Shown here: positions 1 through 64,000 of the stretch, piece after piece
Layout of the letters: every line of letters begins with the position of its first letter
Position numbering within the stretch: the first letter of the stretch is position 1
NCBI GenBank assembly: GCA_039111155.1
Contig: JBCCPL010000009.1
Coordinates: 1 to 64,000, forward strand
Length of the DNA stretch: 64,000 nt
DNA from: Pseudomonadota bacterium
GTDB lineage: Bacteria > Pseudomonadota > Gammaproteobacteria > Pseudomonadales > Halieaceae
Reading direction: 5' to 3'
The notes under the pieces: generated by a model
Databases searched by the model: none
Told to the model about the DNA's origin: nothing
What the model saw: the letters and a program-made list of their open reading frames with translations, nothing else
Program-made: the position numbers and the translations under genes

Positions 1-881
1 GGCAGGGGAGATACGTCCGGATTGGGTCCGGCACAGTCAATGCCATGATCTGCGGGATAAGCAGCGTAGGGTTTGCTGAACATCTCTTTGGGATGAGAGC
101 GATGTGTGGCGACGTACTCAAAGCTACGCGGCAGCAGGTCCTGAGAAGGCGCCGATGGATCGCCATCAAACGTCTCTTCGAAGGCCCAGGTGAACACGGG
201 ATCCGGTGTGCTCTGCGAAAAAGAATTCTCTGAGATGCTGCTGGTAGACACCGCGACTAAGGCCGCAAGTACAAGAGTCTGGAATCGACTTTTCATTGTT
301 TTTGTAATTGTTCTAGTCATAGTTCTTGCCGTTGCCATCGGGGATTTGACGGGGAATACAAAGTGTTGTCGGGACACCCTGGCGCAGGTTCGCATAAACA
401 TGTCCTTCTTAGACTAGCGACAGCAACCGACCTTGTGTCGGTCCGATGGAATGCAGGGCGAGCTGGGCAGAACGCACATCTGGGAGCCGACTCACAAATC
501 ATCGGAAGCTCGTCTTCCTGAAAACAGGGTCTGTGCCGCGAATTTTTATTTCATGTCTATAGCAAAGACGAATGGGTCGGTTTCTTATTCTTCTGGGAAT
601 TGAAGAAAAACCTGCCTTGGCAGCTGCGCACTGTTTATGCGAGTACAGCAACCTCACTACTGCACCGGCAACTGGGGTAGGGGAGCTATTTAAAGCGATG
701 GCGGGGACCTCGCATGTTCTGTGTCGCACCGCGGTACCTGAAAACTGCGTTCTATGGCATAAAGCACCCGATAAAGTTCTACTAACGCCGACTTCGTGCA
801 GGTTGTAGATCGACTTGTAGTTCAAGGGAAACGAGGTGATCGCACTGTTCGCTGGACCCTCGATTATGGAATAGCACTCTG

Positions 882-1817
882 ATGCCCAGGCTGTCCGAAC
901 TCTTAATCAGCTGCTCCGACATCACGCAGACCGCGCGCTTCTTCGAGCATAGCCTCGGTCTTGATGCTGCTGCTATTCGCAATTCGCCATCGCCGCTGCC
1001 GAGTTGCGATTATCCGATCGCACGGGAACAACCTGTCTTTTCTCATGCTGATCCTGATTCCAAAAACGGGCAGCCAATCTTGCACCTTGTGGAATTCAGC
1101 ACACCAGGAATGCCGGTAAGAGCGGGAGCATCGAGCCATGACTCCTGCGCAAAAACCGTGAACTTTTTATGCCGTGATCTGCCGCAGGTCTACGAGAAGC
1201 TTGTCGCGAGAGGTGTCGTCTTTCGCTCTCGCTGGGTAGAGTATGAAAAAGCTGGAGTATCCTATTGTGATGTGCACGCCATCGGGCCGGATGAACTCAA
1301 TATCGGATTCTTAGAAATAGTCGATGGGCAGTACACAGTAAATCAACTCGGTATCGGACCGATCGCGGCGGTGTGCTTTACCGTACCTGAGATGGAGCCG
1401 GTGGATGCCCTCGTGGAAGGCATCGGAATGCCCTTGGTATTGGATGAGCATTTCGCCGGCCCATCGATGGAGACGATGCTCAATCTTCCGGTCGGTGCGA
1501 GCCTACACATGCGGCTTTATGGCGCAATTGAGGCCTGGGGCCGACTGGAGATTGTAAGTTACAACGGCGTAACGACGAGCAATCTGCACCGAAGCACGCT
1601 GCCACCGGGAACGGGTCTCCTTACTGCGCGGATCGCTGTGGACGATCTAGACCACTCACTACGATTGCTCGATCAGCGAGAGTCACGAGGGATTGTTTAT
1701 TCTCGTGGTGTGCGATCCGGACAGGTTCTAGGCGAGTCGGCACGAATCGCAGAAGTGGCGACCGATTTCGGTCTAAGCCTGGAACTGATCGAACGCCCCG
1801 GCCATCCCGGCGGGTAA
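882..1817 (+). CDS. VOC-family (glyoxalase/bleomycin-resistance/dioxygenase-like) two-domain protein; function uncertain
   Basis: 311-aa ORF. The N-terminus resembles the beta-alpha-beta-beta-beta VOC module start ('...ISCSDITQTARFFEHSLGL'). Recognition from memory only; no catalytic residues verified. Confidence 0.35.
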   Translation: MPRLSELLISCSDITQTARFFEHSLGLDAAAIRNSPSPLPSCDYPIAREQPVFSHADPDSKNGQPILHLVEFSTPGMPVRAGASSHDSCAKTVNFLCRDLPQVYEKLVARGVVFRSRWVEYEKAGVSYCDVHAIGPDELNIGFLEIVDGQYTVNQLGIGPIAAVCFTVPEMEPVDALVEGIGMPLVLDEHFAGPSMETMLNLPVGASLHMRLYGAIEAWGRLEIVSYNGVTTSNLHRSTLPPGTGLLTARIAVDDLDHSLRLLDQRESRGIVYSRGVRSGQVLGESARIAEVATDFGLSLELIERPGHPGG

Positions 1818-2019
1818 GGAGCCTGTGGACTCGCCCGAAGCGACGGCTTAATGGGACACTTCATGGCGCATAACCCAGCCCCGCGCTAGATCGAGCCAGG
1901 CGCTCTCGGTGTCTTGCCCCCCCAGCCACTGGCATTGTACGCCGGGCCTCCCGGGCTGTAGCTGAAAGTTACGTTAAATCCGTACTAACGACGGTACCTA
2001 ACGACCCGGCGATCCAGAG

Positions 2020-2535
2020 CTATAAGAGCGTTGGGTTGGGTGCGTCTCCGTAGACTTCCTTAGGGTCAAAGGACTTTTCGGACTCTTCGAAAACGAGCTC
2101 TGCTGGATCATCCGTTGCGCTTCCCAGCTTCACGGACCGGTAAAAACACGAGCGATATCCGACGTGACAACTAGCACCTGATCCTGCGACCTTTACACGC
2201 AGCCACACCGCATCCTGATCATCATCGATACGTAGTTCCACCACTTGTTGAACCAGCCCGCTTGTTGCGCCCTTGTGCCATAAGCACTGGCGGCTTCGGC
2301 TCCAGTAGTGGGCCTCGCCGGTCGAGATCGTAGCCGCTAGCGCGTCTCTGTTCATGTAGCCCAGCATAAGCACTTCGCCGCTTTCGCTGTCAGTGGTTAC
2401 GCATACAATTAGGCCATCTGGATCGAACTTTGGTGCCAACGTCACCCCTTCCTCGACCTGTTCGATAGAGGTCCGCAAGGCGAACTGCGGGTAATTCTGA
2501 GGGTCAGTACTGTCTGCACACATCGGGTACCTCAA
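2020..2535 (-). CDS. hisI: phosphoribosyl-AMP cyclohydrolase (HisI), standalone
   Basis: Conserved HisI core '[21 protein letters not shown]' and 'DCDQD'-like acidic region. About 40-aa N-terminal extension relative to typical HisI; the true start may be at the internal Met (~2523). Confidence 0.75.
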
Positions 2536-2679
2536 CTGTCACTAGAAAAAAGCGCGCTAAGGTAGCATTTTCCGTGTAGATGCGACATGAAGCTAGAATG
2601 AAGTGTTCAGATTTAGCACACCTCGCACAGGCCGTTACCAAACGCCAGCTAAGTAGAATGTACTGGACATGAGGTCCTT

Positions 2680-3558
2680 ATGGCAGATCGAATTCTGATT
2701 GCAGGGTCGACGGGAACCAATGGTCGCGCATTGGTTCGGATGCTCCTGGATACCACCGATGTACGCGTGCGTGCGCTGGTGCGAGATCCGATGATGATCA
2801 CCGATGAGCTAATAGAAAAGCAGGGAAGCCGGTTTGAGTTCGTACAAGGGGACCTTATGGACCCCTCAAGCCTGGTTGCAGCGTTCGAGGGTGTCACCAG
2901 AGCATACATCGTCACCTCGATTCAGCCGCATGCCCGCAAACTATTTGAAAACTTTTTTCACGCCGCCGAAGCGGCCGATGTCAGTCATCTTGTAAAACTC
3001 TCAGGCCTTGGTTCTTCACCGGGGAGTGCATCAGAGATTATTCGGCAACATGGCGATACCGACCGCATGCTTCGAGAGACCGGTCTTCCCTACACGATCA
3101 TCCGGCCCAACTCGTTCCATCAAAACATGCTTGCGCAGTCCGCCGGAATTGCGGCTAACGATTGCTTCTATCTACCTCTGGGAGATGCTCTACAAAGCAC
3201 GATCGATATTTCGGATATCGCCGAGATCACCGCGTCCATACTGACTAGTGATGACCATTTTGGTCAAAGCTATGATCTAACGGGCCCCGAAAGCCTGAGC
3301 TTCCACGAGGTCGCGTCAATCCTGAGCGATGTGAGCGGCCGACAGATCACCTACCAGCCCGTGAGCCCCGCTCAGGCGGAATCCGCGTTTTTAGCCAATG
3401 GAATGCCGGAATGGACGGCGCGCGCACTCGCCGAGATCCAAGATTTGTTTGCAACGGGTGCCTACGCCGAAGTACTCCCTGACGCCGAGCGTTTGCTGGG
3501 CCGCAGGCCCCGAACTTTTGAGCGATTCGCCCGAGAGCACAGCGCAGCCTGGGCTTAG
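2680..3558 (+). CDS. NmrA-like / NAD(P)H-binding Rossmann-fold protein (atypical SDR)
   Basis: N-terminal 'ILIAGSTGTNGRALVRML' glycine-rich dinucleotide-binding motif; length 292 aa typical of the NmrA/HSCARG family. Confidence 0.7.
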   Translation: MADRILIAGSTGTNGRALVRMLLDTTDVRVRALVRDPMMITDELIEKQGSRFEFVQGDLMDPSSLVAAFEGVTRAYIVTSIQPHARKLFENFFHAAEAADVSHLVKLSGLGSSPGSASEIIRQHGDTDRMLRETGLPYTIIRPNSFHQNMLAQSAGIAANDCFYLPLGDALQSTIDISDIAEITASILTSDDHFGQSYDLTGPESLSFHEVASILSDVSGRQITYQPVSPAQAESAFLANGMPEWTARALAEIQDLFATGAYAEVLPDAERLLGRRPRTFERFAREHSAAWA

Positions 3559-4544
3559 CGTGCCGCGAGATCGGCTTCTGCAGCGATAAAGCCGAACGAA
3601 CTCCAGCTCGAGCCTTCCACGATGCGCTTCAGCAACGCATCAGACTTTGCCTGGTCTCCGTTGTAGTAATAGAAGTTTGCGAGCCCGTACGCAAAGGCCG
3701 CATTACTCGGATTGTCGGCGTTCACATCCAGTAGTTCATCAAGTGCGAGATCACCTTTGTAAAGTAGGCAGAGCCGGTGATAGCTCGCGTTTTCGATGAT
3801 GTTCATGTCCGCGTTGATGTCCTTGAGAGCCTGGTCAGCTGCTGTCGCGGCGCCCATTCGCCGCAGAATCATGTAAATCCAGTGCCCGGTGGAAACAAGG
3901 TTGTCGTCGTAGCCTCCGAGCCGATACCCGCTTTGAAAAGCCGCCAGTGCGAGAGGCCAGTCCTGCTTCAGGTAGTAGGCCAGTCCGAGGTGATACCAGA
4001 TGTTGCCCTGCGTAGTTGTGAGGGGGATGTTCTGCGCGTTCGGCAACCCGTCAGGCTCTACTTTCAGGTCCATACCCTGCATCAACACGACGGCGCGCTG
4101 GAAGTCGCTGATCGCAAGATCAAACTGACGAGTAGAGATATAGCGATGGCCACGGTGTCGGTAGAAGCGCGGATCGCTGGGGTGCTTCTCTATACCCTCG
4201 CCGAAAATCTCAATGGCGCGCTTGTAGTCCCCTGTGTAGGCGCTACGTCGTCCGTACCATATGATGTTGTCTGCATTGTTAGGGTCTGCCTCGTAGGCGA
4301 GCTGGGCTTTCGCCAATTTTGCAAGCGTCTCTTTACCCGGCTGCGCCGCGTACAGCGGTTTGCCGCTCAGCGAAACGGCCTGCGCTGGCTTCTGTGTCGA
4401 GGAAGACTGATCGTCTGCCATCGCCGGTGGTATGCGGATAGTGACCATCACTATCAATATGAATAGTTGGATCAGCTTGCGAATATTCACAGTCACTCCC
4501 TGTCTGTTGTTCGAAACGAAATCAAAACTGGGGGCAAAATTCAC
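3555..4544 (-). CDS. secreted tetratricopeptide-repeat (TPR) protein
   Basis: Hydrophobic signal-like N-terminus (LFILIVMVTIRIPPAMA), then repeated W/Y/G/A-rich TPR-like helices (e.g. 'AIEIFGEGIEKHPSDPRFYRHRGHRYISTRQFDLAISDFQRAV'). Confidence 0.6.
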   Translation of the reverse strand: MNFAPSFDFVSNNRQGVTVNIRKLIQLFILIVMVTIRIPPAMADDQSSSTQKPAQAVSLSGKPLYAAQPGKETLAKLAKAQLAYEADPNNADNIIWYGRRSAYTGDYKRAIEIFGEGIEKHPSDPRFYRHRGHRYISTRQFDLAISDFQRAVVLMQGMDLKVEPDGLPNAQNIPLTTTQGNIWYHLGLAYYLKQDWPLALAAFQSGYRLGGYDDNLVSTGHWIYMILRRMGAATAADQALKDINADMNIIENASYHRLCLLYKGDLALDELLDVNADNPSNAAFAYGLANFYYYNGDQAKSDALLKRIVEGSSWSSFGFIAAEADLAAR

Positions 4545-4882
4545 CCTCTGCCCAGCTTCGGTTATGGCGCTAAGTGGCCGCCGTGTATCTAAACGAATTC
4601 TAGAAGCGTAGTGCCTGGGTCAGGCATCAACGTTTCGTACGTGCTTGAGCTATATCTAATGCGCCTTGGTGTGTGAAGGCCTCACGCGATTCGTTCACCC
4701 AATCCTCGTTAGTCCTGGCTCATCCGTCGCGCAATCGCGGCAGGCATGAAACAGATGAACGAGGTTAACCGACACAGAAGTGTCATCTCGTTGACGCAAA
4801 CTCGGCAAATATCGGGAGTAGGGCGTACACGTTTATCACATCAGACACGACATCCTCAGCGTCACCTAAACACCCGAACAAA

Positions 4883-6109
4883 ATGGTCAGAGCAGTAGCC
4901 TCCTTTCGAGTCTGGATGGCCGTTGTTGCTCTTATCTACCTTCTTTTAATTGGTGTGGCCACCATTGGAGCCGGGTTCAAGTGGATATCCGGAGGGGCCG
5001 ATGGCGCAGCCGCGATTTTCGCTTTTGCTCGAAATCCGCTCTTTGGAGTGATTCTCGGTACTCTGGCAACGGCGCTCGTGCAATCGTCGAGCACGGTGAC
5101 CTCGGTGATTGTGGGCCTGGTCGCAGGCGGGGTCCCCGTGTCGATCGCTGTACCGATGATCATGGGCGCGAATATGGGAACGACGATCACCAATACGATC
5201 GTAAGCCTGGGCAACCTGAACGAGCGCGGTGCGTTTCGCAAATCTTTCGAAGCTGCCACCGTTCACGATTTCTTTAACCTCTACAGCATCCTGGTGTTCC
5301 TGCCGGTAGAGATTCTGTTTCACCCGCTGGAGCGGGTCGGGGCTGAGCTTTCTAAATTACTAGCTAGGGGCACAGGGTCAGCTGCTAGCGGTTTCAATCT
5401 TATTAATGAAGCTACAAGTCCTGCGGCAAAGTTAGTTTTGCAACTCTTCAGCCCATTACCACAAACCGCCGCGGCCCTTTGTACGATCGGCGTGGGTATT
5501 GGTTTTGTGATTGCCTCGGTGATCTACCTGGGCAGAGTACTTCAATCAGTTATGACTGGTAAGGCAAAGGGTATCGTAGACACCGCCATCGGTCGCGGAC
5601 CCATGTCGGGCATTGCCTCGGGCACGGTCGTCACTATTCTTGTTCAGTCTTCTTCGACAACAACCAGTCTGGTAGTGCCGCTCGCGGGAGCCGGTGTACT
5701 CACTACTCGCCAGGTTTATCCCTTTACCTTGGGCGCTAACATTGGCACCTGCGTAACGGCTCTGCTTGCAGCTATGTCGATCACCGGTACCAGTAAGATT
5801 TTCGCACTGCAGATCGCTATGGTGCATCAGCTCTACAACTTAATCGGAGTAGCTCTGTTCACCCTGACACCAGTGCTAAGAGAACTACCTGTTCGCTCCA
5901 GCGAATGGCTCGGATCTTTGGTTGACCGCAATCGTGTGTGGGCATTCGGCTACATCGGCGCCGTGTTTTTTGCGCTACCAGGGATGGTGTTCGGGATTGA
6001 GGCATTGCTGACAGACAGCGAAACCGACCAGCGCCTTAAACCGTGCGAGGAGCTTAAATCAGATTGCTATGACGAGCAGTCGGAGAGTGTGAACCTGAGC
6101 GTCGAATAG
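4883..6109 (+). CDS. Na+/phosphate cotransporter family II (NptA-like)
   Basis: Duplicated 'QSSSTVTSVIVGLVAGG' / 'QSSSTTTSLVVPLAGAG' signature repeats of the Na/Pi-cotransporter family; polytopic membrane protein. Confidence 0.8.
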   Translation: MVRAVASFRVWMAVVALIYLLLIGVATIGAGFKWISGGADGAAAIFAFARNPLFGVILGTLATALVQSSSTVTSVIVGLVAGGVPVSIAVPMIMGANMGTTITNTIVSLGNLNERGAFRKSFEAATVHDFFNLYSILVFLPVEILFHPLERVGAELSKLLARGTGSAASGFNLINEATSPAAKLVLQLFSPLPQTAAALCTIGVGIGFVIASVIYLGRVLQSVMTGKAKGIVDTAIGRGPMSGIASGTVVTILVQSSSTTTSLVVPLAGAGVLTTRQVYPFTLGANIGTCVTALLAAMSITGTSKIFALQIAMVHQLYNLIGVALFTLTPVLRELPVRSSEWLGSLVDRNRVWAFGYIGAVFFALPGMVFGIEALLTDSETDQRLKPCEELKSDCYDEQSESVNLSVE

Positions 6110-6283
6110 AAATGAGTTCAGAGGACTAGAGGCTGACTAAAACTGGTCTAGAAGTGAGGTAGAAGAAAGACGATACCGTTCAGTCTGAGAAATCTCAGGG
6201 GAGGGCAGAGGGCTGCAGCGCGAGGCGATATACGACCGTAGCCCAGCAGCACAGCCGGGACCCACGAGAAACCCAAGCAGAAC

Positions 6284-6709
6284 TTAAGCCGCTCGACGGC
6301 TTACGCCATAGGGGCTTGCGTAAGTGAGAAACAGATCCAAAGCGGCTTCCATGTCAGTCACAAGCGTAGACAGTTCATGCGCTGCAAACTCGAAACTGTT
6401 TGCCTGGAATGTTCGCTGAATCGCACTGGCCAGCTGCGATATTCTTGCGGCACCCACTCGATCGGCTGCGTCAACCACCGCTTGAGCGAGCTCCTCTGCC
6501 TTTAATCCAACGTCTTCGGAACGAGCATCGAGTGAGCGGTACTCGGCAACCATATCATTCATAAAGCAGTCGAATTCATCAACCAGAAGAGCGTACGACC
6601 TGTCCAGGCTGTCTCCGCCCGATGCAAGCGCGTGTTCAACCACACTTGAGTTGAGAGCGATCACCGGGGTGGCTGGCGCCAGGAGGGCAGTTTCTAGTTT
6701 CTGGTTCAT
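6284..6709 (-). CDS. hypothetical cytoplasmic protein (141 aa)
   Basis: Clean ORF with acidic, helical composition; no recognisable motif. Confidence 0.4.
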   Translation of the reverse strand: MNQKLETALLAPATPVIALNSSVVEHALASGGDSLDRSYALLVDEFDCFMNDMVAEYRSLDARSEDVGLKAEELAQAVVDAADRVGAARISQLASAIQRTFQANSFEFAAHELSTLVTDMEAALDLFLTYASPYGVSRRAA

Positions 6710-7305
6710 GCTTTTTTATCCTCGTTACCACTTAGGACTTGCAGTATGACGATTCCAGGCCGGCACTGGATCGAGTGCGACTGAATATGTGCTCATCGAC
6801 ACATCGTTATCTTATGTACGGCCCCGGTTGAGAAGGCGGTCACTTTTTTTTGCGTTCCGTGCCTTGATCGCCCCTAGTGAAGTGTTCGGCAGCGCCGTTT
6901 CGCTCTTTAAAGCAGCCGTCAATAGTGTGAGCTGGTACCGCTTTTCACCTCGCATGAGCCGGTCCGTTGACCTCAGAGCTCGCCAGCGTGTGGCGACGCC
7001 ATACCAGCATCAGAAGTCGTCAACGTCAGGCCGTCTTCTAGTTTTAGTTTGCGATAGTTTCTGGGGGCATTGTTGTTGGGTCATATCAGCCAGAACGGCA
7101 ACAAACCGATTTTCTGTGATCGTGTGTGCTTATAAACGCCGACTCTCCGGGTCTAACAATGTAAATACATGCGCATAATATGTATTATGTTAAATTAAGT
7201 CTGCGAATCGAAAGTCGGAGTGCAGGCTTGCTCTCTGGGCCTTTTTGCTTTTCCTGTTATGGCGCTTCGCTTTCCGTAGCCACTGAAAACGATCACTGTA
7301 GTACC

Positions 7306-7338
7306 GAAAGAAAAAAGGCGGTACTTACAAGCACCGCC
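7306..7338 (-). terminator. rho-independent terminator for the spondin/CHRD gene
   Basis: On the minus strand: GGCGGTGCTTGTAAGTACCGCC hairpin (6-bp GC stem) followed by TTTTTTCTTTC, about 33 nt after the stop at 7371. Confidence 0.55.
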
Positions 7339-7370
7339 CTTGAACGTAATCACTCTATGGTGCGTTTTTG

Positions 7371-8609
7371 CTAGTTGCGCCGCAGCCGCACCTGTCCTCT
7401 GATCTCACCCCCAGGGTTCGCCTCGGTGTGAAGGTTGATGTAGATATTGCCGGCCGCCATCTCGTTTAATAGGTTCAAGAAGGGATCATCGCCCTCGGCA
7501 AGCGGACCAACGACAGCTGAGCCATCGATCACCGTATCGATTATCTCGCCGTTGATGGCATCAGTAAGGTTGGCAACCACCGGACCGTTTGTGCCTTCCT
7601 GCCCAAGATGAAGGTGAGCCATAACGACCGGTCCGGACAATCGGCCCTGCGCAATGAACACATCCAGCTCCTGAGCGTTATAGGACGTGAGAGTGGCAAG
7701 ACCACCACCACGGCTTTGTACCGGTACAGCGGTGACTTCCTGACCTGGTGTCAGACGCGATGAGAAGAGTGTCTCCCGAGCCAGGTCGACAAAGCGGAAC
7801 GAAAACTCGGCCGCTCGATATGTGGACGCCAGAAAGTCGGCCATTCCGAAAATAGGATGACTCAAAACGCCATCGGGGAAGGCAAGACCGCTTAAGAACC
7901 CTTCATGAAGGATGACTCCCATACTTTCCGTAACGCCGGTATCCGGTGCGGCTTGGCCAAGAAAAGCGGTGTTGCCCGCGATCTCATCGTTTACTTCGGT
8001 ACCTGCATCGAGCACTTCGCTTCCGGCCACCACAAATGAACTGCCAACAAAACGCCCCTCCTCGTTAAAGAGCTCGTGCGCCAGCGGGTTACCGTTTGCG
8101 ATAAAGGCATCATTACTTGGGATAACCATGGAAGCGTAGCTGAAATAACGGTCGATAGAGGGCTCCACCTGCAGCGTGATGGCCGAACGATCACCAGGAG
8201 CAAATGGTCCCGTCGGTCCAAACATCGTTGCCTGAGGCGCACCAGGTAAGAGATCCTCGAATGCCTCGGTTATAGGCCCGGTTGCGCCATCTTCTGCGAG
8301 CCTCTCTACCGCTGGAGACGGAACGAGGCCTGCGGCACCTAGAGGTACATTGCGATCATATGTATCGAAAGAGCCGTCGTGTATCCCGACCCAGAAAGGA
8401 GTTTGTGCAGCGCCGCGAGAAGGTGCGCTGTTTGTCACGTTAATGATGATCGACGGAAGCGAAAGTTCGCCGTCATCATCATCGGTATCTTGCGCTCCTG
8501 CGGTGTGCGCCAGCATGCCCATCATGACAGCGGTCAGCGCGATCGATAGTGTGGTCTTCTTAGTTTTCATATTCCTTACCTGCCGGGCCGGCCTGCGTAG
8601 GCCGGTCAC
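7371..8609 (-). CDS. secreted spondin_N-domain + CHRD-domain protein
   Basis: Signal peptide (MKTKKTTLSIALTAVMMGMLAHTAGA) and acidic linker (DTDDDDGE). N-terminal half carries 'TPFWVGIHDGSFDTYDRN...LAEDG', characteristic of bacterial spondin_N proteins. C-terminal half carries 'LSGPVVMAHLHLGQEGTNGPVVANL', a CHRD-like motif. Confidence 0.55.
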   Translation of the reverse strand: MTGLRRPARQVRNMKTKKTTLSIALTAVMMGMLAHTAGAQDTDDDDGELSLPSIIINVTNSAPSRGAAQTPFWVGIHDGSFDTYDRNVPLGAAGLVPSPAVERLAEDGATGPITEAFEDLLPGAPQATMFGPTGPFAPGDRSAITLQVEPSIDRYFSYASMVIPSNDAFIANGNPLAHELFNEEGRFVGSSFVVAGSEVLDAGTEVNDEIAGNTAFLGQAAPDTGVTESMGVILHEGFLSGLAFPDGVLSHPIFGMADFLASTYRAAEFSFRFVDLARETLFSSRLTPGQEVTAVPVQSRGGGLATLTSYNAQELDVFIAQGRLSGPVVMAHLHLGQEGTNGPVVANLTDAINGEIIDTVIDGSAVVGPLAEGDDPFLNLLNEMAAGNIYINLHTEANPGGEIRGQVRLRRN

Positions 8610-8972
8610 AGTCGCCGAGTGAGCGAGCCGTCGACCCTGTGTCGAGCGGTCTCACAGGCTAAGAGGCAGCTGGTCGACATTCGGTTCAAGCCATAGAAAT
8701 TTTTTTGATAAGGCGGCGGAAATCGCTGACTCTAAGGCGGGTGCGCCCTTCTGCCCCGCTATTGGACGCGAGACCACAAGACTTTTGTCATGGCGCCTGA
8801 GTAGCTGGTTGGTTGAGCTTGGAAAACGACGGCATGCCAGCAGGCTGTTAAAAAACGTAGCGAGGAGTGGATTCTGCATGGCACAGGTCAGCCTGCAACG
8901 CCGCAGAACCCGTCCGCAGATACGTTCGAGATCTTTCTAGCGGTGCTGATTGATTGGTATTAGCATCATCCC

Positions 8973-9491
8973 ATGACCGCACTGACACCCTCCTCTTCAC
9001 AACCCACTGCTGTTCAGCAGGCACTGGGTCTGCTCACCGCTGTTCTGGTTTGTTTCGCAGTGTCTGCAGTCGGCGCAGCCGCATCTTTTCAGGCGCGCGC
9101 GTTCTACGGCGACCTGGCGCAGCCCGACTGGGCACCGCCGGGCTGGCTGTTTGGCCCCGTCTGGACGGTGCTGTTTCTGCTCATGGCCGTGTCGGTTTGG
9201 TTAGTTTGGCGTGCAGGAGGCTTTCGGGAACGTCCTTGGGTCGCCTGGGTATTCATCGCCCAGCTCGCGTGTAATGCGCTATGGAGCTGGCTGTTCTTCG
9301 CATGGCAGCTGGGGTTACCTGCACTGCTTGATATCGTCGCGCTTTGGTCGCTGATCGCCTTATCGATCGTCGGATTCTGGAGTATCACCCGCCTGGCCGG
9401 TGCCCTGTTAATGCCCTATTTATTGTGGGTCAGCTTTGCCATGGCACTCAATTATTTTCTGCTTGAGCTCAACCCTGCGGTTCTTGGCTAG
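8973..9491 (+). CDS. tspO: TspO/MBR family tryptophan-rich sensory protein
   Basis: Five-TM, Trp-rich protein with 'WAPPGWLFGPVWTVLFLLMAVSVWLVW', typical of TspO/MBR. Confidence 0.8.
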   Translation: MTALTPSSSQPTAVQQALGLLTAVLVCFAVSAVGAAASFQARAFYGDLAQPDWAPPGWLFGPVWTVLFLLMAVSVWLVWRAGGFRERPWVAWVFIAQLACNALWSWLFFAWQLGLPALLDIVALWSLIALSIVGFWSITRLAGALLMPYLLWVSFAMALNYFLLELNPAVLG

Positions 9492-10102
9492 TCACTCCAG
9501 GATTTGATGACCTCCCCCGCGCGCTCCTTCGCCGCTAATCGTCGACAAAGACCCGAATTCCAGCGCGACCATTGGTCGACCGCCGCAACTAGGGCTTCGG
9601 AAATTCCGCCCTCCCCTTTGCGGCTTACGGCCACAACGTTTTGCGGTGTCGCGTCACTCCGTCCATAACTCGACACAAGCACGCTGGTAAAGGGCTTTAG
9701 CAGGGATCGAAACCCCTCGGGAGTGAATCGCCAATAGTCGTTCGGATACCCATGGATGGGAAACTCAAACACAGAGCTCATCACGAGCACACCACCAGGC
9801 TTTAAGACGCGGTACATCTCTTCGACCGCTGTCCACGGTCTTTCGACATGCTCAAGTGTGTCCAGGCAAACAGCGAAGCCGACAGAATCATCAGGCAAGT
9901 CAAGGCCATGCAGATCCAAGACCTGATCTACACCAGGGCCCTCTCGCATGTCTGCGCCGATGAATGTGTGATCGGTAAACAGAGGACGTAGATCTTCGAG
10001 AGTCGAGCCGGATACCTGAAGCGCGCCAAATTCGTAGACCGGTCCGGCCCACACAAGATGCTCGATACAAAGCTTCAGAAAATCGCGATTGGTCTTCTGC
10101 AT
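9488..10102 (-). CDS. class I SAM-dependent methyltransferase (type 11-like)
   Basis: 'VLDLHGLDLPDDSVGFAVCLDTLEHV' and 'LKPGGVLVMS' motifs of Methyltransf_11. Convergent with tspO; 4-nt overlap. Confidence 0.7.
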   Translation of the reverse strand: MQKTNRDFLKLCIEHLVWAGPVYEFGALQVSGSTLEDLRPLFTDHTFIGADMREGPGVDQVLDLHGLDLPDDSVGFAVCLDTLEHVERPWTAVEEMYRVLKPGGVLVMSSVFEFPIHGYPNDYWRFTPEGFRSLLKPFTSVLVSSYGRSDATPQNVVAVSRKGEGGISEALVAAVDQWSRWNSGLCRRLAAKERAGEVIKSWSD

Positions 10103-10289
10103 GGCTAGATGATATCGCGCCCGACTACGTCACTGGATGCATTCTTTACCTTTAAATGCGATTGATTGCTGACCGCATTTGTGCCGATAATAAACGTCTT
10201 ACTTAGTAACAGTTCTTTTCGGGACCTCAGGCGCCGTTTGCGTCGTTTAAGACCCTAATCTCGGACGATAGTAGACAGATAGTGAACAA

Positions 10290-10541
10290 ATGCTTCAAAT
10301 AGCATCGCTTCTCAGCCTGATTGCTTCTCTGATGACATTCGTTGGCATCCGAAGGTTCGCGGGATGGCACCGGCGTGGCTTGCTGACGGGCGCTCTTGCA
10401 GTGTTTGTGCTGTCCAGCATCATGGCCAAGCAGCCTTATGGTTACTGGACGGGCTTCTACGTGATGCTGTCGGTTTTCTTTTTGGGGTGCATTACCCTAC
10501 CGTGGGGTGTGTTTTGGTGGAAAGAGCGCCGTGCTGCCTAA
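10290..10541 (+). CDS. small hydrophobic membrane protein (83 aa)
   Basis: Two predicted TM helices. Lies upstream of the PepSY gene and overlaps the next small ORF. Weak support. Confidence 0.3.
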   Translation: MLQIASLLSLIASLMTFVGIRRFAGWHRRGLLTGALAVFVLSSIMAKQPYGYWTGFYVMLSVFFLGCITLPWGVFWWKERRAA

Positions 10542-10794
10542 GGCCTTAGTCGCGTTTTTTCTGTCAATTCCCGCCGCGGCAGCGATTCTCGGGTTGTTTC
10601 TTGTATGGACCCCGGATGTGCCTGCCAAGGTACTTCCATCTTTGCTGATGTTTTTTCCTCTGTGGATCTGTGTGGGGGCCGCAACGTACTTTATTCCGCG
10701 TACAAAGGTAGCCGTAGCATTGATGGTGGCTGTTGCATGCGTGGGTTTTGCTCTTATTGAAGCCACTAAATACTTTGGAATAGCAGGTATCTAA
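10507..10794 (+). CDS. small hydrophobic membrane protein (95 aa)
   Basis: Three hydrophobic helices; ends 3 nt before the PepSY protein start, suggesting co-transcription. Confidence 0.3.
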   Translation: MCFGGKSAVLPKALVAFFLSIPAAAAILGLFLVWTPDVPAKVLPSLLMFFPLWICVGAATYFIPRTKVAVALMVAVACVGFALIEATKYFGIAGI

Positions 10795-10796
10795 CC

Positions 10797-12548
10797 GTGG
10801 ATCAGACTATCGATACGGCAAACGAACCAAAAAATGGCGTGCAAGCCACACCGCCTGCGCGTGATAAAGCGAAGGCGCGTGCGCTCGCCGCAGCTGCGAA
10901 GAAGACACTCATCAAGCCGGACACGGTCAAGGCCTTCAAGAGCCTGCATACCTGGACCGGGGTAGGCGCGGGCATGGCTCTGTTTATCGCCTTCTTTGCC
11001 GGTGCATTGACGGTTTTTCACCACGAGCTGGGGGACTGGGATAGCTACGCCCAGCAAGTACCAAGGGAACAGACCATCGCGGAAGCTCAGCTGCTGGTGG
11101 AGCAAGCCATACTCGACGAGCCGGGTGCGGCAGAAAGCCTGAGGCTATATTTACCAGGCCATCACAGCAACGAGAACGAGGTCTACTGGTACGAGAGACT
11201 CGAGAACGATACGTTTGAGACCCATCGATGGCGCATGGATGATGCGGGAGGCATCGACACATCGCTAGAGACCGCACACGTGGCGGATTTCGTTTATCGA
11301 CTGCACTACACCGGTGGCCTGATGCCGGCACGTCTGGGCCTGTATGCCCTCGGTATCATTTGTGTGCTTTATGGCCTGGCACTGTTCTCCGGCGTGCTGC
11401 TTTTTATCCCCGGCTTTTTAAAAGACCTCTTGGTTGTGCGTAAAGGAGGCAAGAACCCGAAGCGCTTCTGGCTGGACGCACACAATGTGATTGGTGTGGT
11501 TTCGCTGCCCTTTCACATTCTGTTCGCCTGGAGCAGTGCAATTCTGGCGATTGGCGTGTTCTTTCTCGCGCCGTTTCAATACCTGGTGTTTGATGACGAT
11601 CTCACCAAACTCGTCGGTCCGGAACTTGGTTTTGTGGACGCCGTGGAACCAAAAAACGAGCCTGCCGAGATGCTGAGTATTGCTGAGGTCTTAGAGATCG
11701 TAGAGCGCGAACTACCTGGAATGGAACCCGAACAGGTGAGATTCGCCCACTATGGCGATGCAGGTAGCAGCGTCTCAGTGTACGGGGACGCTCCAACGGG
11801 CACCTTGGTAACGGGAGCCGGCGTCACTTTGAATGCGGTTTCCGGTGAAGTCATCTCCTACTTCGATCCTGCCCAGGCGACGCCCGGGGGCACCTTCTAC
11901 CGAGGCTTAATGACTCTGCACTTCGTGGATTTCGGCGGCTACTTCGTTAAGTGGACGTTCTTTACGCTGTCGATGCTCGGGGCGTTCCTGTTCTATTCGG
12001 GCAACCTGCTGTTCGTAGAGAGCCGCCGCAAGCGCCGGGAGCAGCAACAGCCCGGCAAGGCAGTCTTGCTGGCCAAACTTAACAGTGGCGTGTGTATCGG
12101 TGCGATCGCAGGTATCGCCATGGCGATGTTGGCGAGTCGCTTTTTCAGCAACCTGGAGGGCCGGGCGGATCTTACCGAGTTCGCTTACTACACTGTGTTT
12201 CTGCTTGGACTTGGCTGGTCAATCTATCGCCCGGTCGCAAAGGGAACGCGTGATCTACTGAACCTATCAGCCTTACTGTGCTGCGCGATCCCGGTAGTCG
12301 ACGCGACGCTGATCGGTATGCCGCTATGGAAGAGCTTTGTCGAAGGCCATTGGTCACTGTTCGTGATCGACGTCATGGCACTCACGATGGGCGTCTTATT
12401 CTTGCGAATCGCCCGCGCAGTATCACACCGGTCGAAGAACGGCCCTGAGAACAGTGTTTGGTACAACCGGCCAACCGATCGAGAAGCACAGGAGTTAGTA
12501 CCCAACGAAGTTTCTCCGCCGGTCGCAGTGGCGGTAGCAAAAAACTAA
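10797..12548 (+). CDS. PepSY-associated TM-helix (PepSY_TM) membrane protein
   Basis: Long first-TM region containing 'FKSLHTWTGVGAGMALFIAFFAGALTVFHHEL' (PiuB/PepSY_TM signature), followed by periplasmic domains and further TM helices; 583 aa. Confidence 0.7.
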   Translation: MDQTIDTANEPKNGVQATPPARDKAKARALAAAAKKTLIKPDTVKAFKSLHTWTGVGAGMALFIAFFAGALTVFHHELGDWDSYAQQVPREQTIAEAQLLVEQAILDEPGAAESLRLYLPGHHSNENEVYWYERLENDTFETHRWRMDDAGGIDTSLETAHVADFVYRLHYTGGLMPARLGLYALGIICVLYGLALFSGVLLFIPGFLKDLLVVRKGGKNPKRFWLDAHNVIGVVSLPFHILFAWSSAILAIGVFFLAPFQYLVFDDDLTKLVGPELGFVDAVEPKNEPAEMLSIAEVLEIVERELPGMEPEQVRFAHYGDAGSSVSVYGDAPTGTLVTGAGVTLNAVSGEVISYFDPAQATPGGTFYRGLMTLHFVDFGGYFVKWTFFTLSMLGAFLFYSGNLLFVESRRKRREQQQPGKAVLLAKLNSGVCIGAIAGIAMAMLASRFFSNLEGRADLTEFAYYTVFLLGLGWSIYRPVAKGTRDLLNLSALLCCAIPVVDATLIGMPLWKSFVEGHWSLFVIDVMALTMGVLFLRIARAVSHRSKNGPENSVWYNRPTDREAQELVPNEVSPPVAVAVAKN

Positions 12549-12781
12549 CGCCTCACGCGACGTCCATCCGACGCTGAATCCCTAGCTTCTCCCCGGCGTC
12601 GCATTGTAGGCGTTAACGTAGCGGTTTTAGCAGCGCAGCAGTTTTCGCTACCGACACCCCGCTTGATTTTTGTACCTGCTTTTCGCGCCGTGGGCCAGCA
12701 GGGACTGCACCCCAGGACGAGTTCTCTATCCTCACTAGCGAACCCGCGAAATTTCGAACTCAGAGAGTTCGAGATTCAATT

Positions 12782-13351
12782 TCATGAGTTTGACAAGCAC
12801 GCGCTTGTCAGTCGCGCATACAGGCCCGCAACTAACACTCCACTCATTACACCCGCAAGATGCATTTCAAATGAAATGCGTGAATCCGAGGGCACAAGAC
12901 CCCATACCATGCCGCCGTAGAAGAAAACTACGACGACGGCCATGAGCACGCTTTTCAATTTCCGGTCTAACCAGGCAATGCTGATCAGCATCCCCCACAG
13001 TCCATAAACCCAACCGCTTGCACCCAAGTGCGCCGCTTCGCGACCAAAAAGCCAGACCAAGCCACCGCTAATGGCGATGATGCAGGCGCTGCCGAACAGG
13101 AATAGAAGTCTCGATCGGAGAGCTACCATGGATCCAAATACGAGCAGACCCGTGCAGTTGCTCATCAAGTGTGATGAGTTCGCATGTACGAATGGCGCGC
13201 TGAAGATCGTAAACCAACGGCTGTCTGAACGCGGGAGGACACCGTAGAGTTCTGGGCGCAGACCTACCCCGATTGCTGCGGCATGAGCGAGGACCTCTAG
13301 CAATACAACGGCGGTAACCAAGGTTAGTGCCTTCGCCAATCGCCGCAGCAT
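12782..13351 (-). CDS. rhomboid-family intramembrane serine protease (last gene of the giant-ATPase operon)
   Basis: Textbook rhomboid motifs: 'FVHANSSHLMSN' (TM2 H/N), 'GASGWVYGL' (GxSG catalytic Ser, TM4), 'HLAGVMSGVLVAGLY' (catalytic His, TM6). Start at 13351 abuts the stop of the upstream giant gene (13352). Confidence 0.85.
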   Translation of the reverse strand: MLRRLAKALTLVTAVVLLEVLAHAAAIGVGLRPELYGVLPRSDSRWFTIFSAPFVHANSSHLMSNCTGLLVFGSMVALRSRLLFLFGSACIIAISGGLVWLFGREAAHLGASGWVYGLWGMLISIAWLDRKLKSVLMAVVVVFFYGGMVWGLVPSDSRISFEMHLAGVMSGVLVAGLYARLTSACLSNS

Positions 13352-16300
13352 CTAACTACCTGGTGGAGACTCGCCCGCGTCGTGCAGCTCGTCTTGTAGG
13401 CTACGGAGTTGTTGCGAAACCTCGACCATTTTTTCGTGAGTGCGTAGATCGATATCGAGTTTTTTATCCATGTTGCGAATCAGGGGCATAATGCTGTGCT
13501 CTAGAGAATCGGCAAGCGCATTTAAGACCTTATCAATGCCCGGTACGGGTCTGTTCTCGACGGTCACAGCGGGTGCATTCTCCTGTATCGCGGTCACCAA
13601 ACGATCTGCCAATTCCTCAACGCCGGCACGACCCTGCTCATTTTGCTCCGTGGATGACGCAGAAGCCTTTGTTGCCAGTGCGTCTACTCCATTCACCAGG
13701 TCAACGAGCTGCGCCACAACTTTATTGCCCACATCGGCATCGTCGCCGCCGATGGCTTTGTTACGCAAAAAATCCGCCTTAATCTGTTCCCAGCGCTGCC
13801 TCTCCTCCGCGCTCATCACACCGCGCAATTCTTGCAGCTTTAGAAGATTCGCCTCCGCTCCAGTGGTCAAAAGCTGTGCTTCGCCGAGATAGTGATCTTC
13901 GATCATTTGCTGAAGCTCTTCGTCGTTCATCACGGAGGAAATCTTCTCCGTCATTTTGTTCATGTTGCGGTAGCTGCCCTGTAGTTTGAACGGTGGCTCA
14001 ACTCTATACGCGTCCTCTTGGCCAGCTGATTCGATATATTGCTGATTGATCTTCAAGACGATGTCCTGAACTACGAACATCTTGCGCAGCACAGCGGTGA
14101 TTTCATTGATTTCGGCGGCGCTGTAGGCATGGCTGAGATCAGAGGTTGCGACCTCTGCGCCTTTAGCGATAGCAACGAGTTTGTAGACGTCGCCCATCTC
14201 CCGCGTCGCGAGCGGTGCCAGAGCAGTATTGGAAGTCAGGGCGTTTTCGACGTAGCTGAGCGCAAACTGCTCTTCCATTCCACCAAGAATGTCGCCCAAA
14301 TTGTAGATATCTGCGCGGTTGGCCAGCATATCGGGAACTTTGAACGTCTCACCGCTTTCTGTGTAGGGATTACCTGCCATGACTACACAGAACTTTTTTC
14401 CACGCATGTCGTAGGTCTTGCTGACACCCTTCCAAACGCCTTCGATGCGTCGCGTGCCATCACAGAGGGATATGAACTTCTGTAGAAACTCCGGATGGGT
14501 ATGCTGAATATCGTCTAGGTACAGCATTACGTTGGAGCCCATTTCAAGTGCAAGATTGAGTTTTTCAAGCTCACTGGAAGCAGTCGAATTTGGCGCTTGT
14601 AGCGGATCGAGGGACTTAACGTCGTGGCCAAGTGCGGGACAATTGATCTTCATGAAAACAAGACCCAGACGACTGGCGACGTATTCCATCAAGGTTGTCT
14701 TACCGTAACCCGGTGGTGAAATCATCATCAGCAGGCCCATGAGGTCCGTTCTCTTGCTCTGGCCGAAAGTACCCATCTGCTTCGCTAGGTTGTCCCCGAT
14801 GAGTGGTAGATATGACTCATTAATCAAGCGATTGCGAACGAACGAACTCAGTGGTCGGGCCCGGAACTCCTCAAGGCGTAGATTTTTACGAGCGAAAGAA
14901 ACTGCCGACCGACGCTGTTCAAGATAGCTTTGATATGCGGGCACAACCTCGGTTCTATGCTGTTCCAAACGCAATAGGAACGTATCAATGGCAAACTCGA
15001 GAGACTGATCTTTAATCGTGGGATGTTCCCCAAGGAGTCCGCCGACTCGCAGCTCAGTTTCAACCGAGGTAGCCCGCCGGGTCAGGGTCTTTTCCGCATT
15101 GATGTGTGCTACCGCCTCAGGAATATAATGCTCGTAGTGAGACAGTCCTTTGCTCTTGACCATGGCAGTAAGCCACGCCGTGCTCAATTGCCATCGCTGG
15201 GCAGGCCAGCCTTTCATTTGCCGCAGCGCGTGCTTTAGCTGTCGCCAGGTCCGCTCGCCAACGGCCGTTGTCAGTTCTGTGACCAACGATTGCGCATACT
15301 TACTGCCAATAAACTCAAGATGCTCACGACTCAACTCTTCGACCAAGTATTGAGCAGCCCGCTGCACCTGCAGCGTCGAGACGGGAATCGGATGCAGATC
15401 GAGAAAGTCCTGAAGCGCTCGCTGCACTTCTTGGGACAACAGGCTTAGGGCGTCGCTACGTGCAAATGTTGACTTCATCTGTGCGCCGGATTGCGCACGC
15501 TCACGCCAGGTCTCGTGCGAAAGGCGCTGCACCGGGGTGCCGGGATCGATTTCGACAATCGTCTCCGTGGCATGCAGGTTCGCCCAAAACACCTGCGCAA
15601 GACCGCGGCTGGCCGGGTCAAAGGTCAGCAGGTCGCAGCGCTGCATGGCCGAGGTGACTTCGTCAAGAATCAGGAGCGCATCGTGATCATGAACGCCCTT
15701 TACGTATCCTTCTTTGTAGTGCTTGGTGACAAATCTCTGAATTAGAGCCTCAAGTTTCTTGCGGTCGACTGGCGCATTGTCTGCGGTCGCGTTCGCAAAG
15801 TCTTGTCCCCGTTGCAGCTCCACAAGGACCGTGTACGCAAGGTATTCGCTCCGGTATACCGTCGGACCCTCGGACTCAAGGGTCATTTCCCAGTAGTCGC
15901 TAAGCGCATCTAGACTCGGGTCGTCGATTGGCTCAAAGAAATCAGTTCCTGTGAGATGAAGGTCGAGACGACCCTCCCGCGGGATGATACTGAGATCAAG
16001 CTCCTGTGTATTGACGGAGAAACGATGCCGGGGCCCAAGCCGAATGACGGCTCCATCGTCCTCGAAAATATCGCTCTTATCACGAAGCGAACGGTGTGCC
16101 AGCTCGCTGGCGGCTTTGAATCGAGCCTCTATGTCATCGGCTTTTACCGCACTCCCTAAATCGCGGAGCTGCTCGCAGAAATCTCCAACTTTAAGCACTA
16201 GGGGGTCAGATGCAAAATAGGTGTTCAATGCATCCTGATCGGCCAGAGTAAGAGAGCGCTTTTCGATATTTACCAGTGTCCGCTCTGCTGCATCGGCAAT

Positions 16301-18619
16301 CGACTGTGATTTACGTTGACGCTCATCGAGCAATTGCTGCTTACGCGTCTCGAAGGACTCGTAGACTTCCTCCCGCTTTGCTACAAGTTCACCGATGAAC
16401 TGCTCATGCTCTCCAAACTGGCCCTCCAGATCCTCTAACTGAACCAAAAGGCGCGACAGAAGCTCATCACAGCGCTTCGGCGTGTCCGATTTACTCAAAT
16501 TGTTAGCCACGCTCTGTGAAAACAGCTTGAACTGGGCACTGAACTGAGCGGTCGCCTCCTCAGACCCCAACGATTTGGCTTTGAGCCTCGCTGTTGCGCG
16601 AATACGATTAAGCAGCGCGTAGACTTGAGAGATCGAATCGATGATCTCCGTATGCAGAGTTGCATCGTCTACACTCAGGGTACTGACAAGCTCCGAAAGC
16701 AAGTCAAGATCGGAGGATGTAGCTTCTAGGCTTTCGAGTACCGGCTTAAGCTCCGACATCGTTTTTGCGGTCTCGAGCGCAGCTTCAAAACTCTGAGCCT
16801 TGCTTTCGTAAGGAGTCAGTGCGTCTGCAGAGGACAGAAAGGCTGTGGTTTTCGCACTCAGTTCCTGCTCGACAGCCTCTAGATCGACACTCATCAGTTT
16901 TACCTGATTAATGTCTATGTAACGAAGCTCTTGGATTGTCACCAGATGACCGCGCTGGCGGCGCAGCTTACCCAGAGTAGTTACGTACTGCTCTGCGGAG
17001 TCCCAACTCTCTGGCCGCACCGACTGCAGGAGAGCCTTCTGTTCTGTCCGCGCATCGCGCAATGCGATTTCTGACTGCTCACGAATTGCGTGGACTTTTT
17101 CAAATTCATCGATGACAAGATCGGCGGTTTCAGCGATTTGCCGAGCTAGTAGGCCCACCGCAGCTACTTCATCGTCCGCCAACCAAAAATGATCATCAAA
17201 CAACTTGCTAGCAATACGCCTTAGTTCTTCATAATGCCTTGTTGATACGGTTTCGTTGTCAATATGGCGACACATGGCGTAGAGATCCGATACGCCGCGG
17301 ACCAGTTCAGCATTACCGATCCGAGAGTAAAAGGTCTGTCCGATTGACTTGTATGCCGCATGTTCCTCACTGGAAAACGGTGTATGCCAGAGCTGCATTG
17401 GATGCACGCGGGTAGCTTCTTCTTCAGCTGAAAAGATGACCAGGCCGCCATCAGCGGCAAGCGCATAGCCGTGGCAGACGATTGGATTGGCGAGCTCTTT
17501 CCGAATCAGATTGTAGGCCAACAATGCCGACGTGCCCGACTCCGGTGCGTAAAAAACATACAACACGTCCTCACCATTGGGTGAACGAACGCGTTGACGA
17601 AACTTTAAGTTGGGTACGAAATCGCTGAGCGACTTGTATTCACCGGTCTCTAGAAAATAACCGCCCGGAAAAATGACACCGTGATCATCGGGAAGCTGCA
17701 CACACGATGCGCCGATGGCATCAACCCGCGTGACATTCTCAGTCAGTGAATTGAAAATGAGAAAACGCCACTGTTGTTCTCTGTAAGGGCGAACCTTTAG
17801 CAAGATCAGATTGCCAACCAGCGCGTAAGCAAGCTGTACGTCGTCAAGGGACTGGGTAGCATCCTCCACCGGCTCGCTGTAGATGCCGAGACCGTCTTCT
17901 GTATTGTTTTCAACTTTGACCGTTAATGTGCCGTCCAAGGTTTCAACGAATACCCGGTCGCGAACATTGATGTGCGCGTGGCGGCCGTGGACAAAGTCAT
18001 CACGACTAGTTTCAATCCAATCGAAGTCAAAGGCGGGTGGCGGCCTGATATCACGCTCACCGCGGTTATCGATGTATTCAACACGAGAACCGTCGGGGGA
18101 AAGGGTCCAGCGAAACACACGTATATCGCTAAGGCGCTCACCGATCTGGAAGCCAGCAAGCAGCTTACCGTCGCGAACCGTCAGTTCGATCAACTGCGTG
18201 TGCTTGTAATAACGATATAGTTCGTCGAAGTCGTTAACGAACCTTTGCTCCGCTAAAAAACTCCCAACCAGTGGTACGGCCGTCATATCCACACTGTCAG
18301 TGTCAGTGTTGACGTCGAACAGTGCGAAGACATCGGCGACCCGGGTTTCTCTCTTGAGCCCGATGAAAACGTTATAGCCAAACAGTAGGTGCCCGCCTAC
18401 CTGAACGATGTCGCGCGCTACACAGTTGTTTTCGGTACGCACGCGGGTACGACCGACAACCCGCATGTCCGATGCTCCGAATTCATCTACTCGGGCCTGA
18501 TTCAGGGAGGCTATTTGTGCCTGAAGGTCCTGCGACTGCATATCCAGTCGCTTGCGGATGACTTCATAGGCGCCCCCCTGCGCGACGGCATCATCGACTT
18601 GTGACTCTTCCTGGCTCAC
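13352..18619 (-). CDS. giant (1755 aa) multidomain P-loop/AAA+-like ATPase with long coiled-coil regions; function unknown
   Basis: Uninterrupted 5.27-kb ORF. Walker A 'MISPPGYGKTTL' at about residue 1300 (nt ~14693-14740) and Walker B-like 'VMLYLDDIQH' about 65 aa later. N-terminal ~450 aa beta-rich. Residues ~500-1000 are strongly helical, E/L/A/Q/S-rich coiled-coil-like; C-terminal ~300 aa helical. Codon usage matches its neighbours. Confidence 0.75.
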   Translation of the reverse strand: MSQEESQVDDAVAQGGAYEVIRKRLDMQSQDLQAQIASLNQARVDEFGASDMRVVGRTRVRTENNCVARDIVQVGGHLLFGYNVFIGLKRETRVADVFALFDVNTDTDSVDMTAVPLVGSFLAEQRFVNDFDELYRYYKHTQLIELTVRDGKLLAGFQIGERLSDIRVFRWTLSPDGSRVEYIDNRGERDIRPPPAFDFDWIETSRDDFVHGRHAHINVRDRVFVETLDGTLTVKVENNTEDGLGIYSEPVEDATQSLDDVQLAYALVGNLILLKVRPYREQQWRFLIFNSLTENVTRVDAIGASCVQLPDDHGVIFPGGYFLETGEYKSLSDFVPNLKFRQRVRSPNGEDVLYVFYAPESGTSALLAYNLIRKELANPIVCHGYALAADGGLVIFSAEEEATRVHPMQLWHTPFSSEEHAAYKSIGQTFYSRIGNAELVRGVSDLYAMCRHIDNETVSTRHYEELRRIASKLFDDHFWLADDEVAAVGLLARQIAETADLVIDEFEKVHAIREQSEIALRDARTEQKALLQSVRPESWDSAEQYVTTLGKLRRQRGHLVTIQELRYIDINQVKLMSVDLEAVEQELSAKTTAFLSSADALTPYESKAQSFEAALETAKTMSELKPVLESLEATSSDLDLLSELVSTLSVDDATLHTEIIDSISQVYALLNRIRATARLKAKSLGSEEATAQFSAQFKLFSQSVANNLSKSDTPKRCDELLSRLLVQLEDLEGQFGEHEQFIGELVAKREEVYESFETRKQQLLDERQRKSQSIADAAERTLVNIEKRSLTLADQDALNTYFASDPLVLKVGDFCEQLRDLGSAVKADDIEARFKAASELAHRSLRDKSDIFEDDGAVIRLGPRHRFSVNTQELDLSIIPREGRLDLHLTGTDFFEPIDDPSLDALSDYWEMTLESEGPTVYRSEYLAYTVLVELQRGQDFANATADNAPVDRKKLEALIQRFVTKHYKEGYVKGVHDHDALLILDEVTSAMQRCDLLTFDPASRGLAQVFWANLHATETIVEIDPGTPVQRLSHETWRERAQSGAQMKSTFARSDALSLLSQEVQRALQDFLDLHPIPVSTLQVQRAAQYLVEELSREHLEFIGSKYAQSLVTELTTAVGERTWRQLKHALRQMKGWPAQRWQLSTAWLTAMVKSKGLSHYEHYIPEAVAHINAEKTLTRRATSVETELRVGGLLGEHPTIKDQSLEFAIDTFLLRLEQHRTEVVPAYQSYLEQRRSAVSFARKNLRLEEFRARPLSSFVRNRLINESYLPLIGDNLAKQMGTFGQSKRTDLMGLLMMISPPGYGKTTLMEYVASRLGLVFMKINCPALGHDVKSLDPLQAPNSTASSELEKLNLALEMGSNVMLYLDDIQHTHPEFLQKFISLCDGTRRIEGVWKGVSKTYDMRGKKFCVVMAGNPYTESGETFKVPDMLANRADIYNLGDILGGMEEQFALSYVENALTSNTALAPLATREMGDVYKLVAIAKGAEVATSDLSHAYSAAEINEITAVLRKMFVVQDIVLKINQQYIESAGQEDAYRVEPPFKLQGSYRNMNKMTEKISSVMNDEELQQMIEDHYLGEAQLLTTGAEANLLKLQELRGVMSAEERQRWEQIKADFLRNKAIGGDDADVGNKVVAQLVDLVNGVDALATKASASSTEQNEQGRAGVEELADRLVTAIQENAPAVTVENRPVPGIDKVLNALADSLEHSIMPLIRNMDKKLDIDLRTHEKMVEVSQQLRSLQDELHDAGESPPGS

Positions 18620-18647
18620 TCGTGCTACTCCGGTGCCGCTTGGACCA

Positions 18648-20534
18648 TCAAATCGAATCGCGCTCTGTCGCTACACTCGCCTCGGGGCGAGCTTCCAAAA
18701 CCCGGTCAATAAGGGCAGAGATCGTGCCACTCTTCTCCGCAAGCCCATCCACCGCTTTCCCGATGGATAGTGACTTGGCGAAGTTGTCGAAGAAGTGCTC
18801 TTCACCACCCACAATATCGATCTTTGCTTTTTCAAGCGCAGTTGCCAGAACCTCCGCATTCTCGCGAGCTATTTCTTTACCGGCTTCGATAGACGCCAAC
18901 GCCTCCCTAAGGGCTGTCTCCAGACCCATGCGGTACTCCTCGTGAGCCCGGGCTTCCACGCTCATGCTGTTCATTGCGTCGAACTTATCGGTTAGGCCGT
19001 CGGCCTCGGCCTTGAACTGCTCTCGGGTAACCTCGGCCTGGGCCTTGCCGGTTCCGAGAAGAGCATCCGCCTCGGCATCGCCCTTCGCCTTGATCACAGT
19101 TGCCTCGGCAAGGCCTTCTTTTTCTAGCGCATCGGCTTTTGCGGCCTGCACTCGTGCCTCGGCGAGCCCTGTTGCGGCTTCCTCCGCCTGTGTACCCTCG
19201 GCGAGCTGCTTCTTTGCATCGGCCTCTTTTGCGGCTGCATCCAACTCAGCCTGAGCGATCGTTGTGATTTCCACTGCCTTGTGGCGAGCGGCGGCCTCCT
19301 CGGCTTCTGCAGCTTTCACTTGCTTGGTTTTTTCCTCCTCTGCCTGCGCTTCCGCCGCAAGAACCTGGGTCTGCTTAAGGCGATCCGCCTCGGAAACTTC
19401 ACGAACCTCCTTAATGTTCTCTTCCTCGATTGCTACGGTCTTGTCGACGGCGACCCTTTCACGAATGACGTTGGCGATTTCCTTCTTTTCAACCTCAACG
19501 GCTTTCTCCGCCTCTATCTTTTGCAGCTCGACCTCTCGCTCCCGGGATACAACTTCCAGATCGCGTGCTCGCGTCACCTTCTCCTGCTCGATAGCCACTG
19601 CTCGCTGACGATTCTGCTCCGCCACCTCGATCTCCCGCTGCTGATTCTCGGTCTGTACGGCAAGTTCCTGCGCTACCTGAATCGCAGTAGTTTCAGCCCG
19701 TTGCCGCTCTTCTTCTTGTACTTTTTTAGTCTCCGCTTCTTCACGGGCACGAATGGTCGCTATTTCACGCTCTTGCTTGGCTTCCGCGTCCGCTTGCTGG
19801 CGCTCCAGTTCGAGCATGGCCTCGACGGTCTCCACGTTCTTCTTCTTTATCGCCAACTCTTCGTCACGTTCGAGATCATTTGTGCGGACGTTCTGTGCTG
19901 CCGTAAGTTCTGTGATTTTCTTGATGCCTTCTGCATCTAGAATATTGGTGGGATCGAGAGAGCCTTTAGGAGTCTGCTCAAGATAATCGATGGCAACATC
20001 CTCGAGTACGTAGCCGTTCAGATCGTCTCCGATCACCTGGATAATCTTTTCTCGGAAGTCCTGACGATTTTCGAACAACTGCACAAAGTCGATCTGCTTG
20101 CCTACAGTTTTCAGCGCTTCAGAGAACTTGGCATTGAACAGCTCGTTCACAGCGACCCTGTCTGATGCACGGCTCGCTCCGATCGATTTTGCGACCTTTA
20201 AAACATCGTCCGCAGTCTCGTTCACCCGTAAGTAGAACGCGACAACGATGTCAGCGCGCATATTGTCTTTACAGATCAGTCCATCCGTTCCCCGCCGATC
20301 TATCTCCAGAGTGATCAGTGAGATACGCATTAGCTCTTTCTTGTAAATGATTGGGTAAACAAGTGCGCCCGTGAAATGAACCTTCGGACGCGAACTCATA
20401 TCGTTCACAATCAGCGCAGTCCCCTGCTCGACCTTCACATAGAAAGCCTTAAAGATGGCTGCAAATCCCATCAGGATGACAAAGAAAATGCCTACGCCAG
20501 TCACAATAGGCATTAACACAGAAAGGTCAGCCAT
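18648..20534 (-). CDS. flotillin-family SPFH/band-7 protein (YqiK-like)
   Basis: N-terminal TM helix, SPFH core ('VKVEQGTALIVNDMSS...', 'RADIVVAFYLRV'), then ~250 aa of E/A/K/Q-rich flotillin-type coiled coil; 628 aa. Confidence 0.9.
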   Translation of the reverse strand: MADLSVLMPIVTGVGIFFVILMGFAAIFKAFYVKVEQGTALIVNDMSSRPKVHFTGALVYPIIYKKELMRISLITLEIDRRGTDGLICKDNMRADIVVAFYLRVNETADDVLKVAKSIGASRASDRVAVNELFNAKFSEALKTVGKQIDFVQLFENRQDFREKIIQVIGDDLNGYVLEDVAIDYLEQTPKGSLDPTNILDAEGIKKITELTAAQNVRTNDLERDEELAIKKKNVETVEAMLELERQQADAEAKQEREIATIRAREEAETKKVQEEERQRAETTAIQVAQELAVQTENQQREIEVAEQNRQRAVAIEQEKVTRARDLEVVSREREVELQKIEAEKAVEVEKKEIANVIRERVAVDKTVAIEEENIKEVREVSEADRLKQTQVLAAEAQAEEEKTKQVKAAEAEEAAARHKAVEITTIAQAELDAAAKEADAKKQLAEGTQAEEAATGLAEARVQAAKADALEKEGLAEATVIKAKGDAEADALLGTGKAQAEVTREQFKAEADGLTDKFDAMNSMSVEARAHEEYRMGLETALREALASIEAGKEIARENAEVLATALEKAKIDIVGGEEHFFDNFAKSLSIGKAVDGLAEKSGTISALIDRVLEARPEASVATERDSI

Positions 20535-20592
20535 AGTGTTTACTCCAGTTTCTTTTGAATAAAAGTATCGTTAGGTACAAACGCCTGGCCGC

Positions 20593-21282
20593 TTAGCCAC
20601 CACGAAACTCATCTTCCGAGATAACCCGATACACGCCTTCATCTTTGCGATGTTCAAGCAGCACTACCCGATCACCGCGGGTATAGGTCGCGTCACCGGT
20701 AGCACGAACCTTCAGGATCAGGCCTGCGCCGCCGTCTTCGAGTAGAGCTTCGCCAAATTCTGCATTGACAACAGACGTGCGTACGACCGCCGACTGTCCG
20801 AGTACCTTCTTGACGGTTTGTTGAAGCGCTTTTTTAAACAGCGGACGCATTGGTTTGATCACTTGCGCAGTGATCATCGTTGCCACGTAAAGCGCCAAGC
20901 CAAGGATTGGAATACCCGCACCGAAACGCAGAAAACCTTCCGGCAGGGGCCGAAGAAAAAAGTGGCTGAGATAATAGGAGATCAACCACCCAAACAGCGC
21001 GATACAGGACACGATGATCGTTACGGGGACACCGGTCAGCCCGAAGCGCAAGAGCAGGCCAGCCAAAACATCCGGATTGGATAGCCCCTGATCTGCAGCT
21101 CCAAGCACGCTATCTGTCTCGGGCAGGTCAAAGTCGAGAAACTCGATATCTACGAGCCCAAGAACTGCGATCGCCCAGTAGAGCAGTACCACACCGAGAA
21201 GGACGGTAAAGACAATCGTCGGAAAAGAAGCAATCGTCTGGTAGAACGGGTTCATACCTTCAGTCAGAAAAATCGCGAACAT
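20593..21282 (-). CDS. YqiJ/NfeD-like inner-membrane protein (flotillin operon partner)
   Basis: Polytopic membrane N-half and soluble beta-rich C-half ('VVRTSVVNAEFGEALLEDGGAGLILKVRATGDATYTRGDRVVLLE'), resembling the NfeD/YqiJ OB-fold tail. Positioned immediately upstream of the flotillin gene, as in yqiJK-type pairs. Confidence 0.6.
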   Translation of the reverse strand: MFAIFLTEGMNPFYQTIASFPTIVFTVLLGVVLLYWAIAVLGLVDIEFLDFDLPETDSVLGAADQGLSNPDVLAGLLLRFGLTGVPVTIIVSCIALFGWLISYYLSHFFLRPLPEGFLRFGAGIPILGLALYVATMITAQVIKPMRPLFKKALQQTVKKVLGQSAVVRTSVVNAEFGEALLEDGGAGLILKVRATGDATYTRGDRVVLLEHRKDEGVYRVISEDEFRGG

Positions 21283-21355
21283 GAAAGCTCCGGGGCAGAT
21301 TCAGGTCTGATGACGCGCAGCAGTGCGGCGCTGAGGTAACAACAGGTCGCTACGC

Positions 21356-22042
21356 CTACTGTTTTGCCCTGAGACGGTCCAGCACCTCATCGGCGCTCGC
21401 GCCTGACGGCGCAATTCCCGCCTGCTCCAATTTGGTCTGTAGAGTTTCACTGGAGCTCTCATCGGCCAGATCGCGGGCCGCGTTCATCCTCGCCGCATTC
21501 AGCGCCTGCTTCTCCTTGATGCGCTCCAACGAATCCATCGCGGTACGCATCTTTGAGTTAGAACCACTATGACGCTCGGCAACAGCGGCTTGTGCGCGCT
21601 GTACGTTTTCTGTGGCTTTGACTGTATCCACCTGCTGCTTGATGCGTTTCAAATTCTGTTCGGTTTGATTGATCGCCGCGCGTAAATCATCGGCCTGCTT
21701 TTTGTAACCCGCAACGGACTCCCGCTCGTGGGTAAGCTGGTTTTCCATATCTGCGATTTTCTCAGCGACATCCCGCGCTAAAGCAGTATCACCCTTGTCG
21801 AGAGCCTGAATGGCATAGCCTTCGTGCTCCTCGATCTTGGCTACCAAACTCTCCGATTTCTCTTCCGCAAGCTTCTGGTGAGCAAGTATTTCTGCCAGTC
21901 CGTCCCGCGATAGCTTTAATTCTTCTGCTGCGTCTCGAACCTCCTGGTCGAGAATTCTCAGGGCCTGAGAATCCACGATCGCCTCTCCCGCTTCATTCAC
22001 ACCACCACGAAGCGCCGTCATCATTTTTGCCCAGATATTCAT
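21356..22042 (-). CDS. PspA/IM30-family protein (bacterial ESCRT-III homologue; YjfJ-like)
   Basis: 228-aa all-helical protein. N-terminus 'MNIWAKMMTALRGGVNEAGEAIVDSQALRILDQEVRDAAEELKLSRDGLAEILAHQKLAEEK' matches the PspA/IM30 helix-0/helix-1 layout. No pspBC or pspF nearby. Confidence 0.8.
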   Translation of the reverse strand: MNIWAKMMTALRGGVNEAGEAIVDSQALRILDQEVRDAAEELKLSRDGLAEILAHQKLAEEKSESLVAKIEEHEGYAIQALDKGDTALARDVAEKIADMENQLTHERESVAGYKKQADDLRAAINQTEQNLKRIKQQVDTVKATENVQRAQAAVAERHSGSNSKMRTAMDSLERIKEKQALNAARMNAARDLADESSSETLQTKLEQAGIAPSGASADEVLDRLRAKQ

Positions 22043-22060
22043 AGCTCTTACTGCCTCCGT

Positions 22061-22690
22061 TTAGACGGCCTCTGCCGTAACGTCGAGAAACTCCATATAG
22101 GCTTGTGTCGCCTGCAATACATTGCTCGCTAGCACTTCAATCTCAAGCACGACATTCTGCAGCTTGGATGCGGCACTCAATGCACCGAACATTTGGTAGA
22201 CCTCATCATCATCGCTGATTCTGTCGAGACTGATCGTTGAAAGGGGAAAGTACTTGTGTGTTCGAAGCACAGCATCGTTGAACGCTGCGACATCTACCAC
22301 GTCACTGGCTGGCCAGAGCACCGACTCAGCAATGATCTGCTCCCCCGAGACGGTGAGAAAAATCGGTAGATCCCCGTATTCGGTCATGACGATATGCAGT
22401 GATGCATCCACACCATCAATGAGTTCGATTCTCGCGCGCCCGGTAGTTGTCATCTCGTGATCGCTGAGCGCCTCATATAGGCTTTTTGTACTCCAAAAAT
22501 CCACCTTCTCACTCATGCTTACACCTCCTTCCGGTTTGAGCTGATCACGGTCCTCACGCAAAAGCTTCTCTATCCGCAACAATTCCCTCGAGGTCTCGGG
22601 GCGAATCCAGACTTCTTTTTTCACTAAGCCTTTTTGGCGTAACCGCTTGCGGTATTCGCGTTGATAATGCGCTGAAGATTTGATCACCAT
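22061..22690 (-). CDS. fusion of an N-terminal ribbon-helix-helix-like DNA-binding module with a DUF2170 (YjfI-like) domain
   Basis: From Met at 22690: 'MVIKSSAHYQREYRKRLRQKGLVKKEVWIRPETSRELLRIEKLLRE' (basic beta-strand then helix, RHH/CopG-like), followed by ~150 aa resembling the YjfI/DUF2170 partner of YjfJ-type PspA. The longest ORF extends to 22801, but that extension overlaps the palindromic promoter region. Confidence 0.5.
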   Translation of the reverse strand: MVIKSSAHYQREYRKRLRQKGLVKKEVWIRPETSRELLRIEKLLREDRDQLKPEGGVSMSEKVDFWSTKSLYEALSDHEMTTTGRARIELIDGVDASLHIVMTEYGDLPIFLTVSGEQIIAESVLWPASDVVDVAAFNDAVLRTHKYFPLSTISLDRISDDDEVYQMFGALSAASKLQNVVLEIEVLASNVLQATQAYMEFLDVTAEAV

Positions 22691-22707
22691 GGATGCAGCG
22701 TAGCATG

Positions 22708-22740
22708 TTACATGTAAGATTAAAATGATATTACATGTAA
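22708..22740 (-). promoter_or_regulatory. pair of perfect TTACATGTAA palindromes (putative operator) overlapping the operon promoter
   Basis: TTACATGTAA at 22708-22717 and 22731-22740 (centres 23 bp apart, AT-rich spacer), 18-50 nt upstream of the ATG at 22690. Further ACATGT-core half-sites at 23015-23023 and 23050-23055. Confidence 0.45.
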
Positions 22741-23426
22741 TAGTTTGAAAGGATAATTGAACAAGCCTGAGTGGCGTTACACCCGACGCGCATGGACGCA
22801 TGGATTTGTGGCTTCCATAAGCGCCTGATTGCCGGAGTTCAGGTCATTCCTTGAGCCTTACTCTGAGTCTTCGGAGCGTTAAGCCGGGAATTGCCTTTGA
22901 TCCCAGATCTTAAGAAACCCACATCGATGGATTGGCATTGAAGACCCGCGCCCTGCGCTCGGTATGGTATCGGTTCGCACAGAAAATCACCGAGATACAA
23001 AGATTTCTCTCTATTACATGTTCCCGGCGAGACGCGGGTAGACGCCTGCACATGTAGCTGCTTCTACTGAGTTCGCTAAGCGAACCTTGATAAACAACGC
23101 TTCACCGACTCAGTGGTAATCGGGCAAGCGAGTGAGTAGACAGTTAACGCTTCGACGAAAACCGCTGGTTTGCGGTTCGTCGAGAGGCGAATCGGACGTA
23201 GCGATAGCCGCAGGTCAAAGAAAGTCTGATCATGATCACCCGAAGCATTCCAAACAGGGCCGCATCGAGCGGCATAGAGACAGGCTGCGAGGGACTAAAT
23301 CCCGCCCTATGAAGACCACAGATTTTTGACGGTTGAGTGAAAAAGCACTCTTTAGAGTTATAGAAAGCAATTCATCAGGGCAGCGATTGCAAACTGAAAC
23401 AATTAAGTCGAGACGAGATCGGCGCA

Positions 23427-23816
23427 CTAACCCAACGCGACGGAGGCAACCAGGGCAATCAGGCCGACTAGAAAAGCCGCGTGCTCAATGAAAGCTAGCG
23501 TGTCGAACCGGATCCAATCCTGCCACTTGTTTTCGTAGATGCTCTCAGTCAGTTCTATGGTCTTTCCATCCTTGGCGACATTCTGTATTGCGGCTGGGAT
23601 GGCCCCGACCAGTAACGTCGCGGCAATTACTGATATCAGTAACGCCACTACAGCAGTGATCAACAAGCGTCCCGGCCATGTCTCAATGCTAAAGACAGCG
23701 CTTTTGGCTATCGTGATACCGACAGCCGACAACGTTTGAATCGAAATCGCCCATTTGCTCCAGTCGGCTAGACTGTTTAGCGCTTCGATTCTTCGTTTCT
23801 CTATATCGTCTGCCAT
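23427..23816 (-). CDS. hypothetical small membrane protein (129 aa)
   Basis: Three to four predicted TM helices; no motif recognised. Confidence 0.4.
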   Translation of the reverse strand: MADDIEKRRIEALNSLADWSKWAISIQTLSAVGITIAKSAVFSIETWPGRLLITAVVALLISVIAATLLVGAIPAAIQNVAKDGKTIELTESIYENKWQDWIRFDTLAFIEHAAFLVGLIALVASVALG

Positions 23817-24058
23817 TCAGCTGCCGCTCACGTCAATTGGTACCCTTGGATACACGCACTGCGATAAGACGTGATTAAACACGCCGCAGTTAGGCGTTGT
23901 CGCTACCACAGATGCTCCATGCCCTTGCTCTATTGGTTGTACGCTCGGTGGCTCGTGACTGGGTGGCAATGCTTCGAAAATTTTTTACACCCGCTGCATC
24001 CATCTGCACTAATCCCACGTCTCCATAAACGACGCAATCAAAAACATGAGGAGGCTAG

Positions 24059-24440
24059 TGTGGGCGATCTCGGGATGTTCGGATTCTGGATGTTCATTGC
24101 GGCTGCGGTTCTTGGCGGTATCTGGAGCGATGTAAAGTCGAAAGAGTCCAAGCAGGAAACCCTGCGCCGGCTTGTTGAGAGCGGCCAGGAGATTAATGCG
24201 CAGACTTTAGATGCGTTGTTGAACGGTGCTGACTCGCGTGACAACGAGCGTGAGTATCGCATTGGTTCCTACGTGCTTGGCGGGGTGGCGCTAGGTCTGT
24301 TCGTGTTCAGCCTATTTCTGGGCATTGTGTCGTCAGATGCTCGTTGGGTGCTGATGGGCGTGTCCTTTCTTGTAGCTTGTATCGCCGGTGGGCTTCGAGT
24401 GGCCTCTCACTACGTTGCGCGTGACCAACAGAGCTTCTAA
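24059..24440 (+). CDS. small membrane protein, first gene of the ECF sigma operon
   Basis: AGGAGG 5 nt upstream of GTG at 24059. Two TM helices flanking a charged loop; ends 9 nt before the sigma factor gene. Confidence 0.45.
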
Positions 24441-24449
24441 CCAGCGCAG

Positions 24450-25001
24450 ATGCGTGATGTTCAAAAGCACTATGAGGACGGTCCCGAAGCGTTGATCGTC
24501 AGCCTGGCGACGCGCGGTGATCGCGCGGCATTCAGTGAACTGGTACGCCGCCGCCAGGTATGGATACGCGGACTGTTTCGTCGCTTCTGCAATGAACCGA
24601 CACTTGCGGACGACTTGTCCCAGCGGGTTTTCCTAAAAATGTGGAAGCAAATCCGCTCCCTAAAGCATCCCGAACGATTCGCAGGCTGGTTAAAACGAAT
24701 CGCGATTAACGAATGGATAGACCATCAACGAAAATATGGATCAGATTGGGATGAAAGCTTTGACGAAGACGCGCAATCGACGACCATGCCCTCCCCGTCC
24801 ACGGCGATCGACCTGAACTTTGCGTTGTCCGAACTACCACCGCAGGTTCGGACCTGCATGGTTCTGGCCTACCATGAGTGCATGACTCATCCAGAGATTG
24901 TAGAGGCGACAGGCTTGCCTGCGGGCACCGTTAAATCTCACATACGTCGGGGTAGTGCTCGCTTGCGCGAACGGTTGAAAGACTACGAGGTAACTTCATG
25001 A
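24450..25001 (+). CDS. ECF (sigma-70 family group IV) RNA polymerase sigma factor
   Basis: Region 2 ('FSELVRRRQVWIRGLFRRF', 'WLKRIAINEWIDHQRK') and region 4 HTH ('LAYHECMTHPEIVEATGLPAGTVKSHIRRGSARLRERL'). Confidence 0.85.
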   Translation: MRDVQKHYEDGPEALIVSLATRGDRAAFSELVRRRQVWIRGLFRRFCNEPTLADDLSQRVFLKMWKQIRSLKHPERFAGWLKRIAINEWIDHQRKYGSDWDESFDEDAQSTTMPSPSTAIDLNFALSELPPQVRTCMVLAYHECMTHPEIVEATGLPAGTVKSHIRRGSARLRERLKDYEVTS

Positions 25002-25345
25002 GGGACGAGCTGGATCCTGACCTGTTATCACTCTTTGAAGAGCAGCAGCCGATACCTGGCAGCACCGACTTCACCGCGTGTGTGATGGCGGGGGTCGACC
25101 GGCGGCGCATCGGTTTTCGTGCGCTTCAGCTGGGGATTGTTATTCTACTGATCGCGCTGGAGCTCGTTTTCGAATCTCCGATCAGTCAGTCAATGGGAGC
25201 CCTCAATTCCGCAATGAAAAGCTCTGTATTAGAACTTGAGGGCGACTGGATCTCATTCATCCTGGAACCGGTGAACTCCGTAGCTGGTGTGTTAGGCATG
25301 GTGCTGTTGGGCGTTCATTTTTTGATGCGACGTTTCCTTCGCTAA
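24998..25345 (+). CDS. putative anti-sigma factor (single-pass membrane protein)
   Basis: ATGA overlap with the sigma gene; one TM helix (LQLGIVILLIALELVF); typical position and size of an ECF anti-sigma. Confidence 0.45.
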   Translation: MRDELDPDLLSLFEEQQPIPGSTDFTACVMAGVDRRRIGFRALQLGIVILLIALELVFESPISQSMGALNSAMKSSVLELEGDWISFILEPVNSVAGVLGMVLLGVHFLMRRFLR

Positions 25346-25471
25346 CGGCTTTCGCACAGCCCTTGGGATGCAGTCCTGCGCAGTTTCGTCGCCTAAACCG
25401 CAAGTCGGTGAGCTGAGAGATGAGTTGCTGCACACTCCACAGAGTGTTTCTCGCAGTTCAAGCCGGCAAAT

Positions 25472-26818
25472 TCAGTTCAGCAGTTGTTCAGTTCGCGCGT
25501 ATTCCAGCGTTGCATCGACGGCAACTGTCAGCTTGCTGACCAATTCTTCGATCTGGTCTTTTGTGATGATCAGCGGCGGGCATATGGCTACGCTGTTTCC
25601 ACCTAGGGCGCGCAGGATCAGCCCCTGCTCCTCGCATTGCTTCTGACAATAAGCGCCAATACCGTTGCCCTGAAATGGCTGCCGCGTCTCCTTATTCGCG
25701 ACCAGTTCAACCGCCGCGATTAGGCCCATGCCACGAACTTCTCCCACGAGGGGATGCTCGTTCAGGGACGAAAGCCTTTCCTGAAGGACCGAACCTACCT
25801 GCTTGGCGTGCTCGAACAGTCGGTCACGCTGATAAATCTCCAGCACTTTCGATGCAACCGCACAGGCCACCGGGTGGCCTGAATAGGTGTAACCGTGGCC
25901 GAAGACCCCTACATTCCCGACGGGTTCAACGAGCGCTTCATACATCTCGCCGGGGATGATGGCAGCGCTCAACGGTACGTAGGCCGACGACAGCGCCTTG
26001 GCCAGCGTCATGATTTTCGGCTGGATCCCCAAGGCGGTGGCACCAAAGTCTTCTCCGAGCCGGCCAAACCCACAGATAACTTCATCGCTCCAGAGCATAA
26101 TTCTATATTTATCAAGGAGCTGAGAAAGCTTATTAAAGTAGTTTTCAGGAGGTATGATGACACCGCCAGCACCGTTAACGGGCTCGGCAATAAAAGCGGC
26201 GATCGTTTCAGGGCCCTCTTTGAGGATCAGTGATTCAAGTTCACTCATCCGGCGGTCTACGAAACCGTCCTCCGACTCACCCGGCAAAGCCTCTCGGTAG
26301 AAATGCGGAGACCCGGTGCGAAGAATTCCCAGCGCATCAAATGGGAGCTGAAAATGCGTATGGTTGGCAGGCAGGCCAGTCAACGCGGCCGTTGCGAGGG
26401 TGACACCGTGATAACCCTTATCGCGGGCAATCACCTTGTAGCGCTCGGGCTGACCGGTGGCGGCGGCGTGATAACGCAGCAGTTTAAGGATCGAATCGTT
26501 TGCATCGGAGCCTGAGTTGCCAAAGAACACACGCGCATCGGGGATGGGAACCATGTCAGCGAGGGTATCCGCCAACTCCATCGCCGCAGGATGCGTCTTG
26601 CCGCCGAACATATGACTGTAGGTCAACGTTCGCATCTGCTCTTCGGCAGTGGCGATGACTTCCTCATTGCCGTAGCCAAGCGCGGTACACCAAAGACCCG
26701 CCATGCCTTCAAGGTAGCGCTTACCCTCCGCATCCTGGACGTAAACGCCCTCCCCCTGGGCGACGATGAGCTGCTCCGTCGCCTTAAAATTCGTGGTCGG
26801 ATAAACCATTGTGTTCAT
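25472..26818 (-). CDS. class III (omega-) aminotransferase, PLP-dependent
   Basis: 448 aa; 'GHGYTYSGHPVACAVA' and 'DEVICGFGRLG' motifs of the aspartate aminotransferase superfamily class III (omega-amino acid:pyruvate / GABA-AT like). Confidence 0.85.
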   Translation of the reverse strand: MNTMVYPTTNFKATEQLIVAQGEGVYVQDAEGKRYLEGMAGLWCTALGYGNEEVIATAEEQMRTLTYSHMFGGKTHPAAMELADTLADMVPIPDARVFFGNSGSDANDSILKLLRYHAAATGQPERYKVIARDKGYHGVTLATAALTGLPANHTHFQLPFDALGILRTGSPHFYREALPGESEDGFVDRRMSELESLILKEGPETIAAFIAEPVNGAGGVIIPPENYFNKLSQLLDKYRIMLWSDEVICGFGRLGEDFGATALGIQPKIMTLAKALSSAYVPLSAAIIPGEMYEALVEPVGNVGVFGHGYTYSGHPVACAVASKVLEIYQRDRLFEHAKQVGSVLQERLSSLNEHPLVGEVRGMGLIAAVELVANKETRQPFQGNGIGAYCQKQCEEQGLILRALGGNSVAICPPLIITKDQIEELVSKLTVAVDATLEYARTEQLLN

Positions 26819-26973
26819 GCGTCTAGTCCCCTGCTAAACCTTGAGTGTCGGTGTTGTTGCGCCGCCATTCTCTCTTATTCGATCAGTAGTATCAGCTTAG
26901 TTTCGGCGAACCTCGAACAGCTCGTCCAAAGCTCTCGGGTAGAGCCATTAAACACCGGATTTCTTACCCAGCG

Positions 26974-28020
26974 TTAAAAATCCAGATAGTGCAATGAGAA
27001 GCGGAAGTTGATGTCGGGAGAAGCTCCAACGGCCAGATCCTCAGCAAAGCCTGCTTCGATCTGCCAGCTATTGCTGGCCCTCCAGCGTAGAGCAAGCGTG
27101 CCCCAAACCGGTGGTCCGTTTCGGATAAGCAAAGAATCCTTATAAACATCTTCGTGATAGTCCAGCTGCGCGACGAGCGCGATACTCTGACGGGCTTGCC
27201 AGGCCAGTCCAAACGACGCAAAGGGGATGAGCTGATCGGTAGACTGATCAGGGAGTTCACCCCATAGCCAGGTCGCCCCCACTTGTCCGTAACAACGAAG
27301 CGTTCTCAGGAGACAGTCGTCGATGTGCAGTCGCAACCCAAGTGACGTTGCATTCTCTCCCGAGCCCAGGAAGTCCTTCTCATCGCCCAACGCAAATTTG
27401 TGGTTGAGCAACCACGCCGCTTTCCATGAACCTGTTCCTGCGAACGCGCCTGCTAGTTCGACCTCCGGATCCCCGAGACCGGATACCGATCTCTCGAGCG
27501 GCTCTATGCCCGGACTGGCGACGTCAAATAGCAGCCGATCCTGGGGTTGGGAGTCCCGGGCTCCGTCCGGCAATCCAAAGAATGCGTGCCAGCCATCAAT
27601 CAGTGAGTCCAGCTGCCCTCCTGAGTGACGTACGAACGGCAGATTCATAGTCAAAGTGAGCTGATCAGACACTCCGAATCGAAGAGAAAGATCACTCCGC
27701 AGAGTCTCCCCATCAAGTTCGTATAGACGCTCCCTCGCACTTTCGCGCACTGAATGGGAAGCGACGTTTGCGTCCCATTCCACCCGCCAGCGACCGCTAG
27801 ACACCGGACTGGCGCTTCGCAGCACGGGAATCCCGATACTCTGGTAAATCGGAGATAGGTTCCTGCTGCTGATTGGGTCCATAAGAGCCAGATCTGCAGC
27901 ATGGAGTCTCAGAGCGGGATACAGAGAAAGTGCTAACGCAATGGCGCAGCGCCAGCGCTTGAAGCCTGAGCGCCAATAGTTCTCACGTCGATCAAGTGAT
28001 TCGGTTATGGTGTTGCGCAT
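26974..28020 (-). CDS. predicted outer-membrane beta-barrel protein (DUF3187-like)
   Basis: Signal peptide, alternating amphipathic beta-strand pattern, C-terminal '...FRFSLHYLDF' ending in aromatic Phe (OMP sorting signal). Confidence 0.45.
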   Translation of the reverse strand: MRNTITESLDRRENYWRSGFKRWRCAIALALSLYPALRLHAADLALMDPISSRNLSPIYQSIGIPVLRSASPVSSGRWRVEWDANVASHSVRESARERLYELDGETLRSDLSLRFGVSDQLTLTMNLPFVRHSGGQLDSLIDGWHAFFGLPDGARDSQPQDRLLFDVASPGIEPLERSVSGLGDPEVELAGAFAGTGSWKAAWLLNHKFALGDEKDFLGSGENATSLGLRLHIDDCLLRTLRCYGQVGATWLWGELPDQSTDQLIPFASFGLAWQARQSIALVAQLDYHEDVYKDSLLIRNGPPVWGTLALRWRASNSWQIEAGFAEDLAVGASPDINFRFSLHYLDF

Positions 28021-28888
28021 GAATGTTCAGATGCCGAGGCCCGCCGTTGAGACTAGCACGCCAGCGAGACAGTGGATCGCGCACCTGGACTTGCGGTTCG
28101 CGAGTAATGGCCATCGAACCGAGCTTCGGCATTGTGCCCATAAAGGACCGCTGCGAGTACAGCGACTTTTCCATCCTGATGGCAATAAGACTGCTCACTG
28201 CTATTTACTGCACCCTCCTGGTGGTGTGGTACTAGGCGATGAGCTTTCGATTAACGCGGATGTAAAAAGCGGGAACGCGTTGCTCACCAGCACGTCCGCC
28301 GCTCGCTTCTACGGCACAGGCTCCTTCGAGCAGCCTCAACGACAGACGATCAGGCTCTCGGTTGATCAGGGAACGCTGCAATGGCTCCCGCAGGAGACGA
28401 TACTGTTTCCCGGAGCCAACGCTGAGCTCACGACCAATGTCGAGTTTGGTGACTCCGCCGCCCTGTACTTTTGGGACATAGTCGTTCTTGGCTTACCCGC
28501 CTGCGGTGAGCGCTTTGACTGTGGGCGCCTGTGGCAAACTCTCTCTTGCCTCCGATCCGGACGGCCGGTGCTGAAAGAACGGCTTTCTATAAACGCTGGC
28601 GACTCAACGACGCAACATGAGATCGGTCTGGGCGGACGCAGTACGCTTGGAACACTGGTCACCACCCATCGGCTGGAGAGAGCCGAGCGAGAGCGCTGGC
28701 TCAGCCGAGTGGCAGCGCTCGATCCGGCAGGAGAGTTTTCGATTACCGAGAAGTCCGGACTGCTGATCGCACGCTACCGTGGTGATGATGCGCAGCGCTG
28801 TCGCGCGGGGTTTGCCGATCTGTGGAGAACAACCACTAAGATAAGCGCCGGACTTCAAGTATCAGAGCCCAGAATCTGGCACACATGA
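28007..28888 (+). CDS. ureD: urease accessory protein UreD (UreH)
   Basis: 'LRVQRLFHPDGNKTAHCYLLHPPGGVVLGDEL' UreD signature; first gene of the ure cluster. Start uncertain (28007/28019/28031). Confidence 0.85.
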   Translation: MVLRMNVQMPRPAVETSTPARQWIAHLDLRFASNGHRTELRHCAHKGPLRVQRLFHPDGNKTAHCYLLHPPGGVVLGDELSINADVKSGNALLTSTSAARFYGTGSFEQPQRQTIRLSVDQGTLQWLPQETILFPGANAELTTNVEFGDSAALYFWDIVVLGLPACGERFDCGRLWQTLSCLRSGRPVLKERLSINAGDSTTQHEIGLGGRSTLGTLVTTHRLERAERERWLSRVAALDPAGEFSITEKSGLLIARYRGDDAQRCRAGFADLWRTTTKISAGLQVSEPRIWHT

Positions 28889-29147
28889 TGCTTGCGATGA
28901 GCAGCCCGCCGTGACTATGCTTTTGCCTTGACCCAGGCGCTGGTCCTTGGCTGTTGGATCGCCGACGGTGGCCTGCGCACAAGTCGCTGCAGTGATCAGG
29001 TCGATTTCAGAGCTGCTTGTGTAAGGCGTTTGCCTAAGATACAGCCCACGACCAGCACCAGAGTGCAAAGTAAGCCGCTAGCGAGTGCGAGACTGAACAA
29101 CGAGGTCCATTTATGGACTCGCATCAAACCGAATTAGAAGGCTAAGC

Positions 29148-29459
29148 ATGGAGCTAACGCCCAGAGAGAAAGACAAGCTGTTGCTATTCACCGCGGCGTT
29201 GTTAGCGGAGCGGCGACTGGCACGCGGGCTGAAGCTCAACTACCCCGAAGCTCAGGCGATGATCAGTGCGGCCATTCTCGAGGGCGCGCGCGACGGAAAA
29301 ACCGTGGCCGAGCTCATGAGCGAGGGCCGCACCGTATTAGCGCGTGACCAGGTCATGGACGGCGTTGCCGACATGATCAAAGAGGTGCAGGTTGAAGCAA
29401 CGTTTCCGGATGGCACCAAACTCGTGACCGTCCACGATCCGATCGGAAGTCGCGAATGA
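29148..29459 (+). CDS. ureA: urease gamma subunit
   Basis: '[35 protein letters not shown]...' near-canonical UreA, 103 aa. Confidence 0.95.
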
Positions 29460-29761
29460 AACCCGGTGAGCTTGTATGTGCGCAGGGTGAGATCACCCTC
29501 AACGAGGGTCGCGAAACCCGAGAGCTGGAGGTCGTGAATCACGGCGATCGTCCGGTACAGGTGGGTTCGCACTATCACTTTGCAGAGGCGAATATGGCGT
29601 TGGAGTTTGATCGTGCAGCCGCGCGCGGGTATCGATTAAATATCCCTGCCGGTACGGCGGTTCGCTTTGAGCCTGGTCAGCGACGCGAGATCGAGCTGGT
29701 GGCGCTCGCAGGAGACCGTCGGGTGTTTGGCTTTCGCGGTGATGTGATGGGAGATCTCTGA
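29456..29761 (+). CDS. ureB: urease beta subunit
   Basis: '[46 protein letters not shown]' canonical UreB; overlaps ureA/ureC by 4 and 1 nt. Confidence 0.95.
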
Positions 29762-31458
29762 TGCGCAGTATCAACCGCAGTGACTACGCCAGCATGTATG
29801 GGCCAACCGTGGGTGATCAGGTTCGTCTCGCCGACACAGACCTGTTCATTGAAGTAGAGTCTGATCGCACGCTCTACGGTGAAGAGGTCAAGTTTGGGGG
29901 CGGTAAAGTCATTCGCGACGGCATGGGGCAGGCCCAGGTAAGTTGTGCCGACAGCCCCGATACGGTGATCACCAACGCTCTGATTCTTGACTACTGGGGG
30001 ATCGTTAAGGCCGACGTTGCGTTAAATGCGGGGCGAATTCAGGCTATTGGCAAGGCAGGCAACCCCGACATTCAACCGGGAGTCACCATAACGATTGGCC
30101 CGGGAACTGAGATCATTGCCGGTGAGGGTCAGATTCTGACGGCCGGGGGAATCGACGCCCACATCCACTTTATTTGCCCTCAGCAGATCGAAGAAGCTCT
30201 GATGAGCGGAGTAACCACCATGATTGGGGGCGGTACGGGACCGGCCACCGGTACCAACGCCACCACCTGCACACCCGGACCCTGGCACATCGGCAAGATG
30301 CTGCAATCGGCCGAAGCATTCCCGATGAATCTTGGATTCTTAGGCAAGGGGAATGCGAGTTTGCCGATCGCGCTGCGTGAGCAGTTAAAGGCCGGTGCCC
30401 TGGGTCTGAAGCTGCATGAAGACTGGGGCACAACACCTGCGGCGATTGATAACTGCCTGTCGGTCGCCGAAGAGTTTGACGTGCAGGTTGCCATTCACAC
30501 CGACACGCTCAATGAATCGGGATTCGTCGAGGACACAATCGCTGCTTTTAAAGGGCGCACTATTCACACGTATCACACTGAGGGTGCCGGCGGTGGCCAC
30601 GCGCCGGACATCATAAAGGCCTGCGAGCTTCCAAACGTATTGCCCTCTTCTACCAACCCCACGCGCCCCTACACCATCAATACGGTAGACGAACACCTGG
30701 ACATGTTAATGGTGTGCCATCACCTTGATCCGTCGATCCCCGAGGACGTGGCTTTTGCAGACTCGCGTATTCGTAAGGAGACCATAGCGGCGGAAGACAT
30801 TCTTCACGATCTGGGCGCGTTCTCGATTATCTCCTCCGACTCTCAGGCCATGGGGCGTGTCGGCGAGGTAATCTGTCGAACCTGGCAAACGGCCAGCAAG
30901 ATGAAAACGCAGCGCGGCAAGCTCGCAGACGGCGCCGCCGATAATTTCCGCGCCAAACGCTACATCGCCAAGTACACGATCAATCCGGCGCGGGCGCACG
31001 GTGTTGATCACGAGGTTGGATCTATCGAGGAGGGCAAGCTTGCGGATCTGTGCTTATGGAAGCCGGCGTTCTTCGGCGTAAAGCCCTCGCTGATTATCAA
31101 AGGTGGCGCCATCGCAGCGGCGCCTATGGGAGATGCCAACGCGTCGATACCCACGCCCCAGCCGGTGCACTACCGGCCTATGTTCGGCGCCTTTGGAGGG
31201 GCGCTTCGAACGACCAGTGTGAGCTTTGTCAGTGAAGCGTCCCTGGAGCTGGGGTTGGCAGAGAAGCTGGGACTGCAACGCCCCTTGCGAGCGGTGCGTG
31301 GTTGTCGCACTGTCACTAAGGCCGACATGGTACTGAACGACTACCAACCCAAAATGGAAGTCGATCCTCAGACCTACGAGGTGCGGGCCGATGGCGAGCT
31401 TCTAACCTGTGAGCCTGCGACTGTGCTGCCGATGGCGCAGCGGTACTTTTTATTCTAA
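29761..31458 (+). CDS. ureC: urease alpha subunit (nickel metalloenzyme)
   Basis: 565 aa; '[13 protein letters not shown]', 'MVCHHLD', 'GGGHAPDII' active-site motifs. Confidence 0.95.
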
Positions 31459-31694
31459 GAGTTGGAGGCTGCGAACACGGCGCCGAAGAGAAACGCAGTG
31501 AAGACGCCATGCCGAACGTTCCTGATGCAACACGTGACATGCAGGGTGCAATCACAATAAGGGGGGACCTCGGTGCCCTATGTGCTGCAACCAGGAGCCT
31601 GGCTACTACGATTTACCTAGCGGCCCAGGGTAGCTGCGAGTAATCAGAAGCCTGCCCAAGAGTACATACGAAGCACGAAGTAATCGTAACGAGA

Positions 31695-32204
31695 GTGAAG
31701 AGCAACCCGATGGAAGACAACCTGTTAGAAGCCTTCGACCACACCGCCGCCTACCGAGGAGACTGGCAAGACGAAGTGCACCTGGTGTACTCAGAGCGTG
31801 AACGGTCCCGCTACCGAACCACGACCGAGGCCGGGCAGGACATCGGTTGGTTCTTGCCGAGAGGAATTGTGCTGTGCGATGGCGACGCGCTGGTATGCGA
31901 GAACAAGGAGATCATCATGATCCGGGCGGCGAGTGAGTCCCTCACCGAAGCGTACAGTGATAACCCCCATCTCTTGCTGCGCGCTGCGTATCACCTGGGG
32001 AACCGGCACGTAAGTCTCCAGGTGCTTCCCCGCGCTCTGCGTTTCCCCCGAGATCATGTTCTGGAAGACATGCTGGAAGGCCTGGGTTTGCAGCTGCGCC
32101 AGGTTGATGATGCATTTACTCCGGAAGCGGGCGCCTATACCTCGCATGCGCACGCTCATGAACATGGCGTCTCTGACTCGGACGAATCCTCGTTTCGTGC
32201 CTGA
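31695..32204 (+). CDS. ureE: urease accessory metallochaperone UreE
   Basis: 'AAYHLGNRH' motif and His-rich C-terminus (HAHAHEHG). Confidence 0.85.
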   Translation: MKSNPMEDNLLEAFDHTAAYRGDWQDEVHLVYSERERSRYRTTTEAGQDIGWFLPRGIVLCDGDALVCENKEIIMIRAASESLTEAYSDNPHLLLRAAYHLGNRHVSLQVLPRALRFPRDHVLEDMLEGLGLQLRQVDDAFTPEAGAYTSHAHAHEHGVSDSDESSFRA

Positions 32205-32913
32205 AGTTTCCAAACAGTCGATCGAGCTGGGTGCGTCGTCTGGTCAGTCAGTAGCCGCCCTCACTCAGCTGCACCTGCTTCATCTCGCCAGTCCCGCTCT
32301 GCCAATAGGTGCGTACGCCTACTCGCAGGGCCTGGAACAGGCGATTGAAGAAATGGGGATTCGTGGCAGCCAGCTGGAAAGCTGGTTGAACGACGGCCTG
32401 CAACTCGGGCTGGCCCACCTTGAGCTCCCGGTGATTCGTCGAGTGTTTGATGCGGCTGCATGCGAAGACTGGCAACGCTTGAACGAATGGAACGATACGG
32501 TGCTTGCCTTTCGCGAAACCGAGGAACTGCTGCTGGAAGACCAGCAACTCGGCTTGGCACTTGCACGCCTACTACGCAACGCAACCCAGTTCCGCCAGCC
32601 AGAGCTCACTCAGTCTCCTTCATACAGCGTCATGTTTGCCTTGGCGGCGTATTGGTGGTCGATATCGGTAGAGAGCACATGTCACGCTTTCTGCTACAGC
32701 TGGCTCGAAAATCAAATCACAGCGGCGACCAAGCTCGTGCCCCTGGGGCAGACGGAGGCTCAGCGGATGCTTCTTGCTATGCTGAACCGCATACCCGAGG
32801 CGTGCGAACACGCATGGAGGATTGACGATGAGGATCTGGGGCTGAATTTGCCGGGTCTCGCCCTCGCGTCCGCACGACATGAGTATCAGCACACTCGGCT
32901 CTTCCGATCTTGA
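32158..32913 (+). CDS. ureF: urease accessory protein UreF
   Basis: '[27 protein letters not shown]' UreF N-terminal signature. Start placed at the internal ATG 32158, so it overlaps the ureE 3' end; the longest ORF starts at 32056. Confidence 0.8.
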
Positions 32914-33605
32914 GAACGCTTGCCATGAATGAAGCCAGCAAACCCTTAACAGACAAACGCGAAGGTGCCGGCAATCAGCGCCCGGCGTTACGGGTGGGAA
33001 TCGGCGGTCCGGTTGGATCCGGAAAGACGGCATTGGTCCGACGTTTGTGCGAGCAGCTCCGGGATGCGTACAGCCTCGCGGTAATAACCAATGACATATA
33101 CACACGGGAGGACGCGGAGTTTCTCCTGCGCCACGACGCCTTGGATGCCGATCGAATTCTGGGCGTCGAAACCGGAGGCTGTCCGCATACCGCGATTCGC
33201 GAAGACGCCTCAATGAATCTTGCTGCCGTGGATCAATTGCAGCAGAGCTTCTCCGATTTGCAGTTGCTCTTTATTGAGTCGGGTGGGGATAACCTGGCTG
33301 CCACATTCAGCCCTGAACTGTCTGATCTCACGCTGTACGTCATTGATGTATCAGCCGGTGACAAGATTCCCCGCAAAGGCGGACCGGGGATTACCAAATC
33401 GGACCTACTGATCATAAACAAGACTGATCTTGCACCACTCGTCGGCGCTGACCTTCAGGTTATGGATCGTGATGCGCGAAAGATGCGAGGCGACAAGCCG
33501 TTTGTGTTCAGTAATCTCAAAAGCGAGGAAGGGCTCCCCACGATCCGGGATTTTGTCGTCCGTGCCGGAATGCTTCCCTCTGTTGATGCAATGCCAAACA
33601 CCTAA
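32910..33605 (+). CDS. ureG: urease accessory GTPase UreG
   Basis: P-loop '[14 protein letters not shown]' and '[17 protein letters not shown]' motifs. Confidence 0.9.
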
Positions 33606-33642
33606 TGCTCAATGTGCGCCAACCTGAACCAAATACACGCTG

Positions 33643-35178
33643 ATGATCCGATTTCTGCACGGGTTTGAGGAAGTCGCAATTCGAGACGCTCGCGCCGATA
33701 CGACGGTGCTTAAGTACCTGCGTGATCAAAGCAACATGAAAGGCACCAAGGAAGGGTGCGCGTCGGGCGACTGCGGGGCCTGCACGGTCGTGACCGCATG
33801 TTCGGTGAACGGGCAATTGCACTACGAGCCGATAAACGCGTGCATCGCCACTCTCGGCGGTCTTCATGGAAAGCAATTGATCAGCGTTGAGCAGCTGGCT
33901 GATGACGAGGGTTTGCATCCGGTGCAGAAAGCGATGGTCGACAATCACGGCTCCCAGTGCGGTTTCTGTACCCCGGGCTTTGTGATGTCGATGTTTGCTT
34001 TCTTTCATCAACAGCAGCGCACAGCCCAGGGGACTGGACCTGATCCAACACTGGCAAACCCAGTGGATGATCATGCTGTGCACGAGGCGCTCGGCGGTAA
34101 CCTGTGTCGCTGCACTGGGTACCGCCCCATCGTTGATGCGGCCAAAGATGCCGTGACGCAAAGGCAGCACACCGGATCGCCCGACAAGTTCGAGCGACAG
34201 GAACAACAAACACTCGATAAGCTTAAACGGCTTAAGGCTGATCACCAGGAGCCAGCAAAACTTGAATGTGAGGACAGCCGCTACTTTCGTCCGCGCACCG
34301 GTCAGGGTGTTGCAGACCTACTGCAACAGTTCCCAGAAGCTCGATTGATCGCAGGGGGTACGGATTTGCTCCTGGAGCACACGCAGCAACTGAAACCGCT
34401 CGCTCAACTCATTGATCTTAAGTCTGTCCCCGAGCTGATGGAACTGGGTGCCGACGCTTCGGCCATCAGAATAGGGGCCGCTGTCACACATGCCCAAGCG
34501 CTGGACCTGGTGTTTGCCGATTATCCGGAGCTTAGAGAGCTAATCGAGCGTTTTGGTTCGTTACAAATCCGAAGCCAGGGGACCGTGGTAGGCAACGTTG
34601 CCAATGCATCCCCCATCGGAGACTGGCCTCCCGTTTTACTGGCACTCGATGCGACCCTGGTGATCCAGTCGAGCGTCGCCCAGCGGTTACTCCCCATCGA
34701 TGAGTTTTTCCTAGACTACCGGAAGACTTCCCTTCAGCCCGGGGAATTCCTGCGCGAGATACACATCCCCAGAAGACCTGCCGGCCTTTTCCTTCGCGCC
34801 TACAAGATTAGCAAACGCTATGAGGACGACGTATCGAGCGTGTGCGGAGTTTTCGCGTTGCGCTTAGACGACCAGGAGATCGAGCCTCGCATTACCGAGG
34901 CGCGAGTGGCGCTTGGCGGTATGGCAGCTGTTCCCACGCGAGCCAAGAGTTGCGAGCAGGCATTACGAACGCGCACGATGTCGGAGCGCTCGCTCAATGA
35001 CGCGGCCCAGGTACTCCATGACGAGTTTGATCCCATCAGTGATGCACGAGCAAGCGCAGGCTACCGGCGTCGTGTCGCGTCGAATTTACTCCGCAGGGTT
35101 GCCATCGAGTTTGGTGGGCAAACAGCAACTCGAACTCATACGCACTCGGTAGTAGCGTTTTACCCGGAGCCAGGCTGA
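33643..35178 (+). CDS. xdhA: xanthine dehydrogenase small subunit (2Fe-2S + FAD-binding)
   Basis: Two [2Fe-2S] cysteine clusters ('GCASGDCGACTV', 'CGFCTPG', 'CRCTGYRPI') and FAD-binding CO-dehydrogenase-flavoprotein domain ('RLIAGGTDLLL'). Confidence 0.85.
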   Translation: MIRFLHGFEEVAIRDARADTTVLKYLRDQSNMKGTKEGCASGDCGACTVVTACSVNGQLHYEPINACIATLGGLHGKQLISVEQLADDEGLHPVQKAMVDNHGSQCGFCTPGFVMSMFAFFHQQQRTAQGTGPDPTLANPVDDHAVHEALGGNLCRCTGYRPIVDAAKDAVTQRQHTGSPDKFERQEQQTLDKLKRLKADHQEPAKLECEDSRYFRPRTGQGVADLLQQFPEARLIAGGTDLLLEHTQQLKPLAQLIDLKSVPELMELGADASAIRIGAAVTHAQALDLVFADYPELRELIERFGSLQIRSQGTVVGNVANASPIGDWPPVLLALDATLVIQSSVAQRLLPIDEFFLDYRKTSLQPGEFLREIHIPRRPAGLFLRAYKISKRYEDDVSSVCGVFALRLDDQEIEPRITEARVALGGMAAVPTRAKSCEQALRTRTMSERSLNDAAQVLHDEFDPISDARASAGYRRRVASNLLRRVAIEFGGQTATRTHTHSVVAFYPEPG

Positions 35179-37538
35179 TGGATCGAACCGATCCTCACTC
35201 CCTGCCCCTGTCGCGCGGATCACCGGTAGGAACGGTCGGTCAGCGGACGGCGCATGAGAGTGCGGCCAAGCATGTGAGTGGCGCTGCGTTGTATGTCGAC
35301 GACATACCCACTCCAATGGAAGCTCTGCATGCTTATGTGGGTCTTTCGACGGTCGCGCGAGGACGACTTCGCAGCCTGAATCTAGACAAGGTCCGCAGTG
35401 CGCCCGGTGTCGTCGATGTACTGACCCGCGATGAAATCCCGGGCCATAAAGACATAGGCCCGGTCTATCCGGGCGATCCGCTGCTTCTTGGTGAAGATGA
35501 CGAAATAGAGTTTCACGGGCAGGTGTTGTTCTGTGTTGCGGCCGAGTCCTACGATTTGGCACGCAGAGCCGTACAGCTTGCCGAAATCGTCTGTGATCCG
35601 CTGCCCCCAGTGCTCAGCATTGAAGAAGGCCTGGCAGTAGAATCCTTCGTGCGCCCTTCCCACACGCAGCGACGCGGTGAGGTCGGGCCTGCGCTCGATG
35701 CTTCCCCGCACCGGCTTCAGGGTGAGCTCAGGATAGGCGGTCAGGAGCAGATGTATCTGGAAGGTCAGGTTTCTCTATGTATCCCCGAAGAAGACGGCGG
35801 TATGCTCGTGTACTCCTCCACCCAGAATCCTACCGAAGGTCAGAAGCTGGTGGCAGAGGTACTGGGAGTGCCGATGCATAAGGTGACCGTGGACGCGCGC
35901 CGTATGGGTGGCGCTTTTGGTGGCAAGGAAACCCACGCCAATCAATGGGCGTGCCTGGCGGCAGTCCATGCCCGTCGCACCGGGCGCGCCGTCAAACTTC
36001 GTCTGGCTCGCAGCGAAGACATGCGCGCGACGGGCAAGCGCCACCATTTCTTGAGTCAGTACACCGTGGGTTATGACGATAAAGGTCTTATCCAGGCTCT
36101 GGATCTTTCGTTGGCTGGTGGGTGCGGCATGTCTCCGGATCTGTCGGATGCGATTGTGGATCGCGCGATGTTCCATTCGGACAATGCCTATTTCGTACCC
36201 CACATGCACGTGATCGGTCACCGAGTTAAAACAAATACCGTCTCGAACACGGCGTTTCGCGGCTTTGGCGGACCACAGGGGATGGTGGCCATTGAGGACA
36301 TCATCGACGCCGTTGCCCGCTCCGTCGCCGTCGATCCACTGACAGTTCGTAAAAGTAATCTCTACAGCGCGAACGGTGATCGCAACGTCACGCACTATGG
36401 GCAAACCGTAGATACACGTGTAATGCTCAGGTTGATTGATCGTCTTGAGCGTAGCTCGGACTACTGGCAGCGCCGGAAGGCGATTCAGGAATTTAACTCG
36501 GCCAACCGTGTTCTTAAGCGTGGCCTTGCACTTACGCCCGTGAAATTCGGGATCTCGTTCACGCTCAAGCACCTGAATCAGGCTGGGGCGTTGCTGCATG
36601 TCTACACCGACGGCAGCATCCAGCTCAATCACGGCGGCACCGAGATGGGTCAGGGCCTCTACACAAAGGTGGCTCAGGTGGTCGCCAATGAGCTACAGGT
36701 CGATATCGGCACGATTCGCTGTACGGCCACCCGCACGGACAAGGTGCCCAATACCTCCCCGACCGCTGCCTCTTCCGGGAGCGATCTGAATGGAATGGCG
36801 GCGCTCGCTGCCGCCCGCACCATTCGCAGGCGGCTCGAGAGCTTTGCCGCGGCTCACTTCGACGTACCGCTCGATGAGGTGGTCTTCAGTCGCAATCATG
36901 TGCGTGTGGGCACGCGGGAGCTCAGCTTCGCAGAGCTGGCAGAACTGGCTTACCGGAATCGCGTTCAGCTCTCGGCAACTGGGTACTACAAGACACCGAA
37001 GATTCACTACGACCGGGCCACCGCGACCGGCCGCCCATTTTATTACTACGCCAATGGTGCGGCGGTATCTGAGGTGGTGATCGACACGCTGACGGGCGAG
37101 TATCGCGTCGACCGGGTAGATATCTGTCACGACGTGGGGCGTTCGCTGAACCCGGCCATCGATATCGGGCAGATTGAGGGAGGATTCATCCAGGGTATGG
37201 GCTGGCTGACCACCGAGGAGCTGGCCTGGGACGACAGCGGCCGACTGCTCACGACCGGTCCCGCGACATATAAGATCCCGGCAATCGGCGACACACCAAC
37301 AGCCTTCAATGTCGAGCTCTTGCCGGACAGCCCCAATGCTGAAGAGACCGTCTTTCGATCCAAGGCTGTTGGTGAACCACCACTCATGCTAGCTATCTCA
37401 GTGTGGTCCGCCATTCGCGATGCGGTAGCGAGCCTAGCCGATTATCGAGTGCACCCTCCGCTCGATCCGCCCGCAACCGCTGAGCGGGTTTTAGACGCCT
37501 GTGTGGCCATGCAAGCTCTTGGGAAGAAGACGCCATGA
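35178..37538 (+). CDS. xdhB: xanthine dehydrogenase molybdopterin-binding large subunit
   Basis: 786 aa; aldehyde-oxidase/xanthine-DH a/b-hammerhead and MoCo-binding motifs ('GGAFGGKE', 'GQGLYTKVAQV', 'FRSKAVGEPPL'). Confidence 0.85.
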   Translation: MDRTDPHSLPLSRGSPVGTVGQRTAHESAAKHVSGAALYVDDIPTPMEALHAYVGLSTVARGRLRSLNLDKVRSAPGVVDVLTRDEIPGHKDIGPVYPGDPLLLGEDDEIEFHGQVLFCVAAESYDLARRAVQLAEIVCDPLPPVLSIEEGLAVESFVRPSHTQRRGEVGPALDASPHRLQGELRIGGQEQMYLEGQVSLCIPEEDGGMLVYSSTQNPTEGQKLVAEVLGVPMHKVTVDARRMGGAFGGKETHANQWACLAAVHARRTGRAVKLRLARSEDMRATGKRHHFLSQYTVGYDDKGLIQALDLSLAGGCGMSPDLSDAIVDRAMFHSDNAYFVPHMHVIGHRVKTNTVSNTAFRGFGGPQGMVAIEDIIDAVARSVAVDPLTVRKSNLYSANGDRNVTHYGQTVDTRVMLRLIDRLERSSDYWQRRKAIQEFNSANRVLKRGLALTPVKFGISFTLKHLNQAGALLHVYTDGSIQLNHGGTEMGQGLYTKVAQVVANELQVDIGTIRCTATRTDKVPNTSPTAASSGSDLNGMAALAAARTIRRRLESFAAAHFDVPLDEVVFSRNHVRVGTRELSFAELAELAYRNRVQLSATGYYKTPKIHYDRATATGRPFYYYANGAAVSEVVIDTLTGEYRVDRVDICHDVGRSLNPAIDIGQIEGGFIQGMGWLTTEELAWDDSGRLLTTGPATYKIPAIGDTPTAFNVELLPDSPNAEETVFRSKAVGEPPLMLAISVWSAIRDAVASLADYRVHPPLDPPATAERVLDACVAMQALGKKTP

Positions 37539-38455
37539 GGTCCTCGAATACGCACTGGAGCGAGTGGGTCAGAAGCTGCGAACTGCAGGGGCATGCCTAT
37601 GTGCTGATCACTGTGCTGGGTGCCCGCGGCTCGACGCCCCGAGACTCAGGCACAAAGATGCTGGTGTCCAACGGTCGCGAAGACAGTTCTGGGATCGTTA
37701 GCACGGTCTACGGCACAATTGGTGGTGGTCGTCTTGAGTACCTCGCGCTGCAGAAAGCCGCAACGTGCCTGAGCAATCCCCACGGCGGCCAATGGGTCGA
37801 GAACTTTCCCCTTGGCGAGAAGCTGGGTCAATGCTGTGGCGGCAGCGTGACTCTACTGTTCGAACTGTTCGTCCCGTGCTACCCGCAGATTCTGCTGTTC
37901 GGAGCAGGACATGTGGGTCGTGCACTCGCACAGGTCTTAGCGTCGCTGCCAATACGGCTCAAATGGATCGATTCGCGATTCGACGAGTTTCCGGAATCGA
38001 TACCCGACAATGTGGTGAAGGTTTGCACCGATGACCCGATCGCCGAGCTTAGCGCCGCATCCGCTGGCAGTTTTTACATCGTGATGACCCACGAGCACCC
38101 CCTCGACTTTGCGCTTGCTGAGACGGCGCTCAAGCGAGAAGACGCAGCTTACGTGGGCGTCATTGGTTCTGAGCGCAAGGCACAGCGATTCAGGATGCGA
38201 TTGGAGCATCGTGGCTTTTCCACAGCGCAAATCGCCCAGATGCGATGCCCCATCGGATTACCCGAAGTGCGAGGCAAGCAACCGGCCGAGATCGCTGTCT
38301 CGGTGGCCGGCGAAGTCATTGTGGCCTACCAGAAGTACATCGATCACAGTGGCGTTGCAAGCGCAGCTCCGCGATGGAAAGAGTTGCAGACCCTGCTGCA
38401 AACCAGTGAATCAACGCTTGCAGAATCCGATCTTCCCGTGGACACGAACTCATGA
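37535..38455 (+). CDS. xdhC: xanthine dehydrogenase accessory/MoCo-insertion protein XdhC
   Basis: XdhC/CoxI family; N-domain with 'LGARGSTPRDSG' and Rossmann-like C-domain 'ILLFGAGHVGRAL'. Overlaps xdhB stop by 4 nt. Confidence 0.75.
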   Translation: MRSSNTHWSEWVRSCELQGHAYVLITVLGARGSTPRDSGTKMLVSNGREDSSGIVSTVYGTIGGGRLEYLALQKAATCLSNPHGGQWVENFPLGEKLGQCCGGSVTLLFELFVPCYPQILLFGAGHVGRALAQVLASLPIRLKWIDSRFDEFPESIPDNVVKVCTDDPIAELSAASAGSFYIVMTHEHPLDFALAETALKREDAAYVGVIGSERKAQRFRMRLEHRGFSTAQIAQMRCPIGLPEVRGKQPAEIAVSVAGEVIVAYQKYIDHSGVASAAPRWKELQTLLQTSESTLAESDLPVDTNS

Positions 38456-39489
38456 CTGCCGCTGATACCGAACGCTATGCGGACGACTTCATGTTTCGTT
38501 ACATCAATCTGCTGGCGGAGCGTGTGGGTGGACGTGCAATTGACTGCAGTGATCAGTGGTTCGCGAGTTGCGACAATTTGGTTAAGCCAGGACGCGGCGT
38601 ATTCGAACAGGGTCGGTTCACCGAGCGTGGGCAGTGGATGGATGGCTGGGAATCAAGGCGCAGCTATGGCCGGCGGTTTCGCAGCTCCGGAATCGACCAT
38701 GACTGGTGCATTTTGCGGCTAGGGCTACCGGGCGTAGTACGCGGCGTCGACGTCGATACCCTGCACTTTCGGGGGAACGCCCCACTCCAGGTCGCTGTGG
38801 ATGCCACGAAAGTCACCCTCGACCCGGAACCCAGTACGGTTTGGACCCAGATCATTCCGCTGACCGACATTCTGCCCGATGAGCAAAACCCAATACCGTG
38901 CGACAACGAGGGTTGCTGGTCGCATCTACGCCTTAGGATATATCCAGACGGAGGTGTATCGCGGCTGCGCGTGTACGGCGAGGTGATACCCAATCCGGAT
39001 GACTACGTGTCCGGGGAGTTGATTGATCTGGCGTCAGCCGCCATGGGCGGTCGCGGTGTGGCGGCGTCGGACCAGTTTTTCTCGTCCACCGACAATCTGA
39101 TTATGCCCGGTCGGGGAGTAAACATGGGGGACGGTTGGGAGACTCGCCGTCGCCGCGACGAAGGGAATGACTGGGCGATTATCCGTTTAGGGCGTCCGGG
39201 TACGATTCGTAAGGTACTGTTGGACACCGCGCACTTGCGTGGCAACTACCCGGATCGATTCAGCCTGGAGGCCTGTAACGCCCCCAACACCATTGTGCCC
39301 GACGACGATGTGGGCTGGAGCCCGGTGATCCACCAGCACCGCTTGTGCCCAGATCGAGAACATCTATTCACAAAAGATGTGATATGTCCGCCGGAGTATG
39401 AGTTTACGCACGTGCGTTTGCAGATTTACCCGGATGGCGGCGTCAGTCGCCTGAGAATCCTGGGGCATGCGAACTGGTCAGCACCGTGA
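38452..39489 (+). CDS. alc: allantoicase
   Basis: Two tandem allantoicase repeats, each with the 'DGWESRR' / 'DGWETRRRR' motif; 345 aa. Confidence 0.85.
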   Translation: MTAADTERYADDFMFRYINLLAERVGGRAIDCSDQWFASCDNLVKPGRGVFEQGRFTERGQWMDGWESRRSYGRRFRSSGIDHDWCILRLGLPGVVRGVDVDTLHFRGNAPLQVAVDATKVTLDPEPSTVWTQIIPLTDILPDEQNPIPCDNEGCWSHLRLRIYPDGGVSRLRVYGEVIPNPDDYVSGELIDLASAAMGGRGVAASDQFFSSTDNLIMPGRGVNMGDGWETRRRRDEGNDWAIIRLGRPGTIRKVLLDTAHLRGNYPDRFSLEACNAPNTIVPDDDVGWSPVIHQHRLCPDREHLFTKDVICPPEYEFTHVRLQIYPDGGVSRLRILGHANWSAP

Positions 39490-40004
39490 GTCACGTGATT
39501 GCAACTACGCTACAAGCGTTTAACGCCCTTGGCGACAGCGACGCTTATGCACGGTTGGAGCACTGTTGTACAAGCACGCGATGGATAGAGGGGATGTTGG
39601 CTCGGCGCCCGTTCGACAGCGAAAGTACTTTACGTGTGGCGAGTGACGAGGTCTGGCACGACTGTGGCGTGAACGACTGGCTCGAGGCGTTTGAGGGCCA
39701 CCCCAAAATCGGCGACATGGCATCGCTCCAGCGAAAGTACGCCGATACGCAGGCGCTTGCTGCCGGAGAGCAGGCCGGGGTTCAGGGAGCAGCGACCGAT
39801 ACGCTAGAGCGACTCGCTGCGGGGAATCACGAGTACGAAGAGCGTTTCGGCTTTATCTTTATCGTTTGCGCATCGGGGAAGAGCGCCGACGAAATGCTGG
39901 ATCTCCTCGAAGCAAGGCTGGGTAATTCGCGGGAAGAAGAGCTTTCAATCGCCGCACAAGAGCAGCGCAAAATCACACAAATTCGATTGGATACTCTACT
40001 GTGA
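39486..40004 (+). CDS. uraD: 2-oxo-4-hydroxy-4-carboxy-5-ureidoimidazoline (OHCU) decarboxylase
   Basis: 'FEGHPKIGD' His-Pro-x-Ile-Gly motif and C-terminal helical bundle typical of UraD/PucL-N; 172 aa. Confidence 0.8.
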   Translation: MSHVIATTLQAFNALGDSDAYARLEHCCTSTRWIEGMLARRPFDSESTLRVASDEVWHDCGVNDWLEAFEGHPKIGDMASLQRKYADTQALAAGEQAGVQGAATDTLERLAAGNHEYEERFGFIFIVCASGKSADEMLDLLEARLGNSREEELSIAAQEQRKITQIRLDTLL

Positions 40005-40366
40005 GCCAGATAACCACTCATGTTCTGGACACCGCTCGGGGCTGCCCCGCCGACGGCCTGGCCATTCAGCTATTTGAGAGGCATGGCGACGAATGGGTGC
40101 TGCGCGGTGACGGTGTGACCAATTCAGATGGCCGCATCGGCGATCTTCTGCCGCCCGAGACGATACTCGCCGCCGGTGAGTACCGCATGCATTTTGCCAC
40201 CGGGCCCTATCTCAGCCTGCACGCAGCGGCCTTATCGGAGACTGAAGACAGTGCTCCGTTCTATCCTTACGTCGATGTGGTCTTTCATCTCAGGGATGGC
40301 GGAGAGCACTATCACATACCGCTGCTGCTCTCGCCCTACTCCTACTCCACCTACCGCGGCAGCTAG
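40001..40366 (+). CDS. uraH: 5-hydroxyisourate hydrolase (transthyretin-like)
   Basis: 'ITTHVLDTARGCPADGL' N-terminus and diagnostic C-terminal 'YRGS' tetrapeptide. Confidence 0.9.
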   Translation: MSQITTHVLDTARGCPADGLAIQLFERHGDEWVLRGDGVTNSDGRIGDLLPPETILAAGEYRMHFATGPYLSLHAAALSETEDSAPFYPYVDVVFHLRDGGEHYHIPLLLSPYSYSTYRGS

Positions 40367-40464
40367 TCGTAGGGCGGTTGGCTCTCGGACTGTCAATGAT
40401 CTGAACCGCCTGAGATTTGCAACTTAAATGCCTATAAAAAACAGATATTTGCGAGCTTAATTTA

Positions 40465-40962
40465 GTGAAAAATCTCGCTCTTTCTGCTCTTACCGCGGAT
40501 GCCTTTTCGGCCTTTGGCGATGTCGTCGACAGCACGGTTGTCTGCGATCAGTATCCCATCAATGCGGGGCGAACAACCCGTCATCACGCGCTATCCCGCG
40601 TCGACTGTAGTAACGAAGATGGCGAGCCCGTGATCAGCATCTTTCGCGCGTCGCCAGTAGAGGATGGCTTTGTGATGCACGGCATGGAACGCCATCCACT
40701 TGGCTCGCAAACCTTCGTCAATCTATCGCCTTATCCCTACGCTATCGTGGTCGCCCCCGTTGGCGAGTTCGATGAAAGCAAGATAGTGGGTTTTATCGCA
40801 AGACCCCAGCAAAGCATTACGTACCATCGCGGCACCTGGCATCACTATCTTCTGGCCCTGGAAGGTGCTTCTGACTTTGTCGTGATTGATCGAGTTGGGC
40901 CTGGGGAGAACTGCGACGAGGTAGCACTTGCCAACCCACTAAAACTAACCCTTCCGCGATAA
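40465..40962 (+). CDS. allA: ureidoglycolate lyase (cupin fold)
   Basis: N-terminus 'LSALTADAFSAFGDVVD' and 'GTWHHYLLALEGASDFVVIDRVGPGENCDE', typical of AllA. Confidence 0.8.
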   Translation: MKNLALSALTADAFSAFGDVVDSTVVCDQYPINAGRTTRHHALSRVDCSNEDGEPVISIFRASPVEDGFVMHGMERHPLGSQTFVNLSPYPYAIVVAPVGEFDESKIVGFIARPQQSITYHRGTWHHYLLALEGASDFVVIDRVGPGENCDEVALANPLKLTLPR

Positions 40963-40980
40963 GCGATCCTTAGTTCAGCC

Positions 40981-42291
40981 ATGAAACGTCAACTGCATCG
41001 GGGCGCCCTGCTTCATCTCATCGCCGATCCAGGTCAATGCGAAGAACCTGGCAAGGCAAGCTGCTATGAGTACTTCCCGGACGGCGAACTGTTAGTAGAG
41101 GACGGGCACATAGTGGCAACAGGTGCCCTAGGGGCGTTGATCAATGGGCGCGACACGCAAACAGAAGTCATCGAACATCCGCACTCCTTGCTGCTGCCAG
41201 GTTTCATCGACACGCACGTTCATTACCCCCAGCTTGATGTCATCGCCTCCTACGGCTCTCAACTACTCGAATGGCTCGAACGTTATGTGTTTCCGGAGGA
41301 GGCAAAGTTCGGTGATCCAACCTACGCAGAGGCTGTCGCCAAACGGTTCCTCACCGAGTTGCTGGCGAACGGGACCACGACTGCCCTTGTTTATGGAACC
41401 GTCCACCCAGAATCCGTTGATGCATTCTTCACCGAGTGCGAAGCACTTAACTTGCGCATGATCGCAGGCAAAGTCCTGATGGATAGAAACGCACCGGACA
41501 CGCTCCGCGACGATCCCGAAAGAGCGTATGCGCAAAGCAAGGAACTGATCGAACGCTGGCATGGGCGCGGGCGTCTGGCCTACGCCGTTACGCCGCGCTT
41601 CGCATGTACCTCTTCCCCCGAACAGTTGGAAGCCGCAGCGCGCCTGCTCGCTGAGTACCCGGATGTCTACATGCAGACGCACCTGTCCGAGAACCACGAC
41701 GAGATACGTTGGGTAAGCGAACTGTATCCCGAGAGCCTGAACTACTTTGATGTGTACGATTCGGCGGGCCTGGCGCGCAAACGCAGCGTCTTCGCGCACT
41801 GTATTCACTTGCAGGACGCTGAGTGGAATCGCCTGGCCGAGACCCAGTCCAGCATCGCCTTCTGCCCGAGCTCAAACCTCTTCCTTGGGTCTGGTCTGTT
41901 TGCCTTGAACACGGCAAGAGATCATCACATACCCGTCGGTCTTGGATCAGATGTCGGCGCCGGGACAAGCTTGTCCTGCTTCCACACAATGGATGCGGCG
42001 TACAAAACGCAGCAACTGCAAAATGTATCGCTCGACCCGCTGGAAAACCTCTACCTGGCCACCCTGGGGGCCGCCGCATCGCTGGATCTGCATGACAAGA
42101 TCGGTAACTTCTCCGCCGGTAAAGAGGCCGACTTCGTCGTGCTCGATCTGAACGCGACGCCACAAATTGCAGAACGACTGAAGAGAACGCAAACGATCAG
42201 TGAGACTCTGTTCGCCCTGATTACGCTGGGGGATGATCGAGTCGTCGGCGAAACCTGGTCTTTTGGGAAGCGCTGTTACGTCCGTCGATAG
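40981..42291 (+). CDS. guaD: guanine deaminase (amidohydrolase superfamily)
   Basis: 'LLPGFIDTHVHYPQ' metal-binding HxH and 'HLSEN' / 'GLGSDVGAG' motifs of guanine deaminase; 436 aa. Confidence 0.8.
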   Translation: MKRQLHRGALLHLIADPGQCEEPGKASCYEYFPDGELLVEDGHIVATGALGALINGRDTQTEVIEHPHSLLLPGFIDTHVHYPQLDVIASYGSQLLEWLERYVFPEEAKFGDPTYAEAVAKRFLTELLANGTTTALVYGTVHPESVDAFFTECEALNLRMIAGKVLMDRNAPDTLRDDPERAYAQSKELIERWHGRGRLAYAVTPRFACTSSPEQLEAAARLLAEYPDVYMQTHLSENHDEIRWVSELYPESLNYFDVYDSAGLARKRSVFAHCIHLQDAEWNRLAETQSSIAFCPSSNLFLGSGLFALNTARDHHIPVGLGSDVGAGTSLSCFHTMDAAYKTQQLQNVSLDPLENLYLATLGAAASLDLHDKIGNFSAGKEADFVVLDLNATPQIAERLKRTQTISETLFALITLGDDRVVGETWSFGKRCYVRR

Positions 42292-42578
42292 CGTCGTGCT
42301 GTCAAACAGCAACCGAGCAATAAGCGCCACAACTCTAAAGGGCAAGGTGACCATCATTGCTGCTAGCGATCTCGGGAACTCTCTGGTCCTACATCGGTTC
42401 AAAGAGTGTAACGAACCTTTTTTGGGTCGTACCAGAGCCCAACCATGAACTGCGAGATGGCACAACGGGTTCAATAAACATGCTCCGTTCAGACTTGTGA
42501 GTCAGCGGGCTCCAGCGGGTCAGAGAGAAAAATTTCGTCTACTATTCGTTCGAGGTAATCGCAGATCGGTATTCGAAC

Positions 42579-43109
42579 TTGGCTGGGATTCAAATCAACA
42601 AACGCGCAGATGTCACCCCCAGGCCAATCGCCGGATTGGCTCGATTACTTACGTCGTTTTTGCTCCTGATTCTTAGCGCGAGCGAGCTCTCCGCCAGAGA
42701 AATCTCGAGTTACGCTTTTATCAATCCGGACGGCAGTCTGCGCATTGATCGACGCACGGTACACCTCTACGGCGTGCACATTCCCGCCACAAACCGCACG
42801 TGCGCAAACAACCGGCGACCCCCGGTGTGCGGTAGCCGAGCCTCGGTCGCGTTGGAGCTCAAGAACAGCGGATTTGTACGCTGTGAAATTCTGCAGCAGC
42901 GACAGGACCGATCACTCACCGGCCGATGTCGTGTCAACGCTTCTCGGTTCGATCAAGGTGAAGACCTTAGCGCCTATTTGCTCCAACTCGGCTGGGCTGT
43001 CGCACTTCCCGATGCACCTATCGAGTACCAGACCCTCGAAAAAATCGCGCGCACCCGTGGCGTAGGTGTCTGGGGATTTCCGGTAGACCGGATCGCTCCT
43101 GTCCGGTAG
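42579..43109 (+). CDS. SNase-like (thermonuclease-fold) secreted protein, possibly catalytically degenerate
   Basis: Signal-like N-terminus. 'LYGVHIPAT...C...' and 'DRSLTGRCRVNASRFDQGEDLSAYLLQLGWAVAL' parallel the staphylococcal-nuclease 'LYGIDAPE...DRYGR.VA.C...G.DL...LV..GWA' layout, but the DAPE catalytic motif is replaced by HIPAT. Confidence 0.4.
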   Translation: MAGIQINKRADVTPRPIAGLARLLTSFLLLILSASELSAREISSYAFINPDGSLRIDRRTVHLYGVHIPATNRTCANNRRPPVCGSRASVALELKNSGFVRCEILQQRQDRSLTGRCRVNASRFDQGEDLSAYLLQLGWAVALPDAPIEYQTLEKIARTRGVGVWGFPVDRIAPVR

Positions 43110-43346
43110 CGCAGTTACTCGCTTCTCGCCCTTGATCCCGGAGAAGGTGTATAACCTTCTACGAGAACCGTCAGTAAACGCAGTAGATTCGTCCGCAACA
43201 CGCACCTCAATAGCTTAAAAGGCCGTAGTGCAATGGCAGCAATAATTCAGCCTGTGCGAGTGTTATGCTCTTCAGCCAGTGGCTGGTAGTGCGATGGTCT
43301 CGCACACCGAATACAACTCACCCCTAAGTGAAGACCCGGTAAAGGT

Positions 43347-44390
43347 ATGAATAGACCCATTCGCGCTGCCCTCTCGTGTTTGTGCCTCGCGGTACCAATC
43401 CTGGCGGGCTGCAAGATCCAGGTAAGCAGCAGCACCGGAGGGTCCGTGCGAACCCTGTCCGGAAGCCTGACCTGCGCTCCCGGCGCGGCCTGCCCCGAAG
43501 TCGATGTTTCGACCACAACCTTTGATGAGACTTTCGTCGCCGAGCCTGATGACGGCTTCGTCTTTGATGGCTGGAGACGACGTGATCGAGGTCTCTGTGG
43601 CGGGAGCAGTGATCCATGCAGGCTGTTTACCAGTGGATTTGCGGGGAACGATATTCTGCTGGCGTTCCTCGCAAGTGATGACGTGTTCTTTCTCGAAGCT
43701 GTGTTCGAGCCGGAAAGCGATCCAGGCAGCGGGACCGGCAGCGGATCTGACTGCTGGAACTCGGCGCTTCAGGCCGAAGGCACGACTATTCTGACGACTC
43801 GTCGCAGCACCGGCATCGGACCGAGCATCGACACAGATTTTGAGCAGACCATCGCCGGCAGTGGGCCTTTTAATGGTCGAACGGGACGCCTGGTGACCAC
43901 TCTTTCATCTGCGATGGCGGGTGGAATGCTCGTAAGTGGTACCTCGCGCTCCTACTTTCAGGACGTGTCCGACGCCCGCATTCTGAATCTGGGAACCGAG
44001 ACCGAAATTGATTCACCGGATCCATCGATTGGATCGACGACAGCAGTCGATCAGTATGAACCGCCCCGGCTCGAACGACGCGATTTAAGCGCGGGCGAAA
44101 GCTACACGCAGGAGTTTGAAGAGACACAGTCCACGACGATTGATGGCGAGACCACAACGTTCATTCGAAACATCGCAAGAACAGTGACCTTTGACGGCAT
44201 TGAATCCATCACCGTTCCCGCTGGAACGTTTGACGCCTGCCGCTTCACCGAGGTCGAAGTCAGCGCCGGTGAAACATCGACACTTCAACTTTGGTACGGC
44301 GTTGGAAACGGTCTGATTCTTCGAGTTCAGGAGGATGGCGATACGGGATCCGTTCTGGTCTCAGGTTCGATCAATGGGATGGATATCTAG
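43347..44390 (+). CDS. hypothetical lipoprotein (347 aa)
   Basis: Lipobox 'PILAGC' after a signal peptide; Ser/Thr/Gly/Asp-rich beta-type composition; no motif recognised. Confidence 0.5.
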   Translation: MNRPIRAALSCLCLAVPILAGCKIQVSSSTGGSVRTLSGSLTCAPGAACPEVDVSTTTFDETFVAEPDDGFVFDGWRRRDRGLCGGSSDPCRLFTSGFAGNDILLAFLASDDVFFLEAVFEPESDPGSGTGSGSDCWNSALQAEGTTILTTRRSTGIGPSIDTDFEQTIAGSGPFNGRTGRLVTTLSSAMAGGMLVSGTSRSYFQDVSDARILNLGTETEIDSPDPSIGSTTAVDQYEPPRLERRDLSAGESYTQEFEETQSTTIDGETTTFIRNIARTVTFDGIESITVPAGTFDACRFTEVEVSAGETSTLQLWYGVGNGLILRVQEDGDTGSVLVSGSINGMDI

Positions 44391-44474
44391 GGGACACTCA
44401 CCATCGCTAAACAACCTGGATCGTGGGGCGCGCCACGTAAATCTGCTTTCCTGCTAGTTCTACTTACTCTCACG

Positions 44475-46157
44475 ATGGCCTTCCTCGTCGGCCAGGCGTC
44501 CGAGCGCCAGTGGCGTGAGCGTAAGACAATTCACGCGGTCGAGGTCTCCCTGGACGGAGTCCTGTCTTATTTTGTTCAAGGTGAACGAGTCACTATCGAT
44601 AACGTCGTGCCCTACTCCCAATCGGAGCTGCGCCAGGCGTCTCTTGATGACCTCGACGGTCCGCCTTCGATAGACGCCCAGTGGGTCTATGAGGTGAGCC
44701 CGGATGGCCAGAAGATCTACTCGCTGCTGACCCCGGTTTCGCATCACGGTATTTGGTCGCTCCTACCGGCGCTTATTGCCGTAGCCCTCTGCCTCATCAC
44801 GAGAGAACCCCTTACCGCTCTGCTTACCGGGGTTCTTTCCGGCGCATTGATTCTGGGGCGACTGGACATCACCGATGCGGTCCTCATACCCAACTTGAGA
44901 ACCGAGAGCGCCGCCACGGTTCTGCTGCTTTATCTCTGGTTGCTCGGGGGACTTCTGGGCATCTGGTCGCGAACAGGAGCCGCACAAGCCTTTGCAACGT
45001 TCATGACCCAACACTTTGTACGAGGTCCGCGATCCGCCAAACTCGTTGCCTGGTTGCTGGGCGTACTCTTCTTTCAGGGCGGCACCATGAGCACCGTGCT
45101 GGTGGGTTCGACCGTGAAACCCCTGGCGGATGAACACCGGGTGAGTCATGAAGAACTTGCCTACATTGTCGACTCAACAGCCTCACCTATTGCGTCGGTC
45201 ATCGCTTTCAATGCCTGGCCAGCCTATGTACAGGCGCTGATTTACGTACCAGGGGCCGCTTTTTTAGCAACCGAAGCCGATCGAATCGCATTCTTCTTCT
45301 CGAGTGTCCCGTTCAGCTTTTACGGGATTTTTGCGGTCTGCGGCACGTTGTTGCTGAGCCTGGGGTTCACGCGTTTATCTGGACCAGGCATTCGTGCCGC
45401 GGCCAGCCGTGCGCGAGCCACCGGTCAGCTGGACGCACCCGATGCCAAACCGCTCCGTGCTAAAGAGCTGCAGGAGACACACATACCCGCCGGTTACCAA
45501 CCGCATGTTCTGGAGTTTGTAGTCCCCCTCACTGTGCTCATCAGCATTGCCGTAGGCACTTTCGTGGTGCTGGGCGTTCCGAAAGTGAACTGGGCGTTCG
45601 CAGCCGCGCTGATGATCGCGGCGCTGAGTGCCCTCGCTCGCGGTATGAGCCTTGAGAACGTCGTTGAAGGTTTCGGAGATGGACTGAAAGGTGTCGTACT
45701 GGCCTCGGTGATCCTGATGCTGGCGGTCACCGTGGGCGCGATCAGCAAGGAGGTAGGTGCGGGTCAGTACATGGTAGATCTGCTGGGGAATCGGATCGCG
45801 TTTTGGGCGTTGCCCGTTGCTCTGCAGGCCTTGACAGTCGTAACCGCGTTCTCGACCGGCTCAAGTTGGGGCACCTATGCGATTACCTTTCCACTTGCCA
45901 TGCCCCTCGCATGGATCGTCGCCCAGCAGCCGGAAGTCGCAAACGCTGAACTCTACATGATGGTGTGCTTTGCCGCTGTGCTGAACGGTAGCGTTTACGG
46001 TGATCAGTGCTCCCCAATCTCCGACACCACGATTCTCAGCTCCATGTCGACGGGGTGCGACCTGATGGACCATGTGACTACCCAGATCGTACCGGCGACC
46101 TTTGCGGCGGTCATGGCGGGAGTTTTATGGACGGCGATCGTCCTGCTTTTCGCATAG
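44475..46157 (+). CDS. Na+/H+ antiporter NhaC-family transporter
   Basis: Polytopic protein with NhaC-like helices ('[12 protein letters not shown]', '[23 protein letters not shown]'). The first ~75 aa are soluble, so the true start may be downstream. Confidence 0.75.
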
Positions 46158-46322
46158 AGCCAACTAGACAGCGCGCTTTCCAGCCCGTGCTTCCCGTCTG
46201 CAGGCGCTAATCCCGCCCAACCAGAGTCGCCGTATAACAACCAATTAACCTTCGCGCCGGCCAGCTTGCTAAGTAGGCCGTGCTCGTCTCGATTTTCACA
46301 GCCAACAGCCCGAATCCGCCTA

Positions 46323-49300
46323 ATGCGCTTTCTGTTCAAACTGGTCTTCTCCTTTCTGGTGGTCGTCGTAGCACTGGGATGTGCTGCGGTTGGTGTTGTC
46401 TGGCTTAAGCAGGATGAGATCGTGCAGGAACTGATCACCGCTGCGAACGCGGATTTTCAGGGCAGGATCACCCTTGAGGGATCGCGGCTCTCACCCTTTG
46501 GAGACCTGCCCTACTTCTCCGTCGATCTTCAGGGCCTGCGCATCTTTGAGCAGAAACAAGCCGAAGCATCTCCAGTGCTGGAGGTACCGGATCTGTATGT
46601 TGGCCTTGATGTGTTCACGGTTCTGAACGGTGACTTCGAGATCAAATCAGTGAGAGTGGCTTCCGGATACGTTGATCTTGTCCAGTACCCCGATGGGTCG
46701 CTTAACCTGCTCAACGCGCTTGCCCCATTCGACGGCGTGGAAGCACCGGAGGAAGACCTCCACCTGAAGCTCCAGCGCGTGGCGATCGAGTCGCTGACGG
46801 TGAACAAGCACGATGTAGACAGTGATTTTTCAGTCTCGACGGTTGTCGAGTGGGCAGAAACAAGTTTTCTGAGCGACGCCCAGTATCTGAACCTCGAACT
46901 ATCAGGTCTACTGGAAGTCACTGTGCTCGATCAAGACCGCGCCAGTTTCTTTCACGACAAGCATATTGAGCTCAGTACCGGTGTTCAATTGGACAGAGTG
47001 TCTCGGCTTGCCTCCGTGCGATCTTCCACTCTCAAGCTTGAAGACGCGCTGTTTAACGTACAAGGCACGATTGATCTTAAGAACGACGCCAACCTCGATC
47101 TCAGGATCGAGGGACGCAAAGACAACTTTGACTTACTGCTTGCCTTTGCGCCACCGGAACTGGAGCCGGCGCTTGATCGCTACAGTAATGCCGGTGAGAT
47201 CTATTTCGACGCGACGCTGACCGGGCAGTCTGCGAACGGCCACTCGCCGGCGATCAGCGCCAATTTTGGGTGTAAAGATGGCTACTTCAACAACGATCTA
47301 AACGACACTCGTCTGGAAGATATGCGGTTCCGAGGACACTTCTTTTCCGAAAAGGATCGCGGTCTCGACGCAATGGAATTTGCCATCGACAGCTTCGGTA
47401 TCCGTCCCGAGGCTGGCGTGTTCACAGGTGAACTCACGGTAAAGAACTTCGATTCACCCGACATCGATCTGCGGTTGGATAGTGACTTTGATCTCGATTT
47501 TCTTGCGAGCTTTTTGAACGTTGAGAATCTTGAGGATCTCCGTGGACATGTCGCGCTACAGATGAACTTTCACGACATCGTCGATCTCGCGAACCCAGAA
47601 ACCAGTATCGCGAGACTAAACGAGTCCTACTACACCGAACTGACAATCACGGACTTGGGGTTCAAATCCCCCGACTTTCATCTGCCCATTGACGACATTG
47701 ACCTGGACATGAGTGTGAATGGTCATCGCGCAGAAATTGAGAAGCTCAGTTTTCGCATAGGCTCCAGTGACATAACACTCGCAGGCTCCTTCGATGATCT
47801 TCCGGCCGTCCTGCACCACACCGACATACCCGTTACCGCAAAACTGGCTCTGCATTCCGATCGTTTTGACCTTTACGAACTCACCAACAGCGAATCCATA
47901 AACGGTGACCCCGTGAACGAAGTTCTCTCTGATCTCGAAGCCACGCTTGTGCTCAATACCTCGGCTAAAGCCCTGACCGAGTCCACGTATCTTCCCGTGG
48001 GCGACTTTCTCATCGAACGACTTAACGTAACGCTGCAAAACTACCCGCATCGATTGCATGACTTTTCTGCAGAGGTTGCTATCAGCGAGAAAGACCTTCC
48101 CAAGATCGTGTTTAACGGGTTTGTCGATGACAGCGATTTTCGGATAGCAGCATCGCTCAGGCATTACGATCTTTGGTTTGCAGAAGAACCGCAGGGTGAT
48201 ACCGATCTCGCCTTCAATCTCTCATCCAACCGGCTGCGGCTTGAGGATTTATTCAGCTACGACGGTGAAAACTACGTACCACCCGATTACCGTCAGGAGG
48301 TGCTCGATGACCTGACGATCAATGGTCAGGCCTATTTGCACTTTGTGGATCAGCTGCACTCTGCAGATATCAGCATCGAGAACTTTGCGACGTCGCTCCA
48401 ATCGCACGAGATGCGCCTTGATAAAGTCAGTGGCCGCGTGCATCTGGAAGACGGCACGGTGGACGTACAGAATCTTATAGCCAGCGTTGGCGATAGCGAT
48501 GTGACGCTCAACCTGAGTTACGACATGCGTGGGCGCAACACCACAGAACATACGAACGTGTTGAACTTCAGTTCCACCCAGTTGAACTTCGATCAGCTGT
48601 TTTCCTGGAAGCCGCCAGAAAGTATCGAACCCATCGATCACGACAGCGTGTTTTCGATCTTCGATGTCCCGTTTCCAGATATGACGTACGACGTTGAGAT
48701 TGCGCGCTTGAATTACCACAGCGTAGAAGTCCGCGATTTCAAGGCTGACCTTCGCTCCAGTCGTGAACAGAAGCTATTTGTCGACGCATTGCATCTGCAA
48801 CTCGCGGACGGAACGATCGATCTGGACGGCTACTTCAGTGCCGCCGATCGTACCCAGATCTACCTCACTCCGACCATGAGGTTCAGCGGGCTGGATCTGG
48901 ATAAGCTCCTGTTGAAGTTCGACAACTTCGGGCAGGATGAACTCGTTGCAGAAAACCTGCATGGCCGCATCAGCGGGGAACTGACGGGCAACGTACATCT
49001 ACACGCCGACCTTACGCCAATGATTGATGACAGCGAACTGCACCTGGATGTAGAGATCCTCGATGGGCGGCTCGATGATTACGAACCCCTGACGGCGCTG
49101 ACAGATTACTTTAAAGAGGCCGATCTGCGCCGCGTCGCGTTTGACACGCTCTCGAACCAATTCGATGTCAAAAACGGCGAGGTTGTTGTTCCCAATATGC
49201 GCATCAATTCGTCCCTCGGTTTTTTCGAAGTCAGTGGTAAGCAGGACATCGATCTAAACCTCGACTACCTAGTCCGGGTACCCTGGCGATTCGTGATCAA

Positions 49301-49505
49301 GGCCGGTAAACAAAAGCTGTTTGGCTGGTTCACCCGACAAAGCGATGATGCTGAGAATGCATCAGGGAGCGAGATCATCCGAGCGGAAGAAGGCGAGCGC
49401 GTCAAATTTGTAAACGTGCGACTTACGGGTAATCCGGATGATTACAGCGTTGATCTGATTAGTGGAAGGAAAGCTGAGGAACTTCGTTCTGCTCGATCGG
49501 GTTAG
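46323..49505 (+). CDS. AsmA-family large envelope protein
   Basis: N-terminal TM anchor (FLVVVVALGCAAVGVVWL) followed by ~1000 aa of beta-rich repetitive sequence (many 'D..L..L.L' segments), typical of AsmA/TamB/YhdP-like proteins. Confidence 0.65.
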   Translation: MRFLFKLVFSFLVVVVALGCAAVGVVWLKQDEIVQELITAANADFQGRITLEGSRLSPFGDLPYFSVDLQGLRIFEQKQAEASPVLEVPDLYVGLDVFTVLNGDFEIKSVRVASGYVDLVQYPDGSLNLLNALAPFDGVEAPEEDLHLKLQRVAIESLTVNKHDVDSDFSVSTVVEWAETSFLSDAQYLNLELSGLLEVTVLDQDRASFFHDKHIELSTGVQLDRVSRLASVRSSTLKLEDALFNVQGTIDLKNDANLDLRIEGRKDNFDLLLAFAPPELEPALDRYSNAGEIYFDATLTGQSANGHSPAISANFGCKDGYFNNDLNDTRLEDMRFRGHFFSEKDRGLDAMEFAIDSFGIRPEAGVFTGELTVKNFDSPDIDLRLDSDFDLDFLASFLNVENLEDLRGHVALQMNFHDIVDLANPETSIARLNESYYTELTITDLGFKSPDFHLPIDDIDLDMSVNGHRAEIEKLSFRIGSSDITLAGSFDDLPAVLHHTDIPVTAKLALHSDRFDLYELTNSESINGDPVNEVLSDLEATLVLNTSAKALTESTYLPVGDFLIERLNVTLQNYPHRLHDFSAEVAISEKDLPKIVFNGFVDDSDFRIAASLRHYDLWFAEEPQGDTDLAFNLSSNRLRLEDLFSYDGENYVPPDYRQEVLDDLTINGQAYLHFVDQLHSADISIENFATSLQSHEMRLDKVSGRVHLEDGTVDVQNLIASVGDSDVTLNLSYDMRGRNTTEHTNVLNFSSTQLNFDQLFSWKPPESIEPIDHDSVFSIFDVPFPDMTYDVEIARLNYHSVEVRDFKADLRSSREQKLFVDALHLQLADGTIDLDGYFSAADRTQIYLTPTMRFSGLDLDKLLLKFDNFGQDELVAENLHGRISGELTGNVHLHADLTPMIDDSELHLDVEILDGRLDDYEPLTALTDYFKEADLRRVAFDTLSNQFDVKNGEVVVPNMRINSSLGFFEVSGKQDIDLNLDYLVRVPWRFVIKAGKQKLFGWFTRQSDDAENASGSEIIRAEEGERVKFVNVRLTGNPDDYSVDLISGRKAEELRSARSG

Positions 49506-49900
49506 CTGATCTGTTGCCTATTTTGGTGGAGCAAATATTGAAAACAAACTCTCACATTTGCCTCATTTAACTCGTAGCGAATGGATCGCGAGTTACCTGC
49601 CTTAGAAGCTTTTTGACTGATTAGTTCAGAGGTAATAGCTTACGATAAGTCATATCGTAAGTAAGTTATTGGAGGTCGGGTTTGTCGCTCAAATCAACAA
49701 AAGACCACATGGAAATGTTGGCCAGACCCACTAATGGAAATCATCCAGAGCTCGTACAGCGGCTCCCTAACGACATCAGGCGCCACTCGGAGCAGTTGAT
49801 TGCCGCGTGAATGAGCTGCTTTTTCGCACATAGGTGTGCTCATATAAGTCTTTTAATCCAGAGTTTTTTCGCTAGGCTTTCTTGTGCCAACACATGAAAG

Positions 49901-50284
49901 GTGCCGGGGTTTTCGCAAATGAAGTATTTCGTACTCATGCTTGTTTTGTGCACGCTCAGCTCAGTTTTAAACGCGCAGATGCCTCCGCCGCGGCCTATGC
50001 CCCCTCCACGAGGTGTTTTGTACAGTGGGGAGGCAATCAAAACCCTGCCTCCGGGGTTCACCACAATCCGCTTCAACAGCACACCTTACTACTTCGTCAA
50101 CGGCACTTTTTACACCGAAGTTGGTAATGAATTTGTTATCACCCCGGCACCGCTGGGTTTGCGGGTGGACCGATTGCCCGCTGGCGCCATAGCTGTCGCA
50201 GGGACTCGCAACAAACAGTTTGAGTACGGTGGTGTTCGCTATAAAAAATTCGGTAGACGATGGGAAGTTGTTGCCAGCGAGTAA
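49901..50284 (+). CDS. small secreted protein with Pro-rich segment (127 aa)
   Basis: Signal peptide 'MKYFVLMLVLCTLSSVLNA' then 'QMPPPRPMPPPRG'. The 3' end overlaps the IS3 OrfA remnant on the opposite strand. Confidence 0.4.
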   Translation: MPGFSQMKYFVLMLVLCTLSSVLNAQMPPPRPMPPPRGVLYSGEAIKTLPPGFTTIRFNSTPYYFVNGTFYTEVGNEFVITPAPLGLRVDRLPAGAIAVAGTRNKQFEYGGVRYKKFGRRWEVVASE

Positions 50285-50526
50285 GGGGGCAAAATACGCC
50301 GAAGTGCTTTGAGTTCTTCGATCTCGGAACTGGTCCGGCCAGGAATCTGGCCACCTTTAATTCCAGCTCGCTGAACCCACTTGCGCGGCATCTCGGGCGT
50401 AGAGCCAATCTTCGCAGCAATTGACTGCAGTGCCGCCCATCGCGACGAATACGATGGCTCTTGATCCAAGAGCATCCGTACAGCGCGCTCTCTGACTTCG
50501 GGGGAGTATCGTGTCGGTTTTGTCAT
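50239..50526 (-). pseudogene. truncated IS3-family transposase OrfA (N-terminal HTH fragment)
   Basis: 'MTKPTRYSPEVRERAVRMLLDQEPSYSSRWAALQSIAAKIGSTPEMPRKWVQRA' is near-identical in pattern to IS3-group OrfA N-termini; ORF collapses after ~80 aa. Confidence 0.6.
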
Positions 50527-50905
50527 CGGAGAACCCTCTCAACATAATAGGTCTACGGTAAACCCAAGGCGGTTCAGTCGGGCGAAATAGCTCATTTCGC
50601 CTTGTATTCGAGGCTTTTGCAGCGGCTGCCTGGATTGCATGTTATCTCGGTCAGTGACTGCACAAGCAGAAATCCACACTCTGCCTTCCTGGGGACTTTG
50701 ATTCGCTCTCAGTACCAGCAGACAATGGCCAGGGAAGTGGACAAACTTTCAATTTGAAACAGAAGGCTTCTATTGATTCAAGAAACTACGTGCGCTTCAC
50801 ACTGATGAGCGCAGCGCCATACTTGGGCTTTCCTGATATTTGCAAACTAAGCGAATCTGCTGCTTCCGCGTCCTTAAGTGGCTAGACTAGCTCTGTTGTT
50901 GTCTG

Positions 50906-51667
50906 ATGAGTGAGATGAAGCACGAAATGCAAGTGAAGCAAGCCAGATACGCCCTCCTAGCGTCGCTTTTGTGTTCGGTCTTTGGATTTTCTTCGACTGT
51001 CTCGGCTGGACCGATAGTGTTGGATTTCGAGGGTTTGGGAGTACTACAAACGAACTCATTTGGCACAGGATTCATCGAAGGCGTTGGCGACTTTTACAAT
51101 GGAGGAACTGGTACTCAAGGTAGTGGCCCAGGTACCGATTTTGGCATTTCGTTTTCCAGCAATGCTCTCGCGATTATCGATGCAGATGCTGTTGGCTTAC
51201 CGTTTGTATCTGGGAACTTCGGAGGCGAGCCAACGCCCGATACCGCACTCTTCTTTCTGACAGGAACCGCGGCCACAGTAACCTCCAGTGCTGGGTTTAC
51301 AGATGGTTTTTCATTTTTCTACAGTTCGATAGATTTCACTGGTTCGATCGATGTTTATTCCGGGCCTGACGCAACAGGCTCAGTACTAGCTAGCCTTGTA
51401 CTACCACCCACACCTACCAATGGAGCGCCAGATCCGACTGGTGAATTTAGCCCCTTTCTACCTATCGGCGTAGAATTTTCTGGCATTGCTCAATCCATCG
51501 ATTTCGGTGGAACCATCAATCAGATAGCTTTTGATAACATCACCTTCGGGTCTTCTACGCCGCTAGTTCTTGATGATATGAGCTCGACATCGGTGCCGGT
51601 TCCGCCATCCGTAGTTTTGCTGACCGTAGCGCTCGTTGGTGTTTTCGGTGTCAGACTCCAGAGATAG
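50906..51667 (+). CDS. secreted protein with PEP-CTERM-like C-terminal sorting signal
   Basis: N-terminal signal peptide, Gly/Thr/Ser/Phe-rich body. C-terminus is 'VPVPPSVVLLTVALVGVFGVRLQR' (Pro-rich motif, hydrophobic helix, basic tail), the PEP-CTERM/exosortase-substrate architecture. Confidence 0.5.
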   Translation: MSEMKHEMQVKQARYALLASLLCSVFGFSSTVSAGPIVLDFEGLGVLQTNSFGTGFIEGVGDFYNGGTGTQGSGPGTDFGISFSSNALAIIDADAVGLPFVSGNFGGEPTPDTALFFLTGTAATVTSSAGFTDGFSFFYSSIDFTGSIDVYSGPDATGSVLASLVLPPTPTNGAPDPTGEFSPFLPIGVEFSGIAQSIDFGGTINQIAFDNITFGSSTPLVLDDMSSTSVPVPPSVVLLTVALVGVFGVRLQR

Positions 51668-51858
51668 ACGAAAGTCGCCAAACTCAACAGGGTCTGCCGA
51701 ACCAACTTTTACTCGGGAATCAGACAATCTCAGCGTACCGCTGCTCGAACCGAGAGCTTGGTGAAAAACGTCGCAAGAGATTGGTCAAGTTCGCCCAGTC
51801 CGCTGAAAAAATACAGTATTGAATCGCTCAGGGATTTCAGGAGGCCTTTTGGTGTAAG

Positions 51859-52068
51859 TCAGGCTACCTGACCTGACTGGTGTAGTTGATCATAGAACGC
51901 CTGCTCATGCTCAACCGGTGGTACATAGCCAATAGCGCTGTGCACCCGCTGGTTGTTGTACCAATCGGCCGAGACCAGTGTGGCGTATTCAATGGCTTCG
52001 AAGGTTTTCCACGGTCCCTTTTGTTTAACGACCTCCGTCTTGAAGAGGCCGATAACGCTCTCGGCCAT
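51859..52068 (-). pseudogene. C-terminal fragment of an IS3-family OrfB (rve integrase) remnant, truncated by the intact IS insertion
   Basis: 'ADWYNNQRVHSAIGYVPPVEHEQAFY' matches the conserved C-terminal end of IS3-family integrase-core transposases. Upstream part is interrupted about 100 bp away by the IS at 52168. Confidence 0.6.
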
Positions 52069-52228
52069 CGCGCTATCGTGGGAGTCGCCCTGACCTGCCC
52101 GGAGATTTTCGAGCCTCTAGAAACTTGAGAGACTGGCCCTCGTGAAGGAGCGAGAGCTATGCGAAGCTGTAATGACCCAGTGAATAACTGCACACGGTAT
52201 AGTCGCTCCGATACTTGAGGGCATCACC

Positions 52229-52540
52229 ATGATGCAAGAACCCGAAATCAAACGCTGGACGGCCAAACGTAAGGCAGAGCTGATTAAGCAAATCTATCGA
52301 GGGCAGACGACACTTCCAGAGGCTGCCCGGGAGTTTGATCTGACACAGGCTGAAATAGAGAGCTGGATGAACGATGCCGAGGCCGGCATGGAGAACGCGC
52401 TAAAAGCCAACCCTAAAGACATCACCGAGCAATATGAGAAACAGCTAAGTGAGCTCAAGGAAGCGTATGGCGAAGCCATGCTCGAGGTGAAGTTTCTAAA
52501 AAAGTTACAACGCCATCTCGCCTCGACCGAGGAGTCGTAG
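52229..52540 (+). CDS. IS3-family transposase OrfA (HTH)
   Basis: 'TLPEAAREFDLTQAEIESWM' HTH and C-terminal leucine-zipper-like 'LSELKEAYGEAMLEVKFLKKLQ'. Confidence 0.85.
   Translation: MMQEPEIKRWTAKRKAELIKQIYRGQTTLPEAAREFDLTQAEIESWMNDAEAGMENALKANPKDITEQYEKQLSELKEAYGEAMLEVKFLKKLQRHLASTEES
52497..52503 (+). other. A-AAA-AAG slippery heptamer for programmed -1 ribosomal frameshifting (OrfA-to-OrfAB)
   Basis: 'ttctAAAAAAGttac' lies within the 3' end of orfA; orfB is in the -1 frame (orfA frame 2, orfB frame 1). Confidence 0.7.
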
Positions 52541-52557
52541 AGCAATTCATTGCTGAG

Positions 52558-53358
52558 ATGGCTGCGCAAGATTGCCCGATCTCGATCAGCAAGGCCTGTG
52601 CGCTGGCTGACCTGTCACGTCGCACGTATTACTACAAGCCCAAGCGTCGCCGACCGAAGGTGAATGAGTTCCTGATACAGCGCATCAAACGGGTGATCGA
52701 TGCCTTGCCGTACGCGGGCTACCGTACAGTGGCCTGGCTGCTGGGCGAGAACAAGAACACCGTACAGCGGATCTTCCAGATCAAGGGCTGGCAGGTTAGG
52801 AAACGCAAATCCGGTCATCGACCGCGCGTGCGATCCTTGCTTTCGGCAGCGTCCAGGCCGAATGAACGCTGGGCGACGGATATGGCAAGAGTCTGGTGCG
52901 GCGATCAGCACCGCTGGTGTGCACTGACATTGGTCATGGACTGCTTCACGCGGGAGCTCATCGGTTGGCGGCTTAGCCCCACGGGCAACGCCAAAGCTGC
53001 TGAGGCGGCGTTGGAAGAAGCCCTGATCAGCCGCTACGGCATCTTGGGTCGGGCCCAAGATGACCTGACGATTCGATCGGATAATGGCTTAGTCTTCACC
53101 AGTCGGCGGTACACCCGAACGGTGTATCGCTATGGCCTGAAGCAAGAGTTCATCCGCCCTCACACGCCACAGCAAAACGGTATGGTTGAGCGGCTGATAC
53201 GATCTGTAAAGGAGCAGTGCCTGTGGCTCCGTAATGTTGCCTCATTGGACGAGGCTAGGCAGGCATTGGGGGCTTGGTTTCGTTATTACAACGAGCAGCG
53301 ACCCCATCAGGCCCTGGGTATGAAAACGCCCAGGGAAACCTATAGATTAGCGGCGTAG
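52558..53358 (+). CDS. IS3-family transposase OrfB (DDE integrase core, rve)
   Basis: 'WATDMARVWCGDQHRWCALTLVMDCFTRELIGW', 'IRSDNGLVFTS', 'RPHTPQQNGMVERL' DDE motifs; its upstream reading frame extends back into orfA, as in frameshifted fusions. Confidence 0.85.
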   Translation: MAAQDCPISISKACALADLSRRTYYYKPKRRRPKVNEFLIQRIKRVIDALPYAGYRTVAWLLGENKNTVQRIFQIKGWQVRKRKSGHRPRVRSLLSAASRPNERWATDMARVWCGDQHRWCALTLVMDCFTRELIGWRLSPTGNAKAAEAALEEALISRYGILGRAQDDLTIRSDNGLVFTSRRYTRTVYRYGLKQEFIRPHTPQQNGMVERLIRSVKEQCLWLRNVASLDEARQALGAWFRYYNEQRPHQALGMKTPRETYRLAA

Positions 53359-53404
53359 CTGTGCAGTTTTGGCTGGGTCATTACATCGGCCCAAGCAAAG
53401 GGCT

Positions 53405-54202
53405 TCAGATCGGCGTGAACTTCAGCCAGATTTGCTTGTTGATCGTTGGGCGATTGAGCTCTTCTACTGCTAAGTCTGTTGATCGCGCTGCGGCTTCGAT
53501 GTAAGCAAACGTATACCTCACCACAGCGATAAATCGCTGGTCATCTATGTCAAGCGAATCTCCGACAGCCTCAATCCCGGACGTCCTATTAGGCACCGTG
53601 TGGTAGTGCGACTTAGAGTCTTCTCGCCAGTAGGAAGCCAGAAACACACCCGCCGGACAGGTCGTTCTGAAGCTTTTTAAGATTGACGTAAGCATTCCGG
53701 GCGCTGTGTGGGTCAGGATTGAACGAGCAATGACGTAGTCAAACTGCTCGTCGAAAACCCCAAAGTTGTTTTCGTTGCTGAAGCTAAAACGCGGACGCTT
53801 AAACTCTTGAAGCTCCTCGCCAATGCCAAGCTCAAGGCCAGCTTCCACGCCTTTGCGAAACGGTTCGATCCCAAAGTAACAACCCTCATCCAGAAATCGT
53901 ATTAACCAGTACCCGAGACGCAAAGAGCCGCATCCAAAATCCAAAAGCTTATGCGATGGAAGCAGTCCCTCCGAAAGCAAAGTAGCGAGAGCGTCTCGAC
54001 CCACCGCCTCAAAGGACTTTACCGGACCACCGGAGTAACGGCCCGTTCGTTTCTCTATCTCGACCGCGAGCTTTATGAGCTCTGGGTTGGCTTCTACGTC
54101 TTCGGCTTCTACTAGCCTTTGCGGTTCAGTGCCTACGAACGGCTGAGAACTCACCGTTCTACCAAGCCCAGAGACAAACGCCCGTAATCCAAACAAGTCC
54201 AA
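53405..54202 (-). CDS. class I SAM-dependent methyltransferase
   Basis: Motif I 'LLDFGCGSLRLGYWL' and motif post-I 'YFGIEP'; 265 aa. Confidence 0.65.
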   Translation of the reverse strand: MDLFGLRAFVSGLGRTVSSQPFVGTEPQRLVEAEDVEANPELIKLAVEIEKRTGRYSGGPVKSFEAVGRDALATLLSEGLLPSHKLLDFGCGSLRLGYWLIRFLDEGCYFGIEPFRKGVEAGLELGIGEELQEFKRPRFSFSNENNFGVFDEQFDYVIARSILTHTAPGMLTSILKSFRTTCPAGVFLASYWREDSKSHYHTVPNRTSGIEAVGDSLDIDDQRFIAVVRYTFAYIEAAARSTDLAVEELNRPTINKQIWLKFTPI

Positions 54203-54263
54203 AGCAAAAATTCTCGTCGCTATATTGAGTTGCTCTTGATCTCTCGCTGTTGCTACTTTGAGC

Positions 54264-55286
54264 CTACGCGGCCTCCGAATCCGAAAGAAACTTTGCTAGT
54301 AGCCTAGTCGCGTCCTCCCATGGCGGATCCGTGCCGTGGGTTGGGTAAACGAGGCCAGGCTCATTGAAAAGATCGTCCCGACCGAACCATTTCTGAGCGA
54401 CTCTGCGGTTTGATTCAATGAATGCTGTATTGAATTCTTCTGCTTCGGAGCGCGGAGGTAGAAGAGGAGTCCCGACCTCCGCGCCTTGAAGAAATCGATC
54501 GAGCTTTTCTCTTGTAGGAGCTACCTCATCGCGACGTTCAAAATTGAGTCGGTTGAAGGTCAGCATCGCCAGCTGCCCTGCTGCATCGTAAGATCTATTG
54601 ACCGGCCTTTCTTCGATTTTATTGGGCAGAGTGCAGCCGATTCGCTCAAAAAAATCGGCTATGACATTGCCTGAAACCAGCGATGAGCGTTCATAAACGT
54701 AGGGTGTGACATTGCTATGGCCAACGGCTGAGGCCCAACGATCGAGCAGAGATTCGAAGTCAAAGAAGTCAGGAAGATTGGGTTTGCATTTCCTGATTCC
54801 GAGAATCGGCAGAATGAAAGGCGGTACGAATCCGCCCCGTAGCTTTTGCGTGTAGAAACTAAGTGCCATACGTTCTTGCGGCCGCAGGTAACAGATGACC
54901 CTGATTTCAGTGAAGTATTCTTTAATCGAGTCAACGAAGTGCCCCACCTCGCGATTAGATGTCAACCGCGACTGGAAGTGCTCAGAGGTGATCAACATCG
55001 TATCCACTTTTCTTCTTTGCCTCTGAACTTGCTTTGAGAGGGACTCCAGTAGCGCGCCTCTCCGGTCCTCCCGAGCCCTTGGCGTTACAAGATTTGCAGC
55101 CTGGAGAAAATCATCGTTCTTGGTGCTATCCATGAATACACAGGCAAGCTCTAGATGATTTGCGCCTTCTAGAAAGTCCGGAACCATAATTCCAGACCGC
55201 AGGATTCGATAGCGGTTCTCTTGTATGTACTGTTGAAGCGCTGTCGTGCCCGTCTTCTCAGTGCCGATATGTAGTAAGAGCCGCAA
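54264..55286 (-). CDS. sulfotransferase-family-like P-loop protein
   Basis: N-terminal 'LLLHIGTEKTGTTALQQYI' resembles the 5'-PSB loop of bacterial sulfotransferase-family proteins (K-[ST]-G-T-T); weak recognition. Confidence 0.4.
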   Translation of the reverse strand: MRLLLHIGTEKTGTTALQQYIQENRYRILRSGIMVPDFLEGANHLELACVFMDSTKNDDFLQAANLVTPRAREDRRGALLESLSKQVQRQRRKVDTMLITSEHFQSRLTSNREVGHFVDSIKEYFTEIRVICYLRPQERMALSFYTQKLRGGFVPPFILPILGIRKCKPNLPDFFDFESLLDRWASAVGHSNVTPYVYERSSLVSGNVIADFFERIGCTLPNKIEERPVNRSYDAAGQLAMLTFNRLNFERRDEVAPTREKLDRFLQGAEVGTPLLPPRSEAEEFNTAFIESNRRVAQKWFGRDDLFNEPGLVYPTHGTDPPWEDATRLLAKFLSDSEAA

Positions 55287-56043
55287 AGTAGATCCCGCTC
55301 CTCAAATGCGTGTGCATGACGAGAGAGCTAAACTTGAAATCTTCACCGTCATTGTGCCGGCACGTTACGGTAGCAGTTAGTTCGTTGCCATCGTCTGCTG
55401 TCACGACTTCGAAGCAGCGTTTTTAGTCGCCCGCATTCGTCGCGAAAAATAGGCCCTGGGGCATGAATCGCCAGATCGACTCCCTGGTTTGTACCGTGGG
55501 ATCACTATTGATCTTCATGGTCAACGACTCTGACAAGCGTTCGCTCTGGCTCGACGCTGAACTGAAAGAAATCTGCAAACCGGTGATATGCGCATCCTTG
55601 GCGATGGATTTACTGCCCAGCTTCCAGACCTGCGCCGTACCAGCAACCGGCTTTTTCGGTCGCAACGTGAGCGCCAGTGTTTTGCTTTCCGGACGGGGAA
55701 CTTCGATTAGCACAGCAGTGAGCCTGGAATATAAGAGCTCACGAAAATATCGCCCGCACGATGACAACGCTATTTCAGAGTCTTACCACTTACACCGCAG
55801 CCGTTGCCTGCTAAGTCGCTCGTTAAGTCGCAATTTGAAAAGGGGCCTTTGCAGGAGCGGGGCAACGTGTAGAGGCCGACCCCGATTGTTGGACGGCGCT
55901 TTGGTCGTACACAAGCAATTCTTGCGGTGGCCAATGAACAAGGACAAGGCGTGAATCCGGACACGTTGCGTCTTCTCCGGTAGCTCTGCCTCACAGCGTT
56001 CAGTGCGCCCTATCTATCTCGCTCTCATCCACTGGGCCTCTTC

Positions 56044-56088
56044 AATGAGTGGTCCAACTCATTAACTTTATATACAAAAGTTAATGAG
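56044..56088. repeat. nested inverted repeats AATGAGT / ACTCATTAAC / GTTAATGAG in a gene-less AT-rich stretch
   Basis: AATGAGT (56044-56050) pairs with ACTCATT (56057-56063). ACTCATTAAC (56057-56066) pairs with GTTAATGAG (56080-56088) around a 13-nt A/T loop. Confidence 0.4.
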
Positions 56089-56757
56089 CCGCTGTGGTCG
56101 ATTCTGCGGTTATGTCGTTGCATATTGAATTTTTACTCATACCCTGTGCGTGATCCGACTAAAACCGATGCCATGCTTTGAAGCCAGTGAGCGTCGGCGT
56201 TTATCCTGGTCTGATGACTGCTGACAACCGACAAGCCCAGTGCCGGGCGAGGATTTGGTGTCGAGAATGCTTTTTGGTCAAGTTCGCCTATCCTACTTGT
56301 CTGGACTAAATTGCTTATTTACCAGCACCTACAGTAGATCGCTCAGACCGCAGGCGTTCGGTCAAGCAATCGCCGTTCTGGAGTCGACAGTACATCGTGT
56401 CGAAGCAAAGGCCATCGTGAGGAATTGCCTCAACCGGTGATCGCGAGGGAGTGCATTCACCCCCATGCAGCCAGAAACGATGATGTAGGCGGCAAGCTAC
56501 GAGCCCGTTTCGAGCAACGGCACCCATATACGTTGCCTGTGGTGCGGTAGTCGTGAACAGGGGCTGTTTCGAGCTGGCGCTGTATTAGGGGCCGTGACCA
56601 CACGACAGACTTTGGTGCTCTCCACACTCTTTGCTGGAGTTGAATTCTGTTGACAGCGTAGCAGCGAAGATTTCACTTGATCTCTAGTCGTCTTTGCCGG
56701 GGAACAAGAACGTCAAACTCTGAAGAGATTAATTTGGCCTGAGAAAAGGACTGCGAA

Positions 56758-57897
56758 ATGGATAGTATTGTCGGGCGCCGAGAATTTCTCGTAACGAGCG
56801 GTCTCGTTGCAGCCGGTTTGACCGCTGGCTGCGCAACAGAAGCAGGACCGGAAGCCACTTCGAGCGGTCTGGCCGTCATGCCAAATTCGGACGGCCTTGT
56901 TCGACTGAATTTGGCGGAAAACGCCTGGGGCTGTTCAAAAAAAGCTTATGAAGCCATCGTGAATCACGCTCACGGCGTTAATCGCTATGCTGGCGCTGAG
57001 AAGGAGGCGTTGATCGCACATATTGCTGAGACCAATGGAGTCTCGGCGGATCAGATCGTTCTGGGCAATGGATCTAAGCCGATTCTTGCTGCAGCGGGCG
57101 CGGTGTTCGCGCGCCGCAGTGGTCGGTTGGTCACATCTGACCTGACCTATCTCGTTCTCAACAGTTCGGCCGAGCAGTTTGGCACCGAACTCGTTCGGGT
57201 TCCGCTCACGGAAACCGATGATTGGGACTTTGCCTCGATGGTGGCGGCCTTAAATGACGAAACGATCGGCACATATGTGTGTAATCCAAACGGCCCCACG
57301 GGCCGTCTCTGTGATCCTGTTGAGCTGCGTGCCTTCGTGATTGAAGCGGCAAGATATGGGCCGGTCTTTGTGGATGAGGCGTACCTTGATATGTCGCCCG
57401 ACTATCCGGCCAATTCCATGGTTGGTCTGGTCGCCGAAGGGCACAACGTCATCGTCTCTCGTACCCTGTCCAAAATGCATGGCCTCGCCGGTCAACGCCT
57501 GGGCTATGCGATGGGGCCAGCTGAACTCGTCGCGAGCATCCAAAAGCTCCTAACAAACCACGTTAACCTTGCTGGTCTGGTCGCCGGCTTAGCGAGTCTG
57601 GAAGACATTGCGTTCCAGGAGGAGATGCGTGAGCGTTTCAAACTTGGGCGCGCACGGCTCGTCGGTTTGATCGACGATCTGGGCCTCAATTACGTTCAAG
57701 CACCGATGCACAATGGCGTTCTGTTCGATGTAGGTACGCCCGTACCCGACTTTCACAAAAAGATGCTGTCAGAAAACATACTCGTTCGAAGCGGCGGCTA
57801 TGGTGGTGAGCGAGCAACATGGACCTCCATTTGTGTCGTCACAGAGTCCGAAATGGACAAGGTTGAGATTGCGATGAAAAAAGTCTTCAAAGCGTAG
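56758..57897 (+). CDS. Tat-signal (possibly lipidated) class I/II PLP aminotransferase (HisC-like fold)
   Basis: N-terminal twin-arginine motif 'GRREFLVTSGLVAAGLTAGCA' (RRxFL then lipobox-like LTAGC). Mature domain has aminotransferase class I/II motifs ('GSKPIL', 'FVDEAY', 'RTLSKMHGLAGQRLGY' with Lys for PLP). Confidence 0.7.
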   Translation: MDSIVGRREFLVTSGLVAAGLTAGCATEAGPEATSSGLAVMPNSDGLVRLNLAENAWGCSKKAYEAIVNHAHGVNRYAGAEKEALIAHIAETNGVSADQIVLGNGSKPILAAAGAVFARRSGRLVTSDLTYLVLNSSAEQFGTELVRVPLTETDDWDFASMVAALNDETIGTYVCNPNGPTGRLCDPVELRAFVIEAARYGPVFVDEAYLDMSPDYPANSMVGLVAEGHNVIVSRTLSKMHGLAGQRLGYAMGPAELVASIQKLLTNHVNLAGLVAGLASLEDIAFQEEMRERFKLGRARLVGLIDDLGLNYVQAPMHNGVLFDVGTPVPDFHKKMLSENILVRSGGYGGERATWTSICVVTESEMDKVEIAMKKVFKA

Positions 57898-58425
57898 TCT
57901 TGGAGCACGTACACACATCGTTCGGCGGATAGATTTCGATCAATCTTTTTGGAAGCATAGCGACTTGTAGGATAGAGATATGTGGTGGAGGACAGGCCTA
58001 CCCGCCAAATCGAAACCAGTTTCGAGGCGCTCGCCGGTGAAGTCCGACCTTTCAACGATTCACTGTTTTTTTGAATGCCTCGTCAACAGTCGTTAAGGCG
58101 CTCTCTTCCACCCGATGCATTACCGCGTTCTGCATACGAGTTGACGGAGCCCAATCGGCACGCAGAGAAGAGAACAGCGCATATTCCGTGTTAAGCCATT
58201 GAATTTACAAGTTTGAATGAACTCTAAAGCTGCAATTTGATCTGGCGGTGTGGCAGACATGCAATCGACGATGTGGGGCCGAGCACGAAAGTCGTGTTGA
58301 AGAACCAGCTATCGAGGGCAAGTGTCGGCTAGTCTGATCACCGACATTAGCCTACCTGTTCCAATGTCAGGTAGTTAAAGCAATGTTGAGGGGCGCAGAA
58401 AATCCAGTAGTAGGGCGGCAGATCT

Positions 58426-59676
58426 ATGGCTAAGGATTCCGGAAGTACTGTGTCGGTTGACTCGGGCGTAAGCCGCCGAACGTTTGGTAAGACGGCTTTA
58501 GCTTCGACTCTGCTGCTGGGCACCCCATCGGCTTCGGGCGCAACGGAAGTGATCGGAGAAACAGATACCGGATACTTTCTTCCTTGGGTCGAGACTCGTA
58601 CTGAAGCCCTTCGTCATAATGCATCTGTCATCTCGGCAGCGACGGGCGGGCGCCAAATTGTCGCGGTGGTAAAGACAAACGGTTACGGGATTGGTGACAT
58701 CGCAGTTGCCCAATCCCTGGACGACGCGCCTGCGGTTTGGGGCACGATGGTCGTGCGACCAGAAGAAGCGCTACGGCTTGCGAGAGCCGGAATCCGCAAA
58801 CCGGTTCTTTTGATGGGAGCCAGAGTCGATCAGACGACGGCTCGTGAACTTGTTTCTCGCGGCGTGCGCTTATCACTCACTTCGCTCGACGAAATCAAGA
58901 TGCTCGCCAACGTCGCTAGCGAGTTAGGTGAGCCGATCCCGGTACATCTGGAGATCGACACTGGTTACGGGCGAATGGGTGCTCTCTACTCTGAGACCAA
59001 GCTTTGGGCCCGCGAACTCATGGATGCTAATCATCTGCGGTTGGAGGGCGTTTCCACCTATTACGTAGACGATGAAGCAGTCACAAACACGCAGATCGCA
59101 CGCTTCAATACGGCGCTCGCGCAGATCACCGCGGCCGGTTTGCGGCCAGAGATAATCCACGCACCCCACTCCAATCCGATTCTCGGCCGGCCGCAGACAC
59201 TGAAGGGGTGCAATGCTACTCGACCCGGACTGATCATTTACGGCGTCTATCCAAACGCTCGACGATGGCAGGCGAGTCGTCTGGACCTGCAGGTTGCGCA
59301 TCGACTCATGACCCGTATCTTGCGCGTTGAAAAGCTAGAGCCCGATCACGGAGCCATCGCCGGACTGCCGATTAAGCTGTCGGTACCGCGCTACTTCGCA
59401 ACTATCGGCATCGGCGTTCATGATGGCCTGCGATACTACCCAGCGCGGGGAAGAACCAAACGTGTGGAAATACGCGGACGCCTTTACAACGCCACTGAGG
59501 GACGCAACTACAACCATATGATGATTGATCTCGGCGAGGCAGAAACTGACGTCACTGCGGGTGATATCGTAAAGATCTTCAGCTGGGAGCGCCCTGAACT
59601 CCATCCCAATTCCGATGTGGACACCGCTTATTGGCAAGCGTTTTACGGACCCGATATCCGTAGGACAACGCTGTGA
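58426..59676 (+). CDS. Tat-signal alanine-racemase-like PLP enzyme (periplasmic amino-acid racemase candidate)
   Basis: 'SRRTFGKTALASTLLLGTPSASGA' Tat-type signal. Mature region begins with the alanine-racemase N-domain 'VAVVKTNGYGIG' (PLP-lysine) and includes the C-terminal beta domain; 416 aa. Confidence 0.7.
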   Translation: MAKDSGSTVSVDSGVSRRTFGKTALASTLLLGTPSASGATEVIGETDTGYFLPWVETRTEALRHNASVISAATGGRQIVAVVKTNGYGIGDIAVAQSLDDAPAVWGTMVVRPEEALRLARAGIRKPVLLMGARVDQTTARELVSRGVRLSLTSLDEIKMLANVASELGEPIPVHLEIDTGYGRMGALYSETKLWARELMDANHLRLEGVSTYYVDDEAVTNTQIARFNTALAQITAAGLRPEIIHAPHSNPILGRPQTLKGCNATRPGLIIYGVYPNARRWQASRLDLQVAHRLMTRILRVEKLEPDHGAIAGLPIKLSVPRYFATIGIGVHDGLRYYPARGRTKRVEIRGRLYNATEGRNYNHMMIDLGEAETDVTAGDIVKIFSWERPELHPNSDVDTAYWQAFYGPDIRRTTL

Positions 59677-59849
59677 TGTTGCGGCGACGACAGGTCCTTA
59701 AAGCGGCAGGTTGTTTGCCCCTAGCAGGTGTACTGACGACCCAGTCACAAACCTTGTATGCGGCACGGGTCGACGATGCGCACCCAGCAAAGCGCGATGG
59801 CTGACGTACGTAGGGCAAAAACTGAGGCTCGTAGCGAAGGTGACCGAGA

Positions 59850-60758
59850 GTGCCCAAACCTACCCTAATGATCGACTCCTCAATCCGCCCTACCGACAAT
59901 GCAAAGGGCTGCGTAGATGAGAATGGGCAACACTCGTTCGCCGGGTTTACTCAGAGAATCGAAAGACTGGTTGAGCTTTGGCAACTGGCCGACGTAGTGC
60001 CATTAACAAATCTCTCCGTTAACTTCTTAGCAAACGCGATTCGCGACGGTCAGAGGGTTGTCCTTAAGATCGGTCGGGAAGAAAAGGCTATTCATCGAGA
60101 AAGCAGCTGGCTTACACATTACGGCCAACACACCTCCCGCGTGGTTGTCCCAGTATTGGAGCGCGATGGCCATGACGCTTATCTTATGCCACGACTTGAT
60201 CCCGGGATAAGTGTGGATCGCATCCCCGATGACACTGCGACTGAGATAATCGGAAGCTGTATTAACAGTCTTACCGAATCCTCCACAACGATTCCGCTGG
60301 AGCCAAGCTATCCCAATCTCCGAGAATGGTTCACTCTCCTAGAGCACACTAGCGAAGCGTCACGGCGCAAGCTCTGCAAACGTATCGACCGGGCGTACGG
60401 TCTATTCTGCGAGTTAGTGCATGCCAGTGAGTCAAGACTACTGCATGGCGACCTCCACCATTACAACTTACTCAACGACAATAATTGCTGGATCGTAACG
60501 GATCCTAAAGGGGTCATCGGTGATCCGAGTCATGAGTGTGCTGCCATGCTCCGCAATGCGTTGGGATCTCTTCACGGCGCAGTTTCGCGTGGAGTCCGTC
60601 GTCGTGTTGACCAACTGGCATCGATCACTGGTTTCGAAGCGAGTCGCATCGCCGCCTGGGGCTACGCCCAGAACGTTTTGTCGTGTGCTTGGGCACTCGA
60701 AGAAGACCCGTACACCGATGTCAGTGAAGTTCTAGTGGTGGTTGATGCACTTGAGTAA
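59850..60758 (+). CDS. aminoglycoside phosphotransferase family protein, APH(6)/StrB-like
   Basis: 'LLHGDLHHYNLLNDNNCWIVTDPKGVIGDPSHE' (catalytic HGDLHxxN plus D motif) matches the streptomycin-6-kinase-like family; 302 aa. Confidence 0.65.
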   Translation: MPKPTLMIDSSIRPTDNAKGCVDENGQHSFAGFTQRIERLVELWQLADVVPLTNLSVNFLANAIRDGQRVVLKIGREEKAIHRESSWLTHYGQHTSRVVVPVLERDGHDAYLMPRLDPGISVDRIPDDTATEIIGSCINSLTESSTTIPLEPSYPNLREWFTLLEHTSEASRRKLCKRIDRAYGLFCELVHASESRLLHGDLHHYNLLNDNNCWIVTDPKGVIGDPSHECAAMLRNALGSLHGAVSRGVRRRVDQLASITGFEASRIAAWGYAQNVLSCAWALEEDPYTDVSEVLVVVDALE

Positions 60759-60953
60759 CGACAGTCTACAGTTGGCCAAAGCCGCGTGACCCCTACCGCG
60801 GAAAATATCGCTGCAGCCGTTCAGAAACAAAGGAATGGATAGCCCCGCTTTTCAAGTTCGAACTCGGAGAGAGTTCGCAACGCAGTGCCGATCCGCTATC
60901 AGAACTGATTAGTCTGTTTCGAGAACCGCTCTAGCTGCCCCGCATTATCATGA

Positions 60954-63767
60954 CTAGATTACAGCACCACCGCTAAGACCTTCCGCGCGTTTCAGAAGAT
61001 CTTCGCGCCGCGGATAGTCGCGCCGCAGCTGCAGCAGCACAGCGTTCGCCAAATCGATGGCCTCCTCAGCTCGCTTCTCTCTGACTAGAAGATCCGCCTC
61101 AATGAGCTTCGCCCGAAGCACATCCGGATGATTGGGATATCGCGTTAGCGTTTGCGACACCATCTTGAGCGCGCGGGATGCTCCGGCAACATCGCCCAAG
61201 GACGCTTGGATGTCTGCAAGGTCCACGACTCGAGTAAGGAAATGCGGGCTGTCAAGCACTTGCTGCTGCTTGATCAGCTCAAAGTAACGTTCCAGGTACT
61301 CGCGCGCTGACCGTAAGTTGCCATTAGCCCGCTCTAAGAGATACTGGTGCATGGACCAGGTTTCGAAGTCCTGGTTTTGTCTACCGCGCAGCGCAATGAG
61401 TCCGGCCAGTGCGGTGTCAAAAAGGTCTTTGGCCTCATCGATTTGACCCGCAGCCACAAGCGCATAGCTCAGGAATCTCTGTGAGTCGTAGTCGCCGTAG
61501 CTCCCCTCGCCGTGCAGTGCCTGGCGCAGTGCAAGGGACCGCCTGCTGGCAGCGACCCCTTCTTCCACGGCTCCCGCCTGGATCAGGAAACGGCTTTGGT
61601 TGGCCAACAATACTTCGAGATTTCGACGTCCTTCTGGACCTTCGCGAGCCGCAAATATGGCGAGCAGTGACTCGCTGGCCGCAAGTGCCTCGGGAATTCG
61701 TCCCGCTTCGCCAAGATAAAGAACCAGCGTGTTAGCACTAACCAGCGAATCCCAGGAGTCCCCGCCGTAGAGCGCCTGCTCGATACGCTGTGCCTCCTCT
61801 TCATGGGTGATAGCACGGTGTATGTCGCCCCGCCGATAGAACAGACTGCTCAGGCTGCTGTGGACCCTTCCGACGGTGCGATGCGTTTGGCCATAGTTGG
61901 CATTGGCCAGCCTGAGGGCACGCTCATTAACCTGCAACGCTGAGCTGTACTCGCCGGTGAATCCCAGCGCTAGAGCGAGTGTTCGTAGCGGATCAATGAA
62001 GCGATGGCTCATGGGTGATTCGTCTTTCTCCAGCAAGTCCACCGCAGCCTGCGCGTAGTCTCTGGTCATCTCGAAGTCTTCTCTACCGATTTCGACCCAA
62101 GCCAGCGAAGTTAGCACGTCCGCGCGTTCGCGATCGTGAGCGCTTCCTAGACCTTCAAGGATCTCCATCGCCTGCAAGTAGGTATTTGTGGCGACCTCAA
62201 ATTCATCCTTGGCATAAGCGAGATAGCCAAGGGTGCGTAGATAGCGCGCCCTGATCGCCGCGGGCAACTGGTCAACGGCAACCGCTCGCGTGAGTTGACC
62301 AAGCACTTCATCTGCAGTAACAACCTGACGGTCCTGAAGAGTGAGCTGGATGGTGTCCAGCTGAATCTCGGTAAAAAGGTCAGGAGATTCCACCGCGGAG
62401 GCGAGTACTGTAGCCTCGCGAAAGCTCGCTTTTGCTTCCTTCAGACGACCGAGTCGCCACTCGGCATTGGCGCGAATACGAATGAGATTTGCCAGGGTTG
62501 CGTCGTCCGAAGCTAGCTCTTGCGACGCCAGCCGGATAGCGTCCTCAAAAACTGATTTAACGATTGCTGCAGAACCCGTTTCTTGCTCCGCGACATGATC
62601 CTGAAGGTCCGACATCGACTCCGTCAGCAGCCGTGACAATGCCTTGCTAGCCCGTGTCGCGCTCGCCGCACGGGCCTCAGCCAGTTCCTCGGACTTGCTC
62701 AAAGACCGCGTGTAGCTGAAGGTGATGCCCATCAGCACGATTCCGGCGGCAGCAATGACTGAAGCGACGGTTCGATGACGCTTCAGGAAGCGGCCAGCTA
62801 GGTAGGTGCCGCTTCGGCTCGCCGCAGACACCGGATAATCGCCCTGAAAGGCCGCGAGGTCTCTTGCCAGTGCGTCTGCCGACGGATATCGGGCTTGAGG
62901 TTCTGCTCGCAGACACCGCTCAACAATCAGCTGTAGATCCCTTGGGATTGATCGCCGAAACTTAGGGGGAATCGACAGATCTTCGCCTCGAGCAGCGATC
63001 GCTATCGCCTGCTCAATCGCGTTTGGCGGCAGCAGCGATTGCCCGGTGAGCAAGCGATACAGCAATGCACCAAGTTGAAAGATGTCCGACGCAATTGTTA
63101 CTGGCTTCCCTAAAAGCTGCTCGGGGCTAGCAAAGTGCGGGGTCATCGCGCGTATCGCCGTGCCACTGTCGGTGTCATTTACCAAAAGTTTGGCAATTCC
63201 AAAGTCCAGCAGCTTTGGTTGGTCAAACCAATCCACCATCACATTGCCTGGTTTGATATCACGATGGACGATGAGGTGAGCATGTGCATAAGCAACAGCT
63301 GCCGTAATCGCTTGCAGCAGTGTTACCGCCGTCGACACGGGATTGCCGCGCGAATCGCAGTAAGCGTCTACCGATTCTCCCCTGATCAACTCCATCACCA
63401 TGTAGGGACGACCGCTGACACTGACTTGGGCATCGTAGAGGCGGGTGATGTTTGGATGATCCAGTGCCGCCAGAAGACTTAGTTCCTGGTCAAATCGTCG
63501 ACGGAGTTCAGCACTGATTGAGGCGCCCATGGAGACTTTCACCGCAACGTCGTGTTCGAAGTTACCATCGGCGCGCTCGCCTCGGTAGATCCGGCTCATA
63601 CCACCCTCGCCAATGACTTCAACGAGACGGTATTGGCCTAAAGTACTGCCGAGCAGACAGTCTTCGCTTTTCCCCATCAGGTCGATACCGAGCCGCAACC
63701 CGTATCCGGTGGAGAGTCCTGATTTGTCGGTCTTGAGCATGTCGGGCGCCTTACCTGTCAACAACAA
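60954..63767 (-). CDS. Hanks-type Ser/Thr protein kinase fused to a single TM helix and a long TPR array
   Basis: N-terminal kinase subdomains ('VAVK', 'HRDIKPGNVMV', 'DFGIAK', 'APE'), a TM segment (VIAAAGIVLMGITFSY), then ~550 aa of TPR-like repeats; 937 aa. Confidence 0.85.
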   Translation of the reverse strand: MLLTGKAPDMLKTDKSGLSTGYGLRLGIDLMGKSEDCLLGSTLGQYRLVEVIGEGGMSRIYRGERADGNFEHDVAVKVSMGASISAELRRRFDQELSLLAALDHPNITRLYDAQVSVSGRPYMVMELIRGESVDAYCDSRGNPVSTAVTLLQAITAAVAYAHAHLIVHRDIKPGNVMVDWFDQPKLLDFGIAKLLVNDTDSGTAIRAMTPHFASPEQLLGKPVTIASDIFQLGALLYRLLTGQSLLPPNAIEQAIAIAARGEDLSIPPKFRRSIPRDLQLIVERCLRAEPQARYPSADALARDLAAFQGDYPVSAASRSGTYLAGRFLKRHRTVASVIAAAGIVLMGITFSYTRSLSKSEELAEARAASATRASKALSRLLTESMSDLQDHVAEQETGSAAIVKSVFEDAIRLASQELASDDATLANLIRIRANAEWRLGRLKEAKASFREATVLASAVESPDLFTEIQLDTIQLTLQDRQVVTADEVLGQLTRAVAVDQLPAAIRARYLRTLGYLAYAKDEFEVATNTYLQAMEILEGLGSAHDRERADVLTSLAWVEIGREDFEMTRDYAQAAVDLLEKDESPMSHRFIDPLRTLALALGFTGEYSSALQVNERALRLANANYGQTHRTVGRVHSSLSSLFYRRGDIHRAITHEEEAQRIEQALYGGDSWDSLVSANTLVLYLGEAGRIPEALAASESLLAIFAAREGPEGRRNLEVLLANQSRFLIQAGAVEEGVAASRRSLALRQALHGEGSYGDYDSQRFLSYALVAAGQIDEAKDLFDTALAGLIALRGRQNQDFETWSMHQYLLERANGNLRSAREYLERYFELIKQQQVLDSPHFLTRVVDLADIQASLGDVAGASRALKMVSQTLTRYPNHPDVLRAKLIEADLLVREKRAEEAIDLANAVLLQLRRDYPRREDLLKRAEGLSGGAVI

Positions 63768-64000
63768 CGGGTGTGCTATCGCCTTTTATCAGGCAATCTG
63801 TTGACCTTCTCATGCTACCCGTCACTTTTGCCAAAATTCAGCGCGATACACTCCACCGCAGTCCGTACCTTTGGCTGGGGTTCGTTTTTGCGAGTTGTAT
63901 TCGACAGCTGTGTAAGATAGTTGCGGTGGGACTGATTGGCCAATGCTTCTACCGCTCTTTCCTTCAAAAAAACGTCAGATTCTAAGTGAACAACTGATGG

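Follow-up and report, generated by a model that had tools for sequence, protein, structure and literature searches.

An orthologue of the Pseudomonas aeruginosa bac operon with a rhomboid protease gene and paired upstream palindromes in a Halieaceae genome

Introduction

The closest described relative of the operon analyzed here is the biofilm-associated cluster bacABCDEF of Pseudomonas aeruginosa (PA3732-PA3727 / PA14_16140-16200) (Mace 2008; Wallart 2024; PMC2587700; PMC10948618). In strain PA14, RT-PCR showed that the six genes are carried on a single transcript, and their co-regulation was shown by proteomics; BacB to BacF were increased 6-13-fold in a bacA transposon mutant, in which the insertion itself could read out into the downstream genes (PMC10948618). 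PA3731 builds up in biofilm and upon osmotic shock (PMC2587700), every phage-infected sample showed induction of PA3728-PA3732 (PMC12041424), and an interaction between BacA and BacB was predicted by AF2 with a probability of 0.98 (PMC13092808). Deletion of paFlo3 (bacD), whose product PaFlo3 is the P. aeruginosa orthologue of BacD, had little phenotype in PA14 (PMC13086221).

At a broader scale, Ravi et al. (2024, mSystems) defined a class of operons that join CesT/Tir-PspA genes to a TM-band-7-flotillin protein, a novel AAA+ ATPase, YqiJ/YuaF and, optionally, PLD (PMC11237479). Escherichia coli carries related genes as two unlinked pairs, the flotillin/NfeD-type pair yqiJ-yqiK, which no ATPase gene adjoins, and the DUF2170-PspA paralogue pair yjfI-yjfJ. 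The classical Psp system (pspF / pspABCDE, sigma-54) has the PspA effector in common with bac, and phage, osmotic or envelope stress induces both classical Psp and the characterized bac orthologue.

Results

Operon layout

The whole 64-kb stretch of DNA that we analyzed (hereafter the window) contains six verified minus-strand ORFs spanning positions 12782-22690 (Table 1). The intergenic gaps are 18, 73, 58, 28 and 0 nt, as tight as the 0-73 nt of the initial annotation; bacB begins 18 nt after bacA, and the TAG stop codon of bacE is directly abutted by the ATG of bacF. The listed bacA ORF extends to 22801, and its start was set at the ATG at 22690 based on homologues and the NCBIfam model. 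Shine-Dalgarno sequences are GGAG for bacB to bacE and of the AGGT type for bacF. No internal promoter above chance was found within the operon, and a scan for terminators gave no excess over chance expectation, so that the hairpin at 12547..12564 is only a candidate for the operon end.

Table 1. Operon genes and associated regulatory features, in positions of the window.
Feature	Position	Strand	Description
bacA	22061..22690	-	209 aa; Pfam DUF2170, 169 bits
bacB	21356..22042	-	228 aa, PspA/IM30; Pfam PspA_IM30, 156 bits
bacC	20593..21282	-	229 aa, YqiJ/YuaF-like membrane protein; hhalign vs YqiJ
bacD	18648..20534	-	628 aa, flotillin (SPFH), YqiK type; BLASTP vs YqiK
bacE	13352..18619	-	1755-aa soluble ATPase; Pfam DUF3686 + DUF7902 + AAA
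bacF (name in this genome)	12782..13351	-	189-aa rhomboid intramembrane serine protease; Pfam Rhomboid
Operator palindrome 1, TTACATGTAA	22731..22740		Distal copy; TYACATGTRA match
Operator palindrome 2, TTACATGTAA	22708..22717		In promoter spacer; TYACATGTRA match
Candidate -10 hexamer TACGCT	22697..22702	-	Aligned TAnnnT column, 24 orthologous upstream regions
Weak terminator-like hairpin	12547..12564	-	About 220 nt 3' of bacF, where the convergent PepSY_TM gene ends

The GC content of the region (0.52-0.56) equals that of the surroundings, and the flanks encode a methyltransferase, a PepSY_TM protein, an ECF sigma factor and an aminotransferase; neither mobile-element nor recognizable defence genes are among them. 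Neither the operon nor its immediate flanks encode PspB/PspC or a PspF-type enhancer-binding protein, in agreement with the initial annotation.

Relation to the P. aeruginosa operon

The domain labels first given to the six products were essentially right, with the exception of the ribbon-helix-helix (RHH) label for the N-terminus of BacA, which we could not confirm as a fold. PspA_IM30 covers BacB over its full length (156 bits against a cut-off of 33.9). No Pfam family, including Band_7, matched BacC or BacD, and yet the labels "YqiJ/NfeD-like" and "flotillin" were borne out by other comparisons. The BacC family profile aligned with E. coli YqiJ (hhalign probability 94%, E=1e-7), and PF21001 (YqiJ_N) was matched by 4 of 24 BacC homologues, while BacD and E. 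coli YqiK share 31% identity over 480 amino acids (BLASTP, E=2e-47). BacD is thus a clear homologue of YqiK and BacC a remote one of YqiJ, and YjfI and YjfJ are the counterparts of BacA and BacB. BacC combines three hydrophobic segments with a soluble C-terminal domain, and the single N-terminal hydrophobic segment of BacD is a membrane anchor.

The first five genes belong to the same families and occur in the same order as in the P. aeruginosa bac operon (DUF2170, PspA, YqiJ-like, PaFlo3 flotillin, DUF3686-AAA ATPase). In Pseudomonas paraeruginosa (L029), A-B-C-D-E share order and strand with the window, and the BacA of this locus is identical at 139 of 140 positions to the crystallized P. 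aeruginosa BacA (PDB 8Q8O). Protein identities between the window and the P. aeruginosa group are about 45-55%. The sixth gene differs. P. paraeruginosa, whose locus is colinear with the PA14 operon as published, has a PLD-family (PLDc_2) gene at this position. The window instead has a rhomboid gene there, and no PLD gene was found anywhere in the 64 kb. The locus is an orthologue of bacABCDEF (PMC2587700; PMC10948618) and falls into the class of Ravi et al. (PMC11237479), and therefore does not represent an undescribed system, as had been suggested. This copy is marked by the rhomboid as an extra gene and by a clearly recognizable candidate self-repression switch.

Distribution across genomes

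We collected 80 loci from 80 genomes through the ATPase, and 69 of them had enough flank for analysis of the neighborhood. All six genes occur in 19 of the 80 loci, nearly all in the order of the window, and most of the others hold subsets, which indicates conserved co-occurrence rather than chance adjacency. The gene sets among full-flank loci were ABCDE (23), CDE (20), ABCDEF (19), CDEF (2), BCDEF (1) and E alone (1), and these abbreviated versions, like the list of components, agree with the class of Ravi et al. Among the loci collected in this way, the YqiJ-like and flotillin genes lie directly upstream of the ATPase gene in 68 of 69, and the C-D-E triad was also present, without PspA adjacent to the ATPase, in both non-proteobacterial loci checked, from a Deinococcus and a Streptomyces megaplasmid. 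The ATPase is therefore not an unusual partner, contrary to the initial annotation. DUF2170-PspA is present in about two thirds of the loci; PspA shares an operon with the ATPase in 45 of the 69, and 22 proteobacterial loci have the ATPase without adjacent PspA. A rhomboid and a PLD hydrolase each occur in about one third, and both in many genomes. Since the YqiJ-like protein, flotillin and ATPase are constant and PspA is variable, the ATPase follows the flotillin, not PspA.

BacA and its N-terminal domain

BacA scores 302 bits against a cut-off of 300 with the NCBIfam model "biofilm formation regulator BacA". It consists of a basic N-terminal domain of about 60 amino acids, putatively DNA-binding, and a DUF2170/YjfI domain of the CesT/Tir-like chaperone type, with residues 65-204 matching PDB 8Q8O (E=1e-42). 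Conservation within the protein is highest in the N-terminal domain; this domain is lacking in both the crystal structure and the construct published for BacA, goes unmentioned by Ravi et al. (PMC11237479), and appears to be a new detail. PF11455 (MazE-like) matched it weakly in 16 of 24 sequences, all below threshold (best E=0.0048), and the AF2 model of this region, a helix, an unstructured stretch and a second helix, is of low confidence (pLDDT 40-56). Among the collected loci, a short, YjfI-like BacA is found in L043 and L073, whose ORFs, at most about 155 and 135 amino acids, respectively, are too short to include the N-terminal domain.

Operator and promoter

The palindromic operator region reported upstream of the operon is real. 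The two copies of TTACATGTAA are perfect palindromes 23 bp apart upstream of bacA, and they are the sole matches to TYACATGTRA in the 64 kb, in which 0.15 would be expected. Of the 39 loci with a long BacA, 35 have the paired motif upstream of the gene; across 1.8 Mb of loci, 70 of 75 matches are located no more than 200 nt upstream of bacA, paired and 21-25 bp apart. By contrast, TYACATGTRA was found in neither of the two loci with a short BacA, nor in CDE-only loci except for a single stray match in one. This co-occurrence is what points to DNA binding by BacA, which is thus putative.

When 24 upstream regions were aligned, the ACATGT cores showed little or no variation, and conserved elements resembling a -35 (TTG) and a -10 (TAnnnT) are placed between the palindrome copies and after both, respectively. 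The candidate -10 hexamer in the window ends 6 nt ahead of the bacA ATG, implying a leaderless or near-leaderless mRNA, and bacA is the sole gene of the six that no Shine-Dalgarno sequence precedes. Judged from these sequence features, the bacA promoter is apparently sigma-70-type, leaderless and overlapped by the paired palindromes. The layout is common to the window and the P. aeruginosa-group locus, and seems new, with no operator mentioned by Ravi et al. (PMC11237479). It conflicts with the sigma-54 promoter proposed by the authors of the P. aeruginosa bac studies; a search of 22690-23430 for TGGCAC-N5-TTGCW with up to two mismatches did not find such a site.

The ATPase BacE

BacE comprises DUF3686 (residues 31-478, 643 bits), DUF7902 (599-682) and an AAA+ module (approximately 1295-1420) with Pfam AAA/AAA_5/AAA_22 matches. 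Its Walker A (GYGKTT) and Walker B (LYLDD) motifs are invariant in homologues, and, with DD in place of DE in Walker B, BacE may hydrolyze ATP slowly or act as a switch. Pfam identified no protease, MIT or Vps4_C domain, and no hydrophobic segment reaches transmembrane strength. The structure model of the C-terminal part is poor (mean pLDDT 59.7); in this low-confidence model, fold matches were to generic AAA+ proteins, with MCM and NorQ/CbbQ on top rather than Vps4/spastin, and the module accordingly looks generic or MoxR/MCM-like. BacE has at least 5767 homologues and is 51-68% identical to those in the 80 genomes (54% for P. paraeruginosa L029).

The rhomboid BacF

The Pfam Rhomboid family matches BacF with 69.7 bits (cut-off 22.6), and both the GxSG serine-histidine dyad and the H..H...N motif of TM2 are present, with H56/H61/N65, G-A-S112-G and H164 invariant among 19 orthologues. 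Assignment as a rhombosortase (TIGR03902) was rejected, with a score of 48.3 bits against a cut-off of 84. In 21 loci, drawn from several gammaproteobacterial orders, the rhomboid gene directly adjoins or overlaps the ATPase gene, and in three more it has another position within the locus, either divergently upstream of bacA (L013, L046) or between B and C (L032). No rhomboid is mentioned in the text or supplement of Ravi et al. (PMC11237479), nor elsewhere in the searched literature. On this partner the initial annotation was partly right; the rhomboid is an optional accessory rather than a core part of the operon.

Discussion

Taken together, we consider it likely that this orthologue of the P. 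aeruginosa bac operon is a PspF-independent, phage-shock-type envelope-stress module. It is probably built around an ancient core triad of the membrane protein BacC, the flotillin BacD and BacE, with its propeller, coiled-coil and AAA+ parts. To this triad is added a regulatory and effector dyad, in which BacA, with DNA-binding-like and CesT-like chaperone domains, is paired with the PspA homologue BacB, as well as optional membrane hydrolases, namely the rhomboid here, predicted to be active, the PLD-family protein in P. aeruginosa, or both in many genomes.

The molecular function that we infer for the operon, including the roles of BacE and BacF, is as follows. A BacA dimer on the two palindromes, which overlap the sigma-70-type promoter, would repress the operon, while its chaperone domain would hold PspA. 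Upon membrane damage, PspA would be recruited to the membrane or the flotillin platform, operator occupancy by BacA would change, and the operon would be induced. The bac regulator, like that of Psp, would contact PspA, which suggests a partner-switch logic; unlike in classical Psp, it would be a small fusion of repressor and chaperone that acts at a sigma-70 promoter. Flotillin and BacC may form an SPFH scaffold at the membrane, at which BacE could spend ATP on remodeling or extracting proteins of the scaffold or its clients, and the rhomboid may cleave the transmembrane segments of client proteins or those of the anchor of the scaffold.

HflK/C-FtsH and the mitochondrial SLP2-PARL-YME1L are SPFH-scaffolded protease assemblies. 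These, and PH1511/PH1510, a stomatin-NfeD(ClpP-like) protease precedent cited in PMC13086221, resemble bac in joining an SPFH scaffold to an AAA+ enzyme and/or a membrane protease, although BacE has neither protease domain nor membrane anchor, and this is a resemblance only. That BacA is an overlooked repressor-chaperone fusion and, jointly, that the triad is an SPFH quality-control hub is a speculative combination that we rate as rather improbable. If true, BacA would carry a DNA-binding domain of the antitoxin type next to a CesT-like domain that binds PspA, and its binding to the two TTACATGTAA operators of a leaderless sigma-70 promoter would make the operon a self-contained phage-shock circuit independent of PspF and sigma-54. 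Together with its dedicated rhomboid (and/or PLD), the flotillin-YqiJ-ATPase triad would then be an ATP-driven quality-control hub for membrane proteins and lipids, analogous to HflKC-FtsH or SLP2-PARL-YME1L.

Alternatively, the operon might encode an ESCRT-III/Vps4-like machine, as initially proposed, with PspA as the polymer, the giant ATPase as its disassembly factor, flotillin as a mere raft scaffold and the rhomboid as a substrate-processing step. PspA/IM30 proteins are members of the ESCRT-III superfamily, and PspA and the ATPase do share an operon in the 45 loci. ESCRT-like roles for PspA-AAA+ associations were also speculated upon by Ravi et al. (PMC11237479). However, the flotillin pair almost always adjoins the ATPase, whereas PspA is not adjacent to it in the 22 proteobacterial loci, Deinococcus or Streptomyces; BacE carries neither MIT nor Vps4_C, its fold matches are not led by Vps4/spastin, and BacF-type rhomboids also occur in PspA operons that lack the ATPase. 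The Vps4 analogy is therefore weak and such a machine unlikely. We consider it far less probable still that the operon serves anti-phage defence or abortive infection, with the large NTPase as the sensor of infection and with membrane effectors (flotillin, rhomboid) or a PLD/Nuc-like nuclease bringing about cell death or arrest. Defence systems often include large ATPases and PLD-family proteins, databases label BacE-type ATPases "DNA repair ATPase", and phage infection induces the P. aeruginosa orthologues (PMC12041424), but such induction is the classical Psp envelope-stress response and not evidence of immunity. Further, the six proteins had no meaningful match in PADLOC-DB 2.0, where PspA alone gave weak matches to the JetC, LmuB and PbeC models (E 5e-4 to 6e-3) that we read as coiled-coil noise. 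There were no matches in phage records and matches in only 13 of 72,556 plasmid records, similarity declines with taxonomic distance as vertical inheritance predicts, and the flanks lack mobile-element and recognizable defence genes. The locus is chromosomal and, as the initial annotation had held, not part of a mobile or defence island.

As a further alternative, the rhomboid might be a functionally unlinked neighbor of an operon proper of five genes. This is improbable in our view, even though the rhomboid is missing from about two thirds of the loci and more than half of the BacF-like rhomboids in metagenome contigs have no bac gene nearby, since it abuts or overlaps the ATPase gene in as many as 21 loci and is kept elsewhere in L013, L046 and L032. 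Moreover, the same subfamily adjoins DUF2170-PspA dyads in polyamine-type operons. The BacF-type rhomboid thus appears to be a floating accessory of YjfI/PspA operons generally, a detail that also seems new.

Gene Content and Identity of the Operon

The window carries six consecutive minus-strand genes, here called bacA to bacF and encoding a DUF2170/YjfI-like protein, PspA, a YqiJ-like protein, a flotillin, a giant ATPase and a rhomboid. Four of the six proteins were assigned directly by Pfam and NCBIfam (see table), and the 628-aa BacD and 229-aa BacC had no Pfam match even at E=10. The flotillin label that BacD had received in the initial annotation is borne out by its match to the E. coli flotillin YqiK (31% identity over 480 residues, E=2e-47), and the YqiJ-like label of BacC by the alignment of a 24-sequence profile with E. 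coli YqiJ (hhalign probability 94%, E=1e-7) and by matches of four BacC family members to PF21001 (YqiJ_N). PDB sequence searches with these two proteins returned nothing significant. In a hydropathy scan (window 19, threshold 1.6), the membrane protein BacC has three hydrophobic stretches, BacD one at its N-terminus, the rhomboid several and the ATPase none.

Features of the operon and its surroundings in the window (an empty cell means that no value is listed)
Feature	Coordinates	Strand	Assignment
Six consecutive ORFs (bacA-bacF)	12782-22801	-	bac operon
bacA	22061-22690	-	DUF2170 (Pfam); NCBIfam "biofilm formation regulator BacA", 302 bits vs cut-off 300
bacB		-	PspA_IM30 (Pfam), 156 bits
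bacE	13352-18619	-	1755 aa; DUF3686 residues 31-478 (643 bits), DUF7902 599-682, AAA module ~1295-1420
bacF		-	Rhomboid (Pfam), 69.7 bits
Palindromes TTACATGTAA	22708-22717; 22731-22740		putative operator
ORF-poor stretch	22741-23426		~690 nt
Imperfect inverted repeat	23066-23082 / 23098-23114		
13-nt direct repeat	23096 / 23146		
Divergent genes	23871-25345	+	DUF6249 protein; ECF-type sigma factor (Sigma70_r2/r4); small ORF w/o Pfam match
Rfam match	29910-30196	-	5_ureB_sRNA, 101 bits, E=2e-25

The start of bacA is placed at the ATG at 22690 rather than at 22801, because all homologues begin M-x-x-K-S-S-A-H-Y-Q-R there and the NCBIfam model aligns from that point. Successive genes are separated by 18, 73, 58, 28 and 0 nt, with GGAG-type ribosome-binding sites before genes B-E, an AGGT-type site before bacF and none before bacA. 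ORF coordinates, domain assignments and short gaps confirm the six-gene arrangement described in the initial annotation. Its base composition is that of its surroundings, and it is flanked by unremarkable genes for a methyltransferase, a PepSY_TM protein, an ECF sigma factor and an aminotransferase, in agreement with the earlier reading of matching GC and no mobile flanks. An Rfam scan of the window gave no match within or beside the operon; farther away, the 5_ureB_sRNA match suggests a urease gene cluster nearby. In the window, bacE and bacF are in the same frame with only a TAG between them, and a fusion of the two by stop-codon read-through was considered and rejected, since the same in-frame adjacency is found at 6 of 21 loci, as often as expected by chance.

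The NCBIfam name of BacA led to the literature on the bac operon. In Pseudomonas aeruginosa, a "biofilm-associated cluster" PA3732-PA3729 was defined around the PspA-like PA3731 (Mace et al., 2008, PMC2587700), and the six genes bacABCDEF (PA14_16140-16200) are co-transcribed according to RT-PCR (Wallart et al., 2024, PMC10948618). PA14_16180 (BacD) is the SPFH protein PaFlo3 (PMC13086221), PA14_16190 has been listed as an "ATPase involved in DNA repair" (PMC8855297), and PA3728-PA3732 were induced in all phage-infected samples (PMC12041424). The PspA-flotillin-AAA+ operon class was described independently by Ravi et al., according to whom abbreviated flotillin/YqiJ(/ATPase) versions are widespread. 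At the P. paraeruginosa locus L029, which is colinear with the PA14 operon, BacA is identical at 139 of 140 residues to the sequence of the BacA crystal structure 8Q8O solved by Wallart et al. (PMC10948618). Genes A-B-C-D-E are followed there by a gene for a PLDc_2 protein, whereas the window has a rhomboid in sixth place and no PLD gene anywhere; from this position in L029, the published P. aeruginosa bacF is a PLD-family gene and not a rhomboid.

The operon in the window adds a member to the bac / CesT-PspA-flotillin-AAA+ class, and its six genes are functionally linked. The initial annotation had presented it as a candidate undescribed system; the class is already in the literature, and nothing that we found makes this locus a new kind of system. 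In P. aeruginosa, the bac module influences biofilm formation and virulence and is responsive to phage infection. The module is widespread, with at least 5767 ATPase homologues in several bacterial phyla.

Locus Architectures

A scan with an ATPase profile, one genome per species, found at least 582 relatives; 80 loci were fetched, and all six proteins of the window were used to search their six-frame ORFs. Where the flanks sufficed, the architecture (letters denoting homologues of bacA-bacF) was ABCDE in 23, CDE in 20, ABCDEF in 19, CDEF in 2, BCDEF in 1 and E alone in 1. The YqiJ-like/flotillin/ATPase triad is present in 68 of the 69 loci with enough flank, in a set collected via the ATPase, and on these architecture counts the triad is the constant core, joined by the DUF2170-PspA dyad in about two thirds of loci. 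Both non-Proteobacteria loci checked, from Deinococcus and a Streptomyces megaplasmid, also have the triad. The expected conserved co-occurrence is upheld by these data, while the view of the ATPase as an unusual partner of flotillin is not.

The ATPase in the window matches a protein of an NCBI "Pseudomonadota bacterium" MAG at 100% identity, and among its nearest relatives (60-68% identity) are Cellvibrionaceae and other marine gammaproteobacteria. The family is almost entirely chromosomal, with a homologue in 13 of 72,556 plasmid records, for the most part those of megaplasmids or chromids, and in no phage record. With PADLOC, no component matches a defence model, and the only matches, weak ones to PspA, look like coiled-coil noise.

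Two variant arrangements were seen. On the P. fluorescens megaplasmid pQBR103 (L084, NC_009444.1 86434-103617), a DUF2491-DUF350-DUF1190-glutathionylspermidine synthase module is followed directly by the YqiJ-like/SPFH/ATPase triad, so that two PspA-associated operon classes are fused with no PspA gene in that interval. At L043 (5879-7056) and L073 (5712-6836), the genes for a short DUF2170 protein and for PspA diverge from C-D-E, and palindromes are absent; presumably, linkage is kept there and regulation is different.

The Giant ATPase BacE

BacE, soluble by the hydropathy scan, has an invariant Walker A motif (GYGKTT), a sensor-1-like AGNP and, in all 16 aligned homologues, a Walker B motif LYLDD (residues 1366-1370) in which Asp replaces the usual Glu of catalysis; BacE may hydrolyse slowly or act as a nucleotide switch. 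The AF2 model of its C-terminal 606 aa is poor (mean pLDDT 59.7, AAA core 70-80), and Foldseek matched it only to generic AAA+ proteins (MCM, NorQ/CbbQ, p97, HslU; E ~1e-4); no AAA+ clade is therefore assigned. A BacE profile found nothing significant among PDB sequences.

The initial annotation had compared BacE with Vps4, the ATPase on which ESCRT-III depends, and so with a PspA disassemblase. Pfam finds no MIT or Vps4 signature in BacE, and comparative genomics places the giant ATPase with the flotillin pair and not with PspA, both of which weaken the analogy. Since its gene tracks the flotillin pair even without PspA, BacE would rather be a flotillin-associated remodelling or extraction ATPase. 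We found no support for the database name "DNA repair ATPase", and a literature search for DUF3686 found no papers.

The Rhomboid BacF

The TM2 H..H...N motif, the G-A-S-G serine and the TM6 histidine are all invariant among BacF orthologues, and on account of these catalytic motifs they should be active proteases; BacF scores below the cut-off of the NCBIfam rhombosortase model. Among the 80 genome loci, 13 have a rhomboid and a PLD gene in tandem 3' of the ATPase, 8 a rhomboid without PLD in that position, and 7 a PLD gene without rhomboid (plus 2 with PLD at a distance); in three, a rhomboid lies elsewhere within the locus. The tandem loci rule out the idea that a single slot holds either a rhomboid or a PLD gene but never both.

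The word "rhomboid" is absent from Wallart et al. (2024, PMC10948618) and from Ravi et al. and its supplement, and in the searchable literature we found no paper combining rhomboid, flotillin and PspA in bacteria. The rhomboid is thus apparently an unreported, optional accessory of the bac operon. Its description as an unusual partner holds in so far as it is unreported in that literature, but it is optional, being found in about one third of loci.

In the reverse direction, 80 metagenome loci with BacF-like rhomboids were searched in the same way as the genome loci. The ATPase lies directly upstream of the rhomboid in 10, and in about 13 DUF2170-PspA adjoins it with no flotillin or ATPase; the others lie on short contigs or showed none of the bac genes. 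Because the rhomboid also occurs in YjfI/PspA operons without flotillin and ATPase, the BacF subfamily is an accessory that floats among YjfI/PspA membrane-stress operons generally and is not specifically tied to the giant ATPase. Its association with YjfI/PspA operons opens a way to a bacterial rhomboid whose physiological context is defined. Two metagenome loci without flotillin or ATPase are PspA operons of the polyamine type described by Ravi et al.: L130 (6340-12570) reads A-B-rhomboid-K+ channel-DUF2491-DUF350-DUF1190-glutathionylspermidine synthase, and L123 (2899-8534) spermine synthase-A-B-x-x-K+ channel-rhomboid.

Operator, Putative Promoter and Proposed Autorepression

The palindromic operator region noticed upstream of bacA proved to be a conserved pair. 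The two copies of TTACATGTAA are the sole matches to TYACATGTRA in the window (0.15 expected), and in 1.8 Mb of fetched loci 70 of the 75 occurrences are located no more than 200 nt upstream of bacA, almost always paired at a spacing of 21-25 bp. The motif is present at 35 of the 39 loci encoding a long BacA, that is, one with a ~60-aa N-terminal domain, including Pseudomonas, Xanthomonadales, Betaproteobacteria and Gilliamella. It is absent from L043 and L073, where the BacA ORF is too short for this domain, and from CDE-only loci except for one stray match (L066).

In an alignment of 24 bacA upstream regions, the ACATGT cores are invariant or nearly so, a -35 element TTG(A) is conserved between the palindromes, and a -10 element TAnnnT is found 5-7 nt ahead of the ATG. 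With bacA also lacking a Shine-Dalgarno sequence, these elements imply a putative sigma-70-type promoter and a bacA mRNA that would be leaderless or nearly so. No sigma-54-like site with up to two mismatches occurs between 22690 and 23430, and a promoter/terminator scan of the operon gave nothing above shuffled expectation.

The most conserved part of BacA is its first ~45 residues (K-S-S-A-H-Y-Q-R-x-x-R-x-R-L-R-E-Q-G-L-V-K-K-E-V-W-I-L-P-E), which gave sub-threshold matches to PF11455 ("Antitoxin MazE-like") in 16 of 24 sequences. An AF2 model resolves the DUF2170 domain and not the N-terminal one, so the "RHH" fold named in the initial annotation is unconfirmed. In the crystallised BacA (8Q8O, 146 aa), whose first residue is an internal Met, the N-terminal domain is missing, as it is from the 151-aa BacA record of the source MAG; the omitted ~60 aa are encoded in frame upstream in both (L029 gene, 5683-6303). 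Read from the upstream ATG, full-length BacA has 206-209 aa, of which the published form is short of residues 1-59. Judged by the searchable literature, this N-terminal domain and the conserved operator are new details.

BacA may be an autorepressor, with its N-terminal domain on the palindromes and its CesT-like domain on PspA; a BacA-BacB interaction has been predicted (AF2 probability 0.98, PMC13092808). Autorepression would explain why BacB-F were up 6-13-fold in a bacA transposon mutant (PMC10948618), for which transposon read-out is the alternative. The N-terminal domain and the near-universal palindrome pair offer a simple way to explain why BacA was reported to exert negative control, and cast doubt on the proposed sigma-54 promoter.

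Between the operator and an upstream gene for a 129-aa membrane protein lies an unusually long stretch in which no ORF of at least 80 aa is listed; it has no Rfam match and contains an imperfect inverted repeat and a direct repeat. Upstream of the bac operon, and divergent from it, are the genes for the DUF6249 protein and the ECF-type sigma factor.

Follow-up and report, generated by a model that had tools for sequence, protein, structure and literature searches.

What does an intramembrane protease do at the end of a membrane-stress operon? To our knowledge, physiological roles and substrates have been established for only a handful of bacterial rhomboid proteases, and the PspA/flotillin membrane-stress systems outside E. 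coli are poorly understood. The locus described here brings the two together, because a small rhomboid gene directly follows the gene of a giant AAA+ ATPase in a six-gene operon of the membrane-stress type. Here we report an analysis of this operon in the window (the whole 64-kb stretch of DNA that was analysed) and of its relatives in other genomes.

The operon is homologous to the bac cluster of Pseudomonas aeruginosa, and its genes are arranged in the order DUF2170/BacA, PspA, YqiJ-like protein, YqiK-type flotillin, giant AAA+ ATPase and rhomboid (Table 1). The first open reading frame (ORF) extends to position 22801, and the family model begins at the ATG at 22690; the protein scored 302.3 bits with the NCBIfam model NF050185 for BacA (cutoff 300; ORF residues 38-242) and matched Pfam DUF2170 (E 5e-50) and a DUF2170 family protein in the PDB (8q8o; E 1e-42). 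The giant ATPase matched Pfam DUF3686 (E 2e-193) as well as DUF7902 and AAA domains; it has homologues in more than 5767 clusters (best matches 60-68% identity) and is 51-64% identical to the ATPases of 80 syntenic loci. Searches of the PDB with the ATPase sequence alone and with a profile yielded nothing significant, and neither a transmembrane (TM) or hydrophobic segment nor a recognisable protease or membrane-extraction domain was predicted.

Table 1. Positions of the operon genes and associated sequence elements in the window.
Feature	Position	Strand	Basis
Weak terminator-like hairpin with T run, where a convergent PepSY_TM gene ends, 3' of the rhomboid gene	12547..12564	-	
Gene of a rhomboid-family intramembrane serine protease (189 aa; minimal 6-TM form), at the end of the operon	12782..13351	-	Pfam PF01694
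Stop-start junction TAG|ATG of ATPase and rhomboid genes, 0-nt spacer	13349..13354	-	Read from sequence
Shine-Dalgarno-like AGGTAG within the 3' end of the ATPase gene	13356..13361	-	Sequence; function inferred
Giant DUF3686/DUF7902/AAA+ ATPase gene, 1755 aa, BacE-like, fifth gene	13352..18619	-	Pfam
YqiK-type flotillin, 628 aa, BacD-like: N-terminal TM, SPFH domain, long coiled coil	18648..20534	-	hhalign
YqiJ/YuaF-like 3-TM protein, 229 aa, BacC-like, short NfeD type	20593..21282	-	hhalign
PspA/IM30 family protein, 228 aa, BacB-like	21356..22042	-	Pfam PF04012, E 1.3e-45
DUF2170/BacA-like protein	22061..22690	-	NCBIfam NF050185, Pfam DUF2170
TTACATGTAA palindrome, two exact copies at a distance of 23 bp, 5' of bacA	22708..22740	.	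Sequence

The flotillin-like and YqiJ-like proteins had no Pfam match even at E 10, none in NCBIfam and only noise among PDB sequences, and were therefore identified by profile comparison (hhalign) with E. coli YqiK and YqiJ. The flotillin aligned with YqiK over 416 columns (probability 99.9%, E 3e-31) and has a single TM segment (residues 10-28); the match of the other protein, which has three TM segments, to YqiJ was moderate (probability 87%, E 3.7e-6). The YqiJ/YuaF family has been placed in the bac-type operon before (Ravi et al. 2024, PMC11237479). With PspA recognised by Pfam, the flotillin, NfeD-like and PspA partners named in an earlier note on this DNA are all present, and the NfeD-like protein, in its short YqiJ form, indeed carries no ClpP-like protease domain, unlike the stomatin/NfeD protease pair. 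A PADLOC search of the operon proteins gave no defence-system match, only noise from the PspA coiled coil (E ~5e-4).

The TTACATGTAA palindrome occurs just twice in the whole window. In 58 of 61 related loci, bacA is preceded by two or three T[TC]ACATGT[AG]A boxes with a spacing of 21-25 bp, and the pair in the window is a candidate operator for the whole operon. The sigma-54 (-24/-12) promoter proposed for P. aeruginosa bacA had no counterpart between 22690 and 22900 (TGGCAC-N5-TTGCW, up to 2 mismatches). At the other end of the operon, a terminator scan 3' of the rhomboid gene returned one site, which does not exceed the expectation from shuffled sequence and is only suggestive. The rhomboid is the sole tail gene, with no M90, PLD or zinc-ribbon tail gene in the 64-kb window.

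The last ORF matched Pfam PF01694 with E 4e-19 (69.7 bits, cutoff 22.6) over residues 45-178. Its catalytic residues are Ser112 in the GxSG motif of TM4 (G110-A-S112-G113) and His164 in TM6, and the HxxxN pair of TM2 is His61/Asn65; H61, N65, G110-x-S112-G113, H164, G167 and G171 do not vary among 46 orthologues. The catalytic motifs line up with those of Haemophilus influenzae GlpG, to which the family profile aligned over its full length (2NR9). An AlphaFold2 model (pLDDT 91.6, pTM 0.88) was compared with the PDB using Foldseek, and the top 33 matches were all GlpG (TM-score 0.59-0.70). The predicted structure can be assigned with confidence to the six-helix core fold of GlpG, and with a full set of catalytic residues the protein is apparently an active, catalytically competent protease. 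The G + C content (0.547) and GC3 (0.600) of the gene match the rest of the operon, which argues against a recent insertion, and the sequence distances of ATPase and rhomboid co-vary (Pearson 0.91, Mantel p ~0.001). Recent horizontal insertion was therefore rejected as an origin of the gene, since its composition is that of the operon and its divergence follows that of the ATPase.

The minus strand reads ...CCACCAGGTAGT TAG ATG CTG CGG... across the junction, where the TAG (13354-13352) closes the 1755-aa ORF (13352-18619) and the ATG (13351-13349) starts the 189-aa rhomboid ORF, in agreement with the earlier observation that the two genes abut. The AGG of the Shine-Dalgarno-like sequence lies 7 nt 5' of the rhomboid ATG, and Pseudomonas orthologues have GAGG at a similar distance ahead of GTGA. 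The junction is the tightest of the operon, the other gaps being 18, 73, 58 and 28 nt. A single abutting junction carries little weight because tight spacing is common among operon genes; the weight lies in conservation. Among 42 orthologous junctions, 31 overlap or are separated by at most 4 nt (4-nt overlap of the ATGA/GTGA type, 23; 1-nt overlap, 3; ~14-nt overlap, 1; gap of 3-4 nt, 4), and these span Cellvibrionales, Oceanospirillales and Pseudomonas. As far as can be judged from sequence, co-transcription and translational coupling of this gene pair are almost certain, as had been proposed. The accompanying claim of stoichiometric co-expression was overstated: interdependent expression is supported, and a fixed stoichiometry does not follow from coupling.

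The adjacency recurs well beyond the window, so the proposed link does not fail for want of synteny. Among 73 assessable related genomes, in which a rhomboid gene was sought within 10 kb, it lies directly 3' of the ATPase gene in 43 and is divergent, 5' of bacA, in two (L021 and L038), which gives 45 genomes that combine it with the flotillin and YqiJ-like genes. The remaining 28 (38%) have the same flotillin and YqiJ-like genes and no rhomboid within that distance, so its role must be accessory or covered by another protease. In the P. aeruginosa lineage, represented by P. paraeruginosa L080 together with L076 and L078, a PLD-like gene follows the ATPase gene and there is no rhomboid; most other pseudomonads have the rhomboid between the ATPase and PLD genes. 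In several loci the rhomboid gene overlaps a Peptidase_M90 gene, and this pair is also found together outside bac operons. These distributions strongly support the rhomboid as an optional terminal component of the bac-type operon.

The wider clade was surveyed through the best 80 metagenomic relatives of the rhomboid. An ATPase gene lies upstream in 11 (adjacent in 10, with an M90 gene between in one), 19 adjoin a DUF2170-PspA pair without any ATPase, and only 11 with flanks of over 2.5 kb on each side showed neither context. About a quarter of the well-flanked clade members occur in unrelated contexts. The second context is a yjfIJ-type operon, identified by Pfam and containing no flotillin, YqiJ-like or ATPase gene, in which the order is either DUF2170-PspA-rhomboid-K+ channel-DUF2491-DUF350-DUF1190-GSP_synth, as in the complete genome of Pseudomonas synxantha (CP011117.2), or the same gene set with the rhomboid at the end. 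Genomes of P. synxantha carry a yjf-type rhomboid that is 52% identical to the bac-type rhomboid of a metagenome-assembled genome assigned to that species and 37% identical to the rhomboid of the window; the clade tree is a rough neighbour-joining tree. Species of the P. fluorescens group appear to have one rhomboid paralogue in each of two PspA operons. Gene neighbourhoods strongly support the DUF2170-PspA pair, in bac-type and yjfIJ-type operons, as the recurring partner of the clade. This descriptive account, of a rhomboid that is an optional tail gene of the bac operon, coupled to the ATPase and belonging to a DUF2170-PspA-linked clade, very probably holds.

With regard to function, the earlier note had nominated the flotillin, NfeD-like and PspA proteins as candidate substrates and had suggested that the rhomboid supplies the protease activity missing from the NfeD-like protein. 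A dedicated processor of the flotillin or of the 3-TM YqiJ/NfeD-like protein, replacing the ClpP-like protease of long NfeD proteins, would fit an operon that encodes both an SPFH protein with one glycine-containing N-terminal TM helix and a short NfeD-type protein without a protease domain, and the co-inheritance of all three genes in 45 of 73 genomes; moreover, TatA, a known rhomboid substrate, has the topology of a single-pass, N-out helix (mentioned in PMC7232013). However, the other 28 genomes keep the pair without the protease, and the N-terminus and TM helix of the flotillin are the same with or without a rhomboid: a TatA-like N-terminal extension that would mark it as a substrate did not distinguish rhomboid-containing from rhomboid-free operons, and in the rhomboid-free locus L014 the flotillin starts with MADLSVLMPIVTGVGIFF, identical to that of the window. 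The same rhomboid clade is present in yjf-type PspA operons, which have no flotillin or YqiJ-like gene, and E. coli yqiJK stands alone with no adjoining protease gene. Comparison across genomes provides no link between the rhomboid and the SPFH/NfeD pair, and we consider both the nominated clients and the replacement of an NfeD protease unlikely. PspA and DUF2170 have no TM segment and are therefore not classical rhomboid substrates; the link of the rhomboid to them is one of genomic context.

The constancy of DUF2170 and PspA as the only invariable neighbours could instead point to a membrane sensor or anchor of PspA systems, comparable to PspB/PspC or LiaI, which would cleave a tethered factor or bind PspA/DUF2170 and so control PspA release or operon induction. 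Such a role would suit operons without membrane partners of the PspB/PspC type (Ravi et al. 2024, PMC11237479), the position of the rhomboid gene directly 3' of pspA in yjf-type operons, the action of BacA as a negative regulator in P. aeruginosa and the conserved operator-like palindrome 5' of bacA. It is nevertheless rather improbable, since the operon contains no gene for a tethered regulator or anti-sigma-like protein, many bac-type operons, including the one studied in P. aeruginosa, work without a rhomboid, and the strict conservation of catalytic residues points to a protease and says nothing for signalling. A housekeeping membrane protease that reached the end of the operon by chance and shares no function with it was already disfavoured and is very improbable; some clade members do occur in unrelated contexts and many operons dispense with the gene, but overlaps or gaps of at most 4 nt persist in 31 of 42 junctions across three groups (Cellvibrionales, Oceanospirillales, Pseudomonas), the gene stays beside bacA even where it has been moved to the opposite side of the operon (L021, L038), and other members of the clade lie inside a further PspA operon type that is otherwise unrelated. 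The least probable reading is a rhombosortase-like sorter that removes C-terminal GlyGly-CTERM anchors from secreted proteins, independently of the operon. Its size and 6-TM layout are similar and TIGR03902 is the only NCBIfam match (E 1e-12), but the score of 48.3 bits is far below the cutoff of 84 and the conserved context consists of PspA operons, not of genes for secreted proteins. A rhombosortase identity was rejected on this sub-cutoff score and because no ORF of the 64-kb window has a GlyGly-CTERM-like tail.

Our best guess, to which we assign a probability of roughly 0.4, is that the rhomboid serves PspA stress modules as a protease that clears membrane proteins. Membrane stress would induce the operon, and PspA and flotillin would stabilise and organise the damaged membrane patch, where the rhomboid would cut, within their TM helices, membrane proteins that are damaged, orphaned or wrongly inserted, leaving the fragments to be cleared by cytoplasmic machinery. 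The fragments might be removed by the coupled AAA+ ATPase in bac-type operons, although a role as extractor is speculative, and by the adjacent M90 metallopeptidase in some lineages. The rhomboid would then be one of several interchangeable tail 'effector' genes (rhomboid, PLD-like hydrolase, zinc-ribbon protein, M90 peptidase) and not a dedicated processor of the flotillin or the NfeD-like protein. A degradative role is suggested by the pairing with M90 and by the characterised bacterial rhomboids that clear orphan or faulty membrane proteins, namely GlpG and Rhom7 of Shigella, which license further degradation (PMC7232013), and YqgP (GluP) of Bacillus subtilis, which acts on faulty membrane proteins with the AAA protease FtsH (PMC7231995).

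Literature searches on DUF3686, on rhomboid with flotillin and operon, and on rhomboid with phage shock protein found no description of this association, and those on PA3727/PA3728 returned nothing useful on bacF. The results add an undescribed component, lost in the lineage of P. aeruginosa itself, to the bac 'biofilm-associated cluster' studied in that species, and correct what one would naturally expect, namely that the client is flotillin or NfeD. A rhomboid built into two types of PspA operon points to the place and time of its action, namely membrane stress together with PspA, and provides a family of bacterial proteases that is poorly understood with a context open to experiment. Carriers include cultivable species of Pseudomonas, Stutzerimonas and Cellvibrio, which makes mutant, proteomic and interaction experiments practical, and tractable ones are found in Stutzerimonas stutzeri, the Ectopseudomonas mendocina group and the P. 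fluorescens group; the P. fluorescens group with its two paralogues would, if the proposed role is true, be a natural and genetically tractable system for finding bacterial rhomboid substrates.

Among known systems, the bacABCDEF operon of P. aeruginosa (PA3732-PA3727; Mace 2008, PMC2587700; PMC10948618) is the closest: its first five genes have the same order as in the window, and the same palindromic boxes precede bacA. The differences lie in the sixth gene, which in that lineage is PLD-like and not a rhomboid (judging from L080, the PLD-like gene would be bacF), whereas the window has a rhomboid and no PLD gene in its 64 kb, and in the promoter, for which no sigma-54 match was found 5' of bacA in the window. 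In P. aeruginosa the operon genes are co-transcribed, and their products are 6-13 fold more abundant in a bacA mutant (PMC10948618). The core architecture of the window is identical to the class CesT/DUF2170-PspA-band-7/flotillin-AAA+-YqiJ/YuaF of Ravi et al. (2024, PMC11237479), who report a PLD gene in some Proteobacteria of that class; their text contains neither 'rhomboid' nor 'protease', and a rhomboid in both PspA operon classes is not described there. The yjfIJKLMC-type operon of E. coli (DUF2170-PspA-DUF2491-DUF350-DUF1190-glutathionylspermidine-synthase-like) has the same DUF2170-PspA pair at its head. The E. coli operon itself presumably has no rhomboid; the yjf-type operons of P. 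fluorescens-group genomes and many metagenomic contigs carry one of the same clade as the window, following pspA or as the last gene, and differ from the window in lacking the flotillin, the YqiJ-like protein and the giant ATPase.

In archaeal stomatin/NfeD (Pyrococcus PH1511/PH1510), as in the window, an SPFH gene adjoins that of an NfeD-family membrane protein. There the stomatin encoded beside NfeD is the SPFH partner that is proteolysed; the NfeD-type protein of the window differs from PH1510 in being the short YqiJ/YuaF form without a ClpP-like protease. The rhombosortase RrtA (TIGR03902), a small 6-TM rhomboid, is the nearest curated NCBIfam model, from which the rhomboid of the window is set apart by a score below the family cutoff, a different context and a window without GlyGly-CTERM clients. 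The favoured functional model is provided by B. subtilis YqgP/FtsH and by Shigella GlpG and Rhom7, which cut faulty or orphan membrane proteins and pass them on for degradation. These rhomboids are not encoded in PspA/flotillin operons; YqgP has extra domains, and its AAA+ partner FtsH is unrelated to the AAA+ protein of the window, which has no protease domain. The mitochondrial SLP2-PARL-YME1L 'proteolytic hub' unites an SPFH scaffold, a rhomboid and an AAA+ protein in one assembly (Wai et al. 2016, as cited in PMC7966987), and the operon encodes one of each class. The parallel is no more than an analogy; the AAA+ protein belongs to a different family without a peptidase domain, and the genomic link of the rhomboid extends to operons without an SPFH protein. 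A broader and more tentative proposal is that this clade of small rhomboids may be a dedicated, repeatedly recruited part of PspA (ESCRT-III-type) membrane-repair systems with a DUF2170 chaperone at their head, in which the bac-type module, with its rhomboid coupled to a giant AAA+ ATPase and a co-encoded flotillin, could be a bacterial counterpart of the mitochondrial SPFH-rhomboid-AAA 'proteolytic hub' or of rhomboid/derlin-p97 extraction.

The gene behind the giant DUF3686 AAA+ ATPase gene encodes a rhomboid protease, as the earlier note had described and as the NCBI annotation already has it, and the coordinates given there agree with the reading frames, the TAG/ATG junction and the Pfam match (see the table). 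The rhomboid gene has the same base composition as its neighbours, and its ATG is preceded by an AGG 7 nt to the 5' side. Because the remaining junctions of the operon are spaced by 18, 73, 58 and 28 nt, that between ATPase and rhomboid is the tightest.

Species-representative genomes were scanned with an alignment of the ATPase, and the best 80 of 572 relatives (51-64% identity) were analysed using our own ORF calls and HMMs. Among these 80 loci, the rhomboid gene lies right behind the ATPase gene on the same strand in 43, is divergent and just upstream of bacA in two, and is absent within 10 kb in 28; in the other seven, the downstream sequence is too short to assess. The 42 complete ATPase-rhomboid junctions comprise overlaps of 4 nt (ATGA/GTGA; 23 junctions), 1 nt (3) and ~14 nt (1), and gaps of 3-4 nt (4) and 10-70 nt (11). 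The pairwise divergences of rhomboid and ATPase are correlated (Pearson 0.91, Mantel p ~0.001), with the rhomboid evolving at ~1.5 times the rate of the ATPase. The gene order, whose absence elsewhere the earlier note had named as evidence against its proposal, is thus conserved, and the predicted coupling of ATPase and rhomboid is not peculiar to the window genome. The stoichiometric co-expression proposed at the same time is borne out as regards translational coupling, since the tight junction is conserved; stoichiometry goes beyond what coupling can show. In the two loci with a divergent rhomboid (~100 bp upstream of bacA, not behind the ATPase), the operon linkage is retained without translational coupling. 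Bac-type operons that include the rhomboid are carried, among others, by Stutzerimonas stutzeri, Ectopseudomonas alcaliphila, E. chengduensis, Cellvibrio mixtus and strains of the P. fluorescens group.

Features of the window and of related loci (L numbers; fetched from genomes and metagenomes for comparison)
Feature	Locus	Position	Strand	Remarks
PepSY_TM gene	window	10797-12548	+	convergent toward rhomboid 3' end
Rhomboid gene	window	12782-13351	-	189-aa ORF; start ATG 13351-13349, the triplet right after TAG; Pfam PF01694, E 4e-19
Giant ATPase gene	window	13352-18619	-	1755-aa ORF; stop TAG at 13354-13352; DUF3686, DUF7902 and AAA domains (Pfam)
Flotillin-like gene	window	18648-20534	-	628 aa; one N-terminal TM helix, long coiled coil; E. 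coli YqiK, probability 99.9% (profile comparison)
YqiJ-like gene	window	20593-21282	-	229 aa; three TM; E. coli YqiJ, probability 87% (profile comparison)
BacA ORF	window	22061-22801	-	NCBIfam model begins at ATG 22690
Palindromes TTACATGTAA	window	22708-22717, 22731-22740		exact; 23 bp apart
Membrane ORF	window	23427-23816	-	129 aa; ~740 bp upstream of bacA, same strand; no family match
Divergent rhomboid gene	L021	4992-5543	-	
Divergent rhomboid gene	L038	5143-5691	-	
PLD-like (HKD) hydrolase gene	L080	15204-15911		behind ATPase; also L078
PLD-like (HKD) hydrolase gene	L076	15146-15835		behind ATPase
M90 gene (MtfA-like, SEC-C motif)	L006	15812-16645		overlaps or abuts rhomboid; also L016, L086, L088, L090, L091, L093 (same contig region as L166), L095, L098, L099
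Zinc-ribbon gene	L007	15298-15831		two TFIIB-type zinc ribbons; also L027, L029, L035, L084
Zinc-ribbon gene	L001	10623-11165		
yjfIJ-type operon with same-clade rhomboid	L170	7612-13674		Pseudomonas synxantha complete genome CP011117.2; also L110, L123
Palindrome CTCACGCGTGAG	L170	~7450-7600		upstream of DUF2170 gene; also L116
Palindrome CTCACGCGTGAG	L123	~5300-5480		upstream of DUF2170 gene

In an alignment of 46 orthologues, His61 and Asn65 of TM2, the motif G110-x-S112-G113, and His164 followed by G167xxxG171 are invariant, as are the clade-specific residues P40, P53, H56, R104, H108, P154, S160 and E162. The rhomboid family profile covers GlpG of Haemophilus influenzae, which has the minimal six helices, from one end to the other, and an AlphaFold2 model of the window protein (pLDDT 91.6) has TM-scores of 0.60-0.70 against GlpG crystal structures. 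The closest curated subfamily is rhombosortase, with a score of 48 bits that is far under the cutoff of 84, and the 64-kb window has no gene for a GlyGly-CTERM-like protein; the rhomboid thus appears to be an active member of an uncharacterised clade.

The DUF2170 protein passes the NCBI BacA model (302 bits, cutoff 300) and matches PDB 8q8o, a solved DUF2170 structure of 146 aa. That structure corresponds to residues 65-204 alone and thus leaves a basic N-terminal stretch of ~64 aa not covered by the known fold; this stretch is a candidate for DNA binding. The second gene encodes a PspA/IM30 protein. The flotillin-like and YqiJ-like proteins have no Pfam or NCBIfam match even at E 10, a gap in the coverage of this large family by the domain libraries. 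The closest relatives of the ATPase are from Cellvibrionales, the window itself being from an uncultured gammaproteobacterium (Pseudomonadota MAG). In public records, the giant protein is called 'DNA repair ATPase', after the Pfam description of DUF3686; since its gene belongs to membrane-stress operons and no relative has a solved structure, the name appears to be a misnomer.

Just upstream of bacA are two exact copies of a palindrome, the only ones in the window. Of 61 related loci (L006-L085), which range from Cellvibrionales to Pseudomonas, 58 have two to three copies of the corresponding motif T[TC]ACATGT[AG]A upstream of bacA, with a spacing of 21-25 bp. The motif resembles a conserved operator that would serve the entire operon. 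A sigma-54 promoter has been proposed instead in the P. aeruginosa papers; none was found upstream of the window bacA. The palindrome in yjfIJ-type PspA operons (CTCACGCGTGAG; CTCACATGTGAT in the related locus L154) shares the TCAC/GTGA half-sites of the bacA boxes and has a different centre, which suggests a common family of DNA-binding regulators, possibly the DUF2170 proteins themselves.

The tail behind the ATPase gene is variable and includes genes for the rhomboid, a PLD-like hydrolase (~230 aa), a double zinc-ribbon protein (~180 aa) and small proteins; in one sub-lineage, which includes the nearest relative of the window, a Peptidase_M90 gene overlaps the rhomboid gene. The M90-rhomboid pair remains joined also outside bac-type operons (those resembling bacABCDEF of P. 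aeruginosa). The zinc-ribbon gene is a frequent and sometimes the sole tail gene, often followed by small ORFs of 79 and 100 aa. In the window, the rhomboid gene is the only tail gene, and no PLD, zinc-ribbon or M90 homologues were found anywhere in the 64 kb. The order in most pseudomonads is ATPase-rhomboid-PLD, and that in the P. aeruginosa lineage (P. paraeruginosa L080, also L076 and L078) is ATPase-PLD, which implies, as far as gene order can tell, that the rhomboid was lost in this lineage and, by inference, that the published bacF would be the PLD-like gene.

From metagenomes, searched with the rhomboid alignment, we kept the best 80 of 508 relatives, again with our own gene calls. Among these, the giant ATPase gene is upstream of the rhomboid in 11 (directly adjacent in ten, with an M90 gene between in one), 19 more rhomboids adjoin a DUF2170-PspA pair without the ATPase, and ~4 short contigs carry the rhomboid with other yjfIJ-type operon genes; only 11, counting loci in which each flank exceeds 2.5 kb, have neither context. 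The second context is a yjfIJ-type operon (DUF2170, PspA, K+ channel, DUF2491, DUF350, DUF1190 and glutathionylspermidine-synthase-like GSP_synth; Pfam), with the rhomboid directly behind pspA or last. This arrangement seems to be common across the P. fluorescens group, with 3859 protein clusters at E 1e-20 or better. P. synxantha genomes and a MAG assigned to that species have a yjf-type and a bac-type rhomboid, respectively, which are 52% identical; going by these species labels, both paralogues may occur in a single genome. Each of the two is less close to the window rhomboid (37-44%). A rough, approximate neighbour-joining tree places a clade of yjf-type rhomboids as sister group of the bac-type clade from Pseudomonas. 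In a further arrangement (L126, L133, L151), where the flank that is available contains no ATPase, the rhomboid precedes a DUF2170-PspA pair by ~3 kb, and the PspA of this pair shares 57-58% identity with that of the window. Other members, a minority of the clade, have an M90 peptidase gene beside them or a UvrA paralogue nearby. Judged by gene neighbourhood, the bac-type and yjfIJ-type contexts have the DUF2170-PspA pair in common, whereas flotillin, YqiJ-like protein and ATPase are not shared.

These comparisons show that the rhomboid is apparently active, that it is inherited together with a PspA-type stress operon and, from its junctions, translationally coupled in it, and that its clade is associated with DUF2170-PspA. 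The earlier note had nominated the flotillin and NfeD-like proteins, among others, as candidate substrates, in which case the rhomboid would be expected to track their genes. It does not: flotillin and YqiJ-like genes are kept without the rhomboid in 28 operons, the flotillin membrane anchor is unchanged between operons with and without it, and the rhomboid is present in operons that have neither gene. The nomination thus finds no comparative support, and dedicated processing of the flotillin or the YqiJ-like protein is unlikely. That the rhomboid acts in sensing or signalling, in analogy to PspBC, is about as unlikely. That a rhomboid co-inherited in this way has no functional link to the operon is very improbable, and rhombosortase-like sorting, in view of the subfamily score, hardly credible.

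Membrane-protein stress is a classical trigger of Psp responses. Among characterised bacterial rhomboids, GlpG and Rhom7 clear orphan or faulty membrane proteins and license their further degradation (PMC7232013), and YqgP acts similarly together with the AAA protease FtsH (PMC7231995). Taken together, this leads to the reading that we favour, with a probability of roughly 0.4, in which the rhomboid is a membrane-protein clearance protease of the PspA stress operon. Induced jointly with PspA, it would remove transmembrane proteins that are damaged. The bilayer would meanwhile be stabilised by PspA and flotillin, and the fragments would be disposed of by the coupled AAA+ ATPase or, in some lineages, by the M90 peptidase encoded next to the rhomboid; the remaining tail genes, such as that of the PLD-like hydrolase, would fit interchangeable membrane-acting effectors.

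Neither the operon class nor the rhomboid family is new. The window operon belongs to a class described by Ravi et al. 2024 (PMC11237479; CesT/DUF2170, PspA, YqiJ/YuaF, TM-band-7-flotillin and a novel AAA+ ATPase), and also corresponds to the bacABCDEF cluster of P. aeruginosa, which is a single transcript by RT-PCR and whose products are up 6-13 fold in a bacA mutant (PMC10948618). The rhomboid is mentioned in neither paper, and the literature searched contained neither a rhomboid as a component of bac-type operons nor its recurrent link to DUF2170-PspA in two operon types. The mitochondrial SLP2-PARL-YME1L hub (Wai et al. 2016, as cited in PMC7966987) likewise combines an SPFH scaffold, a rhomboid and an AAA+ enzyme, a striking likeness to the operon that is an analogy only.

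Follow-up and report, generated by a model that had tools for sequence, protein, structure and literature searches.

A giant AAA+ ATPase of the DUF3686/DUF7902 family encoded beside a flotillin, and its possible role in membrane-scaffold remodelling

In bacteria, the organisation and repair of membranes depend centrally on flotillin/SPFH domes and PspA/ESCRT-III polymers. An operon that encodes one protein of each kind also encodes a 1755-residue P-loop protein, and we asked to which family this protein belongs, whether its ATPase core is intact, and on what it might act. The locus lies in a 64,000-nucleotide stretch of DNA from the metagenome-assembled genome of an uncultured member of the Halieaceae (assembly GCA_039111155.1, contig JBCCPL010000009.1, positions 1 to 64,000), hereafter the window. 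The reading we favour, with a probability of roughly 45%, is that the giant protein is a dedicated ATP-driven partner that would remodel a membrane scaffold of flotillin and a YqiJ-like protein, and possibly PspA as well; both the substrate and the mechanism are inferred.

A catalogued family

The giant ORF is the unbroken 5.27-kb reading frame that a preliminary description of the locus had reported; at 54% G+C, where about 4% of codons would be stops, the calculated chance of 1755 stop-free codons is ~e^-73. Its GTG start codon is supported by a GGAG 9 nt upstream and by the alignment of homologues, in which conservation begins at about residue 8. The product (~195 kDa) has no transmembrane (TM) segment in a hydropathy scan (maximum KD19 = 1.45) and is a soluble, probably cytoplasmic protein.

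Two Pfam profiles match it: PF12458 (DUF3686) at residues 31–478, over profile positions 1–448 of 448 (E 2e-193, 643.4 bits, cut-off 25), and PF25472 (DUF7902) at residues 599–682 (E 3e-26, 91.8 bits, cut-off 26). More than 5700 homologues, named ‘DNA repair ATPase’, are present in databases, in at least seven phyla and in organisms that include P. aeruginosa, Proteus, Vibrio and Streptomyces; the nearest is 68% identical to the window protein. Most of 72 diverse full-length cluster representatives (1500–2036 aa) gave single end-to-end BLAST alignments, and members of the family, at 30–68% identity, are collinear with the window protein over its full length, with the same domain order, invariant motifs and operon partners. 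Judged by sequence, the giant ATPase is thus a member of the already catalogued, experimentally unstudied DUF3686/DUF7902 family. The preliminary description could not assign the protein and called it the most likely novel component, which the profile matches, the more than 5700 homologues and a published operon link (PMC11237479) contradict. It had also raised the prospect of a well-characterised family; DUF3686 and DUF7902 are catalogued and uncharacterised, and the literature we searched held no experimental study of a DUF3686-family ATPase.

Architecture and the AAA+ core

We derived the anatomy of the protein from AlphaFold2 (AF2) monomer models analysed with DSSP, together with Pfam and NCBIfam profiles and Foldseek (Table 1). 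The three parts that had been proposed, a beta-rich N-terminal domain, a helical region and a P-loop ATPase core, are all present in the models. The beta-rich part occupies residues 53–412 with pLDDT mostly 85–92 and has ~28 strands, a number sufficient for seven blades; its Foldseek matches are to the 7-blade propeller of prolyl-oligopeptidase and to propellers of IFT-A, Elp1 and Nup155 (E 5e-7 to 1e-4). Of the ~500-residue coiled coil described earlier, the long helices were found between residues 430 and 845 (helices 483–533, 653–710 and 739–791, the longest of 58 residues), but the region is ~415 residues long; the stalk also has a weak match to the syntaxin Habc profile (E 0.02). The segment between these helices and the ATPase holds a small beta unit (~866–897) and a helical domain of ~350 residues (~900–1250) that had not been separated from its surroundings. 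This domain is modelled with confidence and contains a family-invariant motif, G975-V-H977-D-x-D980-A. A sub-fragment search at E<=5 gave no Pfam match for it (fragment 861–1260) or for the C-terminal tail. The non-ATPase part amounts to ~1250 residues.

Table 1. Features of the giant ATPase and of the operon that encodes it (window coordinates).
Feature	Coordinates	Strand	Basis
Small rhomboid intramembrane serine protease	12782..13351	-	Pfam Rhomboid E 4e-19
Giant AAA+ ATPase, DUF3686/DUF7902 family	13352..18619	-	ORF, 1755 aa; database name ‘DNA repair ATPase’
AAA+ module, residues ~1261–1600 (core ~1290–1600)	13820..14839	-	Motifs, AF2 model, Pfam
Small beta unit (~866–897) and helical domain (~900–1250)	14870..16024	-	AF2 model
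Long-helix (coiled-coil-like) stalk, residues ~430–845, contains DUF7902 (599–682)	16085..17332	-	DSSP on AF2 model, Pfam
N-terminal helix (residues 17–47) and beta-propeller (~53–412)	17384..18568	-	AF2 model m6ecddae334c7
Long flotillin, 628 aa: N-terminal TM, SPFH/Band_7, E/A/K-rich helical tail	18648..20534	-	Band_7
3-TM protein with C-terminal soluble domain, YqiJ/NfeD-like	20593..21282	-	Position and architecture; three hydrophobic segments
PspA/IM30 (ESCRT-III superfamily) protein, YjfJ/BacB type	21356..22042	-	Pfam PspA_IM30 E 1e-45
DUF2170/YjfI (CesT/Tir-like) protein, BacA type	22061..22801	-	Pfam DUF2170 E 5e-50

Both nucleotide-binding motifs lie where they had been placed (nt 14501–14725). 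Walker A is ISPPGYGKTTL, residues 1299–1309 (S1301-PPGYGK1307-T), and Walker B is contained in VMLYLDDIQH, residues 1364–1373 (D1369-D1370); K1307 and D1369 are 62 residues apart, against an earlier estimate of about 65. Neighbouring strands of an alpha-beta-alpha core carry the P-loop and the acidic pair, as in the AAA+ superfamily, and a pre-sensor-1 hairpin follows at 1392–1403. Sensor-1 (N1417), an arginine-finger candidate (R1435) and a sensor-2 candidate (R1551) were assigned by position, in a model whose segment 1428–1446 has pLDDT <50. Walker A, Walker B and these three residues are invariant in 64 homologues with 30–52% identity to the window protein. Because the motifs are invariant in such diverse sequences and no segment of the homologue alignment is better conserved than the AAA core, the core is not degenerate, and the P-loop is part of a genuine AAA+ module, in support of the preliminary description.

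The preliminary description leaned towards the MoxR/AAA_5 clade. Pfam AAA, AAA_5 and AAA_22 match at residues 1295–1420, the fold of the core matches the remodelling ATPases CbbQ, NorQ, ClpB/Skd3 and RuvB, and structurally it is closest to CbbQ and NorQ, two ATPases of the MoxR type, to which RavA also belongs (Pfam AAA_5/AAA_3). The leaning is supported to this extent, but the lead over Hsp100 and RuvB is narrow, the helix-2 insert hairpin of MoxR proteins is absent (the AF2 model has only a loop between beta2 and alpha2, at 1327–1344), and neither the window operon nor the related loci contain a gene for a VWA-domain partner. PDB sequences, compared with the protein itself and with a profile of 64 family members, gave only a 35-residue P-loop match to RuvB, NVL and Rix7 (E ~1e-3), which cannot place the AAA+ clade.

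Walker B is an invariant DD where DE is usual, and ATP may accordingly be hydrolysed slowly or in a switch-like manner. In the loop that joins beta2 to alpha2, the homologue alignment has the consensus GPALGHxVTSLDP and no aromatic pore-loop motif, which makes the threading of polypeptides doubtful. Together with the very large non-ATPase part, these features would suit a protein that is chiefly structural, a nucleotide-gated coat or tether whose propeller and helices form a lattice over a flotillin domain while the AAA+ module acts as a slow ATP switch; the top Foldseek matches of residues 1–900 are likewise coat or scaffold proteins that combine a propeller with helices (IFT-A, Elp1, Nup155). 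However, the TM-scores of those matches are very low (0.07–0.13), so that the propeller alone is truly matched, and the helices form long bundles rather than a demonstrated alpha-solenoid. Moreover, the invariance of sensor-1 and of both candidate arginines argues that hydrolysis itself, beyond nucleotide binding, is under selection. We consider a chiefly architectural role unlikely, and an active remodeller remains our preferred reading.

Operon partners across lineages

The genes of the window operon share one strand and follow each other closely, with a gap of 28 nt on the 5′ side of the giant gene and, on its 3′ side, a TAGATG junction in which its TAG stop abuts the rhomboid ATG. The flotillin has a TM segment at residues 1–36 and a Band_7 match at residues 1–230 (E 1.7e-7); because the single N-terminal TM segment is followed by lysines, its bulk is predicted by the positive-inside rule to face the cytoplasm. 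Pfam gave no match for the 3-TM protein. The YjfI protein matches the NCBIfam model ‘biofilm formation regulator BacA’ from residue 38 (302 bits, cut-off 300), and its translation probably begins at M38 (nt 22690). In the rhomboid, Ser112 of the GxSG motif, His164 and the HxxxN motif are conserved in 39 homologues. The operon ends with this gene; genes for PLD and a double zinc-ribbon protein, which many relatives carry, are missing from it. We also looked for a sigma-54 promoter like that reported for PA3732, and rejected it: TGGCAC-N5-TTGCW is no commoner in the window than in shuffles, and none lies 5′ of the operon.

We compared 80 related gammaproteobacterial loci and inspected distant loci from other phyla separately. 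A flotillin gene lies directly upstream of the giant gene in 69 of the 80, and a YqiJ-like homologue lies upstream of flotillin in 68 as well as in five distant lineages; the loci without these upstream genes are mostly too short to show them. This triad, near-invariant in Gammaproteobacteria, recurs in Streptomyces (Actinomycetota), Myxococcota, Planctomycetota, Verrucomicrobiota and an unplaced metagenome contig, with flotillins 43–53% and ATPases about 30–38% identical to those of the window. The gene stands alone in Aureibacter (Bacteroidota), with no flotillin within 7 kb. A rhomboid gene lies <=800 nt downstream in 38 of the 69 loci with enough downstream DNA. Thirteen matches fall in ‘plasmid’ records, mostly chromids or mis-typed chromosomes.

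These loci confirm the operon link of the giant ATPase to CesT/Tir(YjfI)-PspA, TM-band-7-flotillin and YqiJ that comparative genomics had reported (Ravi et al. 2024, PMC11237479), in a study that termed the equivalent of the 3-TM gene YqiJ/YuaF-type and proposed a chaperone-like membrane role for the same gene set.

PspA itself could be the main substrate in place of flotillin, which would make the giant ATPase the bacterial functional counterpart of Vps4, recycling ESCRT-III-type PspA polymers. A PspA gene is present in 60 of the 80 related loci, and PspA and YjfI genes together in 58–60, as in the window operon; the megaplasmid pQBR103 carries a copy of the module fused to yjfKLMC-type genes; PA3728–PA3732 are co-induced (PMC12041424); and the position would be vacant, since bacteria, according to a 2025 review (PMC7619361), appear to have no Vps4-like ATPase. 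However, about nine gammaproteobacterial loci keep the triad without PspA and YjfI, no PspA gene was called in the examined flanks of the Streptomyces, Myxococcota, metagenome and Planctomycetota triads, and the PspA of the Verrucomicrobiota locus has another AAA protein, of 559 aa, as its partner. The sequence also differs from Vps4: there is neither an MIT match nor an aromatic pore loop, and PF00004 is matched only over profile positions 2–69 of 131. PspA as the principal substrate is therefore improbable. The giant ATPase thus has its constant partner in flotillin rather than in PspA, and PspA-YjfI, the rhomboid, PLD and the double zinc-ribbon protein are accessory to the triad.

In P. aeruginosa, an operon of this type has been linked to biofilm formation and virulence, and cystic-fibrosis isolates recurrently carry mutations in the adjacent gene PA3728. 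The giant ATPase is probably the orthologue of PA3728, which lies next to the bac cluster PA3732–PA3729; this assignment comes from gene order and Pseudomonas loci. The window order YjfI (BacA), PspA-like (BacB), TM protein (BacC), ~70-kDa SPFH protein (BacD) and ATPase matches the bac or YjfJ-type Psp operon and recurs in five Pseudomonas/Ectopseudomonas loci (L070, L075, L076, L078 and L080), and the gene sizes agree with those given for PA3729–PA3732 (PMC2587700). PA3728, described as an ‘ATPase’, is co-induced with PA3729–PA3732 on phage infection (PMC12041424), osmotic shock induces PA3731 (PMC2587700), and a mutant in the flotillin paFlo3 (PA14_16180) has only mild phenotypes (PMC13086221).

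Induction by phage, the pQBR103 copy and the association in relatives of a large ATPase with PLD nuclease-like and protease accessory genes might suggest an anti-phage or abortive-infection system triggered by envelope damage. This is very unlikely: PADLOC had no match for the ATPase, flotillin, YqiJ-like, YjfI or rhomboid proteins and only weak coiled-coil matches for PspA, none of 50,697 phage records contains the giant ATPase, the synteny is stable across families and phyla unlike that of defence islands, and the osmotic-shock induction is in keeping with a general response to membrane stress. Least credible of all is a function in DNA repair, which is suggested by two inherited labels, ‘DNA repair ATPase’ and ‘ATPase involved in DNA repair’, and by the short RuvB similarity at the P-loop, whereas SMC, Rad50 and SbcC have an N-terminal Walker A and a C-terminal Walker B/signature, separated by coiled coil, in an ABC-type head, and the giant protein has both motifs in one AAA+ core, no SMC/ABC or DNA-binding domain in Pfam or NCBIfam (no SMC_N, AAA_23 or ABC match), conserved neighbours that all encode membrane or membrane-associated proteins, and no paper mentioning DUF3686 in a full-text literature search. 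We found no support for the NCBI name and regard it as a misleading label.

Proposed role and known systems

Synteny across phyla, intact ATPase motifs, the lack of a TM segment, a remodelling-type AAA+ fold, the published induction of the P. aeruginosa genes and the SPFH-AAA+ pairs known elsewhere argue for a flotillin remodeller; the DD of Walker B, the missing aromatic pore loop, the uncertain AAA+ clade, the lone Aureibacter gene and the mild paFlo3 phenotypes weaken the case. As we picture it, the C-terminal AAA+ modules would oligomerise, probably as a hexamer, and the seven-blade propeller on its long helical stalk would dock onto the flotillin assembly on its cytoplasmic side, and perhaps onto polymers of PspA. 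The binding and hydrolysis of ATP could then drive assembly, disassembly or turnover of the scaffold at a stressed membrane, the direction being conjectural, while accessory products, the rhomboid here and PLD and the double zinc-ribbon protein in relatives, may act on the enclosed membrane proteins or lipids. In Gammaproteobacteria, the ATPase/flotillin/YqiJ-like module sits within a PspA-type membrane-stress operon. Extending this, we speculate, with more doubt than belief, that the family is a missing ATP-driven recycling machine for membrane-repair scaffolds: a propeller-armed ring AAA+ motor that takes apart or reshapes flotillin domes and PspA polymers, a functional analogue of Vps4 of independent origin, and joined to the rhomboid in a bacterial complex like the mitochondrial SPFH-rhomboid-AAA complex (SPY). 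The giant DUF3686 family is, in any case, a widespread candidate for the ATPase that assembles or dismantles flotillin/PspA scaffolds. The window adds one more member to it; its value lies in correcting the annotation and in pointing to flotillin, not PspA, as the constant partner.

Among known systems, Vps4/ESCRT-III of archaea and eukaryotes is similar in that an AAA+ ATPase is encoded with an ESCRT-III-superfamily protein, here PspA, and is predicted to act on membrane-bound polymers. The giant ATPase differs from Vps4 in lacking the MIT domain and the aromatic pore loop and in not being of classical-clade sequence, and its linkage to PspA is facultative whereas that to flotillin is constant. 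AAA+ machines are recurrent partners of SPFH assemblies; examples are HflK/C-FtsH, prohibitin with the m-AAA protease, and SLP2-PARL-YME1L (SPY) of mitochondria. Homology to these machines is limited to the generic AAA+ fold, and the giant ATPase has no protease domain or TM anchor, being instead a soluble protein with a propeller and stalk. The likeness is that an SPFH scaffold is coupled, here genetically, to an AAA+ machine; in the SPY complex, as in the window operon, a rhomboid protease is coupled to them as well.

The giant gene and its family

The ORF of the giant protein is intact on the minus strand, with 1755 codons from a GTG start, in agreement with the preliminary description; at 54% G+C, where stops make up ~4% of random codons, such a stop-free run has a chance of ~e^-73. 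The start is credible because GGAG lies 9 nt 5′ of the GTG and conservation among homologues begins at ~residue 8. The Walker A and Walker-B-like stretches lie where they had been placed (Table), and the protein is soluble, with no hydrophobic segment of TM strength.

Two Pfam families match the giant strongly, DUF3686 (E 2e-193; “ATPase involved in DNA repair”) and DUF7902 (E 3e-26), with weak yet above-threshold matches to AAA, AAA_5 and AAA_22. A word-indexed search returned 5767 homologues, which carry the name “DNA repair ATPase”; the 100% match comes from a Pseudomonadota MAG and is followed by one at 68% identity. Full-length members (1500–2036 aa) are collinear end to end, and named members are spread over Gamma- and Betaproteobacteria, Myxococcota, Actinomycetota, Bacteroidota, Verrucomicrobiota, Planctomycetota, Sumerlaeia and Deinococcus. 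In an exhaustive phmmer search of 1.84 billion cluster representatives, the ATPase half found only 1012 matches at E≤1e-3, which sets the module apart from ordinary AAA+ proteins in sequence space. The earlier view of the giant as an unassignable novel component therefore falls: it belongs to a catalogued, experimentally uncharacterised family whose genomic association is already published.

The same operon has been described, and wider-spread abbreviated operons without PspA were noted (Ravi et al., mSystems 2024, PMC11237479); the word “rhomboid” is absent from that paper. In P. aeruginosa, the bac cluster PA3732-PA3729 shares the gene order and protein sizes seen here; osmotic shock induces PA3731, and cells that lose this gene form less biofilm and are less virulent (PMC2587700). 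Phage infection induces PA3728-PA3732 together (PMC12041424), mutations in PA3728 (“ATPase”) recur among cystic-fibrosis isolates (PMC8190622), and a mutant in the flotillin gene PA14_16180 is mildly affected (PMC13086221). Our literature search found no paper testing the giant-family ATPase itself, and a full-text search for “DUF3686” was empty.

Fold and ATPase site

We modelled the giant with AlphaFold2 in two pieces, residues 1–900 (mean pLDDT 82) and 861–1755 (mean pLDDT 78), each from an 84-sequence alignment. The resulting layout of propeller, long helices and ATPase core bears out the anatomy read earlier from the sequence. In Foldseek searches, the N-terminal part resembled seven-bladed propellers (prolyl oligopeptidase, IFT-A, Elp1 and Nup155; E 5e-7 to 1e-4) with very low TM-scores, so that only the propeller is truly matched. 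The C-terminal model matched AAA+ proteins only, including Skd3/ClpB, ClpC, ClpA, RuvB and NorQ at E ~1e-4. The modelled core carries a β-hairpin between α3 and β4, the pre-sensor-1 hairpin, and none in the β2-α2 loop. These features place it, on the model, in the hairpin-bearing AAA+ superclade, and it leans towards MoxR, as had been suggested. For the helical domain that precedes the core, neither a sequence nor a fold match was found; its family-invariant G-V-H-D-x-D-A motif (G975, H977, D980) may bind a metal or ligand, or serve in regulation.

Features of the giant protein and of the window (AlphaFold2 for domains)
Feature	Giant residues	Window position (strand)
Giant ATPase gene		13352-18619 (-)
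N-terminal helix	17-47	
~28 β-strands	53-412	
Long helices (≤58 residues), DUF7902 inside	430-845	
Small β unit	~866-897	
All-helical domain, confident (pLDDT 90-96)	~900-1250	14870-15920 (-)
α-β-α ATPase core and helical lid	~1290-1600	
ISPPGYGKTTL (Walker A)	1299-1309	14501-14725 (both motifs)
VMLYLDDIQH (Walker B)	1364-1373	14501-14725 (both motifs)
Pre-sensor-1 hairpin	1392-1403	
Helical tail, poorly conserved	after ~1650	
628-aa flotillin gene		18648-20534 (-)
YjfI/BacA gene, mechanical ORF		22061-22801 (-)
Weak terminator-like hairpin, past rhomboid		12564-12547 (-)
PepSY_TM protein, outside operon, apparently unrelated		10797-12548 (+)
Methyltransferase, outside operon, apparently unrelated		9488-10102 (-)
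CHRD-domain protein, outside operon, apparently unrelated		7371-8609 (-)
Rfam 5_ureB_sRNA		29910-30196 (-)

The ATPase site is intact. Among 64 full-length homologues only 30–52% identical to the giant, S1301-P-P-G-Y-G-K1307-T, D1369-D1370-I-Q-H, G1416-N1417-P, R1435 and Q-G-S-Y-R1551 are all invariant, and conservation along the protein is highest in the core (mean majority identity 0.70–0.76 vs 0.35–0.55 elsewhere), which rules out a degenerate ATPase. Walker B reads DD where DE is usual, and the loop consensus GPALGHxVTSLDP lacks an aromatic where threading AAA+ unfoldases have their aromatic pore residue. Because of these two features, we infer that the giant probably works as a remodeller or switch rather than a processive unfoldase.

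The operon and its conserved partners

On the minus strand the gene order is YjfI/DUF2170, PspA, 3-TM YqiJ-like protein, flotillin, giant ATPase and rhomboid. The YjfI protein matched the NCBIfam “BacA” equivalog (302 bits vs a cut-off of 300). Its mechanical start is probably too far upstream; since the equivalog alignment begins at residue 38, translation likely starts at M38 (nt 22690), and the next gene upstream would then be >700 nt away. Scanned at full length, the flotillin gave zero Pfam matches even at E≤5, as did its homologues in other phyla, while residues 1–230 scanned alone matched Band_7 (E 1.7e-7). Apparently the E/A/K-rich tail trips HMMER's bias filter, and automated annotation can thus miss this SPFH protein. 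The rhomboid ATG directly abuts the giant's TAG stop, and its catalytic Ser, His and HxxxN residues are kept. Elsewhere in the 64-kb window, the 5_ureB_sRNA match (101 bits vs a gathering score of 40) implies a nearby urease gene cluster, and no tRNA gene turned up anywhere in the window.

Across 80 related genome loci, flotillin was present in 69, the YqiJ-like gene in 68, PspA in 60 and YjfI in 58, most shortfalls being loci too short to show the gene. A rhomboid lay ≤800 nt downstream of the giant in 38 of the 69 loci with enough downstream DNA. In many relatives the operon runs on past the rhomboid, with a PLD-family (HKD) gene in 23/80 loci and a ~180-aa protein with two TFIIB-type zinc ribbons in ~37/80; examples are L016 (11861-13683), L008, L010, L012, L018, L022 and L029. 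Both genes are absent from the window.

We examined six distant lineages for the triad of YqiJ-like, long-flotillin and giant genes. It was present in Streptomyces scabiei, a Myxococcota MAG, a metagenome contig, Aureliella (Planctomycetota) and a Verrucomicrobiota genome, with flotillins 43–53% identical to the window's and ATPases ~30–38% identical between lineages; in Aureibacter (Bacteroidota) the giant stands alone. No PspA gene was called in the examined flanks of the first four. The triad is thus kept where PspA is not, and the giant's constant partner is flotillin plus the YqiJ-like protein, not PspA; particular lineages have added PspA-YjfI, rhomboid, PLD or the zinc-ribbon protein. 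In the Verrucomicrobiota locus (L086, 151-2750), a PspA_IM30 gene, paired with a separate 559-aa classical AAA protein, lies on the other strand and diverges from the adjoining triad, so an ATPase of its own can accompany PspA as well as the flotillin module. On pQBR103, the P. fluorescens SBW25 megaplasmid (L087, 86860-106620), the triad directly follows genes of the E. coli yjfKLMC type (DUF2491, DUF350, DUF1190, glutathionylspermidine synthase), joining the two PspA-linked operon classes on one plasmid. In S. scabiei (L081, 13367-18323), the 4 kb downstream of the giant also encode a STAS-domain protein and another flotillin, this one canonical (Band_7 + Flot, 477 aa).

Proposed role and alternatives

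The most likely reading, to which we give a probability of roughly 45%, is that the giant is the ATP-using agent on a flotillin/YqiJ scaffold under membrane stress. Anatomy, motif conservation, solubility and synteny are established here, while the oligomer, its substrate, the docking domain and the direction of action are inferred. The giant would form a soluble AAA+ oligomer with arms, tipped by propellers, that bind the scaffold on its cytoplasmic side, and PspA where present, and would spend ATP on building, dismantling or renewing that scaffold; rhomboid and PLD may act on the proteins and lipids it encloses.

That PspA is the main substrate, with the giant as an analogue of Vps4 (a Vps4-like ATPase appears absent in bacteria according to a 2025 review, PMC7619361), is unlikely, as some lineages keep flotillin without PspA. 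The DD Walker B and the large non-ATPase mass hint at a structural coat gated by nucleotide, a reading that is likewise doubtful. A role in anti-phage defence is very improbable: PADLOC gave no match, phages lack the giant and the synteny around it is stable. DNA repair, which has the database name as its sole support, is hardly credible, since the giant has no DNA-binding domain, its conserved neighbours are membrane or membrane-associated proteins, and its Walker motifs are not split as they are in SMC or Rad50.

The association itself is not new; what we add is explicit evidence for an intact ATPase site, against the “DNA repair” label and for flotillin over PspA as constant partner, and the rhomboid protease as a frequent operon member. 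The DUF3686/DUF7902 ATPase family is a good experimental target. Mitochondria contain an SPFH-rhomboid-AAA complex, which the rhomboid in the flotillin/giant operon may parallel.
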